The notes: a model not told the origin generated them from the sequence alone. A stretch of 64,000 nt of DNA from an uncultured Actinomycetota bacterium (GCA_963813275.1 CAWEYH010000010.1:127530-191529); one strand, 5' to 3'; shown: positions 1 through 64,000, counted from the first letter of the stretch. Program-made: numbers and translations.

Positions 1-1
1 C

Positions 2-160
2 GAATACCTGCTGGTCAATCTGTACAACAGCACTCTCGTCGAAGTGGCCATGTGGGCGACGACCCCGCCGCGCGTTGACTGGCCCTCGGTGCCGGATGCG
101 CAGGTACTCGACGCCATGAACACCCCTCTGTGCACGGCATACATCGATTCGTGCCGGTGA
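2..160 (+). CDS. 3' end of conserved mycobacterial protein upstream of purS (Rv0787-like), partial
   Basis: Open frame from base 2 (EYLLVNLYNSTLVEVAMW...LCTAYIDSCR) ending at TGA 158-160; syntenic position. Confidence 0.6.
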   Translation, partial: EYLLVNLYNSTLVEVAMWATTPPRVDWPSVPDAQVLDAMNTPLCTAYIDSCR

Positions 161-196
161 GGCGGTCGGGCCGGTGCCGCCGGTAGAGTGAGCGCC

Positions 197-439
197 GTGG
201 CAAAGGTGGTTGTGCACGTGATGCCGAAGGCCGAAATCCTCGACCCCCAGGGACAGGCGATCGTCGGCGCACTCGGCCGTCTCGGCTACGACGGAATATC
301 AGATGTCAGGCAGGGCAAGCGGTTTGAGCTCGAAGTCGACGACAGCATCGCCGACGAGACGGTCGCCGAGATCGCCGAGTCGCTGCTGGCGAACATCGTC
401 ATCGAGGACTGGTCCGTCAGCAGGGAGCCATCGTCGTGA
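197..439 (+). CDS. purS: phosphoribosylformylglycinamidine synthase subunit PurS
   Basis: [12 protein letters not shown]...VRQGKRFEL...LLANIVIED motifs; a TAGAGT -10 box at 184-189 favours a leaderless GTG start at 197 (ORF track starts at 188). Confidence 0.95.
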
Positions 440-1113
440 CCGCGCGGGTGGGCGTCATCACCTTCCCCGGGACCCTCGACGACGTCGACGCCGCACGGGC
501 GGTCCGGCTGTCCGGCGCCGAGGCCGTGAGCCTCTGGCACGCCGACGCCGACCTCAAGGGTGTCGACGCCGTGATCGTCCCCGGCGGCTTCTCCTACGGT
601 GACTATCTGCGCTGCGGTGCCATCGCCAAATTCGCCCCGGTGATGAAGTCCGTCATCGACGCGGCGGCCAGAGGACTGCCGGTGTTGGGTATCTGCAACG
701 GATTTCAGGTGTTATGCGAGGCGGGGCTGTTGCCGGGTGCACTCACGCGCAATGCCGGACTGCACTTCGTCTGCCGTGACGTCTGGCTGGAGGTGGCGTC
801 CAATACCGCCGCGTGGACCTCGCGCTACGAGCTCGGCGCCGACATCCTGGTGCCGCTGAAGTCGGGCGAGGGCCGCTACGTCGCCTCGGAGGGCGTGCTC
901 GACCAACTCGAGGGAGACGGTCGCGTGGTGTTCCGCTACCGCGACAACCCCAACGGCTCGATGCGCGACATCGCGGGCATCGCGTCGGTCAACGGTCGGG
1001 TGGTCGGGTTGATGCCGCACCCCGAGCACGCGACAGAGGCACTGACCGGCCCGTCCGACGACGGGCTCGGACTGTTCTACTCCGCGATCGACGCGGTCCT
1101 GGCCAACGCTTAG
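436..1113 (+). CDS. purQ: FGAM synthase glutaminase subunit PurQ
   Basis: [18 protein letters not shown] (catalytic Cys), MPHPE; GTGA overlap with purS. Confidence 0.97.
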
Positions 1114-1853
1114 GCCGCGGGCCGGATGGCCAGCGCGCCGCCATCGACAGGCAGCACAACGCCGTTGATGTAGCTCGCCGCGGGTGAGGCGATGAACGCG
1201 ACCGCCCGCGCTATCTCGTCCGGCTGGCCGATCCGCTGGAGCGCCCTTGTGCGGCCAAGCCCCTCGATGACGTCGGCGAACCCGGAGGTGCCTTCCGTCT
1301 CGGTGGGGCCGGGTGCGATGGCGTTGACGCGCACCCCGGCTGCGCCGAACTCGTCGGCCCAGAGCTTGGTCAGCAGGTCCAGCGCCGCCTTGCTCGCGCC
1401 GTAGAGCCCTGCGTCGGCGGAGGGGGTGCTGGCCACGACGCTGCTGATGTTGACCACGCTGCCGTGCCCGCGTTCGACCATGCCGGGAACCAGCTTCTGC
1501 ACCAGGATGTAGGGCGCCCTGAGGTTCGTGTCGAAGTGGGCGTCGAAGTCGCTGTCATCGGTCTCGAACGTTGTGGCGAACTCATAAATGCCCGCGTTGT
1601 TGATCAGGATGTCCACCTCGCCCGCCTCGGCCGCGAGCCTGCGGACGTCGTCGGCGTCTGAGAGGTCGGCGGCGACGAAACGTGCTTTGCCGCCAGCGTT
1701 TTCGATCTGCTGAACCGCCTTGGCGCCGCGCTCGGCGTTGCGTCCGTGAACGACGACCTCTGCACCTTGTCTTGCCAGCTCGAGCGCGATCGCGTAGCCG
1801 ATACCTGCGGTCGCTCCGGTGACCAGAGCCGTGCTGCCCTCGAATGTGTTCAT
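1110..1853 (-). CDS. short-chain dehydrogenase/reductase
   Basis: [17 protein letters not shown] motifs. Confidence 0.9.
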
Positions 1854-1898
1854 GCCCGCATAAGGCGGATCGCGGGCTGATTATTCCGGTGGGCCCGA

Positions 1899-2696
1899 CT
1901 AGGGCGTCAGCGCCACCGAGGCCTCCGCGGTGTAGCACAGGAATGTCAGCGTCTCCTGCATGTAGAGCTGCACCGTCTCGGCGTCATGCGAGAGGTAGCC
2001 GATCGACACATCGGTGCCAAGCTGCAGGTCGAAATCGCCACCGCGGGTGGACAGCACGAACGCGCCGTCGATGGCGGGCGCCCAGATGATGTCGCCGTCG
2101 ACCAGTCGGTTGAGATGCTCACGGATCGGATAGCCGTGCTCGGTGGTCTCGCTGACCTTCGTGTACACGTCGGCCGACAGCAGCACCGAATACGGGCCGT
2201 CGACGCCGGCCAGTCGCAGCTCGGACAGCGCCTGGGCGATCACGTCCGGTATCTCCCGTGGGTCGCTGGGAAGCGCGAGCGCCGGGTTGGAGCTGCAATT
2301 GCGGATGCCGCCGATGGACGCCGCCTCGTAGCCCTCGAAGATCGCCCGGTCCTCGACGAACGCGAGCCTCTTGGCGGCATCCTTGACCGGGTCCCAGTCC
2401 GAGTCCTGCGAACCGCGCTCGACGTCGTCGATATCGTTGCGCGACAGCGTGAACGGCACCCGCAACCGGACCAGCGGCTTGCTCTCCCGCAGGTGCGCGA
2501 CCACCCCGTCGCCCGGCGCGGTCACATCGAGCAGATGCCCGGTGCTGATGGCCGCAGTGACGGGGCCGCCCGGCTCACTGACGTCGACGACGCGGCGTCC
2601 GGCGATATGCCGCTTGAACGTCCGCGTCGCCTCCATTTCGATTTCCGCCCAGGCCTCTTCGGTGATCGGAGCCAAATCGCGGTAAAGGTTGTTCAT
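1899..2696 (-). CDS. cfp29: family 1 encapsulin shell protein (Cfp29/linocin M18)
   Basis: MNNLYRDLAPITEEAW...RRVVDV N-terminus, 265 aa, directly downstream of DyP. Confidence 0.96.
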   Translation of the reverse strand: MNNLYRDLAPITEEAWAEIEMEATRTFKRHIAGRRVVDVSEPGGPVTAAISTGHLLDVTAPGDGVVAHLRESKPLVRLRVPFTLSRNDIDDVERGSQDSDWDPVKDAAKRLAFVEDRAIFEGYEAASIGGIRNCSSNPALALPSDPREIPDVIAQALSELRLAGVDGPYSVLLSADVYTKVSETTEHGYPIREHLNRLVDGDIIWAPAIDGAFVLSTRGGDFDLQLGTDVSIGYLSHDAETVQLYMQETLTFLCYTAEASVALTP

Positions 2697-3726
2697 CTAA
2701 GGAGTTCCTTTCAGGCTGCCGATGCCAAGTGATCCGTCACGGGACGCGGGAACAACGGGCTCTGCCGGAGCATCTTGCGGTGGCGCCGAATCCGCGCTGG
2801 GGCGGTGGATCATCGAGGAAGTCCGCCGTCGGGGTGAAGAACAAGCTTCCGGTCAGTGCCGTCGAGAAGTCGAGGATGCGGTCGGTGTTCCCCGGCGGGT
2901 CACCGATGAACATGTTGTCCAGCATGCGCTCGGTGACCACGGGGGTGCGCGAGTAGCCGATGTAGTAGGTGCCGAACTCGCCCGTGCCGATCTCGCCGAA
3001 CGGCATGTTGGCGCGGACGATCTTCAATTCGTTGCCGTCGTCGTCGGTGATGACGTTGAGCGCGATGTGCGAGTTGGCGGGTTTGACCGCGTCGTCCATC
3101 TCGATGTCGTCGAGCTTGGTGCGCCCGATCACCCGCTCCTGCTCCTCGGTCGACAGCGAGTTCCACGAGTCCATGTCGTGCACGTATTTCTGGACGTGCA
3201 CATAGCAACCGCCCGCGAAGTCGGGGTCCTCGTCGCCGATTTGGCTGGCGCTCACCGCGATTGCGCCGTCCGGATTCTCGGTGCCGTCGACGAAACCCAT
3301 CAGGTCGCGGTTGTCGAAGAACTTGAAGCCGTGCACTTCGTCGACGACGGTGACGGCCCCGTCCATCCCCTCGACGATCTTGGTGGCCAGCTCGAAGCAG
3401 ACGTCCATCGACTCCGCCCGGATGTGGAACAGGAGATCGCCGGGTGTCGATGGCGCGTGGTGGCGACCGCCCTGGATTTCGACGAACGGGTGCAGCTCGG
3501 CGGGCCGCGGCCCGGAGAACAGCCGGTCCCATGCGTCGGAGCCGATCGAGGTGACCACCGACAAGTGCTTGGCCGGGTCGCGGAAGCCGATCGAGCGCAC
3601 CAGCCCGGAGATGTCCCCGAGCGCGTCGTGGACCGTTTCCTCGCCACCCTCGTCGATCGTCGCCACCAGGAAGATGGCAGCGGGTGTCAGCGGCGCCAGA
3701 ACGGGTTGCGGCTGAACAGCGGGCAC
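2697..3726 (-). CDS. dyp: dye-decolorizing peroxidase, encapsulin cargo (one frameshift near 2800)
   Basis: GFVDGTENP, IGRTK, HIAL, RANMPFG motifs; the cargo-loading peptide DGSLGIGSLKGTP* lies in a shifted frame and ends at TAG 2697-2699. Confidence 0.93.
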
Positions 3727-3768
3727 CGTCTGACCCTAATTCAAGATCTTGGGCGAAGATGGTGAACC

Positions 3769-5025
3769 ATGTCGGCAAGTGCACAAGGGTTGTGCGAGTT
3801 CATCGACGCGTCGCCGTCGCCGTTTCATGTGTGCACCACGGTCGCGCAGCGGCTGACGGACGCGGGATTCACCGAACTGTTCGAACGCGACGAGTGGCCG
3901 ACGAAGGGGCGGTTCTTCGTCGTGCGTGCCGGATCGCTGGTCGCCTGGCAAGGCAACGGAGAGCCTGCGGCGCCGTTCCGCATCGTCGGCGCTCACACCG
4001 ACAGCCCCAACTTGCGGGTCAAGCAGCATCCCGACCGGTTCGATTCCGGGTGGCAGGTGGTCGCCCTGCAGCCCTACGGCGGGGCATGGCTGAACTCGTG
4101 GCTCGACCGCGACCTCGGCATCAGCGGCAGGCTGTCGGTGCGCTCGGCCGACGGCATCGACAATCGGACCGTCCGGATCGACGAGCCGATCCTGCGAGTG
4201 CCGCAGCTGGCCATCCATCTCGCCGAAGACCGCAAATCGGTGTCGCTCGACCCGCAGCGGCACGTCAACGCGGTCTGGGGTGTCGGCGCGGGACCGCGGT
4301 CGTTCGTGGGTTACGTCGCCCAGCAGGTCGGCGTGGACGCCGACGAGGTGCTCGGTTTCGACCTGATGACCCACGACCTGACCCCGTCGACCCTGGCGGG
4401 GGCCGACGGCGAGCTTGTCAGCGCGCCGCGACTGGACAACCAGTGCACCTGCTACGCGGGCCTCGAGGCCTTTCTGGCGGCAGAGCCCTCGCAATACCTG
4501 CCGGTGCTCGCGCTCTTCGACCACGAGGAGGTCGGCTCCCAGTCGGACCACGGCGCGCAATCCGAGCTGCTGCTGACGGTGCTGGAGCGCATCGCGTTGG
4601 CCGCGGGCGGCGGCCGCGAGGACTTTCTGCGCCGGTTGCCCGGATCGATGGTGGCTTCGGGCGACATGGCGCACGCCACCCACCCGAACTACCCCGAGCG
4701 CCACGAGCCCTACCACCTGATCGAGGTCAACGCCGGGCCGGTGCTCAAGGTCCAGCCCAATCTGCGCTACGCCACCGACGGCCGCACAGCCGCTGCGTTC
4801 ACGCTGGCCTGCCAGCAGGCGGGCGTGCCCTTGCAGCGCTACGAGCACCGGGCCGACCTGCCGTGCGGGTCGACCATCGGCCCGATGACCTCGGCCCGCA
4901 CCGGCATCCCCACAGTGGACGTCGGCGCGGCGCAGCTGGCCATGCACTCGGCGCGCGAGGTGATGGGCGCCGGCGACGTCGCCGCCTACTCGGCGGCGCT
5001 GCGGGCCTTCCTGTCGCCTGGCTGA
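3769..5025 (+). CDS. apeB: M18 family aminopeptidase
   Basis: [30 protein letters not shown] motifs. Confidence 0.93.
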
Positions 5026-5030
5026 GCTGC

Positions 5031-5426
5031 TCAGATCGTCGCGGGCTCGACCTGGTCGTAGCGGATGACGTTCTCCACCACGATCCCGTCGCGGGCGCGG
5101 ACCCTGTCGATTCCGCGGATCGCGAACGGCCCTTCCGGTCCCGTGCCACGCCCGACGTAGTGCAGGTAGACCAGCTGCTCGCCCGGAGTGTCGCCGTCCA
5201 CAGTGGCGCTGTCCACGAGCTCCAGCGCCAGATCGGGAGCGGCCGTGACGAGCTCGGCGATCTTGCCGACGTAGGCGTCCCGTCCGCGGACCGGCTCGGG
5301 ATCGCCCTGCCAATAGCCGACGATGTCTTCGGCGAGAACGTCGCCGACCCGTGTCATATCGGGGGCCGCCCAGAACGCCGCCCATACTTCCGCGCTGAAA
5401 GCCGGCTTGGCTGCGATGTCGGTCAT
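5031..5426 (-). CDS. SnoaL/NTF2-like protein
   Basis: 131 aa; LAEDIVG...PVRGRDA...GIDRVRARDGIVVE pattern; GAGGAGG RBS. Confidence 0.75.
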   Translation of the reverse strand: MTDIAAKPAFSAEVWAAFWAAPDMTRVGDVLAEDIVGYWQGDPEPVRGRDAYVGKIAELVTAAPDLALELVDSATVDGDTPGEQLVYLHYVGRGTGPEGPFAIRGIDRVRARDGIVVENVIRYDQVEPATI

Positions 5427-5567
5427 GTTTCCTCCTCGAGTGACTGCGCCCGGTCGGGCGCGCTACAGCCAGCCTGCGTCGACATCCGAGGCCACTCAAT
5501 TACGTGACAGGTAATGGCCACTGTGATCCCGCCGACTTGTCGAGAGAGCTGGAATAGGGTCGAGCGC

Positions 5568-5915
5568 ATGGCGCTCAAGACTGAAAACATCACGTTCGAT
5601 ACCACCGACCCGGAGAAGCTCGCCGAGTGGTGGGCCCGCGCACTCGACGGGCAGGTAAACGCAGTCGCACCACCGTTTTTCATCGTCGTGAGCCGACCGG
5701 ACGGTCCCGGCCTGGCGTTCCAGAAGGTCGACGACCCGACACCCGGCAAGGTCCGCGTGCACGTCGACTTCAGCACCTCCGACGTGGAGGCCGAGGTCAC
5801 CCGGCTGGTCGACCTCGGCGCCACCGAGACCGGTAGGCACAGCTTCGGAGATTTCTCCTGGGTGGTGCTTGCCGATCCCGACGGCAACGCGTTCTGTGTA
5901 GCGCCCGCCGTCTGA
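5568..5915 (+). CDS. VOC/glyoxalase family protein (Rv0801-like)
   Basis: ITFDTTDPEKLAEWW, RVHVDF, VLADPDGNAFCV; TAGGGT -10 box before a leaderless ATG at 5568. Confidence 0.85.
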   Translation: MALKTENITFDTTDPEKLAEWWARALDGQVNAVAPPFFIVVSRPDGPGLAFQKVDDPTPGKVRVHVDFSTSDVEAEVTRLVDLGATETGRHSFGDFSWVVLADPDGNAFCVAPAV

Positions 5916-5993
5916 GGGTTGCGGTGTGCTGCGTGGTGTCGGCGCGCCTGCCGCCACACACGCATACCGGCGGTCGCAAACTAGACTGACCGC

Positions 5994-8288
5994 GTGACCT
6001 CGGAGCTGACCCAGGTGGTCGATACCGTCGAGCACGCCGCAGCCACTCCCGACCAGCCGCAACCATTCCGAGAGCTCGGCCTCAAGGACGACGAATACCA
6101 GCGCATCCGCGAGATCTTGGACCGGCGCCCGACCGATGCCGAACTGGCCATGTATTCGGTGATGTGGAGCGAGCACTGCAGCTACAAGTCGTCCAAGGTG
6201 CATCTGCGCTACTTCGGCGAGACCACCACCGAGAAGATGCGTTCGGCGATGCTGGCCGGAATCGGCGAGAACGCGGGCGTGGTCGACATCGGTGACGGCT
6301 GGGCGGCGACCTTCAAAGTCGAATCGCACAACCACCCGTCCTACGTCGAGCCGTATCAGGGTGCCGCGACCGGTGTGGGCGGCATCGTCCGCGACATCAT
6401 GGCGATGGGTGCCCGGCCCGTCGCGGTCATGGACCAGCTGCGGTTCGGCGCCGCCGACGCGCCCGACACCAGGCGCGTGGTCGACGGCGTGGTCCGTGGC
6501 ATCGGCGGCTACGGAAACTCGCTGGGGCTGCCCAACATCGGCGGCGAGACCGTCTTCGACGCCTCCTATGCCGGAAACCCTCTGGTGAATGCGCTGTGCG
6601 TCGGCGTGCTGCGCAAGGAGGATCTGCATCTGGCGTTCGCGTCGGGCACCGGCAACAAGATCATCCTGTTCGGTGCGCGCACGGGTCTCGACGGCATCGG
6701 CGGGGTCTCGGTGCTGGCATCGGAGACATTCGGCGGCGACGAGAGCGGCGCGGGCCGAAAGAAGCTGCCGTCGGTGCAGGTCGGCGACCCGTTCATGGAG
6801 AAGGTGCTCATCGAGTGCTGTCTCGAGCTGTACGCGGCGGGCTTGGTGATCGGTATCCAGGACCTCGGCGGGGCCGGATTGTCCTGCGCTACATCGGAAC
6901 TCGCATCCGCAGGTGACGGCGGTATGGCGGTCGAGCTGGACAAGGTGCCGCTGAGGGCGGCCAACATGACGCCTGCCGAGATCCTCTCCAGCGAGTCGCA
7001 GGAACGGATGTGCGCCGTCGTCTCGCCCGAGAACGTCGACGCGTTCATGGCGGTGTGCCGCAAATGGGAGGTGCTCGCCACCGTCATCGGTGAGGTCACC
7101 GACGGGGACCGGCTGACGGTCACCTGGCAGGGCGAAACGGTCGTCGACGTCCCGCCGCGAACGGTCGCGCACGAGGGTCCCGTCTACGAGCGACCGGTGC
7201 AGCGGCCGGACTCCCAGGACGCGCTCAACGCCGACACGTCGGAGCGGCTACCGCGGCCGAAACGCGGCGAGGAGCTTCGCGCGACATTGCTTGCGATGGT
7301 CGGCAGTCCGCACCTGTGCAGCCGGGCGTTCATCACCGAGCAGTACGACCGCTACGTGCGTGGCAACACCGTGCTTGCCGAGAACGCCGACGGTGGGGTG
7401 CTGCGCGTCGACGAGGCCACCGGGCGCGGCATCGCGGTGTCCACCGACGCGTCGGGCCGCTACACGCAACTCGACCCGTACGCAGGCGCGCAGCTTGCGC
7501 TTGCCGAGGCGTACCGCAACGTCGCGGTGACAGGAGCAACGCCGATCGCGGTCACCAACTGTCTGAACTTCGGCTCGCCCGAGGACCCCGGCGTCATGTG
7601 GCAGTTCTCCGAAGCCGTTCGCGGATTGGCGGATGGCTGTGCTGCCCTTGGTATTCCGGTCACCGGCGGCAATGTGAGCTTCTACAACCAGACCGGGACG
7701 ACGGCGATTCTGCCCACCCCCGTCGTCGGCGTACTCGGCGTGCTCGATGACGTCGGCAGGCGCATTCCCACTGGGCTTGGCACCGAGCCCGGCGAGACGC
7801 TGATCCTTCTCGGCGACACCCGTGACGAGTTCGACGGCTCGATCTGGGCGCAGGTCACCGCTGAGCACCTTGGCGGCCGCCCGCCCGAGGTCGACCTCGA
7901 ACGGGAGAAGCTGCTTGCCGAGGTGCTCAGCGCGGCATCCCGCGACGGGTTGGTTTCGGCAGCCCACGACTTGTCCGAGGGCGGCCTGATCCAGGCGGTC
8001 GTCGAGGCGGCGCTGGCCGGCGAAACCGGTTGCCGCGTCTTGATTCCCGAGGGCCGGGATCCGTTCGTCACGCTGTTCTCCGAGTCCGCGGGGCGGGTAC
8101 TGGTCGCTGTCCCGCGCACCGAGGAGAGCAGGTTCACGTCGATGTGCGAGGCCCGCGGACTGCCTGCGACCCGCATTGGTGTGGTGGACCAGGCGAGTGA
8201 CGCCGTCGAGGTGCAAGGCCAGTTCACAGTGTCATTGGAGGAGCTGCGCAGCACGTCGGAGGGTGTGCTGCCCGGCTTGTTCGGGTGA
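5994..8288 (+). CDS. purL: FGAM synthase subunit PurL
   Basis: [34 protein letters not shown]. Confidence 0.98.
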
Positions 8289-10052
8289 GTGTTCCGACCC
8301 ACGACATCACCGGCGAACGGGTCGCCGCAACCCCGGGGCGCAAGCAACGCCATCCGCTGCTGATGTGGGCGTGGAGCCTGGTGCACCTCGACTTCGTCGG
8401 GATTCCGTTCGGCGCGCTGTTCTTCTGCGTGTCGCTGACGCCGTCGCTGCTGCCGCGTGACTGGCTGTTTCAGGGTCTGATCGGCGGGGCTCAACGCCGC
8501 CATCGGCTACGGGATCGGGGTCTTCTGCGGGAGGATGCTGCGCCGCTTCGTGTTAGCGGACCGGACGTGGTGGCCGCCGTCGAAGCGGGTGCTGTACTGG
8601 CTGAAGGCGGCCACCGTGACGCTGTCGGCGACGGCGAGCGTGCTGATGGTGATCCCGGCGGCGGCCTGGCAGCGCCGGGTGTCCGCGGTGATGGGTATGG
8701 AAGGCCCAACGACGGTCGGCTATATGCGGACCATCATTCTCTCCGTCCTCGTCGGCGGCCTGTGCGTATCCACGGCGCGCGTGCTCATCGACCTCATCAA
8801 GACGATGGCCCGCTTCTTCATCCGGCGCTGGCACCTGCACGACGAGGTGGCGTTGTTCATCGGCACCGCGATCGTGGTCGTGCTCGCGATCACGCTGATC
8901 AACGGCGTTCTGATCCACGGCTTCCTGATCGGCGCCAACCGGGTGTTCCAGCCGCAGAACTCCACCACCCGGGCTGCCATCACCCAGCCGATGGATCGGG
9001 AACGATCCGGCAGCCCAACGTCTTTCGCGCCGTGGGACACGTTGGGATTCCAGGGCCGCAACTTCGTCGCCACCGGGCCGCACGCGGACGAGCTGACCCG
9101 CGTGAACGGCGTGCCCGCGAAGGAGCCCATTCGGGTGTACGCGGGACTGCAGACCGCCGACACCGATCAGAAGCGGGCGGACATCCTGGTCCGCGAGTTG
9201 GAACGCACGCGTGCGTTCGATCGCAAGGTGCTGGTCATCATCCCGACGACCGGCACCGGGTGGATCAACCCGGTTGCCGCCAGGGCGGTGGAGCTGATGT
9301 ACAACGGCGACACGGCACTGGTCGGATCGCAGTATTCGTATCTCCCGAGCTGGATTTCGTTCCTGGGCGACCAGCAGAAATCCATGGAATCCGGCAAGAC
9401 CATGATCACCGCGATCCACGACTGGTGGATGCATCTGCCCGCTGACCACCGACCCAAGCTGATGCTCTACGGCGAGAGCCTCGGCTCGATGGCAGGGCAG
9501 GGCGCGTTCAGCTGGCTGCCCGATATCGCGCGGATGGGCTTCTCGTCGGTGCTCTGGGTCGGTCCGCCCAACGAAAGCCCGCTGTGGAAGGCGATCGTCG
9601 TCCGCCGCGACCCTGGTACCACCGAGATCCAGCCGCGCTACGACAACGGCCACACCGTCCGGTTCTCACAGGCCACTGACGCCGCACAGATTGCAGCCGA
9701 CACCGATGCGCCATGGGAAGGGACTCGGGTGCTGTTTCTGCAGCACTCTTCGGACCCGATCGTCTGGTGGTCGAAGGATCTGATGTTCAACCGGCCGGAC
9801 TGGCTGAAGGAACCGCCGGGGCGGGACCGGCCACCGTTGATGCGGTGGTATCCCATCGTCACGTTCTGGCAGGTCGCCGTCGACATGACCAATGCCTCGT
9901 CGGTTCCCGGCGGACACGGTCACAACTACGGCGAGTTCGTGCTCGACGGCTGGGCCGCTGTCGCACCGCCGGACGGCTGGACCGAAGCGGACACCAACCG
10001 CATTCGGCGAGCGCTCGAGAAGACCGAGGCCGAGGACGGACCCGAGTACTGA
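8285..10052 (+). CDS. membrane alpha/beta-hydrolase family protein (Abhydrolase_9-like), frameshift near 8490
   Basis: [12 protein letters not shown]-terminus in one frame; [29 protein letters not shown] in the next frame. Confidence 0.8.
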
Positions 10053-10699
10053 TGCGCGCCAAGCAGTTTCGAGCGCTGGGCCTGGCCGCGGCGCTGGTCG
10101 GATGGAACGGCCTTGTCAGCCCGCGGATACCGGAACGTTTGCACGCCCCGGTGAACGCCGCTCTCGGTGGCTGCCTCGTCGCGGCGACCGGTGCACCGAT
10201 GGGCCTACGGCCGCCCGCGTTGTGGCCGGGGCTGCGTCTCGGGCTGGCTGCCGGCGCGCCGGTCGCCATCGGGGTGGCGGCGTCGACGGCGCTTTCGCCG
10301 GTGCGGGTGGCGATGGCCGAGCGAGATGTTCCCGGCCGCCGTGGCCGCTGGCTGTTGGTGCGCATCCCGTTCGGCACGGTGTGGTCGGAGGAAGCGGCAT
10401 TCCGCGCGGCGCTGGGCACCGTGGCCTCCGACGCATTCGGGCCGACGGCCGGTCGGCTGGTGCAGTCGCTGGCGTTCGGACTGTCGCACATCGCCGACGC
10501 CCGCGACGCGGGCGAGCATGTGGTGGGAACCGTGGTGGTCACCGGTATCGCGGGCTGGCTCTTCGAGCTGCTGTGCGAGCGATCAGGCAGCCTCGCGGCG
10601 CCGATGCTGGCGCACTTGGCCGTCAATGAGGCGGGTGCGGTTGCAGCGCTCGTGGTCCGGGGCGCTTCACGGCCCACGCCGCCGCGGCCGCAACGATGA
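10052..10699 (+). CDS. CPBP/CAAX intramembrane protease (Rv0804-like)
   Basis: WSEEAAFR, FGLSH, LAHLAVN motifs; ATG overlaps the upstream TGA. Confidence 0.85.
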   Translation: MRAKQFRALGLAAALVGWNGLVSPRIPERLHAPVNAALGGCLVAATGAPMGLRPPALWPGLRLGLAAGAPVAIGVAASTALSPVRVAMAERDVPGRRGRWLLVRIPFGTVWSEEAAFRAALGTVASDAFGPTAGRLVQSLAFGLSHIADARDAGEHVVGTVVVTGIAGWLFELLCERSGSLAAPMLAHLAVNEAGAVAALVVRGASRPTPPRPQR

Positions 10700-11855
10700 C
10701 GGCGGCGGCGCCTATCGGCCACCAACCCTGTCCGACACCCTTCAAGAAGACGACGATCGCCAGCGCCGATCCCATCAGTGCGAATACTGCCCACGCAAGG
10801 GTGTTGGAGTCGTCCAGGCGTGAATTCGCCTGGGCGGCAAGCAGATAGATCACCAGTAGGAGCAGGCCACCGACGCCCCACAGCTTGGCGGCCGCATCGC
10901 CCCAGCCGATGGATACCGCCAGCGCCAGCGCCATCGTCGCGACCGCCGTCACGGCCCACGGCAACGGGCTGGCTGCGTGGAACGGTCGCGCGACGCGGGA
11001 GGCGCCCCAGACCAGCACCAGGAGGGCGCCGACCGTTTGCGCGATCGGGGCGAGAAGTAGCAGCCACACACCACCGGTCAGGTTGAACATCACCGCGGCA
11101 GCCGGCGCGAGATCAACTGCGTCGTAACGGAAGTCGCCGGTGGTCCCGATGTTGGTGGCTATCCAGGCCGTCGTCGCGCACAGCGCGACGAGAGCCATCG
11201 CGTACCCGAGTGGCCTGCCCACCGATCGCAGGCGGTCACTGGCAGTCGTCGGGATCTCGAACCCCGCGACGGCGACGGCAAGGGTGACAACCACTGCGGC
11301 GGGACCCCACTCGGCCGACGCCGCGGTCGCTCCCATCTGGATAGGCGACTCGACCGGTGCGGTGCCGGAAGCAGACTTGGCGATGACCGCCAGCGCGAGG
11401 TAGAAGAACACCAGCAGGCCGAACGCGGCCAGCACCGTCACCACTGTTGCCAGCACTTTGGTCGGCAGCACGCCCACCAGCATGGCGGCGCTCGCGGCAA
11501 CGACCACCGCCAGCGCAGGGCCCGCCCATCCGGGAACCGTAGAGCCCGAGTTGGTCAGCCAGAGCAGTACGACCGCCGCAACGCTCCTGGCCGCGAATGC
11601 GCCTATCAGTATGTACGCGGCGAATTGAATAACCGATACCGCCCGCGCGGGCGCTGCCCCCGAAACCGATGCGATCAGATCTGCCGTCGTCCGCGATTCA
11701 GGCGCCTGAGCGTGCAGACGGTGCAGGGTCCAGATCACCCCGATCGACAACAGGGCGAAGGCGAGCACGCCGGACCCGTTCGATACATGACCGACCATCA
11801 CCGCCAACGACAACCCCGCGGCCTGCCACGTCGGAATCGTGGTGCTTTTCGGCAT
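10623..11855 (-). CDS. multi-pass membrane protein, possibly APC permease-like
   Basis: About 11-12 hydrophobic segments; AGFE motif resembles the APC-family GFE. Confidence 0.6.
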   Translation of the reverse strand: MPKSTTIPTWQAAGLSLAVMVGHVSNGSGVLAFALLSIGVIWTLHRLHAQAPESRTTADLIASVSGAAPARAVSVIQFAAYILIGAFAARSVAAVVLLWLTNSGSTVPGWAGPALAVVVAASAAMLVGVLPTKVLATVVTVLAAFGLLVFFYLALAVIAKSASGTAPVESPIQMGATAASAEWGPAAVVVTLAVAVAGFEIPTTASDRLRSVGRPLGYAMALVALCATTAWIATNIGTTGDFRYDAVDLAPAAAVMFNLTGGVWLLLLAPIAQTVGALLVLVWGASRVARPFHAASPLPWAVTAVATMALALAVSIGWGDAAAKLWGVGGLLLLVIYLLAAQANSRLDDSNTLAWAVFALMGSALAIVVFLKGVGQGWWPIGAAAVIVAAAAAWAVKRPGPRALQPHPPH

Positions 11856-11935
11856 GCAAGCAGTGTGCAGTCACTCGGGCGGCGCGTCCCGGATATGTGC
11901 GTCTAGCGATGTTTCTGACTGGCCGAGGTCAACCG

Positions 11936-13141
11936 CTAGGGGTTGATGGTGGGCTCGCCGAACTGGCGGCCCCAGACGTAGTCGGTGACGAGCGGCGAGG
12001 CCAGCTCGAGATGATTGTAAGGGGCGATGCTGACCCCGGTGTCCATCACCAGATACGGGAACGGATACAAGAACCTGGTGACCTTCTGCCAGCAGCCGGG
12101 GCGGCCCTCCGGTCCGCCGTGAGCGTTTATCCGCGGCAGGTTGTCCGGATAGACGAACGCGTTGCCCGGCAACAGGATCGTCCCCGACGAATGCAGTGCG
12201 TACCCGTTGTCGCCGCCGAGCACCTTGGCGAGCCTTGGCCCGACCTCGGCGTAGTTGCGAATGGTGCAGAAGAGCATTTCGCGGTAGTCGTCGAACAGCT
12301 GCGTCGTCGGAAGCAGGTCCTCGGCGCCGCGCACGAGGTACGGGCCGCCACGCTCGAAGCTGTCGGCGGCCGTATTGCTGAAGCCGATCGCCGCCATCAG
12401 CGCGGTGTCGATGTTTTCCTGCTGTTCGTTGAGCGTGCGCGCGGTTGTCACGGCGTTCTGCAGGCCGTCCCACAGATCGGGGGAGGCGTCTGCGTACACG
12501 TCGGCGAGAGCGGTGACCGCCTGGGTGTCGGCGCGGATCTGCGGCATCCGCGGGTTCAGGTCGTCCATGATCCGGTTGGCGTTGACCAGCGAGTCCCCGA
12601 ACCGCTCGCCCAGACCGGAGAGTGCCTGCGCCGTCGCGGTCAGCGTGGCGTTGAGCTTGATCGGATCGACGTGCTCCGCGATCGACATGACCGTCTCGAA
12701 CAATGTATTGAACTCTGTGGTCACCGATGAGGCCTCGATCACGTCGCTACTCGAGATCCGTTGCGGTGAAGGTTCTTTCGGCGAGCTCAACGAAATGTAC
12801 TTGTTTCCGAACACCGTGGTCGCCCTGATGTCTGCGACCACATTGGCCGGGATGTAGCGGATATAGCGCGGTTCGACGTTCAGCGTCAGCTTCGCCTGGT
12901 CGGCGTCGCCGACGATGATGTGGTCGACGGCCGCCACCCTGCCGATCTCCACCCCGTTGTATGTCACCTTCGAGCCGGGATCGACCACCAGCCCCGCTCG
13001 CGGCGACAGCACTGTCAGATGAGTTTTCGGCGCCAGCTCGCCGCGGAACGCCAAGTAGATGAAGCTTGCCGCGGCCGCGACGAGCACCAGAAAGACCGCG
13101 CCCGCTGCCTTGTAGGGCGGCCGATGGCGGTCGACAAACAC
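11936..13141 (-). CDS. orphan MCE family protein (Mce1A-like)
   Basis: RAGLVVDPGSKVTYNGVEIGRV, ATTVFGNKY, C-terminal YVWGRQFGEPTINP typical of MceA subunits. Confidence 0.92.
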   Translation of the reverse strand: MFVDRHRPPYKAAGAVFLVLVAAAASFIYLAFRGELAPKTHLTVLSPRAGLVVDPGSKVTYNGVEIGRVAAVDHIIVGDADQAKLTLNVEPRYIRYIPANVVADIRATTVFGNKYISLSSPKEPSPQRISSSDVIEASSVTTEFNTLFETVMSIAEHVDPIKLNATLTATAQALSGLGERFGDSLVNANRIMDDLNPRMPQIRADTQAVTALADVYADASPDLWDGLQNAVTTARTLNEQQENIDTALMAAIGFSNTAADSFERGGPYLVRGAEDLLPTTQLFDDYREMLFCTIRNYAEVGPRLAKVLGGDNGYALHSSGTILLPGNAFVYPDNLPRINAHGGPEGRPGCWQKVTRFLYPFPYLVMDTGVSIAPYNHLELASPLVTDYVWGRQFGEPTINP

Positions 13142-13157
13142 CTTGAGACACTATGGT

Positions 13158-13550
13158 ATGCCCGGCCGTCGCACCGCTGATCCGACGAAGACGCGCGCCG
13201 CGGTCCTCAAGGTCGCCGACTGGTTGCGCGACGAGAATCGGCCTGCGCCTGCGCGATCCGAGCTCGCGGAGGCGGTTCGGCTCACCGCCCGCACACTCGC
13301 CGCGACGGCCCCTGGTGCGAGCGTCGAGGTTCGTGTGCCGCCGTTCGTTGCCGTGCAATGCATTTCGGGGCCCAGGCATACGCGTGGCACGCCGCCCAAC
13401 GTCGTCGAGACCGACCCGCGGACGTGGCTGCTGCTCGCCACCGGCCTGCGAACCGTCGCCGACGCGGCGTCGAGCGGGTCGTTACGGCTGTCTGGCGCCC
13501 GAGCCCCCGAGGTCGCCGCGGTCCTGCCGGTCGTGCCGCTCAACGGCTGA
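13158..13550 (+). CDS. sterol carrier family protein (Rv0807-like)
   Basis: APGASVEVRVPPFVAVQCISGPRHTRGTPPNVVETD. Confidence 0.88.
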   Translation: MPGRRTADPTKTRAAVLKVADWLRDENRPAPARSELAEAVRLTARTLAATAPGASVEVRVPPFVAVQCISGPRHTRGTPPNVVETDPRTWLLLATGLRTVADAASSGSLRLSGARAPEVAAVLPVVPLNG

Positions 13551-13691
13551 TTTCGCCGGCCACCGGGAATCGGAACAGGGGTTGCGGACGTTGATTTCCG
13601 TGGGCGACATGAGCGCCTGCGATTCCGTGATTAACCCGTGATGACCGTAGACTGAACACGTCACCCACCGCCCCCTGGGAGCAGCCCTATC

Positions 13692-15219
13692 GTGACCGTC
13701 GAGCAAACGGACAACGAGCTAAAAGAAGAGTGCGGCGTATTCGGCGTGTGGGCGCCGGGCGAAGAGGTCGCCAAGCTCACGTACTACGGCCTTTACGCCT
13801 TACAACACCGAGGTCAGGAAGCCGCAGGCATCGCGGTCGCCGACGGCTCGCAGGTGCTGGTATTCAAGGATCTCGGGCTGGTCAGCCAGGTCTTCGACGA
13901 GCAGACGCTCGGCGCCATGGAGGGCCACGTCGCCATCGGGCACTGCCGCTACTCCACCACCGGCTCCACCACATGGGAGAACGCCCAGCCTGTGTTCCGC
14001 AACACAGCCGCGGGCACCGGCGTCGCGCTCGGGCACAACGGAAACCTGGTCAACACCACCGAGCTGGCGGCCAGGGCCGCGAGATCTGGGCCTGATCAAC
14101 ATGCGCGGCGGCCGCCGCGGCGACCACCGACTCCGACATTCTCGGCGCACTGCTGGCGCATGGCGCCGCGGACTCATCGCTGGAGCAGGCCGCACTCGAG
14201 CTGCTTCCCACCGTGCGCGGCGCGTTCTGCCTGACGTTCATGGACGAGAACACCCTCTACGCGGCCCGCGACCCGTACGGCGTGCGGCCGCTGTCGCTGG
14301 GGCGGCTCGACCGCGGCTGGGTCGTCGCCTCCGAGACCGCAGCGCTGGACATCGTCGGCGCCTCGTTCGTCCGCGACATCGAGCCCGGCGAGCTGTTGGC
14401 GATCGACGCCGACGGAGTGCGCTCGAGCCGGTTCGCCCCGCCGTCGCCGAAGGGCTGTGTGTTCGAGTACGTGTATCTGGCACGGCCCGACAGCACCATC
14501 AGCGGCCGGTCGGTGCACAAGACGCGGGTCGACATCGGACGCAGGCTCGCCCAGGAAAGGCCGGTCGACGCCGACCTGGTGATCGGCGTTCCGGAGTCCG
14601 GCATACCGGCCGCGGTCGGCTACGCGCAGGAGTCGGGCATTCCGTACGGGCAGGGCCTGACCAAGAACGCCTACGTCGGACGCACGTTCATCCAGCCGTC
14701 GCAGACCATCCGTCAACTGGGTATCCGGCTCAAGCTCAACCCGCTCGGGAGGTGATCCGCGGCAAGCGGCTCATCGTCGTCGACGACTCCATCGTTCGCG
14801 GCAACACCCAGCGCTCCCTCGTCCGGATGCTGCGCGAGGCCGGGCGCCGTCGAGGTGCACGTGCGGATCGCATCGCCACCGGTGAAGTGGCCGTGCTTCT
14901 ACGGTATCGACTTCGCCACACCGGCCGAGCTGATCGCCAACGCCGTCGAGAACGAGGAAGAGGTGGTCGAAGCGGTCCGGCACGGCATCGGCGCCGACTC
15001 GCTGGGCTACATCTCGCTGCAGGGCATGATCGCGGCCACCGAGCAGCCGGCGTCGCGGCTGTGCACGCGCCTGCTTCGACGGCAAGTATCCGATCGAACT
15101 GCCCGGTGAGACGGCGCTTGGGCAAGAACGTCATCGAGCACATGCTCGCAACGGCCGCGCGCACCGGGGTGCCGATCCAGGCCGACAACGACAACGCCTC
15201 CGCCTTGCGTCGCCCCTGA
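13692..15219 (+). CDS. purF: amidophosphoribosyltransferase (several frameshifts, probably sequence errors)
   Basis: EECGVFG, LQHRGQE, HNGNL, CVFEYVY, VVDDSIVRG, CFYGIDF spread over several frames. Confidence 0.93.
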
Positions 15220-15222
15220 AAC

Positions 15223-16204
15223 CTACTGCGGCGCAGTCGGACTGAATTTCACTAGGTGGCGCTTGCCATTCTTGGACGCGGTGCCGTCCTTTTGCAGCGC
15301 CTGGGTCACCGCCGCACGGTAGCCGGTCAACCCGCCCTCGGGCGCCGCGATGACGTCGTCGATGTCGTGGTTGTGCATCACGGCGTCGCATTCCAGGGAC
15401 TCCACCAGCGGCCGCGCCAGCCCCGACGGGATCGGCGTGACCAGGCCCACCCACCAACTGGCGATCGTGGGAGTCAGGAACGGCAGCACGATGATGATCC
15501 GACGGCGTAGGCCGGCGACGTCGGCGTAGACCTGCATCGCGTCGCCGTACTCCATCACGTCGGGACCACCGACATCCCACGTCCGCGATGTCGGCACGTC
15601 CGCCACCGCGGCCTCGGCCAGGTAGTGCAGGACGTCGTCGATCGCGATCGGCTGGATCTTGTTGTGCACCCACTTCGGTGTCGTCATCGCGGGCAGACGG
15701 TCGGTGAGGTGGCGAATCATCTCGAACGACGCCGAGCCCGCGCCGATCACGATCCCGGCCTGCAGCACGACGGTCTCGATACCCGAGTCGATGAGGATCT
15801 CGCCGACCTCGGTGCGCGACGCCAGATGCCGCGACAACTCCGCACCCTCCGGATGCAGGCCACTCAGGTACACCAGCCGCCGCACCCCTGCTCGGCGCGC
15901 CGCCTCGACCACGTTGCGCGCCGACGCGCGCCTCCTCGGCGACGAAGTCCTTCGAGGTCCCCATCGAGTGCACCAGGTAGTAGACGACGTCAGCGCCGTC
16001 GAATGCCTCGTCGAGCGAATCGGGGTCGGTCAGATCGCCGCGAGCCACCTCCACGTCGTCGCGCCAGGGCACCTCGGCCAGCTTGTCGGGGTTGCGTGCC
16101 AGCGCCCGCACCCGCAGGCCGGCGTCCAGCAGCCGCGGCACCAGCAGGCCACCGATGTAGCCGGTCGCACCCGTCACCAAGCAGCGAATCTCTCCAGCAG
16201 GCAC
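15223..16204 (-). CDS. NAD(P)H-binding atypical SDR (frameshift near 15930)
   Basis: VTGATGYIGG, YYLVHSM, then GSASFEMIR, QPIAIDDVL in a second frame. Confidence 0.8.
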
Positions 16205-16465
16205 AAAACCTCCCTCGACGCTCCGGTAGCTATTCGGAGCCAGTAGACCGGCGGATGACCGTTTCGGGCATCAGGCAAACCCGCAACCCGGATCGGGCGC
16301 GTCGTCTGATAGTGGCGCACCGGCGGGATCGATGTAGAGGACCTGCAAAACCAGCGGCTCCTGGCACCTTGTCATGCCGAGCTCGACCGCGCCGGACATG
16401 GCACAGAGGACGCACAAAGGGCGACGCATACCGTGCGCTCGCCCAGCCCGGTAGATTTGGTCGCG

Positions 16466-17541
16466 ATGACCGATCGCGCCGCACAACACGGCATCTCCTA
16501 CGCATCGGCCGGGGTGGACATCGAAGCTGGTGACCGCGCCGTCGAACTCTTCAAACCGCTGGCGAGCAAGGCGACCAGGCCCGAGGTACGCGGCGGGCTC
16601 GGCGGCTTCGCCGGGCTGTTCGCGCTGCGCGGCGGCTATCGCGAGCCGCGTGCTGGCCTCGTCGACCGACGGGGTCGGCACCAAGCTGGCGGTCGCCCAG
16701 GCGATGGACAAGCACGACACCGTCGGGCTCGACCTCGTCGCCATGGTCGTCGACGACCTGGTGGTGTGCGGCGCCGAGCCGCTGTTCCTGCAGGACTACA
16801 TCGCGGTCGGGCGCACAGTGCCGGAGCGGGTCAGCCGAGTTGGTCGCCGGCATCGCCGACGGGTGCGTCATCGCCGGCTGCGCGTTGCTCGGCGGCGAGA
16901 CCGCCGAGCATCCCGGGCTGATGGCGCCCGATCACTACGACATCTCCGCGACCGGGGTCGGCGTCGTGGAGGCCGACGACGTGCTCGGTCCCGACCGGGT
17001 CAAGCCGGGCGACGTGATCATCGGCATGGGGTCCACCGGCCTGCATTCCAACGGCTACTCGCTGGCGCGCAAGGTGCTGCTGGAGATCGACCGGATGAAC
17101 CTGGCGGGCCACGTCGAGGAGTTCGGCCGCACGCTCGGCGAGGAACTGCTGGAACCGACGCGTATCTACGCCAAGGACTGCCTGGCGCTGGCCGCCGAAA
17201 CCCAGGTCCGCACGTTCTGCCACGTCACCGGTGGCGGATTGGCGGGCAACCTGGAACGGGTGATCCCGCCGGGGTTGAGCGCCGAACTGGATCGCGGCAC
17301 CTGGACGCCGGCTCCGGTGTTCGGAATGATCGCCCAGCGCGGCCGGATCGAGCGTGTCGAGATGGAGAAGACGTTCAACATGGGTGTCGGCATGGTCGCG
17401 GTCGTCGCACCGGAGGACACCGACCGTGCACTGGCGATTCTGACCGCGCGGCATCTGAACTGCTGGATCGTCGGCACCGTCAAGAAGGGCAGCAAGGACG
17501 GCCCACGCGCCCAACTCGTGGGTCAGCACCCACGATTCTGA
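16466..17541 (+). CDS. purM: phosphoribosylformylglycinamidine cyclo-ligase (frameshifts near 16645 and 16835)
   Basis: [43 protein letters not shown]. Confidence 0.93.
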
Positions 17542-17565
17542 GGGAGATTCGGAACGGAATCCCTA

Positions 17566-17748
17566 CTAGCGCCGCCAGTCGTCCTCGTCGGGCCAACTGC
17601 CGTTGGCGCCGTTGAGATCGTCATCAGGTTCGGTACCGTCCGACCCGGACAGCTCGCGCTGAAGCCGATCGAAATCGGTCTGCGGTGAGCTGTATTTGAG
17701 CTCACGAGCAACCTTGGTCTGCTTTGCCTTTGCCCGGCCGCGGCCCAT
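17566..17748 (-). CDS. DUF3073 protein (Rv0810c-like)
   Basis: [19 protein letters not shown] signature. Confidence 0.92.
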
Positions 17749-17832
17749 GGGGGGACCCCCTCGCGCAATAACGGAGCGGCCCAACAAGCAGGCGGCTCCG
17801 ATCTGTGTGTCGTTTATTGTCCTGCCAACACT

Positions 17833-18958
17833 TTACCGTGCCCGGCTGCGCTCCGCTGGCAGGCCCTCGCGAGCGCGTATCGGCTCATTGGCCGCCGCCC
17901 CGAGCCGTTCGACGGCCAGCCTGCCCGCCCCGACGGTATTGGCGGTCGGCATCGAGTCGACGTCGATCACGGCAGGCACTTCGATGTCCCCGCCGGTGGT
18001 CAGCTCCGTGTCCGCGGGCAGCCCGCGCTTGAGCAGGGCAAGGGCGATGGGGCCGAGGTCGACGTGGTCGACGACGGTGCCGAGACGCCCGACGGCGCGG
18101 CCACCTGCCAGCACCGGATCACCGACCGACGGTCGGTCCGTCGACCCGTCGAGATGAAGCAGCACCATCATTCGAGGCGGTTTTCCCAGGTTATGGACTC
18201 GCGCGACAGTCTCCTGCCCGCGGTAGCAGCCCTTGTCCAGGTGCACCGCGCTACCGATCCAGCCCACCTCGTGCGGGATCGTCCGCTCGTCGGTGTCGAC
18301 GCCGAGCCGCGGGCGAAGCGCCGCCACCCGAGTGCCTCGTAGGCCCACACCCCGGCCCGTCGCACGCCCGCAGCGGTCAGCCGGTCCAGCCAGTCGGCGG
18401 CCTGTGCCCGCGGCACCACGAGGTCCAGCTCGATGTCCGGTGAGCCGATTCGGCGGACGAAGCCGCCGTCCGGCAGTGCCGTCGCCGTGTTTTCAGCCGG
18501 TAGCGAATCGAGTCCGAGAGCGCCGAGCACCTGATCGTCGGCGAGTCGGGGACCGAGCAGCGACAGCACGGCCAGATCGGCAGGCTCGATCGCGACGTCG
18601 GCCCAGAACACCATCTTGCGCAGAAAGCTCAGCAACGGGTCGCCGCGCCACGGCTCGGTGTCGAGATAGGTGGCATCGCCGAGCTCGGTCTGGATCCAGT
18701 GATCTTCGACACGGCCCTGGCCGTCGAGGCTCAGATTCTGCGTGACGGTACCCTCGGGCAGCTCGCTGACGTGCTGGGAGGAGATGGTGTGCAGCCAGCT
18801 CTTCCGGTCGCCGCCGGTGAGCGTCGAGCACGGCCCGATGCGAGCGATCCACCACCACGGCGTCGTCCATCGCGGCGCGCTGCTCACCGAGCGGGTCGCC
18901 GTAGTGCCAGACCGCACCGGCGTCGGGTCCCGCATTCGGGGGCGGGAACTGCTGACAT
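17833..18958 (-). CDS. ygfZ: YgfZ/GcvT-like folate-binding protein (frameshifted)
   Basis: WHYGDPLGEQR, DRSHR and KGCYRGQETVAR motifs across frames. Confidence 0.88.
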
Positions 18959-18991
18959 GGCTCCAACTGTACGGCGCTACGCTTCTTGCCC

Positions 18992-19870
18992 ATGGCGGGC
19001 GAACCGGGGGTTGTGGTCACGCTCGACGGGCAGTCGCACGATCCGCAGGCACCACTGCTGCACGCCGACGATCTGGCCGTTGTGCGGGGGGACGGCATCT
19101 TCGAGTCACTCCTGGTGCGCGACGGGCGGCCGTGCCTGCTCGAGGCCCATCTGGCGCGGTTGACCCAGTCGGCGCAGCTGATGGACCTGCCCGAACCCGA
19201 TCTGCCGCGCTGGCGCGCAGCGGTCGCCACCGCGGCGGCCCGCTGGACCGAACAGGGCGGCCAAGAGGGAGTGCTGCGCCTGATCTACAGCCGCGGTCGC
19301 GAGAGCGGAACACCGCCGACGGCGTTCGCCATGATCGGCGCGCTGGCCGACAGGGTCGACGCGGTCCGCAGGGACGGGCTGGCGGCGCTGATGCTTGCAA
19401 GGGGGCTGCCTTCGGGTGGTGTCGCCGATATGCCGTGGCTGCTTGCCGGCGCCAAGACGCTGTCCTATGCGGTGAACATGGCGGCCCTGCGCCACGCCGA
19501 ACGCCACGGCGCAGGCGACGTGATCTTCGTCAGCTCCGACGGGCAGATCCTGGAGGGCCCGCGGTCGACGGTGGTCATCGCCACCGAAATCGACGGCAGG
19601 CTTGGCCTTCTCACCCCGCCGCCGTGGTACCCGATCCTGCGCGGCACCACGCAGCAGGCCTTGTTCGAAGTGGCCCGAAACAAGGGCTACGACTGCGATT
19701 ACCGGGCGCTGAAACCCGCTGATCTCTTTGCCGCCCAAGGGGTTTGGCTGGTTTCGAGCATCACGCTCGCCGCGCGGGTGCACACCCTCGACGGCAAGCC
19801 GCTGCGGGCGGCCCCGCTGGCCGCCGAGCTCAGCGAGCTGGTCGACGCCGCAATTCTCAGCGATCGCTGA
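18992..19870 (+). CDS. pabC: aminodeoxychorismate lyase (class IV aminotransferase)
   Basis: RGDGIFE, AHLARL, GAKTLSYA, LEGPRS, ILRGTT. Confidence 0.9.
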   Translation: MAGEPGVVVTLDGQSHDPQAPLLHADDLAVVRGDGIFESLLVRDGRPCLLEAHLARLTQSAQLMDLPEPDLPRWRAAVATAAARWTEQGGQEGVLRLIYSRGRESGTPPTAFAMIGALADRVDAVRRDGLAALMLARGLPSGGVADMPWLLAGAKTLSYAVNMAALRHAERHGAGDVIFVSSDGQILEGPRSTVVIATEIDGRLGLLTPPPWYPILRGTTQQALFEVARNKGYDCDYRALKPADLFAAQGVWLVSSITLAARVHTLDGKPLRAAPLAAELSELVDAAILSDR

Positions 19871-20044
19871 CGGCGTAACGCCGGAAAACTGGTTGTCGCT
19901 GCGCTTTTACGCGGGTACGGTCGCTCGTACACAGGGAAGGAGGTGGTCCGGCGAATTGATTGACTTATGGACTTGTGAGGTGGCTGCGAGCTAGCAGCGC
20001 CAGGGGAGTCACCTGCGCGCGCTGGCGAATTCCCCGCAGTCACC

Positions 20045-20096
20045 CGGCCCCCGAGCCCTCGGTTTTGTCCAACCAGAAACAGCGGCTCGGGGGCCG
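20045..20096. terminator. 13-bp perfect GC-rich inverted repeat (terminator-like hairpin)
   Basis: CGGCCCCCGAGCC (20045-20057) pairs with GGCTCGGGGGCCG (20084-20096). Confidence 0.6.
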
Positions 20097-20151
20097 ATCC
20101 ATGTCTGGACCCTGGCCGCCTCTTCTGTCTAGGCCTGTCTAGGCTGAGCCC

Positions 20152-20943
20152 ATGCAGATCTCTGGATCCACGGTGCTGTTGACGGGCGCCACGGGCGGTA
20201 TTGGAAATGCCATCGCGCTAACACTGGCCGACCGCGGAGCGAGGCTGCTCGTGACCGGTCGACGCGCCGACATGCTGGAGCAGCTGGCCGCGAAGCATGG
20301 CGGCCGGGCACTCGTTGTCGATCTGGCCGTGCGCGACGACGTCGAGCGCCTGGTGCGTGAGGCCGGCGAGGTCGACATCCTGGTCGCCAACGCCGGCCTG
20401 CCCGCATCGGGCACGCTCGAATCGTTCACCGTGCAGGAGATCGATCGCGCCTTGGACGTGAACCTACGCGCGCCGATGGTGCTTGCGAAGGAGCTTGCCC
20501 CGGCGATGGCCACCAAGGGACGCGGCCATCTGCTGTTCGTATCGTCGCTGTTGGGAAAGGCCGGATCGCCAGGTTCGGCCGTGTACAGCGCCACCAAGTT
20601 CGGGCTGCGTGGATTCGCGGGTTCTCTGCGCGCCGACCTGCGGGACACGGGGGTCGGCGTGTCCGTCGTGTTGCCCGGGATGGTTCGCGAAGCCGGGATG
20701 TTCGCTGATGCGAAGGTGGACTTGCCACGCGGGGTCGGCACGAGTTCGCCCGAAGACGTGGCCCGTGCGGTCGCCACTGCGATCGAGAAAAACCGGGGCG
20801 AGGTCGACGTCGCGCCGCTGCCGGTACGGCTGCTGTACGGCGTCGCAGGCGTGGCTCCCGAACTGGCCGCAGGCTTGATGCGACGGCTGGGCGCGGACGA
20901 AGTAATCGCGAAAGTGGCTGCCGGACAGCGCGACAAACGCTGA
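20152..20943 (+). CDS. short-chain dehydrogenase
   Basis: TGATGGIG, ANAG, YSATK. Confidence 0.9.
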   Translation: MQISGSTVLLTGATGGIGNAIALTLADRGARLLVTGRRADMLEQLAAKHGGRALVVDLAVRDDVERLVREAGEVDILVANAGLPASGTLESFTVQEIDRALDVNLRAPMVLAKELAPAMATKGRGHLLFVSSLLGKAGSPGSAVYSATKFGLRGFAGSLRADLRDTGVGVSVVLPGMVREAGMFADAKVDLPRGVGTSSPEDVARAVATAIEKNRGEVDVAPLPVRLLYGVAGVAPELAAGLMRRLGADEVIAKVAAGQRDKR

Positions 20944-20948
20944 GTGCG

Positions 20949-21803
20949 ATGATGCAGCGCATGCCTTCGCTGCGGTGGCTCGCCCCGATGTTTGCCGCCG
21001 CCGTGCTGGTCAGCTGCGCTCCCGCGGCCCAGCAGCAGTCCGCGGGCGGACTGTCCCAATGCCACCGGGATTCCCTCGGCACGCTGTACAAGGGCGTCTT
21101 CACGTTCGGCACCGATCAGCCGGTCTACCCGCCGTGGTACATGGGCGACAACCCCGGTAACGGCGAGGGCTTCGAATCCGCGGTCGCCTACGCCGTCGCC
21201 GACAAGCTCGGCTATGCCGGCGACGACGTCCGCTGGATACGGGTGCCGTTCAACGCCGCGCTGGCGCCGGGGCCGAAGGAGTTCGACGGCAGCCTGTCCG
21301 AATTCTCGATCACCGACCAGCGCAAGGCGGCCGTCGACTTCTCGACGCCGTATTTCGACGTCACGCAGGCCGTCGTCACGATCAAGTCGTCGCCGGCGGC
21401 GCGAGTGCACAGCGTCGGTGGGCTCAAGCCGTTGCGGCTCGGCGTCCAAGTGGGCACGACCAGCTACACGGCGGCCACCGCGGTGGGCGGCGCCGTACCG
21501 GTCGCGGTCTACAACACCAACGGCGACGCGAAGATGGCACTGAGCACGAAGGAGATCGACGCGATGGTCGCCGACCTGCCGACGGCGTTCGCTGTCGCCA
21601 ACGAACTGCGCGACGGTCAGATCGTGGGCCAGTTACCCACTGCCGCAGGCGATGTCGAGCAGTTCGGGATCGTGCTGGACAAGAACAGCCCACTGACCCG
21701 ATGCGTGTCGGCGGCCGTCGATGCGCTCCGCAATGACGGCGCGCTTGCCGCGCTGCAGAAGAAGTGGCTCGCAGAGGCGGGTAAGGCGCCCGTACTCGGC
21801 TAA
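20949..21803 (+). CDS. amino-acid ABC transporter substrate-binding lipoprotein (SBP family 3)
   Basis: Lipobox LVSC, YPPW, GEGFE, SITDQRKAAVDFSTPY, GVQVGTT. Confidence 0.88.
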   Translation: MMQRMPSLRWLAPMFAAAVLVSCAPAAQQQSAGGLSQCHRDSLGTLYKGVFTFGTDQPVYPPWYMGDNPGNGEGFESAVAYAVADKLGYAGDDVRWIRVPFNAALAPGPKEFDGSLSEFSITDQRKAAVDFSTPYFDVTQAVVTIKSSPAARVHSVGGLKPLRLGVQVGTTSYTAATAVGGAVPVAVYNTNGDAKMALSTKEIDAMVADLPTAFAVANELRDGQIVGQLPTAAGDVEQFGIVLDKNSPLTRCVSAAVDALRNDGALAALQKKWLAEAGKAPVLG

Positions 21804-22057
21804 CCCGCGTCCGGCCCCGGCGCCAGCGACGCGCAGGCCTGGGTCGCCTTGTGCCAGGTTTCCTGATCGGTGCCGGGCGGTGGTCCCGCGACAGGTCCCG
21901 GCGGGGCCGAAACTCCGTGCTCGTGAAGGCAATTGGCGTACGCACCGTGGCCGTTCGGCGCTGGCGTGGACGACTGCTCGGGCGGGGCCTGGGTCGACGA
22001 ACACCCGGCGATCATCGCCGCCGCGGCGATCACCGCGGCCCACCTGATCCCTCGCAT
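21800..22057 (-). CDS. small lipoprotein
   Basis: MRGIRWAAV...IAGC lipobox, two further Cys; ATG overlaps the upstream stop. Confidence 0.7.
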   Translation of the reverse strand: MRGIRWAAVIAAAAMIAGCSSTQAPPEQSSTPAPNGHGAYANCLHEHGVSAPPGPVAGPPPGTDQETWHKATQACASLAPGPDAG

Positions 22058-22713
22058 CAGCCGACGAACCTCGTCAGCCGGGCCGACAGATGCGGAACCA
22101 GTCCGCCGTCGGCGTCGACGCGCTCCTCGACGTAAGCCAAATCGCCCCCCTCGACAATTCCGTACAACCGTTTCGCGCCACCGACGAGCAGCCCGGACTT
22201 GCTGCGGGCCAACGCGTCGGTGACCAGTTCCCACGACGACTGATTGAGCGGCTGTCCGTAGAACAGCTCGACGTAGCCGGCCGAATGCGCCAACATCAAC
22301 TCGATCGCCTGAGATTCGGATGGATCGTTCGGGTCGTTGACGAAGCGCCAGAAGCCCGTCTCGCGCAGGCCGTGCTGCTCGTACTCGCCTGATTCGGTCA
22401 ACCGCCACGACCGCGCTTCCCAGATCAGATAATCGCCGCCGTCGTGGGACACCACGATCTGCTGACCGAACCGATAGTCGCCATGGGCGCCCCGCCCCTC
22501 ACCATCGCCACGCCACACTCCGACCAGCGGCAGCAGCGCAAGCAGCGCCTCGTTGAGGTCGGCGCCTTCGCGCAGGTTCGCGGTGTCGGCAGGGGCAGGC
22601 AGATCGGAGAACACCGGGATGTTGCGGGCGGCCGTCGTCTTGGCCCGCTCGGCCGCGGCGGCAACCGCCCGGTCGCCTGAACCGCCTGCGACGGGGCCCA
22701 TTTCAGAGGTCAC
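22057..22713 (-). CDS. FABP/nitrobindin-like protein (Rv0813c-like)
   Basis: [29 protein letters not shown]. Confidence 0.9.
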
Positions 22714-22808
22714 GATTCGTCGGTGATGAGCCGATACAGCGCGTACAGCGCGAACCAGGTGATGACCACGACGGTCGCCACAAGCAGGATCTCGTAGAAC
22801 AACACCAC
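22710..22808 (-). CDS. 32-aa single-TM small protein (not in ORF track)
   Basis: [32 protein letters not shown]; TAGACT -10 box 7 nt upstream; TGA overlaps the GTG of the next gene. Confidence 0.75.
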
Positions 22809-22853
22809 GGCCGCAAGTCTAGTCCGCGGCCGGATGCCTGCGCCGCCTAGGCG

Positions 22854-23156
22854 TCAGGCGACCTTGACATCGACCTCGTGGATACCGGCGCCCGACGGTG
22901 CCACGCTGGCGTCGCCGTTGCCCGCGGGCGACAGGGCACGCAGCGTCCAAGTGCCGGGGGCCGCGAAGAACCGGAAGTCACCGGTGGCCGACGCGACGAC
23001 CTCGGCGGTGAACTCGTCGGAGGCGTCCAGCAGGCGCACGAAGGCGCCGCCAACGGACTGACCGGAGCCGTCCACCACGCGACCGGTGATCACCGTTTCC
23101 TTCTCCAGGTCAACGCCTGCCGGCAGCGTCTGTCCTTGCTTCGGTGCAGAGCACAT
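22854..23156 (-). CDS. sseC: DUF1416 / SseC protein
   Basis: MCSAPKQG...FVRLLDASDEFTAEVVASATGDFRFFAAPG. Confidence 0.9.
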   Translation of the reverse strand: MCSAPKQGQTLPAGVDLEKETVITGRVVDGSGQSVGGAFVRLLDASDEFTAEVVASATGDFRFFAAPGTWTLRALSPAGNGDASVAPSGAGIHEVDVKVA

Positions 23157-23157
23157 A

Positions 23158-23991
23158 TCAACTTCCCAACTCAATCGGGGCGCCCACAAGGGAGCCGTAT
23201 TCCGTCCAACTGCCGTCGTAGTTCTTGACGTTCTTGTGTCCCAACAGCTCCTGCAGCACGAACCAGGTGTGCGACGAGCGCTCACCGATCCGGCAGTAGG
23301 CGATGGTCTCCTTCTCGCCGTCCAGCCCGGCCTCGGCGTACAGCTTGGCCAGATCCTCATCGGACTTGAAGGTTCCGTCCTCGTTGGCCGCCTTGCTCCA
23401 CGGAACGTTGATGGCGCCGGGGATATGCCCTGGCCGCTGGCTTTGTTCCTGCGGCAGGTGTGCGGGGGCGAGAATCTTGCCGGAGAACTCGTCGGGCGAC
23501 CGCACGTCGACCAGGTTCTTGCTGTTGATCGCGTCGATCACCTCGTCGCGGAACGCGCGAATGCTGTTGTCCGGCTGCTTGGCGGTGTAGCTGGTGGCCG
23601 GGCGGCTCACCGTGTCGGAGGACAACGGCCTGCCGTCGAGCTCCCATTTCTTGCGGCCGCCGTCGAGCAGCTTGACCTTGTCGTGGCCGTAGAGCTTGAA
23701 GTACCAGTACGCGTAAGCGGCGAACCAGTTGTTGTTGCCGCCGTAGAGGATGACGGTGTCGTCGTTGCCGATGCCGCGGTCGGACAACAGCTTCGAGAAC
23801 TGCTGAGCGTCAACGAAATCGCGCTTGACCGGGTCCTGCAGGTCTGTCTTCCAGTCCAGCTTGACCGCGCCGGCGATGTGTCCGCCGTCGTAGGCGGACG
23901 TGTCCTCGTCGACCTCGACGAAGACGGTGTTGGGTGCGTCGAGATTGCTCTCGGCCCAGTCGGTCGAGACCAGGACGTCGGAGCGAGCCAT
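23158..23991 (-). CDS. cysA: thiosulfate sulfurtransferase (rhodanese, CysA2/CysA3-like)
   Basis: Two rhodanese domains, CRIGERS active site, YDGSWTE. Confidence 0.95.
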   Translation of the reverse strand: MARSDVLVSTDWAESNLDAPNTVFVEVDEDTSAYDGGHIAGAVKLDWKTDLQDPVKRDFVDAQQFSKLLSDRGIGNDDTVILYGGNNNWFAAYAYWYFKLYGHDKVKLLDGGRKKWELDGRPLSSDTVSRPATSYTAKQPDNSIRAFRDEVIDAINSKNLVDVRSPDEFSGKILAPAHLPQEQSQRPGHIPGAINVPWSKAANEDGTFKSDEDLAKLYAEAGLDGEKETIAYCRIGERSSHTWFVLQELLGHKNVKNYDGSWTEYGSLVGAPIELGS

Positions 23992-24028
23992 ATAGGGAAA
24001 TCCTTTCGGTTGCTTGGTGTTCGAGGTT

Positions 24029-24503
24029 CTACGCGGGGGTGGGATAGCGGCGCAGTCGAGCCACTAACGGGTAGAGCTGGCAGCCGAGGCAGATCGCGAA
24101 GGCGGCGTTGAGGAACGCGGCCACCAACGCGAAGCCGGTGGCGACGAGACCAAGTATGGACAGGCCGGTGGCGAATCCGACGACGCCGACGACGGCGAAC
24201 ACGAATCCGACCAGCTGGGCGAACTTGAGCGGCGGCACCGGCTCCCGCTCGGTGACCGGCGCCAGCCGCGGGGCGATGAGCTTCGCGAAGACCAGGCCGT
24301 ACGGATGTTTGCGGGGGCCGCCGAGCGCCCCGATGGCGAACACGACGGCCTGTATCCCGAGGATGATGGCGGCGGCGACGACGCTGATGCTCGACACGAT
24401 GCAGCGTGATCACCAGAACCGCCGTGGTGACCCACGCCGCGAAGCGGGGTCCCCGGACGTCGACCTGGTCGACAGTGTCAGTTGTGTTGGTGGGCGATCC
24501 CAT
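24029..24503 (-). CDS. DUF4395 membrane protein (frameshift near 24400)
   Basis: VDVRGPRFAAW, PLKFAQLVG, LNAAFAICLGC. Confidence 0.85.
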
Positions 24504-24596
24504 GGAAGTCACACTCCTGTGTTGCGTTGGTAGGGCTGGTTGCGAGCAGGCCACATGGCCGCTCCGAGCGAGCGCGCGAAGACCGCGCAGCTGCGC

Positions 24597-24689
24597 TCAG
24601 CAGCTACAACAACAACAGCAAGAACCCGCGACGCGGCACAGATCGACTGCGCGACGCTTGGTGAGCATCACCACGAGGCGGGCGGACAC
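24597..24689 (-). CDS. poly-cysteine leader peptide (Ms5788A-type attenuator sORF)
   Basis: MSARLVVMLTKRRAVDLCRVAGSCCCCCSC*; TAAGCT -10 box 7 nt upstream (leaderless); precedes the DUF4395-cysA-sseC operon. Confidence 0.9.
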   Translation of the reverse strand: MSARLVVMLTKRRAVDLCRVAGSCCCCCSC

Positions 24690-24718
24690 GCCGGTCAGCT
24701 TACCCAATGACATGGTGA

Positions 24719-25150
24719 TCAGGCCAACAGCGGTTCAAGCGCCGACCGCAGGTCAGCAGCTGTGGGGACGCCGGCGGTGCGGTACCGCTGGCGTCCGTCG
24801 GCGTCGAAGATGAACGTCGTCGGCAGCGACAGCACCGAAAGTCGCCGGGCGGCTGCCGGATTGGCGTCCATGTCGATCTCCACGTGCGCGACCCCGGGCA
24901 GGTCGGCGCAGACCTGGTCGACGACCCGGCGCACCCCTGCGCACGGCCCGCACCACACCGCGCTGAAATGCACGACGGTCGGACCCGTGCTGGAAAGGCC
25001 CAGGTCGGAGTTGTCGACGGGGTCCGCACCAGCCGGCGCGGGGGTCTCCTTCAGCAGCCCGGCGCGCAGCGCGATCAGCCTGTTGATCACGTAGGCCATG
25101 CCAAACGCCGCGATGAGCACGGCGATGACGGCAAACAGCGATGGGCTCAT
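24719..25150 (-). CDS. thiX: membrane-anchored thioredoxin
   Basis: WCGPC motif with an N-terminal TM segment. Confidence 0.88.
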   Translation of the reverse strand: MSPSLFAVIAVLIAAFGMAYVINRLIALRAGLLKETPAPAGADPVDNSDLGLSSTGPTVVHFSAVWCGPCAGVRRVVDQVCADLPGVAHVEIDMDANPAAARRLSVLSLPTTFIFDADGRQRYRTAGVPTAADLRSALEPLLA

Positions 25151-25944
25151 GACTGATTGAACTCATTCAGCGCGATCGTTACTCCCTCGGCGATGCCCTC
25201 GATGATGACATCGGAGCCACGAGCCCCCTCGCTGGTCGGAGCGATGCCGAACGGCAGCTTCAGTCCGGGCATGGAGGTGCTGAACGCGTCCAGCACGGCC
25301 TGCTTCTTGTCCTCGGGTACCTGCTGGTCGGCGGTGCCCGCGCCGGTGAGCACCCCGGTAGCGGTGAACACGAGCGTGGTCTGGTCCGGGCCCGCGATGG
25401 ACAGGTCCACCGAGACGCTGACCTTCTTGTCGAAGTGGGCGGCCTTGGGTGTGCCCGTGAAGACCACCCCTTTGTTGCCCGAGATGCCCGATTCGGTGGT
25501 GCCGCCGGTGGCGTTGTTGGTCTCCTTGGGCGGCGCCTCCACCAACAGGTCGGGGATGCCCATGAAGCGGCCGACGTGGGTGGAGTCGACGATGATCCGG
25601 CTCTCCGCCTTGCCCACCGGCAGTGCGGTCTTCGCGTCGATCAGCCAGGAGTCCCTTGGCAGGTCGATCGCGTACAGGGTGGCCTCGTAGGACACTTTGC
25701 CGACGACGGGGTGACCAACGCCATTCGCCCGAATTTCGATCTGGTCGTAGTGCCGGTCCCTCGCCTGCGAAATGAATGGGAAACCGATGATCCCGACCCA
25801 CGGGTCGAACGTCAGCCGTGCTTCGGTGCGAACGGCCCTGGCCAGGCGGTATTCGGCGTAGATCGCCGCCGCGAAATCGGCGCCGACCGCCGCGACCGCT
25901 ATCACGGCCACGACCGATGTCAACGCGATCAGCAGCTTGCGCAC
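25147..25944 (-). CDS. lmeA: mannan chain length control protein LmeA (DUF2993)
   Basis: ADFAAAIYAEYRLAR, GGTTESGIS, GARGSDVIIEG; synteny with glnR. Confidence 0.85.
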   Translation of the reverse strand: MRKLLIALTSVVAVIAVAAVGADFAAAIYAEYRLARAVRTEARLTFDPWVGIIGFPFISQARDRHYDQIEIRANGVGHPVVGKVSYEATLYAIDLPRDSWLIDAKTALPVGKAESRIIVDSTHVGRFMGIPDLLVEAPPKETNNATGGTTESGISGNKGVVFTGTPKAAHFDKKVSVSVDLSIAGPDQTTLVFTATGVLTGAGTADQQVPEDKKQAVLDAFSTSMPGLKLPFGIAPTSEGARGSDVIIEGIAEGVTIALNEFNQS

Positions 25945-26111
25945 CCGCACATTCTGTCCCACCGGACTCGTCGCGCCTCGCTCGGAGCGGCAAATCAGCA
26001 GGTGACGAGTTATCGTATGGGCACCGGTAACGGCCAGATGTCGGCCAAGAATCCGGGAGGTATCCCGGACGGCGCTGTCCGCACATATCTGACCTGCGCG
26101 CTGGAGGGCCC

Positions 26112-27787
<1,676 letters not shown>

Positions 27788-27842
27788 CTATGTCACCTGC
27801 CCCATTGCCTCTCGCGGTGTGCTGTGCATCAATGGACATGGG

Positions 27843-28385
27843 ATGGCAGGAGAGAATTCCATCTACCGTGCCGACATCTCGAGCGGTCTCGACCGCGCCC
27901 GCGTCGACTTCCATCGGCTGCTGGTCGAGGCAGATCGTGAAGCCGCATGGGAGAGCCCCACGCGCGGGACACGCTGGAACAACGAACAGTTGTTGTTCCA
28001 CATAGTGTTTGGCTACATGGTCGTGCAGCGGCTGCTCATCTTGGTGAAAGTGTTCACACGGATGCCCGATCCAGTCAGCCGCGCGTTCGCGAGCCTGCTC
28101 AACGGCGCAACCCGACCGTTTGACGCCATCAACTACTACGGCTCCTGCGTCGCCGCTATCTTCTACAACCGCCGCCATATGGGAGCGAAGGTGGATCGTG
28201 TCCTTGCCGCGTTGAAGCGCAGACTGGCACGCGAATCCGAACAGTCACTTCGCCGCGGTATGCATTTTCCGACCCGGTGGCATCCGTTCTTCAAGGACTA
28301 CATGACACTCGCAGACGTCTACCGTTTTCCCGGTCAGCACTTCGACTTCCATCGTCGGCAACTAGCCTTGGGTTCAGGGGACTGA
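27843..28385 (+). CDS. DinB family protein
   Basis: GTRWNNEQLLFHIVFGY, FPTRWHPFF, HFDFHRRQL. Confidence 0.8.
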   Translation: MAGENSIYRADISSGLDRARVDFHRLLVEADREAAWESPTRGTRWNNEQLLFHIVFGYMVVQRLLILVKVFTRMPDPVSRAFASLLNGATRPFDAINYYGSCVAAIFYNRRHMGAKVDRVLAALKRRLARESEQSLRRGMHFPTRWHPFFKDYMTLADVYRFPGQHFDFHRRQLALGSGD

Positions 28386-28400
28386 TGGCGTCGGGCTGGC

Positions 28401-28760
28401 CTACTTGCAGCAATTGGGATCGAGGACGGCACACAGCGCCGCGACCGCATCGCTGTGGGGGCGGTGGTACACATTCATGCCGCGGCGGTCGGATTCCACC
28501 AGACCGGCGCGGCGCAGTTGACTGAGGTGGTGGCTGACGGTCGACTCGGTCAACCCGAGAGCTGTCGCCAGTTCGCCGCTGTTCTCCTCGCCCATCTCGG
28601 AGCTGAACAGAAACGACATGATCTTCACTCGAGCGGGATCGGCGAGGGCTTTGAGCCGCAATGCCACCTGCAGAGCGTCATCATCGCTCATCGGTCCGGC
28701 CGCAACAGGTGCGCAACACACGGGAGCGGAGATGTCGACCATCGGTAGCGTCTTCGGCAC
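28401..28760 (-). CDS. ArsR-family regulator (Rv2640c-like)
   Basis: PKTLPMVDISAPVCCAP, LKALADPAR, STVSHHL, C-terminal CC. Confidence 0.9.
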   Translation of the reverse strand: MPKTLPMVDISAPVCCAPVAAGPMSDDDALQVALRLKALADPARVKIMSFLFSSEMGEENSGELATALGLTESTVSHHLSQLRRAGLVESDRRGMNVYHRPHSDAVAALCAVLDPNCCK

Positions 28761-28782
28761 GAAGACGATCTTGCCAGAAGGA

Positions 28783-28839
28783 TTGACATATATCAAAAAG
28801 GTGACATCCTGAGAGGGAGCCTAGTTCGATATATGTCAC
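28783..28839. promoter_or_regulatory. paired ArsR-type operators between the divergent arsR and arsI genes
   Basis: TTGACATATATCAA (28783-28796) and TCGATATATGTCAC (28826-28839) near-palindromes. Confidence 0.65.
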
Positions 28840-28859
28840 ACAGGTAGGAAGGATCAACC

Positions 28860-29333
28860 ATGTCTCGTGTCCAACTCGCCCTCAACGTCGATGACCTCGA
28901 CGAAGCGGTCACGTTCTACTCCAAGCTCTTCAACGTCGAGCCCGCCAAGCGCAAGCCCGGCTACGCCAACTTCGCCGTCGCTGAGCCGCCGTTGAAGCTC
29001 GTGCTCATTGAGAACCCCGGCCATGGCGGCAGTTTGAACCATCTCGGCGTCGAAGTGGGGACAAGCGAGACGGTGCACCAGGAGATCGCCCGGCTTAGCG
29101 CAGAGGGCTTGTTCACCGACGAGGAGATTGGCACCACGTGCTGCTTTGCGAAGCAAGACAAGGTCTGGGTGACGGGGCCAGCCGGCGAGAGGTGGGAGGT
29201 GTACACCGTGCTAGCCGACTCCGACACCTTCGGATCAAGCCCCAAGCAGCCCGGCGCGGATGGCGAACCGGTGTGCTGTGGCGAGGCCGAAGCAGATGGC
29301 GATACGGTGCGCGCCAGCGCCGCTTGCTGTTAG
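28860..29333 (+). CDS. cadI: ArsI/CadI VOC-family organoarsenical lyase
   Basis: MSRVQLALNV, LNHLGVEV, TTCCFAKQDKVW (vicinal Cys), WEVY. Confidence 0.92.
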   Translation: MSRVQLALNVDDLDEAVTFYSKLFNVEPAKRKPGYANFAVAEPPLKLVLIENPGHGGSLNHLGVEVGTSETVHQEIARLSAEGLFTDEEIGTTCCFAKQDKVWVTGPAGERWEVYTVLADSDTFGSSPKQPGADGEPVCCGEAEADGDTVRASAACC

Positions 29334-29417
29334 CGCCGTCGATGGTGGCTGGTCCTGTCGAAGCACAATCGCAGGACCAGCCCACCGCATTCCAACAGGT
29401 GTTCGTTTGCGAACTAT

Positions 29418-29449
29418 TTCGATCGCTGTCAATATTGATGGATGTCGAA
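29418..29449. promoter_or_regulatory. ArsR operator overlapping the arsR start
   Basis: Symmetric TTCGA-N6-TCAATATTGA-N6-TCGAA. Confidence 0.65.
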
Positions 29450-29822
29450 TCGCATACCGGAAGCTGATTTCGTGCGCTGCCCGGTTCAACCTTTGGTCCG
29501 AGAACCGCTGAGTGCGCAGGCGGCCGTGAGTGTGGCGGCGAAGTTCAAGGCACTGTCGGATCCGGTGCGTTTGCGTCTGCTCTCCTCCATCGCCAGTCGT
29601 GCGGGCAGTGAGTCATGCGTATGCGACATCTCGGCCGATGTCGATGTGTCGCAACCGACGATCTCTCATCACCTCAAAGTGCTCCGCGATGCTGGCCTGC
29701 TGACGTCTGAGCGCCGTGCGTCCTGGGTGTACTACAGCGCCGTTCCGGAAGCACTCTCGATTCTGTCGTCGCTGCTGAATGTCGGGCCTGGGGCCGAACC
29801 GACCGTCGGACTGCCGGTATGA
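29442..29822 (+). CDS. arsR: ArsR/SmtB repressor
   Basis: FKALSDPVRL, ESCVCDI, SQPTISHHLKVL. Confidence 0.92.
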   Translation: MSNRIPEADFVRCPVQPLVREPLSAQAAVSVAAKFKALSDPVRLRLLSSIASRAGSESCVCDISADVDVSQPTISHHLKVLRDAGLLTSERRASWVYYSAVPEALSILSSLLNVGPGAEPTVGLPV

Positions 29823-30943
29823 CCGATACCACGGCGCAAAATGAAGCGCCGACAGTCGTGGCCAAGCTGTCCACCCTCAACCGGTTTCTGCCCGTCTGGA
29901 TCGGAATGGCCATGGCGGCCGGTCTGCTACTGGGCCGCTGGATTCCTGGCCTGAACACCGTGGTGGAAAAGGTTCAAGTCGACGGGATTTCGCTCCCCAT
30001 CGCGGTGGGGCTGCTGATCATGATGTATCCGGTACTCGCCAAGGTCCGCTACGACCGGCTCGATTCCGTCACCGGCGACAGAAAGCTCCTTATCAGCTCC
30101 CTTCTGCTGAACTGGTTGGTCGGTCCGGCGCTGATGTTCGCATTGGCGTGGCTGTTGCTACCGGACCTGCCCGAATACCGCACCGGTTTGATCATCGTCG
30201 GATTGGCGCGGTGCATCGCCATGGTGATCATCTGGAACGACCTGGCCTGCGGTGACCGCGAAGCTGCTGCCGTCCTTGTGGCACTCAACTCGCTCTTCCA
30301 GGTGGCGATGTTCGCCGTGCTGGGTTGGTTCTACCTGTCAGTGCTGCCAGGCTGGCTGGGGCTGGAGCAGACGACGATATCCACCTCGCCCTGGCAGATC
30401 GCCAAGTCTGTGCTGATCTTCCTGGGCATCCCCCTGCTGGCTGGATATCTGTCGCGGCGCCTCGGCGAGCGGGCGAAGGGACGCGAGTGGTACGAGTCGA
30501 AGTTTCTCCCGCGAGTGGGGCCGTGGGCGCTTTACGGACTTCTCTTCACCATCGTGATTCTCTTTGCGCTGCAAGGTGATCAGATCACCAATCGTCCCCT
30601 GGACGTCGCCCGGATCGCGCTGCCGCTGCTGGTCTACTTCGCCGTGATGTGGGGCGGAGGTTATCTACTCGGCGCCGTGCTGGGATTGGGGTATGAGCGC
30701 ACCACCACGTTGGCGTTCACGGCCGCAGGCAACAACTTCGAACTAGCCATCGCTGTCGCCATCGCCACGTACGGGGCCAGTTCTGGCCAAGCCCTCGCCG
30801 GGGTGGTCGGGCCGCTGATCGAAGTACCGGTCCTTGTCGCGTTGGTCTACGTTTCGCTCGCACTGCGTCGTCGATTCACCGACAGGGGCAAAATCAATTT
30901 GACGCCGACACCGACAAGCGAGAAGCAGGCGTCAGGGCAATGA
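29819..30943 (+). CDS. acr3: Acr3-family arsenite efflux transporter
   Basis: MMYPVLAKV, GLARCIAMV, GNNFELAIA, GPLIEVPV. Confidence 0.96.
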   Translation: MTDTTAQNEAPTVVAKLSTLNRFLPVWIGMAMAAGLLLGRWIPGLNTVVEKVQVDGISLPIAVGLLIMMYPVLAKVRYDRLDSVTGDRKLLISSLLLNWLVGPALMFALAWLLLPDLPEYRTGLIIVGLARCIAMVIIWNDLACGDREAAAVLVALNSLFQVAMFAVLGWFYLSVLPGWLGLEQTTISTSPWQIAKSVLIFLGIPLLAGYLSRRLGERAKGREWYESKFLPRVGPWALYGLLFTIVILFALQGDQITNRPLDVARIALPLLVYFAVMWGGGYLLGAVLGLGYERTTTLAFTAAGNNFELAIAVAIATYGASSGQALAGVVGPLIEVPVLVALVYVSLALRRRFTDRGKINLTPTPTSEKQASGQ

Positions 30944-31365
30944 GCCAACGAACCAAGCCGGCAGTCTTGTTTGTGTGCGTCAAGAACGCCGGCAAATCTC
31001 AGATGGCGGCTGGTCTCATGCGCCAGGCGGTCGGCGACACCGTGGACGTCTACTCAGCAGGCACCAAGCCTGGCGACGCCATCAACGAACTGTCCGCGCA
31101 GACCCTCGCCGAAGTCGGCGTCGATATCACCGAAGAAAAGCCCAAACCCATTGACCCGCAACTGCTGCGCGATGTCGACGTCGTCATCACTCTCGGGCGA
31201 GAAGCCCACGTCGACCCGCCTCCAGGCACCCGATTCGAGAACTGGGACACCGACGAACCCTCTGAACGCGGCATTGACGGCATCGAGCGCATGCGTCTTG
31301 TTCGTGACGACATTGCCGCGCGCGTCGCTGATCTTTACACCCGACTCCAAGCGCGTTCCGCGTAA
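30940..31365 (+). CDS. arsC: single-Cys LMW-PTP-fold arsenate reductase (mycothiol-dependent type)
   Basis: P-loop CVKNAGKS (CX5K), no resolving Cys pair, WDTDEPS. Confidence 0.85.
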   Translation: MSQRTKPAVLFVCVKNAGKSQMAAGLMRQAVGDTVDVYSAGTKPGDAINELSAQTLAEVGVDITEEKPKPIDPQLLRDVDVVITLGREAHVDPPPGTRFENWDTDEPSERGIDGIERMRLVRDDIAARVADLYTRLQARSA

Positions 31366-31401
31366 CCACCATGGAGCACACTCGAAGTGGCCGCGGACAT
31401 C

Positions 31402-32490
31402 TCAGGTGATGGTGTTGATGGCGTCCGACACCTTCTTTTGGAAGTCGGGAGGCATGGGGATATACCCGCTCTTGTTAAGGTCAGTCTGCCCAATCGTGAT
31501 GGTGGACTGCAGGAACCCCTTAACGGCTTTGCCGACCTCGGGGTCGGGGTATTTGGAGCACACAAGCTCGTAGCTGGCTAAAAGGATTGGGTAGACCCCC
31601 TTTTCAGTTGTGCTGTAGATCGATGATAGGTCGAGCACAATGCCGTTGCCCTGGGCATTGATCTTGGCACCGGCGATGGTCTTGCCGACCCAGTCGTCGC
31701 CGATGTGGACGATGCCGGCCGAGGTCTTGATGTCAGCCGCGGCCAATCCCTGGTCCATGGCGAACGACCACTCGTTGTAGCTGATCGCACCCTCGGTGTT
31801 CTTCACCATCGCCGAGGTGCCCTCGTTTCCGGGAGCACCTTGACCCGCCCCGCCCTGAAACACCTTGCCGTTACCGCGGTTCCATGCCCCCGCCGAGGCA
31901 GCTTGGAGGTACCGCTGGAAATTGTCGGTGGTCCCGGATTCATCGCTGCGGTAGACGACGTGGATGTCCTCGGCTGGCATGGATCCGTTCAGCGCGGTGA
32001 TCGCCGGGTCATCCCATCGCGTGATAGTGCCGCTGAATATCCTGGCCAGCGTGGGTGCGTCGAGTGTCAGGACGTCGACCGCGCTGAGGTTGTAGGTGAT
32101 CGCCAGCGGGCCGAATACCACCGGGAGGTTCAAGGCGTCTGCCCCGCCGCATCGCTGCTTGGCTGTGGCGTACTCTTCACCGGCCAGAGGTGAGTCTGAG
32201 CCACCGAAATCGGTCTTGCCGCCGAGGAACTCCTTGATTCCTGCCCCGGAACCGTTGGAGGTGTAGTTCAGGGTCTTTCCGGGGCATGCGTCCCGGTAGG
32301 CCTTGATGAATCGGGTCATCGCGTTGGCCTGAGCGGTGGAGCCGCTCGCTGTCAGATCTTGCTTGCCGGCGCAGTCCACCTTGGCGTCCTTGGCGTATGG
32401 CTGCACGGGGCCACTGGTCGAACATGCTGATATCAGCAGGGCGCTAGCCACCAGCAGGCCCGCCGTGGCGTGGCGTCGGTTGTGCTTCAT
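31402..32490 (-). CDS. pstS: phosphate-binding lipoprotein PstS, extra copy
   Basis: Lipobox [28 protein letters not shown]; AAGGAG RBS. Confidence 0.93.
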
Positions 32491-32604
32491 GTCGTTTGTC
32501 TCCTTGAACGTGGCGACGCGGCCGGTTGGGACGTCTGGTCTGGAACGATGGGAAGTGTTGTGTGCCAACGCTGATGCTCTGCTGACATTGCAGGACGGGA
32601 GCGG

Positions 32605-32826
32605 CTAGTCGCCGAGCGGGCCGACATCAGCGATCAGAGCACGCCGTTGGCCGTCGAGGTGGTGTTGACGAACCCAGGCCTGCGGGAGACTTGGGTTGCG
32701 CAAGTCGGGGTAGACGTCGGCGACCCCAACGGCGACCTGGGCGGTCGGGTCGAGTTCGCGGGCACGCAGCGCGGCGCCGATGCCTGCGTCGCTACCGCCG
32801 ATCGCAACGATATGACGCTCTGCCAT
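32605..32826 (-). pseudogene. internally deleted FAD-dependent (CoA-disulfide reductase-like) oxidoreductase
   Basis: N-terminus IVAIGGSDAGIGAALRARELDP joined after about 40 aa to a C-terminal-like QAWVRQH segment. Confidence 0.7.
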
Positions 32827-32865
32827 TGCAGGCTCCAGTTGTCGAGCGATGGTAGCGGTGCAGCG

Positions 32866-33225
32866 CTATCGCTTAGGTGGCTTGTTCAGGTGTAGCGCGC
32901 GAACGACTGCGCGGGTCTGCCTCGGGGTGGGCAGCTGGTGGGTGACCTTGGTGACGGTGACCTCGATGTCGACAGAGTTGGGGTGCCCCTCACCCAGCTC
33001 GGCCACGATCTGGGCGGCTTGTCGCGCCGACAACGCCATCGCTCCGTTGAGGGCCAGCAGCGGCGAATATCCGGTGCGGGGTGCATCGTCGGGATAGCCA
33101 GCGCGCAGCCAGTCGATGATCGAGCCGAACATGCGGCCGATGCGTGCGCATGTGGTTGGGCGTTGGTGGCTGGCTGCGGAGGCAGAGCCAATTTCCGGCG
33201 ACGCGATGCGGGTGTGGTTACGCAC
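32866..33225 (-). CDS. DUF3349 family protein (start uncertain)
   Basis: IIDWLRAGYP...YSPLLAL...DIEVTVTKVT signature. Confidence 0.75.
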   Translation of the reverse strand: MRNHTRIASPEIGSASAASHQRPTTCARIGRMFGSIIDWLRAGYPDDAPRTGYSPLLALNGAMALSARQAAQIVAELGEGHPNSVDIEVTVTKVTHQLPTPRQTRAVVRALHLNKPPKR

Positions 33226-33886
33226 GGTCGGGCACGTGTAGGTCGGTCAGCAGCCGCCGGACCCGTTCCTCGATGTCGTCGCGGATCGGTCGAACGCCGT
33301 CGAGGTCTTGTCCGGCGGGATCGTCGAGAACCCATTCCTCGTAGCGGCGGCCGGGGAATACCGGGCAGGCATCACCGCAGCCCATGGTGATCACCATGTC
33401 GGCGGCCTGCACGATCTCGTCGGTCCAGGGTTTGGGGTACTCACCGGAGATGTCGATGCCAACCTCGGCCATCGCTTGCACCGCCGCGGGGCTGACTTCG
33501 TTGCCCGGTTCGGAGCCGCCTGACCAGGCCACTGCCCGATCACCGGCCATTTGGGTGAAGAACCCCATCGCCATCTGCGAGCGTCCGGCGTTGTGAGTGC
33601 ACAGAAACAACACGATGGGTTTGCCATCGCTGGATTTGCCTTCCACTTTGGCCAGTGCGCGAAGACGTTGGCGGGCAAAGCGTTCGGCCAGCAGCGGCAG
33701 GAAGTTCGCGATCGAGGCGCGCTTGGCGAACTGGTCATAGGAGGAGTGCAGAAACCGTTCGATGGTTTCCAAGCCGAACATGTCGGTGAACTCGTTCTGC
33801 AGCCGCGTCGCGGCGGTCTTGAGCGACAGCTTCTGATCGATGGACAGGTCGTTGCGCAGATGTGAGGCGGTGGCGTTCTCGGTCAT
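33218..33886 (-). CDS. arsC: thioredoxin-type arsenate reductase with N-terminal three-helix bundle (ArsC1'-like)
   Basis: CTHNAGRSQ, MGCGDACP, LDDPAG; N-terminal ETIERFLHSSY...FLPLLAERFARQRL. Confidence 0.9.
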   Translation of the reverse strand: MTENATASHLRNDLSIDQKLSLKTAATRLQNEFTDMFGLETIERFLHSSYDQFAKRASIANFLPLLAERFARQRLRALAKVEGKSSDGKPIVLFLCTHNAGRSQMAMGFFTQMAGDRAVAWSGGSEPGNEVSPAAVQAMAEVGIDISGEYPKPWTDEIVQAADMVITMGCGDACPVFPGRRYEEWVLDDPAGQDLDGVRPIRDDIEERVRRLLTDLHVPDRA

Positions 33887-33902
33887 GTGCTGCCTTTCGG
33901 TC

Positions 33903-34589
33903 TTAGGCGGACTGCACACAGGGAGCGAAATGCTCAATGCGCGTGATCAATTCGGCGAGTGTTCGATCGAATGTGTCTTTGGTGGGTGTGCGCACCGGAT
34001 CGGCGATCGACCAGTGAATGCGCCGCATGTCCGCAGGCAATTCCTCGTGGACGTTGTCGCACACCGCGATGACCAGGTCATCGTCGGCCAACACGTCGTC
34101 AAGGTGTTGTGGGATGCGAGGCTGCATCGGTAGGTCGTGGCGCTGCGCGGCCGCCAGGGCGCCGGGATGGACCTTCGCGGCCGGTTGAGTGCCTGCCGAC
34201 GTCGCCGGTACCGAACTGCGCCGGTTCCAGATGGCGGCCGCGAGCTGGCTACGTGCGGAGTTCTGCGTGCACACGAAGATCACCCGGTGGGCCCGTTGGG
34301 CGGTGGTAGGAATCATCGCCTCCAATGCGCCGTGATTGAGACGAAGGTAGGTGCGCCGACGGTCGGCCTCGGATCGGCGGCGCTGCACGACACCGGCTTC
34401 TTCGAGGACCCTGAGGTGGTGTGCGACCAGGTTCGACGGCAGGGACAGCATCGCCTGCAACTCACTGGGAGACGCGTCGGCCAAGAGCAGGTGATCGACG
34501 ACAGCGAGTCGACCAGGGTCGCCCAAGGCAGCGTGAATGGCGGCTCGTCGTTGCGGTGGGATTGGCTCGTCAAACATTGACTCAATCAT
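33903..34589 (-). CDS. ArsR HTH fused to an ArsC/LMW-PTP domain
   Basis: HAALGDPGRL...SNLVAHHL HTH, then FVCTQNSARSQ and HWSIADP. Confidence 0.88.
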   Translation of the reverse strand: MIESMFDEPIPPQRRAAIHAALGDPGRLAVVDHLLLADASPSELQAMLSLPSNLVAHHLRVLEEAGVVQRRRSEADRRRTYLRLNHGALEAMIPTTAQRAHRVIFVCTQNSARSQLAAAIWNRRSSVPATSAGTQPAAKVHPGALAAAQRHDLPMQPRIPQHLDDVLADDDLVIAVCDNVHEELPADMRRIHWSIADPVRTPTKDTFDRTLAELITRIEHFAPCVQSA

Positions 34590-34614
34590 TATTGAGGGAG
34601 TTGCACTGAGTCAA
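34577..34614. promoter_or_regulatory. inverted repeats at the start of the ArsR-ArsC fusion gene (putative autoregulatory operator)
   Basis: TTGACTCA...TGAGTCAA and an inner CTCAAT-N4-ATTGAG. Confidence 0.6.
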
Positions 34615-34651
34615 GTCCCCGCGGGAAGACAACGTGTTGTTGGCTTAGCGG

Positions 34652-34690
34652 GTTCATCTTCCGTTCATCTTTGTAAGGCTGTGAGTTCAC
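34652..34690 (+). promoter_or_regulatory. PHO-box-like (RegX3/PhoP-type) direct repeats upstream of pstS
   Basis: GTTCAT at 34652 and 34663, GTTCAC at 34685 (11 and 22 nt spacing). Confidence 0.7.
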
Positions 34691-34813
34691 TGACGGGTCC
34701 TAGGTTCTGGTCCGAGCAGCAACCGAATCTGCTCAACGGAACATTTCGTTCCGTGGCCCCCGGCCCGATGTGGTGGCAACCACGTTGTCCACCCCGACCT
34801 CTCAAGGAGCTAT

Positions 34814-35941
34814 GTGAAGCTCAACCGTTTGGGCGCTGCGCTGAGCCTGATGGCCACCGGCGCCCTGATGTTGACGGCGTGCGGTAGCGACAACAACACG
34901 TCATCCAGTGGATCCAGCCCCACGTCTGGCGCCTCGTCCGCCGCGAAGGTTGATTGCGGTGGTAAGAAATCGTTGAAGGCCAGCGGGTCGACCGCTCAGG
35001 CCAACGCGATGACCCGGTTCGTCAACGCCTACGAGGCGGCCTGCGATGGCTACACCCTGAACTACACCTCGAACGGCTCCGGTGCCGGCGTGAGTGAATT
35101 CACCGGTAAGCAGACCGATTTGGGTGGTTCTGACTCTCCCCTGAATAGAGACAAGGGCGAGTATGACAAGGCCAAAGAGCGGTGCGGTTCGGACGCGTGG
35201 AACCTGCCGGTAGTGTTCGGCCCCATCGCAGTTACCTACAACGTGCCGGGTGTGAGTTCGTTGGTGCTCGATGGGCCGACGACGGCCAAAATCTTCAACG
35301 GCGCGATCACTACATGGAACGATCCGGCCATTGCGGCGCTCAACAGCGGTGCTTCGCTGCCCGGCGATCCAATCCACGTGGTGTTCCGCAGTGATGAGTC
35401 CGGCACAACCGACAACTTCCAGAAGTACCTGGATGCCGCCTCCGACGGCGCGTGGGGCAAGGGCGCGGGCAAGGCCTTCGCCGGCGGTATCGGTGAGGGC
35501 GCCAAAGGCAATGAGGGCACTTCGGCGGCGATCAAGAACACCCCGGGGTCTATTACCTACAACGAATGGTCTTTTGCAAAGGCGCAGAACTTGTCGATCG
35601 CCAAGATCGTCACCTCGGCGGGCCCGGACCCGGTGGACATCACCACCGAGACCGTCGGCAAGACCATCGCGGGAGCCAAGGTCAAGGGCGAAGGCAATGA
35701 CCTGGTGCTGGATACGGCCACTTTCTATAAGCCTGCCGAAGCCGGCTCGTATCCGATCGTGCTGGCCACCTACGAGATCGTCTGCTCGAAGTACCCCGAC
35801 GCCGACACCGGCAAGGCGGTCAAGGCGTTCCTGCAGTCCACCATCGGAGCGGGCCAGGACGGCCTCGCCGACAACGGCTACATCCCGCTGCCGGCTGATT
35901 TCCAGTCGAAGCTGTCGACTGCTGTCAACGCGATCGCTTGA
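34814..35941 (+). CDS. pstS: phosphate ABC transporter substrate-binding lipoprotein
   Basis: Lipobox [22 protein letters not shown]. Confidence 0.96.
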
Positions 35942-35953
35942 TCCGAGGCATCG

Positions 35954-37009
35954 ATGGCCTTACAGCCCGACATCTCGGGATCCTCACGGGCGCCGTCCCT
36001 AGCGGCGGCGCCCGTCGAGGGAGAGACTTCTCGTATGCCTGATCAGCCAGAGCCCACCAAGCCGCCGGGCGCGATCCGAGCCGGCACAGGCCGCGTTGGG
36101 GATCGCGTGTTCAAGGGCATGGCAGTTGCGGCAGGCTCGACGATTGTCATTGCGATCGCGCTGATCGCGATCTTCCTGCTCGTCCGCGCGATTCCATCGC
36201 TGGGCGCCAACCACGCCAACTTCTTCACCAGCGCGGAGTTCAACACCTCCGACGCGGACAACCTGCGGTTCGGCATCCGTGATCTGTTCATGGTCACCAT
36301 TCTCAGCTCCGTGTTCGCCTTGCTGCTGGCCGTCCCCATCGCGATCGGCATCGCGCTGTTTCTTACGCACTATTCGCCGGCGCGATTGTCGCGACCCTTC
36401 AGCGTGTTGATCGATCTCCTCGCCGCGGTGCCCTCGATCATCTTCGGTTTGTGGGGCATCTTCGTGCTGGCCCCGTGGCTGGAGCCGGCGGCGAAATTCC
36501 TCAACGACAATCTGGGTTGGTTCTTCCTGTTCAAACAGGGCAACGTTTCGCTGGCCGGCGGCGGCACCATCTTCACCGCAGGCGTGGTGCTGGCGGTGAT
36601 GATTCTGCCGATCATCACCTCGGTGAGCCGAGAGGTATTCCGACAGACACCGAGCACCCACATTGAAGCCGCCCAAGCCTTGGGAGCCACCAAGTGGGAG
36701 GTCATGCGGATGACTGTTCTGCCCTATGGGCGCAGCGGTGTCATCGCGGCATCCATGCTCGGGCTGGGTCGCGCATTGGGTGAAACAGTTGCCGTGCTGA
36801 TAATCCTGCGTTCTGCCGCGCAGGCGGGGCACTGGTCATTATTCGATGGCGGCTACACCTTCGCCTCGAAGATCGCCTCTGCAGCAGCGGAATTCAGCGC
36901 ACCGCTACCGACCGGGGCATTCATCGCCGCCGGCTTCGTCTTGTTCGCGCTGACCTTCGTGGTCAACGCTGCGGCCCGCGGCATCGCCGGAGGGAGGGTT
37001 AACGGATGA
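35954..37009 (+). CDS. pstC: phosphate ABC transporter permease PstC
   Basis: [33 protein letters not shown]. Confidence 0.95.
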
Positions 37010-37902
37010 CCACATTGGACCGCCCGGTCAAAGGACCGACCTTTCATCCAGTCAGCATCCGTCGGCGCATCACGAACAACGTTGCGTCGTCGTTGTTTGT
37101 CGCTGCTTTTGCTATCGCGCTGGTGCCACTGTTCTGGGTGTTGTTCATAGTCCTCGAAAAGGGCTGGCACGCCGTCATCAAGTCGGGATGGTGGACCCGG
37201 TCCCTGCAGGGTGTACTTCCCGAATCCTTTGCCGGCGGTATCTACCACGCCCTGTACGGCACGCTGGTGCAGGCTGGCATCGCCGCCTTCCTGGCCATCC
37301 CGCTGGGGATCATGGCCGGCATCTACCTCGTCGAGTATGGTCGCGGACCACTGGCGAGGGTTACCACGTTCATGGTCGACGTGCTGGCGGGCGTGCCGTC
37401 GATCGTGGCCGCATTGTTCGTATTCGCACTGTGGATAGCAACGCTGGGATTTTCGCAGAGCGCATTCGCGGTATCACTGGCCTTGGTGCTGCTGATGTTG
37501 CCGGTGGTCGTGCGCTCAACCGAAGAGATGCTCAAACTCGTTCCTGATGAGCTCCGGGAAGCCAGCTATGCGCTGGGCATCCCGAAATGGAAAACCATTG
37601 CGCGCGTTGTTGTGCCAACAGCCCTTCCAGGAATCATCAGCGGCATCTTGCTCGCAATTGCACGCGTGATCGGCGAGACCGCCCCCGTGCTGGTTCTGGT
37701 CGGCTACGCGCGGTCAATCAACTTCAATGTGTTCGACGGCAACATGGCTTCCCTGCCGCTGTTGATCTACACCGAACTGATCAATCCGCAGCCGGCAGGC
37801 CAGATGCGGGTCTGGGGCGCGGCGCTCACACTGATCATTGTGGTGGGCATCTTGATGGTGCTGGCCTCCGTGGCGACTCGTCTTCTTACTCGCAAACGCT
37901 GA
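37006..37902 (+). CDS. pstA: phosphate ABC transporter permease PstA
   Basis: [25 protein letters not shown]. Confidence 0.95.
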
Positions 37903-37919
37903 ATCGACAGGATTCTCAG

Positions 37920-38696
37920 ATGGCTAAACGACTCGATCTCAAGGACGTCAATATCTACTACGGCTCGTTTCACGCGGTCGCCGACGTCGAGCTGTCCGTA
38001 CAACCTCGCAGCGTTACCGCCTTCATCGGGCCCTCAGGGTGCGGCAAGTCGACGGTGCTGCGCTCACTGAACCGCATGCACGAGGTGACCCCGGGTGCTC
38101 GTGTCGAGGGGTCGGTGCTACTCGACGGTGAGGACATCTACGGCGCGGGTATCGACCCGGTGGGTGTCCGAAAGACGATCGGCATGGTGTTCCAGCGGCC
38201 GAATCCGTTCCCCACGATGTCGATTCGCGACAACGTGGTGGCGGGCCTCAAGCTGCAGGGCGTGCGTAGCAAAAAGATGCTCGACGAGGTCGCCGAGCGC
38301 TCGTTGCGGGGCTCGAACCTCTGGAACGAGGTCAAGGACCGGCTGGACAAGCCCGGCGGTGGCCTGTCGGGTGGGCAACAGCAGCGGCTGTGCATCGCCC
38401 GCGCGATCGCCGTGCAGCCCGACGTGTTGTTGATGGACGAGCCGTGCTCTGCGCTCGACCCGATCTCGACACTGGCGATCGAGGATCTGATCGCCGAGCT
38501 GAAGGCGGACTACACGATAGTGATCGTCACGCACAACATGCAGCAGGCCGCCCGGGTGAGCGATCAGACGGCATTCTTCAATTTGGAGGCCACCGGCAAG
38601 CCTGGTCGGCTGGTTGAGATCGACGACACCGAGAAGATGTTCTCCAACCCGGGACAGAAGGCGACGGAGGACTACATCTCCGGCCGGTTCGGCTGA
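37920..38696 (+). CDS. pstB: phosphate ABC transporter ATPase PstB, copy 1
   Basis: [40 protein letters not shown]. Confidence 0.97.
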
Positions 38697-38761
38697 CGCA
38701 TGGCGTCGCCGTCACGCGGAGGGGACGAGAGCGGCGTGACCGGAAGGGCGGGCGACACGAT

Positions 38762-39508
38762 TTGACCATCGAGGTGCGGCGCGCGGACGCGATGTCGGGT
38801 GGAGGTGAGTATGGCGCGGCAACTGCGCCGACGCGAGGCAGCCTGCTGCTTGTAGATAGCGATCCCGCCATCGCCAATCGGTTGATGGACAACGCGGCAC
38901 ATATCGGAATCGACGCAGTTTGGTGCAGCGAAGGCGCGGAAGCGCTTCTTGCAGTCGGAGCCGATCCTCCTGATGTTTTGGTCCTTGCGGCCCAAACCCT
39001 CACTGTCGATTCGGCCACCATCACTGCGGCGGTTCGCGGCCGCTGGGCCATCCCCATCCTCATCGGCTCGGCCCCTGCGACCGACGAATTGACTCGTGAC
39101 GCTTTAGCGGCCGGCGCCTCGGCGGTCATCGCACGTCCCTACAACATCGATGCGATCGCGCCGTTTGCTCTCATTGGTGACCCTCAATCAACCTCTGCCC
39201 CAATCACTTACACTGTTGGCCCTATACACGTTGATCCGCGTGGCTACGAAACACGCGTCCGCGGGCGAGATGTGCAGCTGACGCAACGTGAACTCGACCT
39301 TCTCGTTTATCTCATCCGGCAGCGGGGCAGGGTGGCGAGCAGCGAGGAAATCAGCCGCGCTGTCTGGGGCGGCCCGTCCGACACCAACACCGTGGCGGTT
39401 CATGTCAAGCGGCTGCGAGAGAAGCTCGGTCATGATCCCGAGCACGGCGAGTTCATTCGCACGATCCGCGGAGCCGGCTACCGGCTGGCCCCGTCGATCT
39501 ATGCCTGA
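38762..39508 (+). CDS. orphan OmpR-family response regulator with degenerate receiver domain
   Basis: Winged-helix LTQRELDLL, VAVHVKRLREKL, RTIRGAGY; receiver reads DVLVLA and IARPY. Confidence 0.85.
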   Translation: MTIEVRRADAMSGGGEYGAATAPTRGSLLLVDSDPAIANRLMDNAAHIGIDAVWCSEGAEALLAVGADPPDVLVLAAQTLTVDSATITAAVRGRWAIPILIGSAPATDELTRDALAAGASAVIARPYNIDAIAPFALIGDPQSTSAPITYTVGPIHVDPRGYETRVRGRDVQLTQRELDLLVYLIRQRGRVASSEEISRAVWGGPSDTNTVAVHVKRLREKLGHDPEHGEFIRTIRGAGYRLAPSIYA

Positions 39509-40749
39509 CCTGAGAGGGATTCGAGCGCCGGTATGCCGACGGGCTCATTTGCCACCGGTGTCACCGCGACGCGATCGGCGAGTTCGTTGCGCACCTTGTA
39601 AATCTGGTTGAGTTCCAGGGTCGCACGATGGCGTAACAACGGCGTAGTGGGGGCTGCGGCAGCCACGGAGGTGTTGATGATCCATGCCCAGGGGTGGATG
39701 CCGGCACGCTCGAGGTCTGCTTGCAGCTCGGCCGCCTCGAGTACGGGCGTCGTCTCGGCAAATGTAATCATAAGGATCTTTGTCGCGTCCTTGTCCTGCA
39801 AACTCATCAACGGCGTGACATAGTGCACCCCTCGCACCGTGTGGCGAAGGATCTCGGGGTGATACGCCCCAGTGGTGTCGAGCAGCAGTAGCGTGTGACC
39901 AGTCGGTGCGGTGTCCAGGACCACGAACTGGCGTCGCGACTTCTGGATCACATGCGAGAACTCCTGAATGACCGCAACCTCGTCGTTACACGGTGAACGT
40001 AGATCCTCGGCCAAGCTCTCGCGGGCCTCGTCACCTAGTCGAGCACCTTTGGTGGCCATCACTTTTTCGCGATAGGCGCGGCTCGCCGCTATTGGGTCGA
40101 TTCGCGAGACGCGTAGGTTCCGCACACTGCCGCAAAGAGTTTCGGTGAGGTGAGCGGCCGGATCGGTTGTCGACAGATGTACGGTGTGGCCGCGCTCGGC
40201 CAAAGCCACCGCCACGGCGGCTGCAACCGTCGTCTTCCCGACCCCCCCTTTGCCCATACACATCACGATGCACGGACCGTCCCGCTCGATGTCGTCGATG
40301 AGTGCGCTCAACGGGTGATCCGACAGACCTCGGAGATCCGGCGCCTCTGCCTCGGGAGATGGTGTGGTCGGCTCGAACAGCGTTTCCAACGCCTCGACAC
40401 CCACCATGTTGGTCGGCTTCAACTCTATGAGATCGTGCGGTAGCGAACGCACTTCGGGCGGCATATTCGCCAACGCCTCTTGTTCGCGCCGACGAACCGC
40501 ATCCCCGAGTGCATCTGACTCTGCGGCAAACGCGGGCAGCACACCGTTGACCACGACGTACTGACGAGTGAAGCCGAGTGCTGCCAATTCGCGATGCGTA
40601 CGGTCGATCTCGGTGAGTGCCGAGCGAGTCGGCCTCGCAACGAGCAGCAGCCTCGTGCGGTCGGGGTCCGCCAGAGCGGCGACGGCTGCGGAGTACATCG
40701 CCTTCTGCTTGTCGAGTCCGGCGAGTGGCCCGAGACAGGACGTGGGCAC
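39499..40749 (-). pseudogene. arsA: 5'-truncated arsenical pump ATPase ArsA
   Basis: Begins at SCLGPLAGL; only one P-loop (GKGGVGKTT) and one DTAPTGH are present; first NBD start missing. Confidence 0.85.
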
Positions 40750-40873
40750 CTGCTACATCTGACTCCCCATCATCACACCTTGATCGGAGCAATCTGGCCC
40801 GACTAGTAGTACCGTCGCGGTGTCGCACTCGTGCGGGAAGGTGCATGAGACTGAGGAGGCGTGGGAGCAGCGC

Positions 40874-41650
40874 GTGGCCAAGCGTGTGGAACTCAAGGAC
40901 GTCAACGCCTATTACGGCGCCTTCTGCGCGGTCGCCGATGTGTCGCTCTCTGTGTTGCCGCGCAACGTAATGGCATTCATCGGGCCTTCCGGCTGCGGCA
41001 AGTCGACGTTGCTGCGGGCGTTGAACCGGATGCACGAGGTCATTCCCGGTGCGCGCGTGGAGGGTTCGGTGCTGCTGGACGGCGAGGACGTCTACGGCGC
41101 CGGGGTCGACCCCGTCGGCGTGCGGAAGACCATCGGCATGGTGTTCCAGCGGCCAAACCCCTTCCCCACCATGTCTATTCGCGACAACGTTGTGGCTGGC
41201 CTGAAGCTGCAGGGAATGCGCAACAAGAAGACCCTCGACGAGGTGGCGGAGAAATCCCTCAAGGGTGCGAACCTGTGGACCGAGGTCAAGGACCGGCTCG
41301 ACAAGCCCGGCGGCGGGCTGTCGGGCGGCCAGCAACAGCGGCTGTGCATTGCGCGTGCGATCGCGGTGCAGCCCGATGTGTTGCTGATGGACGAGCCGTG
41401 CTCGGCGCTGGACCCGATCTCGACGCTGGCGATCGAGGATTTGATCGCCGAGCTCAAGCAGGACTTCACGATCGTGATCGTCACGCACAACATGCAGCAA
41501 GCCGCCCGGGTGAGCGACCAGACAGCGTTCTTCAACCTCGAAGCGACCGGCAAGCCGGGCAGGCTGATCGAGATCGACGACACCGAGAAGATCTTCTCCA
41601 ACCCCACCGAGAAGGCGACGGAGGACTACATCTCCGGTCGCTTCGGCTGA
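40874..41650 (+). CDS. pstB: phosphate ABC transporter ATPase PstB, copy 2
   Basis: Same motifs as copy 1, no adjacent permeases. Confidence 0.95.
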
Positions 41651-41699
41651 GGGATTCAGCACCGGGAATAGCTTCACCGCTCTACGGGTCGTATGTCTC

Positions 41700-42626
41700 A
41701 TGAGCAAGGCAGTCCAATTCGATCAGTACGGTGACATCGACGTCCTCGAAGTGCGAGACGTCGATCGGCCTCAGCCTGGTGCCGGGGAGGTGCTCGTCGA
41801 GGTCAAGGCCGCAGGAATCAATCCGGGCGAGGCGGCGATTCGTAAGGGCCTGATGCATGAGATGTGGCCCGCGTCGTTCCCGTCCGGACAAGGCAGTGAC
41901 TTCGCGGGCGTGGTTGCCGAAACCGGTTCCGGCGTCGCCGCGTTCGCGGTCGCCGACGAGGTGATCGGCTTCACCGAGAAGCGGGGGAGCCAGGCCGACT
42001 TCGTGGTCGTGCCCGCTGAAAATCTGACCGCCAAACCCGCCGGGGTGTCCTGGGACGTTGCAGGCGCGCTATACGTCGCGGGCACCAGCGCCTATGCCGC
42101 GGTTCGTGCTGTTGAACTGTCGAAGGGCGACGTGCTGGCCGTCGCCGGTGCGGCAGGCGGAGTCGGCGCCATCGCGGTGCAACTCGCGACCGATGCCGGC
42201 GCGACTGTGCTGGGCATCGCGAGCCCGTCGAACGACGACTGGCTGCGTGCGCACGATGTGATACCGGTGAACTACGGGGATGACCTCGCCGCGCGGCTGC
42301 GCGCTGCATCTCCCTCCGGCCGGGTCGACGCGTTTCTCGACCTATTCGGTGGAGGGTATGTCGAGTTGGCCGTTGACGAATTGGGCGTCGCGCCCGCGCG
42401 AGTGAACACCATCATCGACTTCGCGGCCGCCGGGCAGTTCGAGGTGCAGACCGCGGGCAACGCCGACGCCAACAACGCCGGGGTGCTCGCAGAGCTCGCC
42501 GCGCTTGTCGCCGACGGCCGGCTCGAGGTGCCGATCGCCGAGGTGTACGCCCTTGACGACGTGCGAACGGCCTATCGCACGCTGGAACAACGGCACACCC
42601 GAGGAAAGATCGTGCTGCGCCCCTGA
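41700..42626 (+). CDS. NADP-dependent oxidoreductase (quinone oxidoreductase/MDR family)
   Basis: VKAAGINP, GSDFAGVV, GAAGGVG, RGKIVL. Confidence 0.88.
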   Translation: MSKAVQFDQYGDIDVLEVRDVDRPQPGAGEVLVEVKAAGINPGEAAIRKGLMHEMWPASFPSGQGSDFAGVVAETGSGVAAFAVADEVIGFTEKRGSQADFVVVPAENLTAKPAGVSWDVAGALYVAGTSAYAAVRAVELSKGDVLAVAGAAGGVGAIAVQLATDAGATVLGIASPSNDDWLRAHDVIPVNYGDDLAARLRAASPSGRVDAFLDLFGGGYVELAVDELGVAPARVNTIIDFAAAGQFEVQTAGNADANNAGVLAELAALVADGRLEVPIAEVYALDDVRTAYRTLEQRHTRGKIVLRP

Positions 42627-42641
42627 CGAGGCGCCACCCGG

Positions 42642-43307
42642 TCAGCGCGCCGCGAGCTGCTCTTCGTCCGGGAACTTGCCGGTGGCCTGGAAGATGACTC
42701 GGCGAGCCACCTCGACGGCGTGGTCGGCGAACCGTTCGTAGAACCGGCTCAGCAGAGTCACGTCGACGGCCGCGGTCACGCCGTGCTTCCATTCCTTGTC
42801 CATCAGCACGGTGAAGAGGTGACGGTGGAGGTCGTCCATCGCATCGTCTTCCTCGTTGATGCGGGCGGCCTTTTCCGGGTCGCGCGTCAGCAGTACCTCT
42901 TGGGCGCTGTTGCCCAGGTCGACTGCGACGCGGCCCATTTCGGCGAAGTAGCCGTTGACCTCTTCGGGCAGCGCGTGCTGCGGATGGCGGCGGCGGGCGA
43001 TCTTGGCGACATGCAGCGCGAGGGCTCCCATGCGGTCGACGTCGGCGACGATCTGGATCGAGCTGACGATCGCACGCAGGTCGCCTGCCACCGGCGCCTG
43101 CAGCGCGAGGAGCACGAATGCCTGCTCCTCGGCTTTGGCGCTCATCGCGGCGATCTGCTCGTGGTCGGTGATCACCTGCTCGGCAAGCACCAGGTCGGCC
43201 TGCAGCAGCGCCTGGGTCGCCCGCTCCATCGCAACGCCTGCCAGCCCGCACATTTCGCCCAGCTGGTTGGTAAGGGCGTCTAGTTGCTCGTGGTACGCGG
43301 TTCGCAT
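42642..43307 (-). CDS. phoU: phosphate signalling protein PhoU
   Basis: [36 protein letters not shown]. Confidence 0.96.
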
Positions 43308-43331
43308 ATGCCCAGCCTAAGGGCTGATCCG

Positions 43332-43370
43332 GTGAATCGTCACGATGTGCGTGGTGAACGAAAGGTGAAT
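43332..43370 (-). promoter_or_regulatory. PHO-box-like repeats upstream of phoU
   Basis: GTGAAY at 43332, 43354 and 43365 on the + strand (RTTCAC on minus), 22 and 11 nt spacing, mirroring the pstS box. Confidence 0.7.
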
Positions 43371-43411
43371 GCCGCTCGCCTGGACGTTCCCAGCACGGCT
43401 AATGCCGTCGG

Positions 43412-45517
43412 CTACCCGCAGGTGGTATCGGCGGCATTGGTGACCGACAGATCCGCGGGCAGTTGTGTCGGGGTGCTCGAGTCGCCGTGTAGGACGTGTA
43501 CCTGCACCGATGACCCGCTGGGTTTCGGTGGGCTGACCGAATTGAAGTCCGAGCCGAGCACGACCTGCACGGTTTTGCCCTTCCCGCTGACGCGCTCGAT
43601 GGTCGGGTCGGCGAACGCCGACGCCACCGTGGCCGCGGCCTCCTCGTTACCCGGCGAGAAGAAGACGGTGGTTTCGGCCAGCGTGCCCGGATAGTCGTCG
43701 GGGGTTTCGACATTGAACCCGTGCTGCTGCAGCGCGGTGGCGGCGGCGGAGCCGAGGCCGTCCTCGCCCGTCGAATTCGACACCTGCACGGTCACCGACG
43801 TCGGATCGGTGGTGACGGCGTCGACGACCTCGCCCGCATCGGGTGTCGCCTCAGGCGTTGGCGTTTCGGGCGCAGGCGTCTCGACCGTCGGCGACTTTCC
43901 GGTGTCGCTCTTCATCGCCTCGGGCGCGCCGGGGACAGGGGTGTTGTCGGCGTTCTTCTCTTCGGGCAGCGGGTCGTCGTTGATGATGGCGTCGAAGATG
44001 GCGCGGGTATCGTCCTCGCGCAGGTGCTCGTTGCCCCACTCGTCCATGTATCCGGTCGTGGGCACGGTGATGAAGGTGATGCGCCCGGCGGCGATGTTCT
44101 GTACCGACTGGCCGAGCTGCACGAGGTCTTTGGTGTTGATGTTGTCGACGAAGCTGTCGTCGATGAACTGGTTGACGACGTCGTTGAGCTTGTTGAGAGA
44201 GAAGAAGACCTCTTTGGAGATCATCGAGCGCAACAGCGACGACAGGAACATCTGCTGGCGCTTGATGCGGCCGTAGTCACCGTTGGTTTCGGTGGTGACC
44301 TGGCGGGCGCGCACGTACTGCAGGGCGGTGTGTCCGTCGATCATCTGGCGGCCCGCGTTGGGCAGCACGGTGCCGAGTTCGTAGTCCTCCAGCGGAGTGG
44401 TGCTGCACACCTCCACGCCGCCGAGCGCGTCGACCATCTTGGAGAATCCGGAGAAGTCGACCGCCATGAACCGGTTGATGGAAAGGCCGGACAGCTTCTG
44501 GATGACCTTGACCAGACACTTGGGGCCGCCGAACGCGTAGGCGGAGTTCAGCTTCGTCTCGGTGTAGACCTCGTCGGGGCCGTAGGTTCCGGTCTGATCG
44601 TCATACAGCGGCCCGTATTCGCGGGTCTCGGGATTCCATGACTCGCACTTCATCGGCTCGATGTTCAGGTCGCGCGGAAACGACACTGCGACAACGCGTT
44701 CGCGGTTGGCGGGGATGTTGACGAGCATGATGGTGTCGGAGCGCGTCCCGCCGGCGTCCTCGGTGTTGCCTGCGCCCATGTCGGCGTTCTGGCCGTAACG
44801 GCTGTCCACGCCGACGATGAGGAAGTTCTCGTCGCCGTACTGCGCATTGGGGTCGAGGATGTCGCGTGAATTCGGATCCAGCGCCGAGATCCGGTTGAGC
44901 ATGTTGTTCTTCGCAGACTGCCACTGCCACGCACCACCGGTCATCGCCAGCGCCAGCACCGCGAACAGCGCGGCCAGCGAGCGCCCGGCCAAAATGACAC
45001 GGCGTCGTGTCTTGGGTTTCTTCGGCGGGGTGAGAAGTGCGGCAGGCTCGCCGATCCGCTCCGGTGCGATGCGCTCGGCGCGTGCGCGCCGCAGAGCCGC
45101 CAGGTCGGGAAGTTCGTCGGCGTAGGACACCGCGGGGATGACTTCGGTGTCCGGATCGGACAGGTCTTCCGACCGCGGCGGTGGCGGGGGCCGAAGTGGC
45201 CGCGGCTTCCTCGGCGGCGGTCTCCTCGGCGGTGGTGGGGGCGCTACGGGTTCCGGCTCGGGGTCGGGGTGGTGGCGGCCCGATAGGTCCGCCGGTGCAG
45301 AGCCGGTGATCTTTGCGATGAGGTCGGCTACGGCGATGCCGTCGGTGTGATTACCGGTCGGCGGAGACGATTCACTTGCGTCCGGTTCGGGGGCGGACTG
45401 CCGCTCCCACGGCGCGGCGGCTCGGGACGGCCGCGGAGTTCGGGTGAGCCACTGGGGCGCCCCGTTCGAGTCGGACGCATGCGGGCGGCCAGGAGTGGCG
45501 TTATCGCCGTCACTCAT
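43412..45517 (-). CDS. LytR-CpsA-Psr (LCP) family protein (Rv0822c-like)
   Basis: NFLIVGVDSR, RSDTIML, VSFPRD, YVRAR, DYGRIKRQQ, LytR_C domain. Confidence 0.93.
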   Translation of the reverse strand: MSDGDNATPGRPHASDSNGAPQWLTRTPRPSRAAAPWERQSAPEPDASESSPPTGNHTDGIAVADLIAKITGSAPADLSGRHHPDPEPEPVAPPPPPRRPPPRKPRPLRPPPPPRSEDLSDPDTEVIPAVSYADELPDLAALRRARAERIAPERIGEPAALLTPPKKPKTRRRVILAGRSLAALFAVLALAMTGGAWQWQSAKNNMLNRISALDPNSRDILDPNAQYGDENFLIVGVDSRYGQNADMGAGNTEDAGGTRSDTIMLVNIPANRERVVAVSFPRDLNIEPMKCESWNPETREYGPLYDDQTGTYGPDEVYTETKLNSAYAFGGPKCLVKVIQKLSGLSINRFMAVDFSGFSKMVDALGGVEVCSTTPLEDYELGTVLPNAGRQMIDGHTALQYVRARQVTTETNGDYGRIKRQQMFLSSLLRSMISKEVFFSLNKLNDVVNQFIDDSFVDNINTKDLVQLGQSVQNIAAGRITFITVPTTGYMDEWGNEHLREDDTRAIFDAIINDDPLPEEKNADNTPVPGAPEAMKSDTGKSPTVETPAPETPTPEATPDAGEVVDAVTTDPTSVTVQVSNSTGEDGLGSAAATALQQHGFNVETPDDYPGTLAETTVFFSPGNEEAAATVASAFADPTIERVSGKGKTVQVVLGSDFNSVSPPKPSGSSVQVHVLHGDSSTPTQLPADLSVTNAADTTCG

Positions 45518-45694
45518 GTCCCTACCGGCCTCCGAACCTGTGAGCAGCGTGCGCGCCGATGCGCATTGATGGCTGCACTGCCGCCACCCGTCTTATAGCG
45601 GCAGTATCCGTGGCCCCGTGACTGGAGCCAATAACGACAAGACACATATCGTACTGAGAGATTCTGAGAGACGTAATGCCGAGATGGTCTCGGT

Positions 45695-46850
45695 TCACCC
45701 ACCGGAATGCATCACATCGGCACCGGCAGGCACCGTGCAGTCGTCCGGGTCCGCCAGCCAGCCCTCCGGCAGCGCCACCGAGGCCGCCGACCCCTGTCGC
45801 CCGCGCGGACCGGTCGCAGCCGCGGGAAAGGGCACGTCGGGATCGAGCCCGGCAAGCAGCGCGTCGAGCTCGGCCAGCGTCTTGACCAGCGCCAATGCCC
45901 GTCGGAGGTCGGCGCCGGCGGGGAACCCGTGCAGGTACCAGGCGATGTGCTTGCGAATGTCGCGCATGCCCTTGTCTTCACCGAAATGCAAGGTCAGCAG
46001 CTCGCCGTGCCGCCGCACGATCGTCGCGACCTCACCCAGTGTGGGCGGTTTCACACTGTCTCGCCCTGCGAAGGCGTCGGACAGCTCGGCGAACAGCCAC
46101 GGCCGGCCCAGGCAACCGCGCCCGATGACCACGCCGTCGCAGCCGGTGCTCGCCATCATGGCCAACGCGTCCTCGGCCTCGAAGATGTCGCCGTTGCCGA
46201 GCACCGGAATGCCTTTGACATGCTCTTTCAGCTCCGCGATCCGCTCCCAGTCGGCGGCTCCGGAGTAGCGTTGCGCCGCCGTGCGGGCATGCAGCGCGAC
46301 GGCCGCGGCACCCTCCTCGGCGGCGATGCGGCCCGCGTCCAGATGTGTGTGGTGGGCGTCGTCGATGCCGACCCGGAATTTCACCGTCACCGGGACGTTC
46401 GACCCCGTCGGTCGCGCGCACGGCTGCGGCCACGATCTGGCCGAACAGTCTGCGCTTGAACGGCAGCGCCGCGCCGCCGCCGCGTCGGGTCACCTTCGGC
46501 ACCGGGCAGCCGAAGTTCATGTCGATGTGGTCGGCCATGCCCTCGTCGGCGATCATCTTCGCCGCTGCATACGTGGTGTCCGGGTCGACCGCGTAGAGCT
46601 GCAGCGACCGCGGCGACTCGTCCGGCCCGAACGTCGTCATGTGCATGGTGACGGGATGGCGCTCGACGAGCGCGCGGGCCGTCACCATCTCGCACACGTA
46701 CAGCCCGCTGACCGTGCCGGCCCGGGCGAGTTCGAGTTCGCGGCACAGGGTGCGGAATGCAACGTTCGTCACGCCGGCCATCGGCGCCAGCACCACCGGG
46801 CTGGCCAGCGCGATAGGCCCGATCCGCAGCTGGGCGCGGGAGTCGGTCAG
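45695..46850 (-). CDS. dusB: tRNA dihydrouridine synthase (frameshift near 46395; start approximate)
   Basis: LAPMAGVT, DMNFGCP, TVKFR, LHART, GNGDI. Confidence 0.9.
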
Positions 46851-47845
46851 GACCGCGATGTCGCGAGAACCTTCTTGGCCTCCAGCCGCTCGGCCTTCTT
46901 GGCCTCGCGCTCCAGGCGCTTCTGCTTGGCGACCTCGAACTTGTCGCACGTCTCCTCGAGCTCCTCGATGAGCACCCCGAGATCGTCACGCATACGGGCG
47001 GCCTCGCCGGTGAAGTCTTCGCGCTCGAAGATCCGCCACTTCTTCAGCACCGGCCTCACCACGTCCTCGAGGTGGATACGCGGGTCGTACACACCGCCGA
47101 CGGCGATGATCACGGCCTTGCGCCGGAACTCCGGAACGGTGAACCCGGGCATCTTGAAGTTGCGCAGCACGCGGTGCAGCGAGTACATCGCCTGATCCGG
47201 CGCGATCTCGAAGCCGGCCTCGCTGACATCGCGGTAGAAGATCATGTGCAGGTTCTCGTCGGCCGAAACCCGTTGCAGCAGTTGGTCGGCGATCGTCTCG
47301 TCGCATGCCTTGCCGGTGTTGCGGTGCGAGACGCGCGTGGCCAGCTCCTGGAACGTCACGTAGATGACAGAGTCGAAGAGGCTCTCGGCGAACAGGTCGC
47401 CCTGCTGGTTCTGGCCCGGGCTGAAGCCGCGGGTGACCTGCTCGAGACGGAGCATCTCCAGCGCGACCGGATCGATGGCGCGGGTGACGACCAGGTAGTC
47501 GCGCAGCGCGATACCGTGCCGGTTCTCCTCGGCGGTCCAGCGGTTCACCCACTGGCCCCATGCGCCGTCCATGCCGAAGTTCATCGCGATCTCGCGGTGG
47601 TAGGACGGCAGGTTGTCCTCGGTCAGCAGGTTCTGCACCATGGCCGTCTGGGCGACCTCGGAGAGCTGCGACTGCCCGGGCTCCCAGTCCTGGCCACCCA
47701 GCGCGTAGTAGTTCTTACCGTCCGACCACGGGATGTAGTCGTGCGGGTTCCAGTCCTTGGTCATCGAGAGGTGACGGTTCATGTACTTCTCGACGACGGG
47801 CTCGAGTTCGTGCAGTAGGTGCAGGTCGGTCAGGTTCTCGTGCAT
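46847..47845 (-). CDS. desA1: acyl-ACP desaturase
   Basis: LLTEDNLPSYH, WTAEENRHG, FQELAT, DENLH di-iron motifs. Confidence 0.95.
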   Translation of the reverse strand: MHENLTDLHLLHELEPVVEKYMNRHLSMTKDWNPHDYIPWSDGKNYYALGGQDWEPGQSQLSEVAQTAMVQNLLTEDNLPSYHREIAMNFGMDGAWGQWVNRWTAEENRHGIALRDYLVVTRAIDPVALEMLRLEQVTRGFSPGQNQQGDLFAESLFDSVIYVTFQELATRVSHRNTGKACDETIADQLLQRVSADENLHMIFYRDVSEAGFEIAPDQAMYSLHRVLRNFKMPGFTVPEFRRKAVIIAVGGVYDPRIHLEDVVRPVLKKWRIFEREDFTGEAARMRDDLGVLIEELEETCDKFEVAKQKRLEREAKKAERLEAKKVLATSRS

Positions 47846-48126
47846 GGGCCTTCCGTGCTCCTCGCGTGCTCTAGTTATCTGTACCCGTAAGTTGCAGTCA
47901 ATATATCTGTGTATCCCGGTGACATCAAGTTGGCCCGCCGCGTGTCGGGGCCTCGAATAGGTCACGGTTCTCACGTCATGCCTACCCGTCAATTCGCATG
48001 TCCTGCGCGGCCGTACTGCTCGCGGGTCATGCCGGTCAGCGGTATGGTTCCTCCAGGCAGTTCGACGATCAGCCGAACCGCGCCTGAACTCCTGGACAAC
48101 CGTAGACCTTGGACATAGGTGGGCAT

Positions 48127-48594
48127 GTGAAGAAGATCATCATTTCGGCCAGCACCATCGGCGCGGCAGCGTTTGCGATGGGGCTGTTCGGGGCCGGCAT
48201 CGCTTCCGCGGCACCCGATGTGGTGGGAATGACGTACAGCGACGCCGTCTCGCAAATCGAGGACGGCGGCGGTACGGCCAAGATCGCGGTGACCGTCGGC
48301 GACCGCCAGGACGCGATGGGCGACTGCCTTGTCACCGGCGCCAGCGACTCGCCCTTCATCCATGACAACGGCGGCACGTTCGAGGCCGTCTCCGATGAGG
48401 TGCTGCTGACGCTGAACTGCAACCGCGGAGCCGCGACGGCCACCACGCCGGGTGCCTCGATGGGCAGCCCGGAGGGCCGCGCGTTCCAGGCCAAGGCCGA
48501 GGAGCAGGCTGCGCAAGACCAGAGTCAAGCAGGCGAGCTCACGGACGCCGGCGCGACGCCGGGCGCAACGACGCCCGTAATCCCGACCGGGTAG
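48127..48594 (+). CDS. secreted hypothetical protein
   Basis: Signal peptide ending ASA, PDVVGMTYSDA (PASTA-like), SPEGR motif. Confidence 0.7.
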   Translation: MKKIIISASTIGAAAFAMGLFGAGIASAAPDVVGMTYSDAVSQIEDGGGTAKIAVTVGDRQDAMGDCLVTGASDSPFIHDNGGTFEAVSDEVLLTLNCNRGAATATTPGASMGSPEGRAFQAKAEEQAAQDQSQAGELTDAGATPGATTPVIPTG

Positions 48595-48601
48595 CCGGTA
48601 C

Positions 48602-49186
48602 TCAATAGCTCGACACCCTGCTGAGCAGCATGTCGACGCAGTAGTCGATGAACTGCTCGCGGGTGGCCGCCAGCCGGCCGTTCAAGTATGCGGTGAACAG
48701 CGCCGTTAGCGCGCCGATCAGTCCGGTGGCGACCATGGTCTGCACGGCGGGTTCGGTGATGGCAGTCAGTTTGCGCTGCAACAGATCGATGAAGCTGGGC
48801 ATCCAGTCGGCCCCCGATCGCGTGAGCACCGGCTCGACCGCCGGAGCCAGCAGCAGCACCCGGCCGCGGGTCGGGTCGTCGACCATCAGCGCGACGAACT
48901 GTTCCACCGCATCGCGCGCGGTCCTGGCAGACGTCAGGGCGGACATCGCTTTCGCGCAGACGTCGTCGTAGACCGCGCGCACGAATTCGTCACGGTCGGA
49001 GAAGCTTTCGTAGAAATAGCGTTCGGTGAGACCGGCTGCCCTGCATACGGCGCGGACGGTCAGAGCCGGGCCGTTCTCGCTGCCCAACAGTCCGACGCCC
49101 GCGGCGATCAGTTCGTCACGGCGCAGCGCCTGTCGATCCTCGAGCGGAACGCCCGACCATCGGCCCCGTCGTTGACCCGCAGCCAC
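48602..49186 (-). CDS. TetR-family regulator (Rv0825c-like)
   Basis: LTVRAVCRAAGLTERYFYESF. Confidence 0.92.
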   Translation of the reverse strand: MAAGQRRGRWSGVPLEDRQALRRDELIAAGVGLLGSENGPALTVRAVCRAAGLTERYFYESFSDRDEFVRAVYDDVCAKAMSALTSARTARDAVEQFVALMVDDPTRGRVLLLAPAVEPVLTRSGADWMPSFIDLLQRKLTAITEPAVQTMVATGLIGALTALFTAYLNGRLAATREQFIDYCVDMLLSRVSSY

Positions 49187-49205
49187 ATCACTCCTAGACT
49201 CAAGG

Positions 49206-49223
49206 TGACAACGTACGTAGTCA
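49206..49223. promoter_or_regulatory. putative TetR operator
   Basis: TGACAACGTACGTAGTCA, 16/18 palindromic, between the divergent TetR and oxygenase genes. Confidence 0.65.
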
Positions 49224-49256
49224 GAATGCCGTCTGACGCCGATCGGAAGCGCACCA

Positions 49257-50298
49257 GTGACTCAAGATACGTCTGAGGCATGCCCAGTGTCCTGGGGGCA
49301 CCACCCGCCCGAGGGCAGGGGGACGAACCACGCCCGTGGCTGCCGGCTGCCCCGTCTCCACAGGCGGATATGACACCGTGCCGGCGCCGCTCGGCCCCGA
49401 CTCACTCACCTGGAAGTACTTCGGCCAGTGGACCGGGATGCTGCAGGGGTCGTGGGCCGGCTCGATGCAGAACATGCACCCGCAGTTGGGTGCGGCCGTC
49501 AAGGATCACTCGATCTTCTTCATGGAGCGGATGCCGCGGCTGTACCGGTCGGTGTATCCGATCGGCGGTGTGGTGTTCGACGGCGACCGCGCGCCGAGGA
49601 CCGGTGCCCAGGTGCGCGACTACCACATCGGCATCAAGGGCGTCGACGAGCAGGGCCGCCGGTACAGCGCGCTGAACCCCGACGTCTTCTACTGGGCCCA
49701 TGCCACCTTCTTCAAGTCCGTCCTACTGGCCGCAGAGCGGTTCAGGGGAGGGCTGACCGAAGAACAACGACGCCAGCTGTTCGACGAGCACGTCGCCTGG
49801 TACCGGATGTACGGGATGAGCATGCGGCCGGTACCCAAGTCCTGGGAGGACTTCCAGGAGTACTGGGATCACATGTGCCGCAACGTGTTGGAGAACAACT
49901 ACGCGGCGCGCGAAGTGCTGGATCTGTCCACCATGACCAAGCATCCGTCCTTGGAGTGGATACCGGACTGGATGTGGCGGTTGAACCTGAAGGTGATGGA
50001 ACGGTTCCTGCTGTTCGTCACCGTCGGCCTTTACGACCCGCCGGTTCGGGAGCTGATGGGCTACACCTGGTCGCCCCGCCGCGAGTGGCTGCACCGCCGG
50101 TTCGGGAGTCTGGTGCACCTCGTCACCAAGCTGACGCCCGATCGCATGATGATGCACCCGCGCAAGCGCAGCGCGTATGACCGTGCGACGGGCCGGATTC
50201 CGTCAGACGCGACCTTGGTGGAGACGCCTGCGCGCAACCTGCCGCCGGTCGAGCACCGCGGCGACGGACGGCACTACTGCCCCGTCGACGCCGTATAG
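49257..50298 (+). CDS. oxygenase MpaB/DUF2236 family protein (Rv0826-like; 5' frameshift)
   Basis: LGPDSLTWKYFG, QNMHPQLG, YWAHATF; GTG start at 49257 is in a different frame. Confidence 0.85.
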
Positions 50299-50657
50299 GC
50301 GGTCCACAGCCCGCCGTCGAAATAGCGCAACTGACAACGGTTTTGCGGGTCCGGGAACCAGCCCGGCTGCACCGGCGGATAGCGCCCGTAGATCCCGCGA
50401 GGATCGCCGGACAGGCTCAGGCGGTACTCGTATTCGGCGCGGGCGCGTAGGCCCGCGTCGCGTCGTGCGTTGGCTCGTGCGCGCCTGCGGATGGCCACGG
50501 CCAGCCACGCGATCCCGGCGACAGCGACGAGAACATACGACCCGGTCCACAGCAGCCAGACCGCGAACATCGCCATGGCTGCTGTCATCGCCGGGTGTCG
50601 CAGCCAGAATGGCCGGCGAACTTGCTGGTAGAGCATCGACACGATGGTACCCACCAA
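50274..50657 (-). CDS. DUF2510 membrane protein
   Basis: TM segments plus PGWFPDP...LRYFDG.LWT. Confidence 0.8.
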   Translation of the reverse strand: MVGTIVSMLYQQVRRPFWLRHPAMTAAMAMFAVWLLWTGSYVLVAVAGIAWLAVAIRRRARANARRDAGLRARAEYEYRLSLSGDPRGIYGRYPPVQPGWFPDPQNRCQLRYFDGGLWTAYTASTGQ

Positions 50658-50688
50658 CGGGGGTCGGTCGCCGCGCTAGCGTTGGGCT

Positions 50689-51831
50689 ATGCAGGCGCCA
50701 GAAATTCTTGGCGGCCGCTACGAATTGCGGGGAATTCTGGGCCGCGGCGGGATGGCCGAGGTACGCGACGGCTGGGACATCCGACTTGACCGGCCCGTCG
50801 CGGTGAAGCTGCTGCATCCGGCGTTCAGCGTGCAGCTCGACAACCGTGCGCGCTTCGAAACCGAAGCACGCGCGGCCGCCGGTCTGAGCCACCCCCACAT
50901 CGTGGCGGTGCACGACAGCGGTGACCACGGCGGAATCCCGTTCATCGTGATGGAGCGGCTGTCCGGGCGGACCCTGGCCGACGCGCTGATGCGCGGCCCG
51001 CTACCGCAAGACCAGGTTCACGCGATTCTCGACGACGTGCTGTCGGCGCTCACCGCCGCGCATACCACCGGAATCCTGCATCGGGACATCAAGCCCGCCA
51101 ACATCTTGTTCACCGAATCCGGTGATGTGAAAGTCGCGGACTTCGGCATTGCAAAAAGCGCCGGGTCGCCGGCCACGATGACCGGACAAATCGTCGGAAC
51201 GATGGCGTACCTGAGCGCCGACCGGGTGGCGGGTCGGCCCGCGACGGTTGCCGACGACCTTTATGCCGTCGGCGCGGTCGGCTACGAGGCGCTGTCCGGG
51301 CACCGGCCGTTCCCGCACGAGAACCTCGCCGCCCTGGCACGGGCGATCGCCGAGAGCGCACCGCCGCCGCTGCAGATGCTGCGCCCCGATGTGGACCAGG
51401 GATTGGCCGCGACCATCGAACGGGCGATGGCTCGCGATCCGCGATGGCGCTTCCCCACAGCCGAGGCGATGCGCGCAGCGTTACCTGTTGCGCCGGTTAC
51501 GAACTCGGCCCGACCGCCGACCCGAGTGCTGGCTGAGCCGCTGCCGCCGCCGGCCACCGTGGCCGTCGTTCAGCCTGCCCGGCCCAGCCGGGGTCGCACG
51601 CTACTTCTACTCGCGGCGGTGCTGTTGGCGATCGCGCTTGCGGCTGTTCTCGTGCTGTTCGACTCCGCGTCGCCACGGTCGGCGCCCAAGCCGGCGACCA
51701 CCGGCACGTCACTGCCTCCGCAGCCGACACCGTCGGCATCACCGCCGCCTCCGCGGCCTCCGCCTGTGCAGATCGATCAAGGGCCCCCGGGCAAGAAGGG
51801 CCACGGAAACGGACGCAAGAAGGATGACTGA
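50689..51831 (+). CDS. Hanks-type Ser/Thr protein kinase with TM segment
   Basis: GRGGMAEV, VAVK, HRDIKPAN, DFG, Pro-rich tail. Confidence 0.93.
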   Translation: MQAPEILGGRYELRGILGRGGMAEVRDGWDIRLDRPVAVKLLHPAFSVQLDNRARFETEARAAAGLSHPHIVAVHDSGDHGGIPFIVMERLSGRTLADALMRGPLPQDQVHAILDDVLSALTAAHTTGILHRDIKPANILFTESGDVKVADFGIAKSAGSPATMTGQIVGTMAYLSADRVAGRPATVADDLYAVGAVGYEALSGHRPFPHENLAALARAIAESAPPPLQMLRPDVDQGLAATIERAMARDPRWRFPTAEAMRAALPVAPVTNSARPPTRVLAEPLPPPATVAVVQPARPSRGRTLLLLAAVLLAIALAAVLVLFDSASPRSAPKPATTGTSLPPQPTPSASPPPPRPPPVQIDQGPPGKKGHGNGRKKDD

Positions 51832-51934
51832 GGCGGCGACTGATCTTTACGCAAAACCTGCTGATCTGCGCATTCGGAACGCCGCCGTGGGTTAGATTCC
51901 CGATCGATATTCCGCTCGTGCAAAGGAGCGCAGC

Positions 51935-53031
51935 ATGGCGGCTCGGGATTCTGTTCTGGTAACAGGCGCATACGGATTGGTCGGCAGGCCGGTGGTGGAC
52001 CGGCTTGTCGCAGACGGGTTCAAGGTGATCGCCACAGCGCACCGCGCGACGAAGCCGGCGCTGCCTGCCGCGGTCGACGTGCGTTCGGTCGATCTGACGA
52101 AGCCGGATCAGGTCAGTGCATTGGTGGCCGAGGTGTCGCCGTCGGCGATCGTTCATCTGGCGGCCGTCATTCCGCCGATGTGCTACGCCAAGCGAGCGCT
52201 CGCCCGCGCGGTGAACGTCGACGCGACCGCTGCGCTGGTGCGCGCCGCCGCCGCTCTGTCGTCGCCGCCTCGGTTCGTGTACGCGTCGAGCGTGGCGGTG
52301 TACGGCAGCCGGAACCCGCACCGGTTCAGCGACTTACTCACCGTCGACAGTCCGCTCGCGGCGTCGGAGCTGTACGGCTCCCACAAGCTCGAGGCCGAAA
52401 ACATCGTGCGGGCATCGGAATTTGGAGTGGTCGATGCTTCGGCTCGGCGGCGTCATCACCACTCGAGCCGCTTGTCGACTACAGAGAATCCGACTGGCTT
52501 CTACTTCGGTGCGGTGATGCCCGACGACAACCGAATCCATACCGTTGACTCCCGCGATGTCGCGTCGGCTTTCGCTGCGGCGATCACCACCGAGGCTGTG
52601 CGCGAGAGTCTTCCTGATCGCCGGTGACGACTCGCACAAGCGGTTGCAAGGCGAAATTCGCCGGACGGGTTCCGAGGCGGTGGGAATGGAGCGATTGGTG
52701 TTTCCTGGCCGCCCAGGGAATCCGGACAGCGACAACGATTGGTTCCCCGGCGACTGGATGGACACCGCCCGCGCGCAGCAGGTGCTGTCATTTCAGCGGT
52801 ACTCCAGATCAGATACCTACGCCGAGATCCGCTCCAGGATGGGCTGGAAGAGCGCGTCCGCTGCGGGTGGTGGCACCGATGATCGCGCTGATGATGCGGC
52901 GCAAGGCGCCCTACTACAAGCAGCCCGGTCAGTACGCCGATCCATGGGGCAGGATCCGGGACAGGTGGGGCGATCCCGAACCCGACGCCATGATGCCACA
53001 GCAGGGGAGTGAGCCGGGGCCCGCGGCTTGA
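51935..53031 (+). CDS. NAD-dependent epimerase/dehydratase (multiple frameshifts)
   Basis: VTGAYGLVG, HLAA, SSVAVYG, YGSHK, DWMDT in successive frames. Confidence 0.7.
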
Positions 53032-53161
53032 GCCGCGTCATCGTCAGGCCTCCGAACGGTCGCTGCAGCCGGCGGTGGCCAATTTGATAGGGAAACACCC
53101 TATTTTTCGGTGAACCTTCTGGGCTTAACCTCTGCGTGAGTTCGTAACCGGAAGGGAAGAG

Positions 53162-53926
53162 ATGACCACAACACAGCTACGGGCGGCGGTCGCCGTGGCG
53201 AGCGCGATGGCCGCGACCGGGGCACTCGCCATGCCCGCGGTGGCACAGGCGTACCCGGTTCTACCGCTACCGCTTGCCCCTGCATGCTCGGCGTACCAAT
53301 TTCCGTCGGGAACGGTGCAGATCAACTACCTGGCCATAAACGGCAATACGACATTCGACATCGTCAATCCGAGCACGAATGTCGACACCACGGCTGTCAC
53401 GCACTACCCCGACGGCGGCGATACGTCGGGCCCGGTGACCGGCTACATCCACGGGGTCGGGATCCATCTGGAGGTAGGACGTGACAACTACCAACCTTTG
53501 GTGCTTGATGGACTCGTTAATCCCGACGGTAAGGCAACCGGCACTCTCAAATTCAATGGTGACAAACAAAACTGGGCCTCCAACACGAAGTTCAGTTGTG
53601 TCCAAAATCCGGAGCCGGAGAAGGTGGGCCCGTCGCCTAACAATGTGGACACCGCGCCGCAACAGGGGGCACCGAAGCAGCTGGTTCCGGATCAACAGGC
53701 AAAGCCACTCGGCAACGCCACGGTCATCGCGGACACGGACATCTACGACAAGCCTGACGGACAGGGGCAGAAGATCGGCACTCTGTCCGTTGGCGAAGTG
53801 CATCCATTGATGGAGCCCTGCCGGGACGACTGGTGTCGCGTCGGCCAGATCGAACTGGGCGGCATACCCGGGCTGCCGAACGGCACAGCCTGGGTCTACT
53901 CGAAGGGCTTCCTCACGTTCTCCTGA
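53162..53926 (+). CDS. secreted protein with C-terminal SH3b-like domain
   Basis: Signal peptide ending AQA; DTDIYDKPDG..KIGTL...CRDDWC...AWVY. Confidence 0.65.
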   Translation: MTTTQLRAAVAVASAMAATGALAMPAVAQAYPVLPLPLAPACSAYQFPSGTVQINYLAINGNTTFDIVNPSTNVDTTAVTHYPDGGDTSGPVTGYIHGVGIHLEVGRDNYQPLVLDGLVNPDGKATGTLKFNGDKQNWASNTKFSCVQNPEPEKVGPSPNNVDTAPQQGAPKQLVPDQQAKPLGNATVIADTDIYDKPDGQGQKIGTLSVGEVHPLMEPCRDDWCRVGQIELGGIPGLPNGTAWVYSKGFLTFS

Positions 53927-53963
53927 CCACCGCGCGGAATTGTTCGTGGTGCCCCAACAGGTC

Positions 53964-54467
53964 TCATGACACCGCCGGCTCATTGACGCGCCCGCTAACG
54001 CCCGCGGCCGTACCGTTGGGGGTTGTGCAGGCCACCGTTGCGATACGGCTGTTGGGCCCCTGCAGGGCTGCCGTCTCGGCTTCGACCACGCTCGACCCGA
54101 CAGCAGTGTGCCAGAGCGTCCAGTCGACGGCGTCGACGGCGAGGGCGACGCACTTGTTGATACCGGCCCGCCCGGTGACCAAGCAATGAGTACCGTTGCG
54201 GTCTTGGCACGTGTTCAGTGCGGCGAAGTCAGCATTCTCGTACGACGGCGCGTTGGTCCAACTCGACCAGATTCCGGTCTCCGGCGAATAGGCAATCGAG
54301 GAGGTCTGGGCGCCGGCAGCGGGACGCGGCGGCGCAGGCCAAGGGTTGACGGGCGGCCGAGCGCCTGCGGTTGCCGCTGCGCCTAACCCGCCCGCGGCGA
54401 TGGCACCGGCAAGCAGCGCGGCAGCTGTGATCCGACGCCCGAGGGACGCCTTGTGGTTGGTGTTCAT
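53964..54467 (-). CDS. secreted DUF4189 protein
   Basis: Signal peptide, SIAYSP, AALNTC...C...CVALA, AETAAL. Confidence 0.75.
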   Translation of the reverse strand: MNTNHKASLGRRITAAALLAGAIAAGGLGAAATAGARPPVNPWPAPPRPAAGAQTSSIAYSPETGIWSSWTNAPSYENADFAALNTCQDRNGTHCLVTGRAGINKCVALAVDAVDWTLWHTAVGSSVVEAETAALQGPNSRIATVACTTPNGTAAGVSGRVNEPAVS

Positions 54468-54554
54468 GAAAATCTCCTTCAGGTTGTCGCGGCCCGATTG
54501 GGACGCGTTCACCTGCTAGGAGCAAGTAGCCAACCCAAATCCCACAGTTTTTTG

Positions 54555-56014
54555 GGCTCTCCTGACACTCCCGTGGGTTGATTTTCTGAGGTGTCTGGGG
54601 CGCACGTCGTTGTCGCTTAAGGTTTCTGGCTTGTCGAAGGTCAGGAACCAAGGGAGCGGGCAACGACGTGCGCAATGTGAGGTTATGGCGTGGGCTGTTG
54701 GGTGTCGACGAGCGCACGGTGATCGAGGACATCGAGTTCGAGGAATTCGAAGGCCAGGACGCCGAGGGCGCCGCACTGGTGGTGGCGCGGGTGCGGCCAC
54801 GAAGTGGGGTTTCACGGCGCTGTGGCCGCTGTGGCCGCAGGGCGTCCTGGTATGACCGGGGTGAGGGTCGGCGCCGGTGGCGGGGCCTGGATTGGGGCAC
54901 TGTGCAGGTGGTGCTGGAGGCCGAGGCGCCGCGGGTGAACTGCCCCACCCATGGGCCGACGGTGGTGGCGGTGCCGTGGGCGCGTCATCACGCCGGGCAC
55001 ACCTTGGCCTTCGATGACACGGTGGCCTGGTTGGCGGTGGCGTGCTCGAAAACCGCGGTGTGCGAGTTGATGCGGGTCGCGTGGCGCACCGTCGGCGCGA
55101 TCGTGGCCCGGGTCTGGGCCGACACCGACGAAGACCGTCGACCGGTTCGCGGGTCTGCGCCGGATCGGCATCGACGAGATCTCCTACAAGCGCCACCATA
55201 AGTACCTGACGGTGGTGGTCGATCACGACAGCGGCCGGCTGGTGTGGGCCGCGCCCGGCCGCGACACCGCCACCTGCGGCGGTTCTTCGACGCCCTCGGC
55301 GCCGAGCGGTGCTGCGCAGATCACCCACGTCTCCGCTGATGCCGCCGACTGGATCGCCGACGTCGTCGCCGAGCGCTGCCCGACCGCGATCCGTTGTGCC
55401 GATCCGTTTCACGTGGTGGCCTGGGCCACCGAGGCGCTCGATGTCGAGCGGCGCCGGGCCTGGAACGACGCGCGGGCGCTGGCGCGCACGAGCCCAAGTG
55501 GGGCCGCGGTCGGCCCGGCAAGGACACCGCGCCGCGGCCGGGCCGTGAGCGGGCCCGCCAGCTCAAGGGCGCCCGGTATGCGCTGTGGAAGAACCCCGAG
55601 GACCTCACCGACCGCCAGAACGCCAAGCTGGCCTGGATCGCCAAGACCGACACCCGCCTGTATCGCGCCTACCTGCTCAAAGAGGGCCTACGGCATGTGT
55701 TCTCGGTCAAAGGCGACGAAGGCAAACAGGCCCTGGACCGGTGGATCTCCTGGGCACGTCGCTGCCGCATCCCGGTGTTCGTCGAGCTCGCCGGCCGCAT
55801 CGTCCGACACCGCGAGGCCATCGACGCCACACTCGATCACGGCCTCTCCAAGGACTGATCGAATCCACCAACACCAAGATCCGGCTACTGACCCGGATCG
55901 CGTTCGGGTTCCGCTCCCCAGAAGCACTCATCGCCCTGGCCATGCTCGCCCTCGGCGGCCACCGACCCGCGCTACCGGGCCGCACCAAACACCCACGGAT
56001 CAGTCAGTAGAGCC
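54555..56014 (+). mobile_element. ISL3-family element (IS1557-like); transposase 54668-56010 is frameshifted
   Basis: Terminal IRs GGCTCTCCTGACACTCCCGTGGGT / rc GGCTCTACTGACTGATCCGTGGGT; flanks GTTTTTTG / GTTTTTCG; GIDE, DPFHVV, IESTNTKIR motifs. Confidence 0.92.
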
Positions 56015-56138
56015 GTTTTTCGGGTGGGATTTTCACGGAGCCCGGGCTGCCCCGACCCCGCCACGATCCAGCCGATGCCGCCGAGGAGGACGGCAGCCCG
56101 AAAAGGCGTACGACTCGTGACCTTGGGTTGCGACTATC

Positions 56139-56182
56139 GGTGCCCCCACCAGGGCTCGAACCTGGGACCTGCGGATTAAAAG
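56139..56182 (-). repeat. 3' half of tRNA-Lys(TTT): attachment-site remnant, not a full tRNA
   Basis: Minus strand CTTTTAATCCGCAGGTCCCAGGTTCGAGCCCTGGTGGGGGCACC covers the anticodon loop, T-arm and acceptor 3' strand; D-arm and 5' half are absent. Confidence 0.88.
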
Positions 56183-56324
56183 CTGGTCATTCCGGCTACG
56201 TCGTCAGGGTGCTCAAACATCGGATGGCGCAACAACTTCTGGCGTTTCCGATATCCGGTCCAACTTTGTCGATTCTTGACGTTTCGCGGTCATTGGCGAT
56301 GAATAAACGATGAGTTGAAGACCG

Positions 56325-57445
56325 CTAGTGCCGCGTGTTGGAAGTGACTTTACGGTGTGATTTTGGGACAATGATGTGTGTCTGTTGCTGCTGCCCTTGT
56401 TCTTCGGTCCGGTGATGAGTCGAGGCTAAGTTCGCTGGTGCGTTCCTCGACGGTGGAGGCGGGGTTGGCGCAGCGGGCGCGGATCGTGCTGCTGGCTGCC
56501 CAGGGGGTGCCGAACGCGGAAATCGGTCGCCGGGTGGGGGTTTCGCGTCCGACGGTGATTCAGTGGCGCAACCGGTATGAGGCGGGTGGGATATCGGCGC
56601 TGGGTGATCTGGACCGCTCTGGTCGTCCGCCGGTGATCGACGATGTCGCGGTGGTCGTCGCGACCGTTCAGGCGCCGCCCGAGGCGTTGGGGGTCACGCA
56701 CTGGTCGGCTCGGCTGCTGGGCAAGCATTTGGGTATTTCGTTCGCGTCGGTGGCCCGGATCTGGCGGGAATGGAATCTGCAGCCATGGCGGCGCGAGACG
56801 TTCAAGTTCTCCACCGACCCCGAGTTGGACGCCAAGGTTCGTGATGTGGTCGGCTTGTATTTGAACCCCCCCGACAAGGCGGTGGTGGTCTGTATCGACG
56901 AAAAATCGCAGATCCAGGCGCTGGACCGGACCGCGCCGATCCTACCGATCCGCCCCGGGCTGCCCGAGAAAGCCACCCACGACTACGTGCGCCACGGCAC
57001 TACCACCTTGTTCGCGGCCCTGGAGGTGGCGACCGGGAAGGTCACCGACGCCTGCCACCCGCGCCACACTCACGCCGAGTTCCTGGCGTTCCTCAAACAG
57101 GTCGCCAAGGCCTATCCGCGGGTGCCGCTGCACGTCGTGGCCGACAACTACGCCACCCACAAACACCCGACCGTTCAAGCCTGGCTGGCCAAGCACCCGC
57201 GAGTGCGGATGCATTTCACCCCGACCTCCGGATCGTGGCTGAACCTGGTCGAAGTGTTCTTCGGAATCATCACCCGCCAGGCGATCCGGCGCGGCACGTT
57301 CACCTCGGTCAAGGACCTCATCGCCGCCATCGAAACCTTCATCGACGCCTGGAACGACCGCTGCCAACCCTTCGTGTGGACCAAGACCGCCGACGAAATC
57401 CTCACCAAAGCCAACCGTAAAGTCACTTCAAACACGCGACACTAG
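56325..57445 (+). mobile_element. IS630-family element with intact transposase (56378-57445)
   Basis: About 30-bp IRs TAGTGCCGCGTGTTGGAAGTGACTTTACGGT / rc TAGTGTCGCGTGTTTGAAGTGACTTTACGGT, CTAG at both ends; DEKS, DNYATH, SWLNLVE catalytic motifs. Confidence 0.95.
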
Positions 57446-57799
57446 CTCTTAACGAACGACAGACGGAGTCCGGGACGGCCCAGCCACCACCGAGCAGAAG
57501 TTGCGCGGAATGCCAACGCGACCGCCAGCGGCGATCCCACACCGAAGCCGGCGCCCTTGGCGGGATCGCCGTCGGCCAGGTCGATGACGATCTGCGAGCA
57601 GCTCGGTCGCCACCCCGGTCATGGCGATAGCCAACGAAACGCTGTCCGCGGCTGCGCCGCACAATTCCCGCAGCTCCCGCGGAAACGTCCCCGGTTTTCA
57701 CCGTCTGCTCGCCCAAACCCGACGGTGGCGCACAGCATCGTGCGGGGGGCGATACGCATCGACAACTGGCGGGGTTCGCGATTCAGTACGGGGTGTTTC

Positions 57800-58263
57800 G
57801 GCCGATGACGCCGCGGTGCGCACGAGCGTGGAGGCGTTGCGGGCTCCGGGATTCAGCAACCGGATCGCCCCCCGTTGGCCGGTACACGCTTGGTGCTGCG
57901 CTGCTGAGTCGGGGCACCGCGGCCGAGCGTGGTCGCGGGCTTGAGTTGATGGTGCAAGTCCGCGAGGTCGTGCGCCCGCGTGGTCGCTTCCTCGTGCCGG
58001 TCGTCGATTTGTGGGTCGCCCCGGTTAGTGCTAGCGCGCGGCGGCCGCGATGCTGGCATATCTGTGATGCGTCAAGCGGTGAACGAGCTGCACCAATAAG
58101 GACAGCTTTTCTATGGCGGTTGGGGCAGCGGGTTCTGGCGCCGACACTGCTGGCCCGTGCCCGCGCCACGAGACCGCGTACGGCGATTATCGGAGATGGT
58201 CCGCACGTGGCGAAATCGCTGAAGTTTGATGGACACATAGCCCGGGTCGACGCGATGTCGTGA
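57800..58263 (+). pseudogene. decayed C-terminal fragment of a cyclase/ATPase-type protein
   Basis: YTLGAALLSRG.AAERGRGLELMVQ...VPVVDLW resembles tails of mycobacterial cyclase-AAA proteins; no start, broken frame. Confidence 0.4.
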
Positions 58264-58499
58264 CCGCGGCTGCTCCCTCGTGGGTGGTGACGTTTTTGTT
58301 CACCGATGTCGAGAGCTCGACCAGTCGGTGGGAGGCAGACGCCGAGGGGATGAGGTCTGCGCTGGCTGCGCATGACGAGGTGTTGCGCTCGGCGATCGAG
58401 ACGCACGGCGGCTTTCTGTTGAAGCGCACCGGCGACGGTATCTGTGTGGCGTTCAACTCGCCCGAGTACGTAGTCGATGCCGCCGTGGCGCTTAAGTAG
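58260..58499 (+). pseudogene. truncated class III adenylate/guanylate cyclase
   Basis: VTFLFTDVESST...HDEVLR...TGDGICVAF, stops after 79 aa. Confidence 0.8.
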
Positions 58500-58590
58500 A
58501 ACCAAGCCGAGATCGGGCGAGATTGCAGTGGCGCGCTACTGCGCTCGTCGCACCACAGGGCAACCACGATTTCCACTGTGGAGCGAAACA
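58491..58590 (+). promoter_or_regulatory. conserved promoter element, copy 1 (upstream of dxs)
   Basis: AGTAG at 58495, palindrome CAGTGGCGCGCTACTG at 58526-58541, CACGAT at 58565. Confidence 0.75.
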
Positions 58591-58636
58591 TCTGACCCGG
58601 TGGCCGTCGTTTCGCCAGGACATCGCGGAAGGGACG

Positions 58637-60621
58637 ATGATGGGTGGGGCAAGCACATCGGTCGCGTCCGTCGGCCTCAGCGCTGACCGACCTTCGCTGA
58701 CCGGTCCATCCGATCACTTGGCGGTCCTGGGCCGGATCCGGGGTCCGCGTGACTTGCAGGGATTGTCGCGCGATGAGCTGACAAGACTCGCAGATGCGAT
58801 CAGAGCATTCCTCATCGAAAAGGTGTCGGTGTCAGGAGGGACACCTCGGTCCTAACCTTGGTGTGGTCGAGCTGACCATGGCGCTTCATCGGGTATTCGA
58901 ATCACCGCGCGATGCTTTGATTTTCGACACCGGTCATCAGGCCTACCCGCATAAGCTTCTGACGGGTCGCCAAGATGACTTCGACCACTTGCGAGCCTCC
59001 GGCGGCCTGTCGGGGTATCCGTCGCGCGCAGAAAGCGAGCACGACTGGGTCGAGTCTTCGCATGCGTCGGCGGCGCTTTCCTACGCGGACGGGTTGGCAA
59101 AGGCATTCGAATTGACCGGCAGTAAAGATCGCTGCGTGGTCGCGATCGTTGGTGACGGCGCCCTCACCGGTGGAATGTGCTGGGAGGCGATGAACAACAT
59201 CGCTGCCGGCAAGAGCCGTCGCGTCATTGTCGTGGTCAACGACAACGGCAGGTCTTATGCACCGACGATCGGTGGCCTTGCCGAGCGTCTGACCAGCCTG
59301 CGGACGCGTCCGAGGTATGAGCGGCTCCTGGCCGTCAGTGAAAAGGGAACTGACCGGGCTGCCGATGCTCGGACGTCCCACCTATTCGGTACTGCACGCG
59401 GCAAAGAAAGGATTGAAGGATGCATTGAGTCCGCAGACGTTATTCGGAGATTTGGGCATTAAGTATCTCGGCCCGATCGACGGACACGATATTTTCGCGC
59501 TCGAGAAGGCCCTACGGATGGCAAAGGGCGTGGGTGGCCCGGTTATCGTCCACACGGTTACCCGCAAGGGAATGGGATACCGCCCAGCGGAGGAAGATCC
59601 GGCTGATCGCATGCATGCATGCGGACCGATCGATCCTCGAACCGGCAAACCGAAGGCCAACACCGATGTTAGGCAATGGACAGACGTCTTTGCCAGTGAG
59701 CTGCTCCGATGGGGCAGCCGCCGCGACGACCTCGTCGCAATCACCGCCGCCATGCCGGGGCCGACCGGTCTGGCGGCGTTCGGAAAGCGGTTTCCCAACC
59801 GGATGTTCGATGTAGGGATCGCTGAACAACACGCTGTTACATCCGCTGCGGGGCTCGCCCTCGGCGGCATGCATCCGGTGGTCGCCATCTATTCCACGTT
59901 CCTCAATCGGGCCTTCGACCAGGTAATGATGGATGTCGCACTATTGAAACTGCCGGTGACATTAGTTCTCGACCGTGCAGGCATCACCGGGCCCGATGGC
60001 GCCAGCCACAACGGCGTGTGGGACTTGTCACTGCTGGGCATGGTGCCTGGCATGCGAGTCGCCGCCCCACGGGATGCTTCCTCGCTCCGTGAACAGCTCG
60101 GCGAGGCGCTCGAAGTCGATGACGGCCCTACCGCGATCCGGTTCCCGAAGGGATCAGTGGGCGCCGATATAAAAGCCGTAGAACGAATCGAGGGCGTGGA
60201 TATGCTCTGCCGCCCGCATGATCCGGATGTTCTGCTGGTCGCGGTCGGGCCGCTCGCGACAATCGCGTTGACGGCGGCTGCGACACTCGGGGAGCGTGGC
60301 GTGGCCGTCGCGGTAGTGGATCCTCGGTGGGTGCTGCCGGTGCCCGAGCAAGTGGTGAAGTTTGCCGGCAAGGTGCGGCTCGTGGTGACTCTGGAAGAGT
60401 CGGGGCTACACGGCGGGGTTGGGTCGGCCGTGGCGGCCCGGATGCGCGAGGCGCGGATCGACACACCGGTGCGCAGTGTCGGTGTGCCGCAACGATTCCT
60501 CGCTCATGCCGCGCGTAGCGCGATTCACGCCGACCTCGGCCTCGCGGCCGCCGACCTGGTCACCAACATTAGTTTCTGGGTTAAGCGGGCGGCTGACTTC
60601 GAGGCGGACCGGGGCGAATGA
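58637..60621 (+). CDS. dxs: 1-deoxy-D-xylulose-5-phosphate synthase (frameshifts near 58840 and 59340)
   Basis: [63 protein letters not shown]. Confidence 0.93.
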
Positions 60622-60693
60622 CAATGTGCAGCAGAGGATTTGCAGTGGGCGAGGGACCGATGCTGTAGCACACGGCGCCTGACTTGAGCGTCA

Positions 60694-62107
60694 TCAAATA
60701 GGGCACGATAACGTCGGGTTCCCCTTCCGCATGAGGTCGAGCTTGAGCGCCCGGCGGCTGAATCCTGGTCGTTCGGACGAGGCGGTGGGCGCCGTCGAGT
60801 TAAGCCGGGTCGAATTAGTGGTCATGGGTTTGCTCCCTAGACAGCGGGCGAGGGCGGTGAGCTGGAATTGCGTTGCGAGGGCCCGCATAGCGTCGGCGTC
60901 GCAGGGTCGCAGCCGTTCCAGGGCGCCGAAGGCTAGATGGTCGGCGATCATCATGCGGCGCACTTGGAACTCGGGCAGTTCGCCGGTCAGCGGTTCTCCC
61001 GGCAGGGCTTCGACGAGCGCAAAGGTAGCGCCGACGATGAGCGGGCCCACCGAGGGCGGCATCGAGCGCGGATCACCAAGGGCAAGGAGGTCGGCCGCGC
61101 CCGATCGGGCAGCAGGGCTAGCCTTCACCGAGGGGTGGGGCGACGCATCTAACAGACGGTGGATCGCCCCATCGACGGAACAGCGCACTCGCTTCAGCAT
61201 CGTGGTCCAATGAGCAGTTGAGACGGAGGCCAGCACTGCCGCGGCCAGCCGCACCGGTCGCCGGTAGGGTGCGGGCGCTCCGACGGCCGCGCACAAGAAC
61301 GCGGTCGTCGTAATGGTCATATAGGCCATCGCCACCCGGGCGCCGCGACTGTGGATGCACGGGCCGAGCCGGGCCAGCAGGGCGAAGCTGCCCAGCGCGG
61401 GGGCCAGCACGCGTTGCATTACCGCCCGGGTCAGTTCCTCGCGGTCGCAGGCGCCGTACAGCACCAGTTCGCCGTCCCGCAAGTCGTTGGCCAACTGGGC
61501 AGTGACGCCGATGCATCCGGCCAGCTCGCTTAAATCGGCCTCGGCGCAGGCATCTTCGGCGACCAGTGAGCATACGTATAGCATCACCCGTCCGAGCACG
61601 CCCTCGCCGTAGGCGGTCCGCGGCAGCGGGCAATCCAGGTTTAGCGCCATCACCTGGCCGACATCGGCCAACAATCGGCCGATCCGTTTGCGGCCTTCGA
61701 AGGGCAGTTCCGACAGCAGCTCCCGCACGTCGCGGATGCGCTCGGCCAGCACCAGGTCGACCGCTTCGCTGTCGCAGACGGCGATCGCCGGCAGTGGCGG
61801 TGGCGGTGTGTCGGTGTCGCCGTTCAGGTAGTCCACGGCGGTGACGACGGCGCCGGCCGCCAGCGGGCGGGCGCTCAGGTCTTCGTAGGCGTCGAGCACC
61901 CGGCAGGCCAGCAGGGCGGCGGTGGCCTCGGACCGTAGGTCGCGCGGGAAGGAAACCGGCCGCGATGCCGAGGTTTCGGGCCGCCGGGACAATCGCCAGC
62001 CGGGCCAACTCGTCCGGTGACCGGGCCGCCCGCATCGCAGCCAAGTCTGGCGTGCGGTGCAGGTGCCGCAGCCCGTCGGCCAGGGTGCCGAGTCGCCCCC
62101 CGCTCAT
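60694..62107 (-). CDS. divergent squalene/phytoene synthase-like protein (frameshift near 61945; true stop may be near 60837)
   Basis: ARNLGIAAGFLP.DLR...CRVLDAYED (first Asp-rich motif) and QLANDLRD (second motif). Confidence 0.7.
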
Positions 62108-63133
62108 CGGGACACCAGCCGCACCGAGAGTTCGCGCATCTGCTCACGCGCGGGGGAGGGCGGGAATGCATTGATCGCCCGGCAGGCCGTCTGGGCGGCG
62201 CGGACGGCGACGGCACGGGCAGCTCGGGTGGCCCCGCTGCGCACCAGGTCGGCCTGCAGGTCGGCACTGGAAGTCAGCCTGGAGAGCCACATTTCATGGG
62301 ACCCGGGCCGCATGGCCAGCCATTCGATCACCGGCCAGGTCGGCACCCGTCGGTCGAGGTCGCCGGCGGCCTCCTTGCCCAGCGAGGGGCCGCCCTCGAC
62401 GTCGCGGACGTCATCCATGATCTGAAAGGCGAGGGCGAGTTGGTCTGCGTATCGCATCAGGGCGCACAGCTGATTGTGGTCGAGGCCGCCCGCCGTGCCG
62501 CCGTACGAGCAGGCCAGCCGGAACAGCGTGCCAGTCTTCGCCCCGGCCACGAGTTCGTAGTGCCTGCGCATGGCGGCGTCGTCGACGGCAGGTGGCAGGG
62601 TCTCGATGAGCTGCCCGAAAGACAGGTCCGAGATGCGGTCGAGGTAGGTGACGCCGGGGGCCTCACCGAGCCGCGCGAACACCGCCGGGTTGTCGGCCAG
62701 CACTCGTGCGAGTACCTGTAAAGCCGTTGCCGACCAGATGAAATCCCGCCCGGGCGGCGGTGCGGACGCCGAACGCGGCCGGTACTGACGGCGCATCGCG
62801 CCGCAAGAGCGATCCGTCGCAGATGTCGTCGTGAACGAGCGACGCTTCGTGGATCATCTCGATCGCGCACGCCACATCGACGGCGCCGCGCAGCGGCACC
62901 GCGGCAGCCGAGGGCAGCAGACGGGCACAGGCCAGCACCATCGCGGATCGGACCCGTTTACCGGGGACGGCAAGGATGTGACGGTAGATTGCATCGAAAC
63001 CGCCACCGCTAATAAGGATTTCGCGCAACCGATCGCCGACCAGGGGCAACTGATCGGATGGGCTGGTCAGCGAAGGGTGGTCGACGCTGAGGCCGTCGGA
63101 TGCGACCAATATGCTTGCCTCAACCATCATCAT
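62104..63133 (-). CDS. trans-polyprenyl diphosphate synthase (frameshift near 62740)
   Basis: GKRVR, ASLVHDDICD..LRR (FARM), AKTG, FQIMDDVRD (SARM). Confidence 0.88.
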
Positions 63134-63175
63134 TCCTTCTGCGATGTCCTCGAAACACGGCCACCGGATCCGGCG

Positions 63176-63273
63176 TTTCGTTTCACCACAGAAATCGTCG
63201 CTGCCGTGTGGTGCAAGGAGCGCAGTAGTGCGCCACTGCTATCTCGCCCGATTTCGGCGCGGTACTACTTAAG
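63176..63273 (-). promoter_or_regulatory. conserved promoter element, copy 2 (upstream of polyprenyl synthase)
   Basis: Reverse complement aligns with 58491-58590 over about 100 nt. Confidence 0.75.
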
Positions 63274-63620
63274 CCCGATCTTGAGCGACCGGTCGCCGAC
63301 GCCGACAAGCCGGCTCTACTGATCCGCCAAATCCGTACGCGGGACGTCGTCCTTACGCATCCGTTCCCCACGGGCCTGCTGTCCAACGATCGACATGGAG
63401 TCGTCGTTCATCCGCTCGCCGTCGTGACGATTCATGCAGATCGCGTGCAGCTCCGCGAGCCCGTAGATCTGTACTTCGGCGACTTCAAGAACAGCGTCCC
63501 GCCCGCCAGCAGCGTGGGCAGCGCCAGGGTTTCCGATCCGTGGGCGCGGCTCAGCGGCACAACGCAGAGCGTGCGATCTACCGCCGGCAGCCCGAGCAAA
63601 ACAGCTCAATCCTGCGACTG

Positions 63621-63696
63621 AGTAGTACCGCGCCGAGACGAGCGTCGATTGCAGTAGGGCTCTACTGAGAGCCACCCCCCGAATTCGAGTGACGAT
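63621..63696 (+). promoter_or_regulatory. conserved promoter element, copy 3 (upstream of AfsA-like gene)
   Basis: AGTAGTACCGCGCCGAGA...CAGTAGGGCTCTACTG...GACGAT with the same spacing as copies 1 and 2. Confidence 0.72.
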
Positions 63697-63758
63697 CCCT
63701 ATTGCAGTGGTCCTTTGCGTCGGATCGGAGACGGCGCAAACGAGCGGAGGAGGCAACG

Positions 63759-64000
63759 ATGCATGCACTTGCACCGAGTACGCCTCGGGTGATTTCCGGA
63801 CGCACGATTGACACCCTGGACTTGGCGCCAAGCGGAGGCGTTTCTCGCGGGTTTATCCGCGTGGATCTTCAAGACCCTGTGTTCTTCGACCATCCGCTCG
63901 ATCACGTGCCGGGAATGCTGCTGGTGGTGGCTGGTCTTGAATTGGCTGAGCACGCAGCGATGCTGCGGCCGGCCAATGTGAGCTTCCGTCTCACCTTCAC
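63759..64000 (+). CDS. AfsA-related hotdog-domain protein, runs off the window (not in ORF track)
   Basis: GGAGGAGG RBS, ATG 63759; MHALAPSTPRVISGR...VDLQDPVFFDHPLDHVPGMLLVVAG matches the AfsA-family FFDH.xDHVPGMLL motif. Confidence 0.75.
   Translation, partial: MHALAPSTPRVISGRTIDTLDLAPSGGVSRGFIRVDLQDPVFFDHPLDHVPGMLLVVAGLELAEHAAMLRPANVSFRLTF

Follow-up and report, generated by a model that had tools for sequence, protein, structure and literature searches.

A likely mobile mycobacterial cluster joins isoprenoid genes to a domain-swapped AfsA gene within a salinipostin-like core

The natural phosphotriesters salinipostin, the cyclipostins and cyclophostin offer leads for drugs against malaria parasites and mycobacteria; cyclophostin bears a methyl phosphate ester, and to our knowledge no prenylated member of the cyclophostin/cyclipostin group has been described. 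In the salinipostin (spt) system, Spt1, Spt7 and Spt9 are defined by PF00391/PF01326, PF01040 and PF03756, respectively (PMC8209734, Creamer et al.), the diphosphate kinase Spt6 is needed for salinipostin (Kudo et al., bioRxiv 2020.10.11.335315), and the steps after Spt9 and Spt6 are presented as proposals (bioRxiv 2020.10.11.335315; PMC8209734). Cyclophostin and the cyclipostins, from Streptomyces, share the GBL-phosphotriester motif of salinipostin, and their genes are given as unidentified as of 2020 (bioRxiv 2020.10.11.335315).

Here we analysed a 64,000-nucleotide stretch of DNA (the window) from an uncultured Actinomycetota bacterium, a mycobacterium from soil. The window holds only the left half of a cluster that continues past position 64000 with six further genes, given below in L001 coordinates (window position = L001 + 57470) and assigned by Pfam, NCBIfam, tblastn, PDB and motif evidence.

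56139..56182 (-), 3′ half of tRNA-Lys(TTT), the att remnant that marks the island's left edge (44 nt in blastn, 93% identity, E 4e-12)
56378..57445 (+), DDE_3 transposase, island passenger (Pfam PF13358)
58488..58577 (+), ~90-bp upstream element, dxs copy (inverted repeats I1/I2, 82%; nhmmer E 6e-21)
58637..60621 (+), dxs, extra DXP synthase copy (Pfam DXP_synthase_N/Transket_pyr/Transketolase_C; tblastn 90% to an intact homologue)
~60820..62107 (-), left end approximate, squalene-synthase-fold (SQS-like) gene (fold, Atlas, predicted complex)
62104..63133 (-), IDS1, trans-isoprenyl diphosphate synthase (PF00348, motifs, PDB)
63187..63276 (-), ~90-bp upstream element, IDS1 copy (nhmmer E 1e-23)
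63614..63704 (+), ~90-bp upstream element, AfsA-operon copy (repeat D6; nhmmer E 7e-20)
from 63759 (L001 6289-7134) (+), domain-swapped AfsA hotdog gene, 281 aa (PF03756, domain order)
L001 7159-7783 (+), ICMT-family methyltransferase
L001 7783-10457 (+), PEP-utilising phosphotransferase of RPH/PigC/Spt1 layout
L001 10462-11658 (+), P450
L001 11652 to ~12540 (+), UbiA-like Spt7 homologue
L001 12561-13587 (-), IDS2, IDS-like prenyltransferase
L001 13589-14065 (-), MmpL, last 158 codons only, cut where the contig becomes foreign DNA

The preliminary description of this DNA had named dxs, a trans-polyprenyl synthase, a divergent SQS/PSY-like enzyme with a C-terminal extension, an AfsA gene at 63759 and a tRNA-Lys att remnant, and all of these are present: Pfam identifies dxs, IDS1 matches PF00348, and the AfsA protein, encoded without a frameshift, matches PF03756 with 40.4 bits against a cut-off of 24. 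The six genes past 64000, the reversed AfsA domain order and the three copies of the ~90-bp element had gone unnoticed. With the att remnant at one edge, the region would fit a tRNA-Lys genomic island. ARAGORN found no whole tRNA in the window; contig C15 carries the same remnant together with a whole tRNA and an integrase-like ORF, 28.6 kb apart, and both C9 and C15 carry a whole tRNA-Lys with an adjoining integrase-like ORF (labelled by eye), while contig C10 becomes foreign DNA. The earlier proposal that isoprenoid genes and an AfsA-family gene are combined in an uncharacterised mobile cluster is supported, and the genes co-occur elsewhere, the SQS-like gene being found in 13 of the 14 genomes of the genus that have this reversed AfsA form. 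Local gene content also agrees that this is not a carotenoid or hopanoid locus, as neither a CrtI-type desaturase nor a squalene-hopene cyclase occurs among the genes of the intact loci. The salinipostin-like core, which forms the centre of the cluster and lies beyond the window, was missed, and the isoprenoid genes are an exchangeable addition to it. In one genome (G622), dxs-SQS-IDS1, PEP-P450-UbiA and IDS2-MmpL are present with AfsA 40 kb distant.

The core order AfsA-ICMT-PEP-utiliser-P450-UbiA-like was found in 23 of 24 mycobacterial loci; L029 lacks the PEP-utiliser and the UbiA-like gene, and the PEP-utiliser of L027 is shortened. As in spt, an Spt1-type PEP-utiliser, an Spt7-type UbiA-like protein and an Spt9-type AfsA share one operon, accompanied by a lipid-tail arm, and Mycobacterium is common to both (true spt-like clusters occur in G043, G055 and G011). 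The PEP-utiliser combines PF01326 and PF00391, as does Spt1; its best model, PRK06241.2-2 (527 bits), is one that an spt1-like protein passes with 910 bits, and it reaches 253 bits with the RedH model and 220 with that for PigC. The UbiA-like protein is 21-32% identical to spt7-like proteins (tblastn) and shares their best NCBIfam model; it scores below the Pfam cut-off for PF01040 (19.4 bits on a fragment) and keeps the UbiA-type DDxxD..YD motif in 20 of 21 rows. Unlike spt, the cluster is without the Spt2-5 fatty-alcohol arm and without Spt6, has the AfsA halves reversed, and adds ICMT, P450, MmpL and either a PKS with an acyltransferase or the isoprenoid arm; identity to the spt1/spt7-like proteins is only ~30%. 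The Spt5 reductase, the Spt6 diphosphate kinase and a butenolide reductase are absent from the mycobacterial loci, and because Spt5 and Spt6 are missing the cluster falls outside the published definition of an spt-like cluster. In tblastn at ≥35%, the NDK, reductase and AMP-ligase of L040 had no match in any AfsA-bearing locus, the right end of the present copy being missing. Every gene of the cluster is otherwise assigned.

Like the GBL synthases AfsA, ScbA and BarX, the cluster AfsA is a PF03756 double hotdog with DHxPG and ExxRQ motifs. Its halves are, however, in reverse order: instead of an LVH[RK] half followed by a DHxPG half, the DHxPG half, devoid of ExxRQ, comes first, and DHxxDH and the single remaining ExxRQ motif are near-invariant. 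Against the ScbA model NF041195 it scores 66.9 bits, below the cut-off of 200, with residues 23-114 aligned to profile positions 188-286. Among 44 AfsA-like frames (3 repeats), the DHxPG half lies near the C-terminal end in 42 (with the other half also scoring in front of it in 14 of these) and comes first in 2; the reversed order recurs in 135 of the 150 best library matches, indicating a wide family. Equivalents of ScbA E78/R81 are kept (Glu189, with E in 124 and D in 11 of 136 family rows; Arg192 in 135), and those of E240/R243, reported essential in ScbA (PMC13454427), are absent (Val57/Leu60 here; Glu in 35 and Leu at 60 in 101 of 136 rows). The reversed form also occurs fused behind ketosynthases, a PKS fusion likewise seen for the terminal AfsA domains of the gladiostatin/gladiofungin PKSs (PMC7756379, PMC7756420).

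The tail genes come as two exchangeable arms. IDS1, SQS-like and IDS2 genes are found in 17 of the 24 loci and a PKS with a KASIII-like protein in 5, with neither set complete in 2; the arms never occur together, and the KASIII-like gene accompanies IDS2 in 0/24. The best matches of the KASIII-like protein are ChlB3 (E 7e-60), titled an acyltransferase (PMC9573744), and CerJ (2.5e-38); FabH reached only 1e-4. Five non-mycobacterial clusters all have this AfsA form, the PEP-utiliser and the P450, with ICMT in 4, a nitroreductase in 4, a thymidylate-kinase-like gene in 3, either the UbiA-like gene (3) or a nucleotidyltransferase (2) and never both, and isoprenoid genes in none; two Streptomyces core clusters are without an adjacent tail-transfer gene. 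In the trees, the linked IDS1 genes group as a single clade (SH-like 94), as do the linked SQS-like genes (SH-like 99), both nested among relatives that belong to a desaturase operon; the recruited pair has lost its desaturase and MddA-like partners. Both trees point to a single recruitment, so that the 17 versus 5 loci represent few independent events, and the arm is found on two core lineages. The pair occurs without this AfsA in 12 of the 25 genomes having a strong SQS-like match (in one of these, G814, the core is cut by a contig end) and is present three times in G000. The previously noted dxs is dispensable, being whole in 9 of the 17 isoprenoid-type loci. Ten cluster genes, dxs left out, gave dN/dS of 0.16-0.55 (2-6 pairs each), with the weakest selection on the SQS-like gene (0.34-0.55).

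IDS1 has intact GKRxR, FARM+RR, KT and SARM motifs (23-26 of 27 rows per motif), its intact homologue scores 152.8 bits for PF00348, and the Ala and Ser described before the FARM are seen at -5/-4 ahead of the first Asp in HEASLVHDDICD. The SQS-like gene lies directly behind it, with an ATGA stop/start overlap in the 8/8 loci shown. PF00494, suggested as a check, did not match the SQS-like protein, nor did any Pfam model at E 0.1 or any NCBIfam model. An alignment-based structural model (pLDDT 73.7) nevertheless has the head-to-head synthase fold: it matched squalene synthases with Foldseek E 7e-5 (Z 22.2, rmsd 3.5, 283 aligned), the fold of squalene synthase, CrtM, YisP and CqsB4 gave the top structural matches (Z 22.2, 21.2, 17.9, 14.6, 14.3) at 11-17% identity, and the Atlas listed SQS_PSY clusters first (0.92, 177/256 features). 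Arg44, Arg69, Tyr164, Gly170, Gln202, Arg208 and Asp209 are kept in 41-45 of 45 rows; rather than two complete DxxED motifs, the protein has a second motif ending RDGEL, and the first-motif Asp residues are kept in 38 and 37 of 45 rows. It also differs from those enzymes in its C-terminal extension (residues 353-417), with mean conservation of 0.83 compared with 0.50 in the linker; in the window, the last ~45 residues of the open frame are a run-on after a 1-base loss at ~60848.

Complex prediction suggests that IDS1 and the SQS-like protein bind through this extension. The pair scored 0.83 (best of 3 controls, 0.00), the mark applied being reached by 116/157 solved and 2/215 mismatched pairs; runs agreed in ≥93% of contacts with partner pLDDT ≥76, and the predicted interface places extension residues 359-419 on IDS1 residues 98-178. 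Heteromeric prenyl diphosphate synthases of the HepS/HepT and HexA/HexB type are known, and here too, according to the prediction, a partner would cover the catalytic subunit's dimer face; the partner piece, however, is a ~60-residue tail on a full SQS-fold domain, and no sequence likeness to IDS1 was detected (probability 0.1).

IDS2 keeps the FARM but lacks the RR behind it and has an altered SARM in place of DDxxD (RQLxNDQRD in 19/19), which sets it outside the trans-IDS and resembles the trans-IDS-like prenyltransferases ComQ, PalQ, ChrPC and Ord1, a class whose characterised members are described as all acting on tryptophan (PMC13290415). Its Streptomyces relatives (29-35%) adjoin short Cys-ended peptide genes in 3 of the 4 regions opened, and no conserved peptide gene was seen upstream of MmpL-IDS2 in 9 loci; the tryptophan-acting class and the peptide neighbours raise the possibility of an amino-acid acceptor. 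In the mycobacterial loci examined, IDS2 never occurred apart from this core.

Using a model seeded on these same loci, we found the ~90-bp element ahead of AfsA in 23/23 loci scanned and also ahead of MmpL (22 hits), IDS1 (20), dxs (9) and PKS (6) genes. It is found ahead of unrelated operons as well, the desaturase operon on C15 among them, and therefore indicates a regulon rather than one product.

We tentatively favour, at somewhat short of an even call, a single co-regulated pathway to a prenylated, methylated butenolide phosphate, every reaction of which we infer, while the gene content and order, the domain order, the motifs, the selection and the shared element are observed. The cluster is likely a mobile one in which isoprenoid genes have replaced the fatty-tail genes beside a salinipostin-like core, its likely product being an exported, prenyl-tailed phosphorylated lactone; of the three product options offered earlier, 'prenylated lactone' fits best and 'signal-controlled terpenoid' poorly. 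The core enzymes would together build a methylated butenolide or butyrolactone phosphate. From family chemistry, AfsA likely condenses DHAP with a β-ketoacyl thioester of host fatty-acid synthesis to a butenolide phosphate. The PEP-utiliser and UbiA-like protein likely act on this phosphate, activating it and closing or bridging it in the way presumed for Spt1/Spt7; the P450 likely adds a hydroxyl, and a phosphate or enol oxygen is the likely target of methylation by the ICMT-family enzyme. The methyl phosphate ester of cyclophostin would suit such a methylase; the phosphate-methylating LmtA is presumably related to ICMT, and the cluster ICMT did not match the LmtA model. Prenyl transfer is probably not the task of the UbiA-like protein, since this protein also occurs where isoprenoid genes are absent and in two clusters gives way to a nucleotidyltransferase. 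The isoprenoid arm likely provides a polyprenyl tail and attaches it where the sister clusters use a polyketide acyl tail: dxs would raise precursor supply, IDS1, predicted to be bound by the SQS-fold extension, likely makes a C20 or longer prenyl diphosphate that the SQS-fold site may further convert, IDS2 would transfer the chain in the role of the ChlB3/CerJ-like acyltransferase, and MmpL would export the lipid.

A less probable reading assigns two products to one regulator, the core giving a tailless, cyclophostin-like methylated butenolide phosphate and IDS1, SQS-like, IDS2 and dxs a separate terpenoid for export by MmpL, be it a head-to-head hydrocarbon, a prenyl alcohol or a prenylated amino acid. 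The AfsA-free IDS1/SQS-like pairs, the element's other operons, the Streptomyces cores without a tail-transfer gene and the likeness of IDS2 to Trp or peptide prenyltransferases agree with it, but the acyltransferase is gone wherever IDS2 is present, the recruited pair has shed its desaturase and MddA-like partners, IDS2 keeps to this core and two core lineages carry the arm. A prenylated lactone without a phosphotriester, made by the UbiA-like protein as prenyltransferase and a PEP-utiliser that, like PigC/RedH, phosphorylates a carbonyl only to drive condensation, appears improbable: the intact DDxxD..YD motif, the RedH and PigC scores and the missing diphosphate kinase fit it, but UbiA-like genes also occur in clusters without isoprenoid genes, including salinipostin, and are swapped for a nucleotidyltransferase in 2 of the 5 outside clusters, and the best PEP-utiliser model is the one passed by the spt1-like protein.

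It is scarcely credible that the AfsA product is an A-factor-type hormone turning on the terpenoid pathway next to it. PF03756 matches, and GBLs occur outside Streptomyces (PMC11877004); yet the divergent neighbour is IDS1 (16/24 loci) or a PKS or PKS piece (7/24; 1/24 unclear) rather than an ArpA/TetR receptor, no receptor or BprA gene was seen with the cluster AfsA, AfsA heads an operon with four tailoring enzymes, its domain order is not that of canonical ScbA, and GBL is reported as undetected in three mycobacteria with low-similarity afsA, of whichever form (PMC11877004). Marginally less remote, yet very unlikely, is that the cluster is decayed and silent in this strain, which would have no bearing on intact relatives. 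This copy has ~30 frameshifts over 13 kb, among them 1-base insertions in dxs (near 58840 and 59335), insertions in the SQS-like gene (near 61941, besides its 1-base loss) and IDS1 (near 62725); MmpL is cut, and 14 of 15 housekeeping queries matched at ≥65%, each unbroken. However, all but two events are insertions, well-aligned stretches are 96-98% identical to the nearest relatives, three in-window insertions are missing from independent short-read contigs, the housekeeping dxs is likewise in three pieces and the contig is chimeric just past the cluster. The frameshifts are most likely assembly errors.

Extending the single-pathway reading, we consider it possible, though unlikely as a whole, that the product in soil mycobacteria is a cyclic phosphotriester lactone with a prenyl tail, the isoprenoid equivalent of cyclipostin and salinipostin, made through a domain-swapped AfsA family whose clusters include the cyclophostin type, the tail coming from a new two-protein enzyme in which an SQS-fold protein clamps a prenyl synthase by its C-terminal extension and takes over the product. 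The natural swaps (UbiA-like for nucleotidyltransferase; acyltransferase and PKS for IDS2 and IDS1) mean that the functions of Spt1 and Spt7 can be tested directly in soil isolates in culture. With its reversed halves and single Glu/Arg motif, this AfsA hints at the half-site responsible for the chemistry, and it marks more than 100 sequence clusters that would score poorly against the canonical ScbA model. Whichever product it serves, the predicted IDS1/SQS-fold complex would be a testable new architecture in terpene synthesis.

The dxs gene (+ strand), the trans-isoprenyl diphosphate synthase gene (IDS1), the gene for a squalene-synthase-fold protein with a C-terminal extension (SQS-like, − strand) and the AfsA gene (+ strand) of the preliminary description were each located where it had placed them, as was its tRNA-Lys remnant, 44 nt at 56139–56182. 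IDS1 and the SQS-like gene lie on the − strand and are coupled by an ATGA overlap. Extension of the window (C10:127530-191529) to the right, as that description had proposed, revealed that the cluster continues on contig C10 (CAWEYH010000010.1) and is twice the size visible inside the window. AfsA (an Spt9 homologue) is followed by genes for an ICMT-family methyltransferase, a PEP-utilising phosphotransferase (PEP-utiliser, an Spt1 homologue), a P450 and a UbiA-like protein (an Spt7 homologue), and this operon is faced by the gene for an IDS-like prenyltransferase (IDS2) and the 3′ end of an MmpL gene.

Window from 63759, + strand: AfsA gene, no frameshift.
About C10:199,065, within the MmpL gene: contig switch (locus stretches L001:14066-20000 and L002, to C10:208,090).

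Beyond the MmpL break, C10 is alphaproteobacterial-like, with DUF1489, OmpA/MotB (MotA/MotB-like), inositol monophosphatase, EF-P, EpmA-like and integrase genes; full-length plasmid matches to the MotB-like protein were from Shinella and Sinorhizobium, and the tetranucleotide distance reached 26.4, exceeding the null's 99th percentile. The break is thus a probable mis-join, a chimeric join of the assembly (6.8 Mb, 83.9% complete, 3.3% contaminated; near relatives named Mycobacterium or Mycolicibacterium). Duplicated tRNA clusters and kasA/B-accD6 copies on C9/C15, C1/C14 and C16/C18 suggest that the assembly also mixes two strains.

Across 13 kb, comparison with four relatives shows about 30 frameshifts that are private to this copy of the cluster. 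Apart from two, these are insertions, and AfsA is free of them. Among the rows listed, contigs from independent runs lacked the insertions at 59335 (X1, X9, X15), 61940/61942 (X1, X9) and 62726 (X2, X9). Of 15 housekeeping queries, 14 matched, each unbroken in one piece; the housekeeping dxs, however, was in three pieces. Frameshifting across the whole genome had no support from these 15 queries, so the errors are patchy. Assembly error is the likelier source of the frameshifts, and true decay of this copy is very improbable; protein work on the broken genes used intact homologues. Contigs from one RNA run span parts of dxs, the SQS-like gene, IDS1 and AfsA, which is not proof of transcription; the RNA runs contained at most 14% of words.

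Analysis of AfsA revealed a domain-swapped protein, the N-terminal half of which aligns to the C-terminal half of ScbA models. Sampled loci supplied 44 AfsA-like frames (3 repeats); the hotdog half with the DHxPG motif lies near the C-terminal end in 42 of them and comes first, as in the window, in the remaining 2 (genomes G073 and G347). The best 150 of 1,335 library AfsA hits comprised 135 reversed, 2 canonical and 13 unclassified proteins; named members among 10 looked up were from Micromonospora and Actinomadura. Asp44, His45, Asp48, His49, Glu189, Arg192 and Gln193 are near-invariant in the reversed family, whereas the equivalents of E240 and R243, which PMC13454427 reports as essential in ScbA, are not retained. 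By analogy with FabZ-type hotdog enzymes, a single intact site would be assembled from the His supplied by one half and the Glu supplied by the other. Scanning of 14 long reversed members identified ketosynthase domains in 9, an acyltransferase piece in 1, a nitroreductase in 1 and nothing else in 3. The ketosynthase fusions tie reversed AfsA to β-ketoacyl thioesters, as the PKS-terminal AfsA domains of gladiostatin (PMC7756379) and gladiofungin (PMC7756420) likewise are. Reversed AfsA is found fused behind AMP-ligase/PKS/thioesterase proteins, lone ketosynthases or a nitroreductase (library proteins P0330, P0375, P0311, P0352, P0360, P0361, P0364, P0376, P0389 and P0271). A PDB sequence search with AfsA gave no hits at E 10, and no relevant mention of a circularly permuted AfsA was found in the open-access literature.

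The core resembles that of the salinipostin (spt) clusters, for which PMC8209734 assigns Spt1 to PF00391/PF01326, Spt7 to PF01040 and Spt9 to PF03756 and reports spt5 and spt6 in all 91 published spt-like clusters; Spt9 and Spt6 have been shown in vitro and other steps proposed, according to bioRxiv 2020.10.11.335315. True spt-like clusters were met in genomes G043, G055 and G011; their spt1- and spt7-like proteins are 21–32% identical to the counterparts in the mycobacterial cluster, from which spt5, spt6 and an AMP-ligase arm are missing. The cluster may therefore work like an spt-like cluster, yet is not one. Loci L040, L041 and L042, from three other mycobacteria, are canonical spt-like clusters, two of them with an extra glycosyltransferase and a P450-like gene. 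In the open-access literature, no paper describing an AfsA/UbiA/isoprenylcysteine/PEP-utiliser cluster was found, although members of the family may appear in the supplementary files of PMC8209734 and PMC11877004; among the papers listed there was no title on cyclophostin genes, no paper on Spt7 since 2021 that describes the cluster and no LmtA paper.

Attached to this core is one of two alternative arms. Among 24 mycobacterial loci (L001, L013-L034 and L102/103, with wider flanks L104-L107), IDS1, the SQS-like gene and IDS2 accompany the AfsA core in 17; dxs was whole in 9 of these 17, absent from the fetched stretch in 7 and cut off in 1. A reducing type I PKS and a KASIII-like gene, the product of which is of the ChlB3/CerJ acyltransferase type, replace that arm in 5/24, and neither arm is complete in 2/24. 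The KASIII-like gene and IDS2 were together in none of the 24, and one locus (L020) retains a PKS piece beside the isoprenoid arm. Five non-mycobacterial clusters (G073, G347, G957, G1169 and Streptomyces durmitorensis plasmid p1) all encode reversed AfsA, the PEP-utiliser and the P450, with a UbiA-like gene in 3/5, a nucleotidyltransferase in 2/5, an adjacent KASIII-like gene in 3/5 and isoprenoid genes in 0/5. Trees excluded copies that had a stop or a best single hit below 75% coverage, and all but that of AfsA were made with FastTree. In the AfsA tree PKS-type rows are deepest and the isoprenoid label requires two changes (bootstrap unsettled); the P450 tree agrees, and the PEP tree permits one change. 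Given this topology and the acyl-arm clusters outside mycobacteria, the isoprenoid arm is, from sequence comparison, most likely a mycobacterial replacement for an older acyl arm.

The squalene-synthase label proposed for the third isoprenoid gene held by fold and by the Atlas, but a profile search gave no match. An alignment-free fold (pLDDT 39.5) was discarded, a globin, the sole PDB match of the SQS-like profile, was judged a chance hit, and no match was present in 72,556 plasmids. The predicted complex of IDS1 with the SQS-like protein scored 0.83 (median of three runs), whereas the highest of three controls scored 0.00; 116 of 157 solved pairs attain the score mark, as do 2 of 215 mismatched ones, counts that are approximate since own alignments were used. 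Contacts agreed in at least 93% between runs and partner pLDDT was at least 76. The interface consists almost entirely of extension residues 359–419 on IDS1 residues 98–178, the helices through which trans-IDS enzymes dimerise. In sequence the extension does not resemble IDS1, and 14 of the 46 invariant columns of the SQS-like family fall within residues 354–416. The modelling supports binding of IDS1 to the SQS-like protein, although the score may owe something to likeness with solved heteromeric prenyl synthases. Ten cluster genes tested are under purifying selection, weakest in the SQS-like gene. A weak search of longer proteins yielded no natural IDS1–SQS fusion; its one hit, a single metagenomic SQS-like/desaturase protein (P0399, 767 aa), may be read-through.

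The pair is not confined to the cluster: strong matches to the SQS-like gene came from 25 of 400 genus genomes, and 12 of these 25 lack reversed AfsA; named homologues occur in Nocardia and slow-growing mycobacteria too, and the genome studied holds three copies of the pair. Where reversed AfsA is absent, a gene of the fatty-acid-desaturase family (Pfam, 6/6 tested) and one for an MddA-like methyltransferase come after IDS1 and the SQS-like gene, often with MmpL, carotenoid oxygenase and dxs, and once with ispH and ispG. The one MddA-like protein tested scored 213.8 bits, below the cut-off of 270. This is a second uncharacterised terpenoid operon; no paper describing an SQS-like/IDS/desaturase/MmpL terpene cluster in Mycobacterium was found in the open-access literature. 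It often also carries a flavin monooxygenase or F420 reductase (L155, C15:9000-28999; L140-L147), and on C15 it is flanked by a tRNA-Lys remnant on one side and a complete tRNA-Lys on the other. Core-linked copies of the pair form one clade with no desaturase behind (FastTree; SQS-like among the rows listed). For IDS2, no precursor-peptide gene was conserved between the upstream element and MmpL in nine loci. Streptomyces plasmid loci L164:9622-10954, L165:8332-14452 and L166:9547-13940 combine an IDS2-like gene, DUF2332, a P450 and genes for short peptides whose last residue is Cys (S. clavuligerus has six copies), and are candidates for prenylated ribosomal peptides.

Some 55 bp upstream of dxs, IDS1 and AfsA there is an element of about 90 bp whose inverted core reads CAGTRG-N4-CTACTG. 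A profile seeded on the window's own copies gave 93 hits in 49 stretches: 23 before AfsA, 22 before MmpL, 20 before IDS1, 9 before dxs, 6 before PKS, 1 before PEP and 12 elsewhere. The 12 core-free IDS1/SQS-like loci, the four stretches from outside mycobacteria and two spt-like loci had none. The genome studied has 10 hits, including copies ahead of a PKS-NRPS, a PKS/ABC operon and the C15 desaturase operon, and the element thus marks a shared regulon of lipid pathways. Five copies beyond those of the cluster head other operons, at C10:72498, C10:78615, C7:400953, C9:45722 and C15:25381; their targets include a PKS/AMP-ligase/ABC locus and a PKS-NRPS adjoining an AAA-LuxR gene. An 870-aa AAA-LuxR regulator, likely the binder of the element, is encoded near the cluster in 8/49 stretches (7 at 65–100% identity to the L104 query, 1 at 40%); its closest copies in this genome are on C2 and C9, not C10. 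Scanning for sigma-70 promoters and for terminators yielded none that exceeded shuffles.

A scan of 185,579 species genomes returned 22 loci at 58–98% identity, every genus-named one mycobacterial, plus a single canonical AfsA from Streptomyces. Its named records include the soil isolates Mycolicibacterium rhodesiae JS60 and Mycobacterium sp. OAS707, in which the cluster is intact. Among 400 evenly drawn genus genomes the AfsA profile matched 24, 14 as the full-length reversed form and 10, which are canonical AfsA, by one half only. The flanks of carriers vary (by-eye labels: recN/steA in L033, aceE in L102, and different genes again in L018 and L030). These differing flanks, the att remnant and transposases support a mobile island, and back the horizontal acquisition first proposed; composition does not single the island out, with no sharp GC boundary (0.62–0.70) and a tetranucleotide distance of 14.6–18.0, below the null 95th percentile of 20.3. 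Window 28400–41650, of lower GC (0.61–0.64) and with arsenic-resistance and phosphate-transport genes (labelled by eye from translations), is probably another island. Directly before dxs, at 58260–58499, lies a remnant of an adenylate-cyclase/AAA gene, whole copies of which flank many clusters and number more than 10 in this genome. In G622:C84 (L150) the cluster is naturally split, with dxs, SQS-like, IDS1, PEP-utiliser, P450, UbiA-like, IDS2 and MmpL genes together and AfsA elsewhere on that contig, at a distance of about 40 kb.

We tentatively favour one pathway, with a butenolide phosphate that is both prenylated and methylated as its product. Two co-regulated products are rather unlikely; a phosphorus-free prenyl lactone is improbable; and a hormone made by AfsA is very improbable. 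No paper describing the cluster was found in the open-access literature. The cluster is real and uncharacterised, of a salinipostin-like kind, with the reversed AfsA, the arm exchange and the predicted IDS/SQS-fold complex as its unusual features. The compact core of S. durmitorensis p1 (L162:4669-14991) comprises the AfsA form, ICMT, nitroreductase, PEP-utiliser, P450, NTF2, nucleotidyltransferase, thymidylate kinase and two KASIII genes, and lends itself well to testing for a product of the cyclophostin type.
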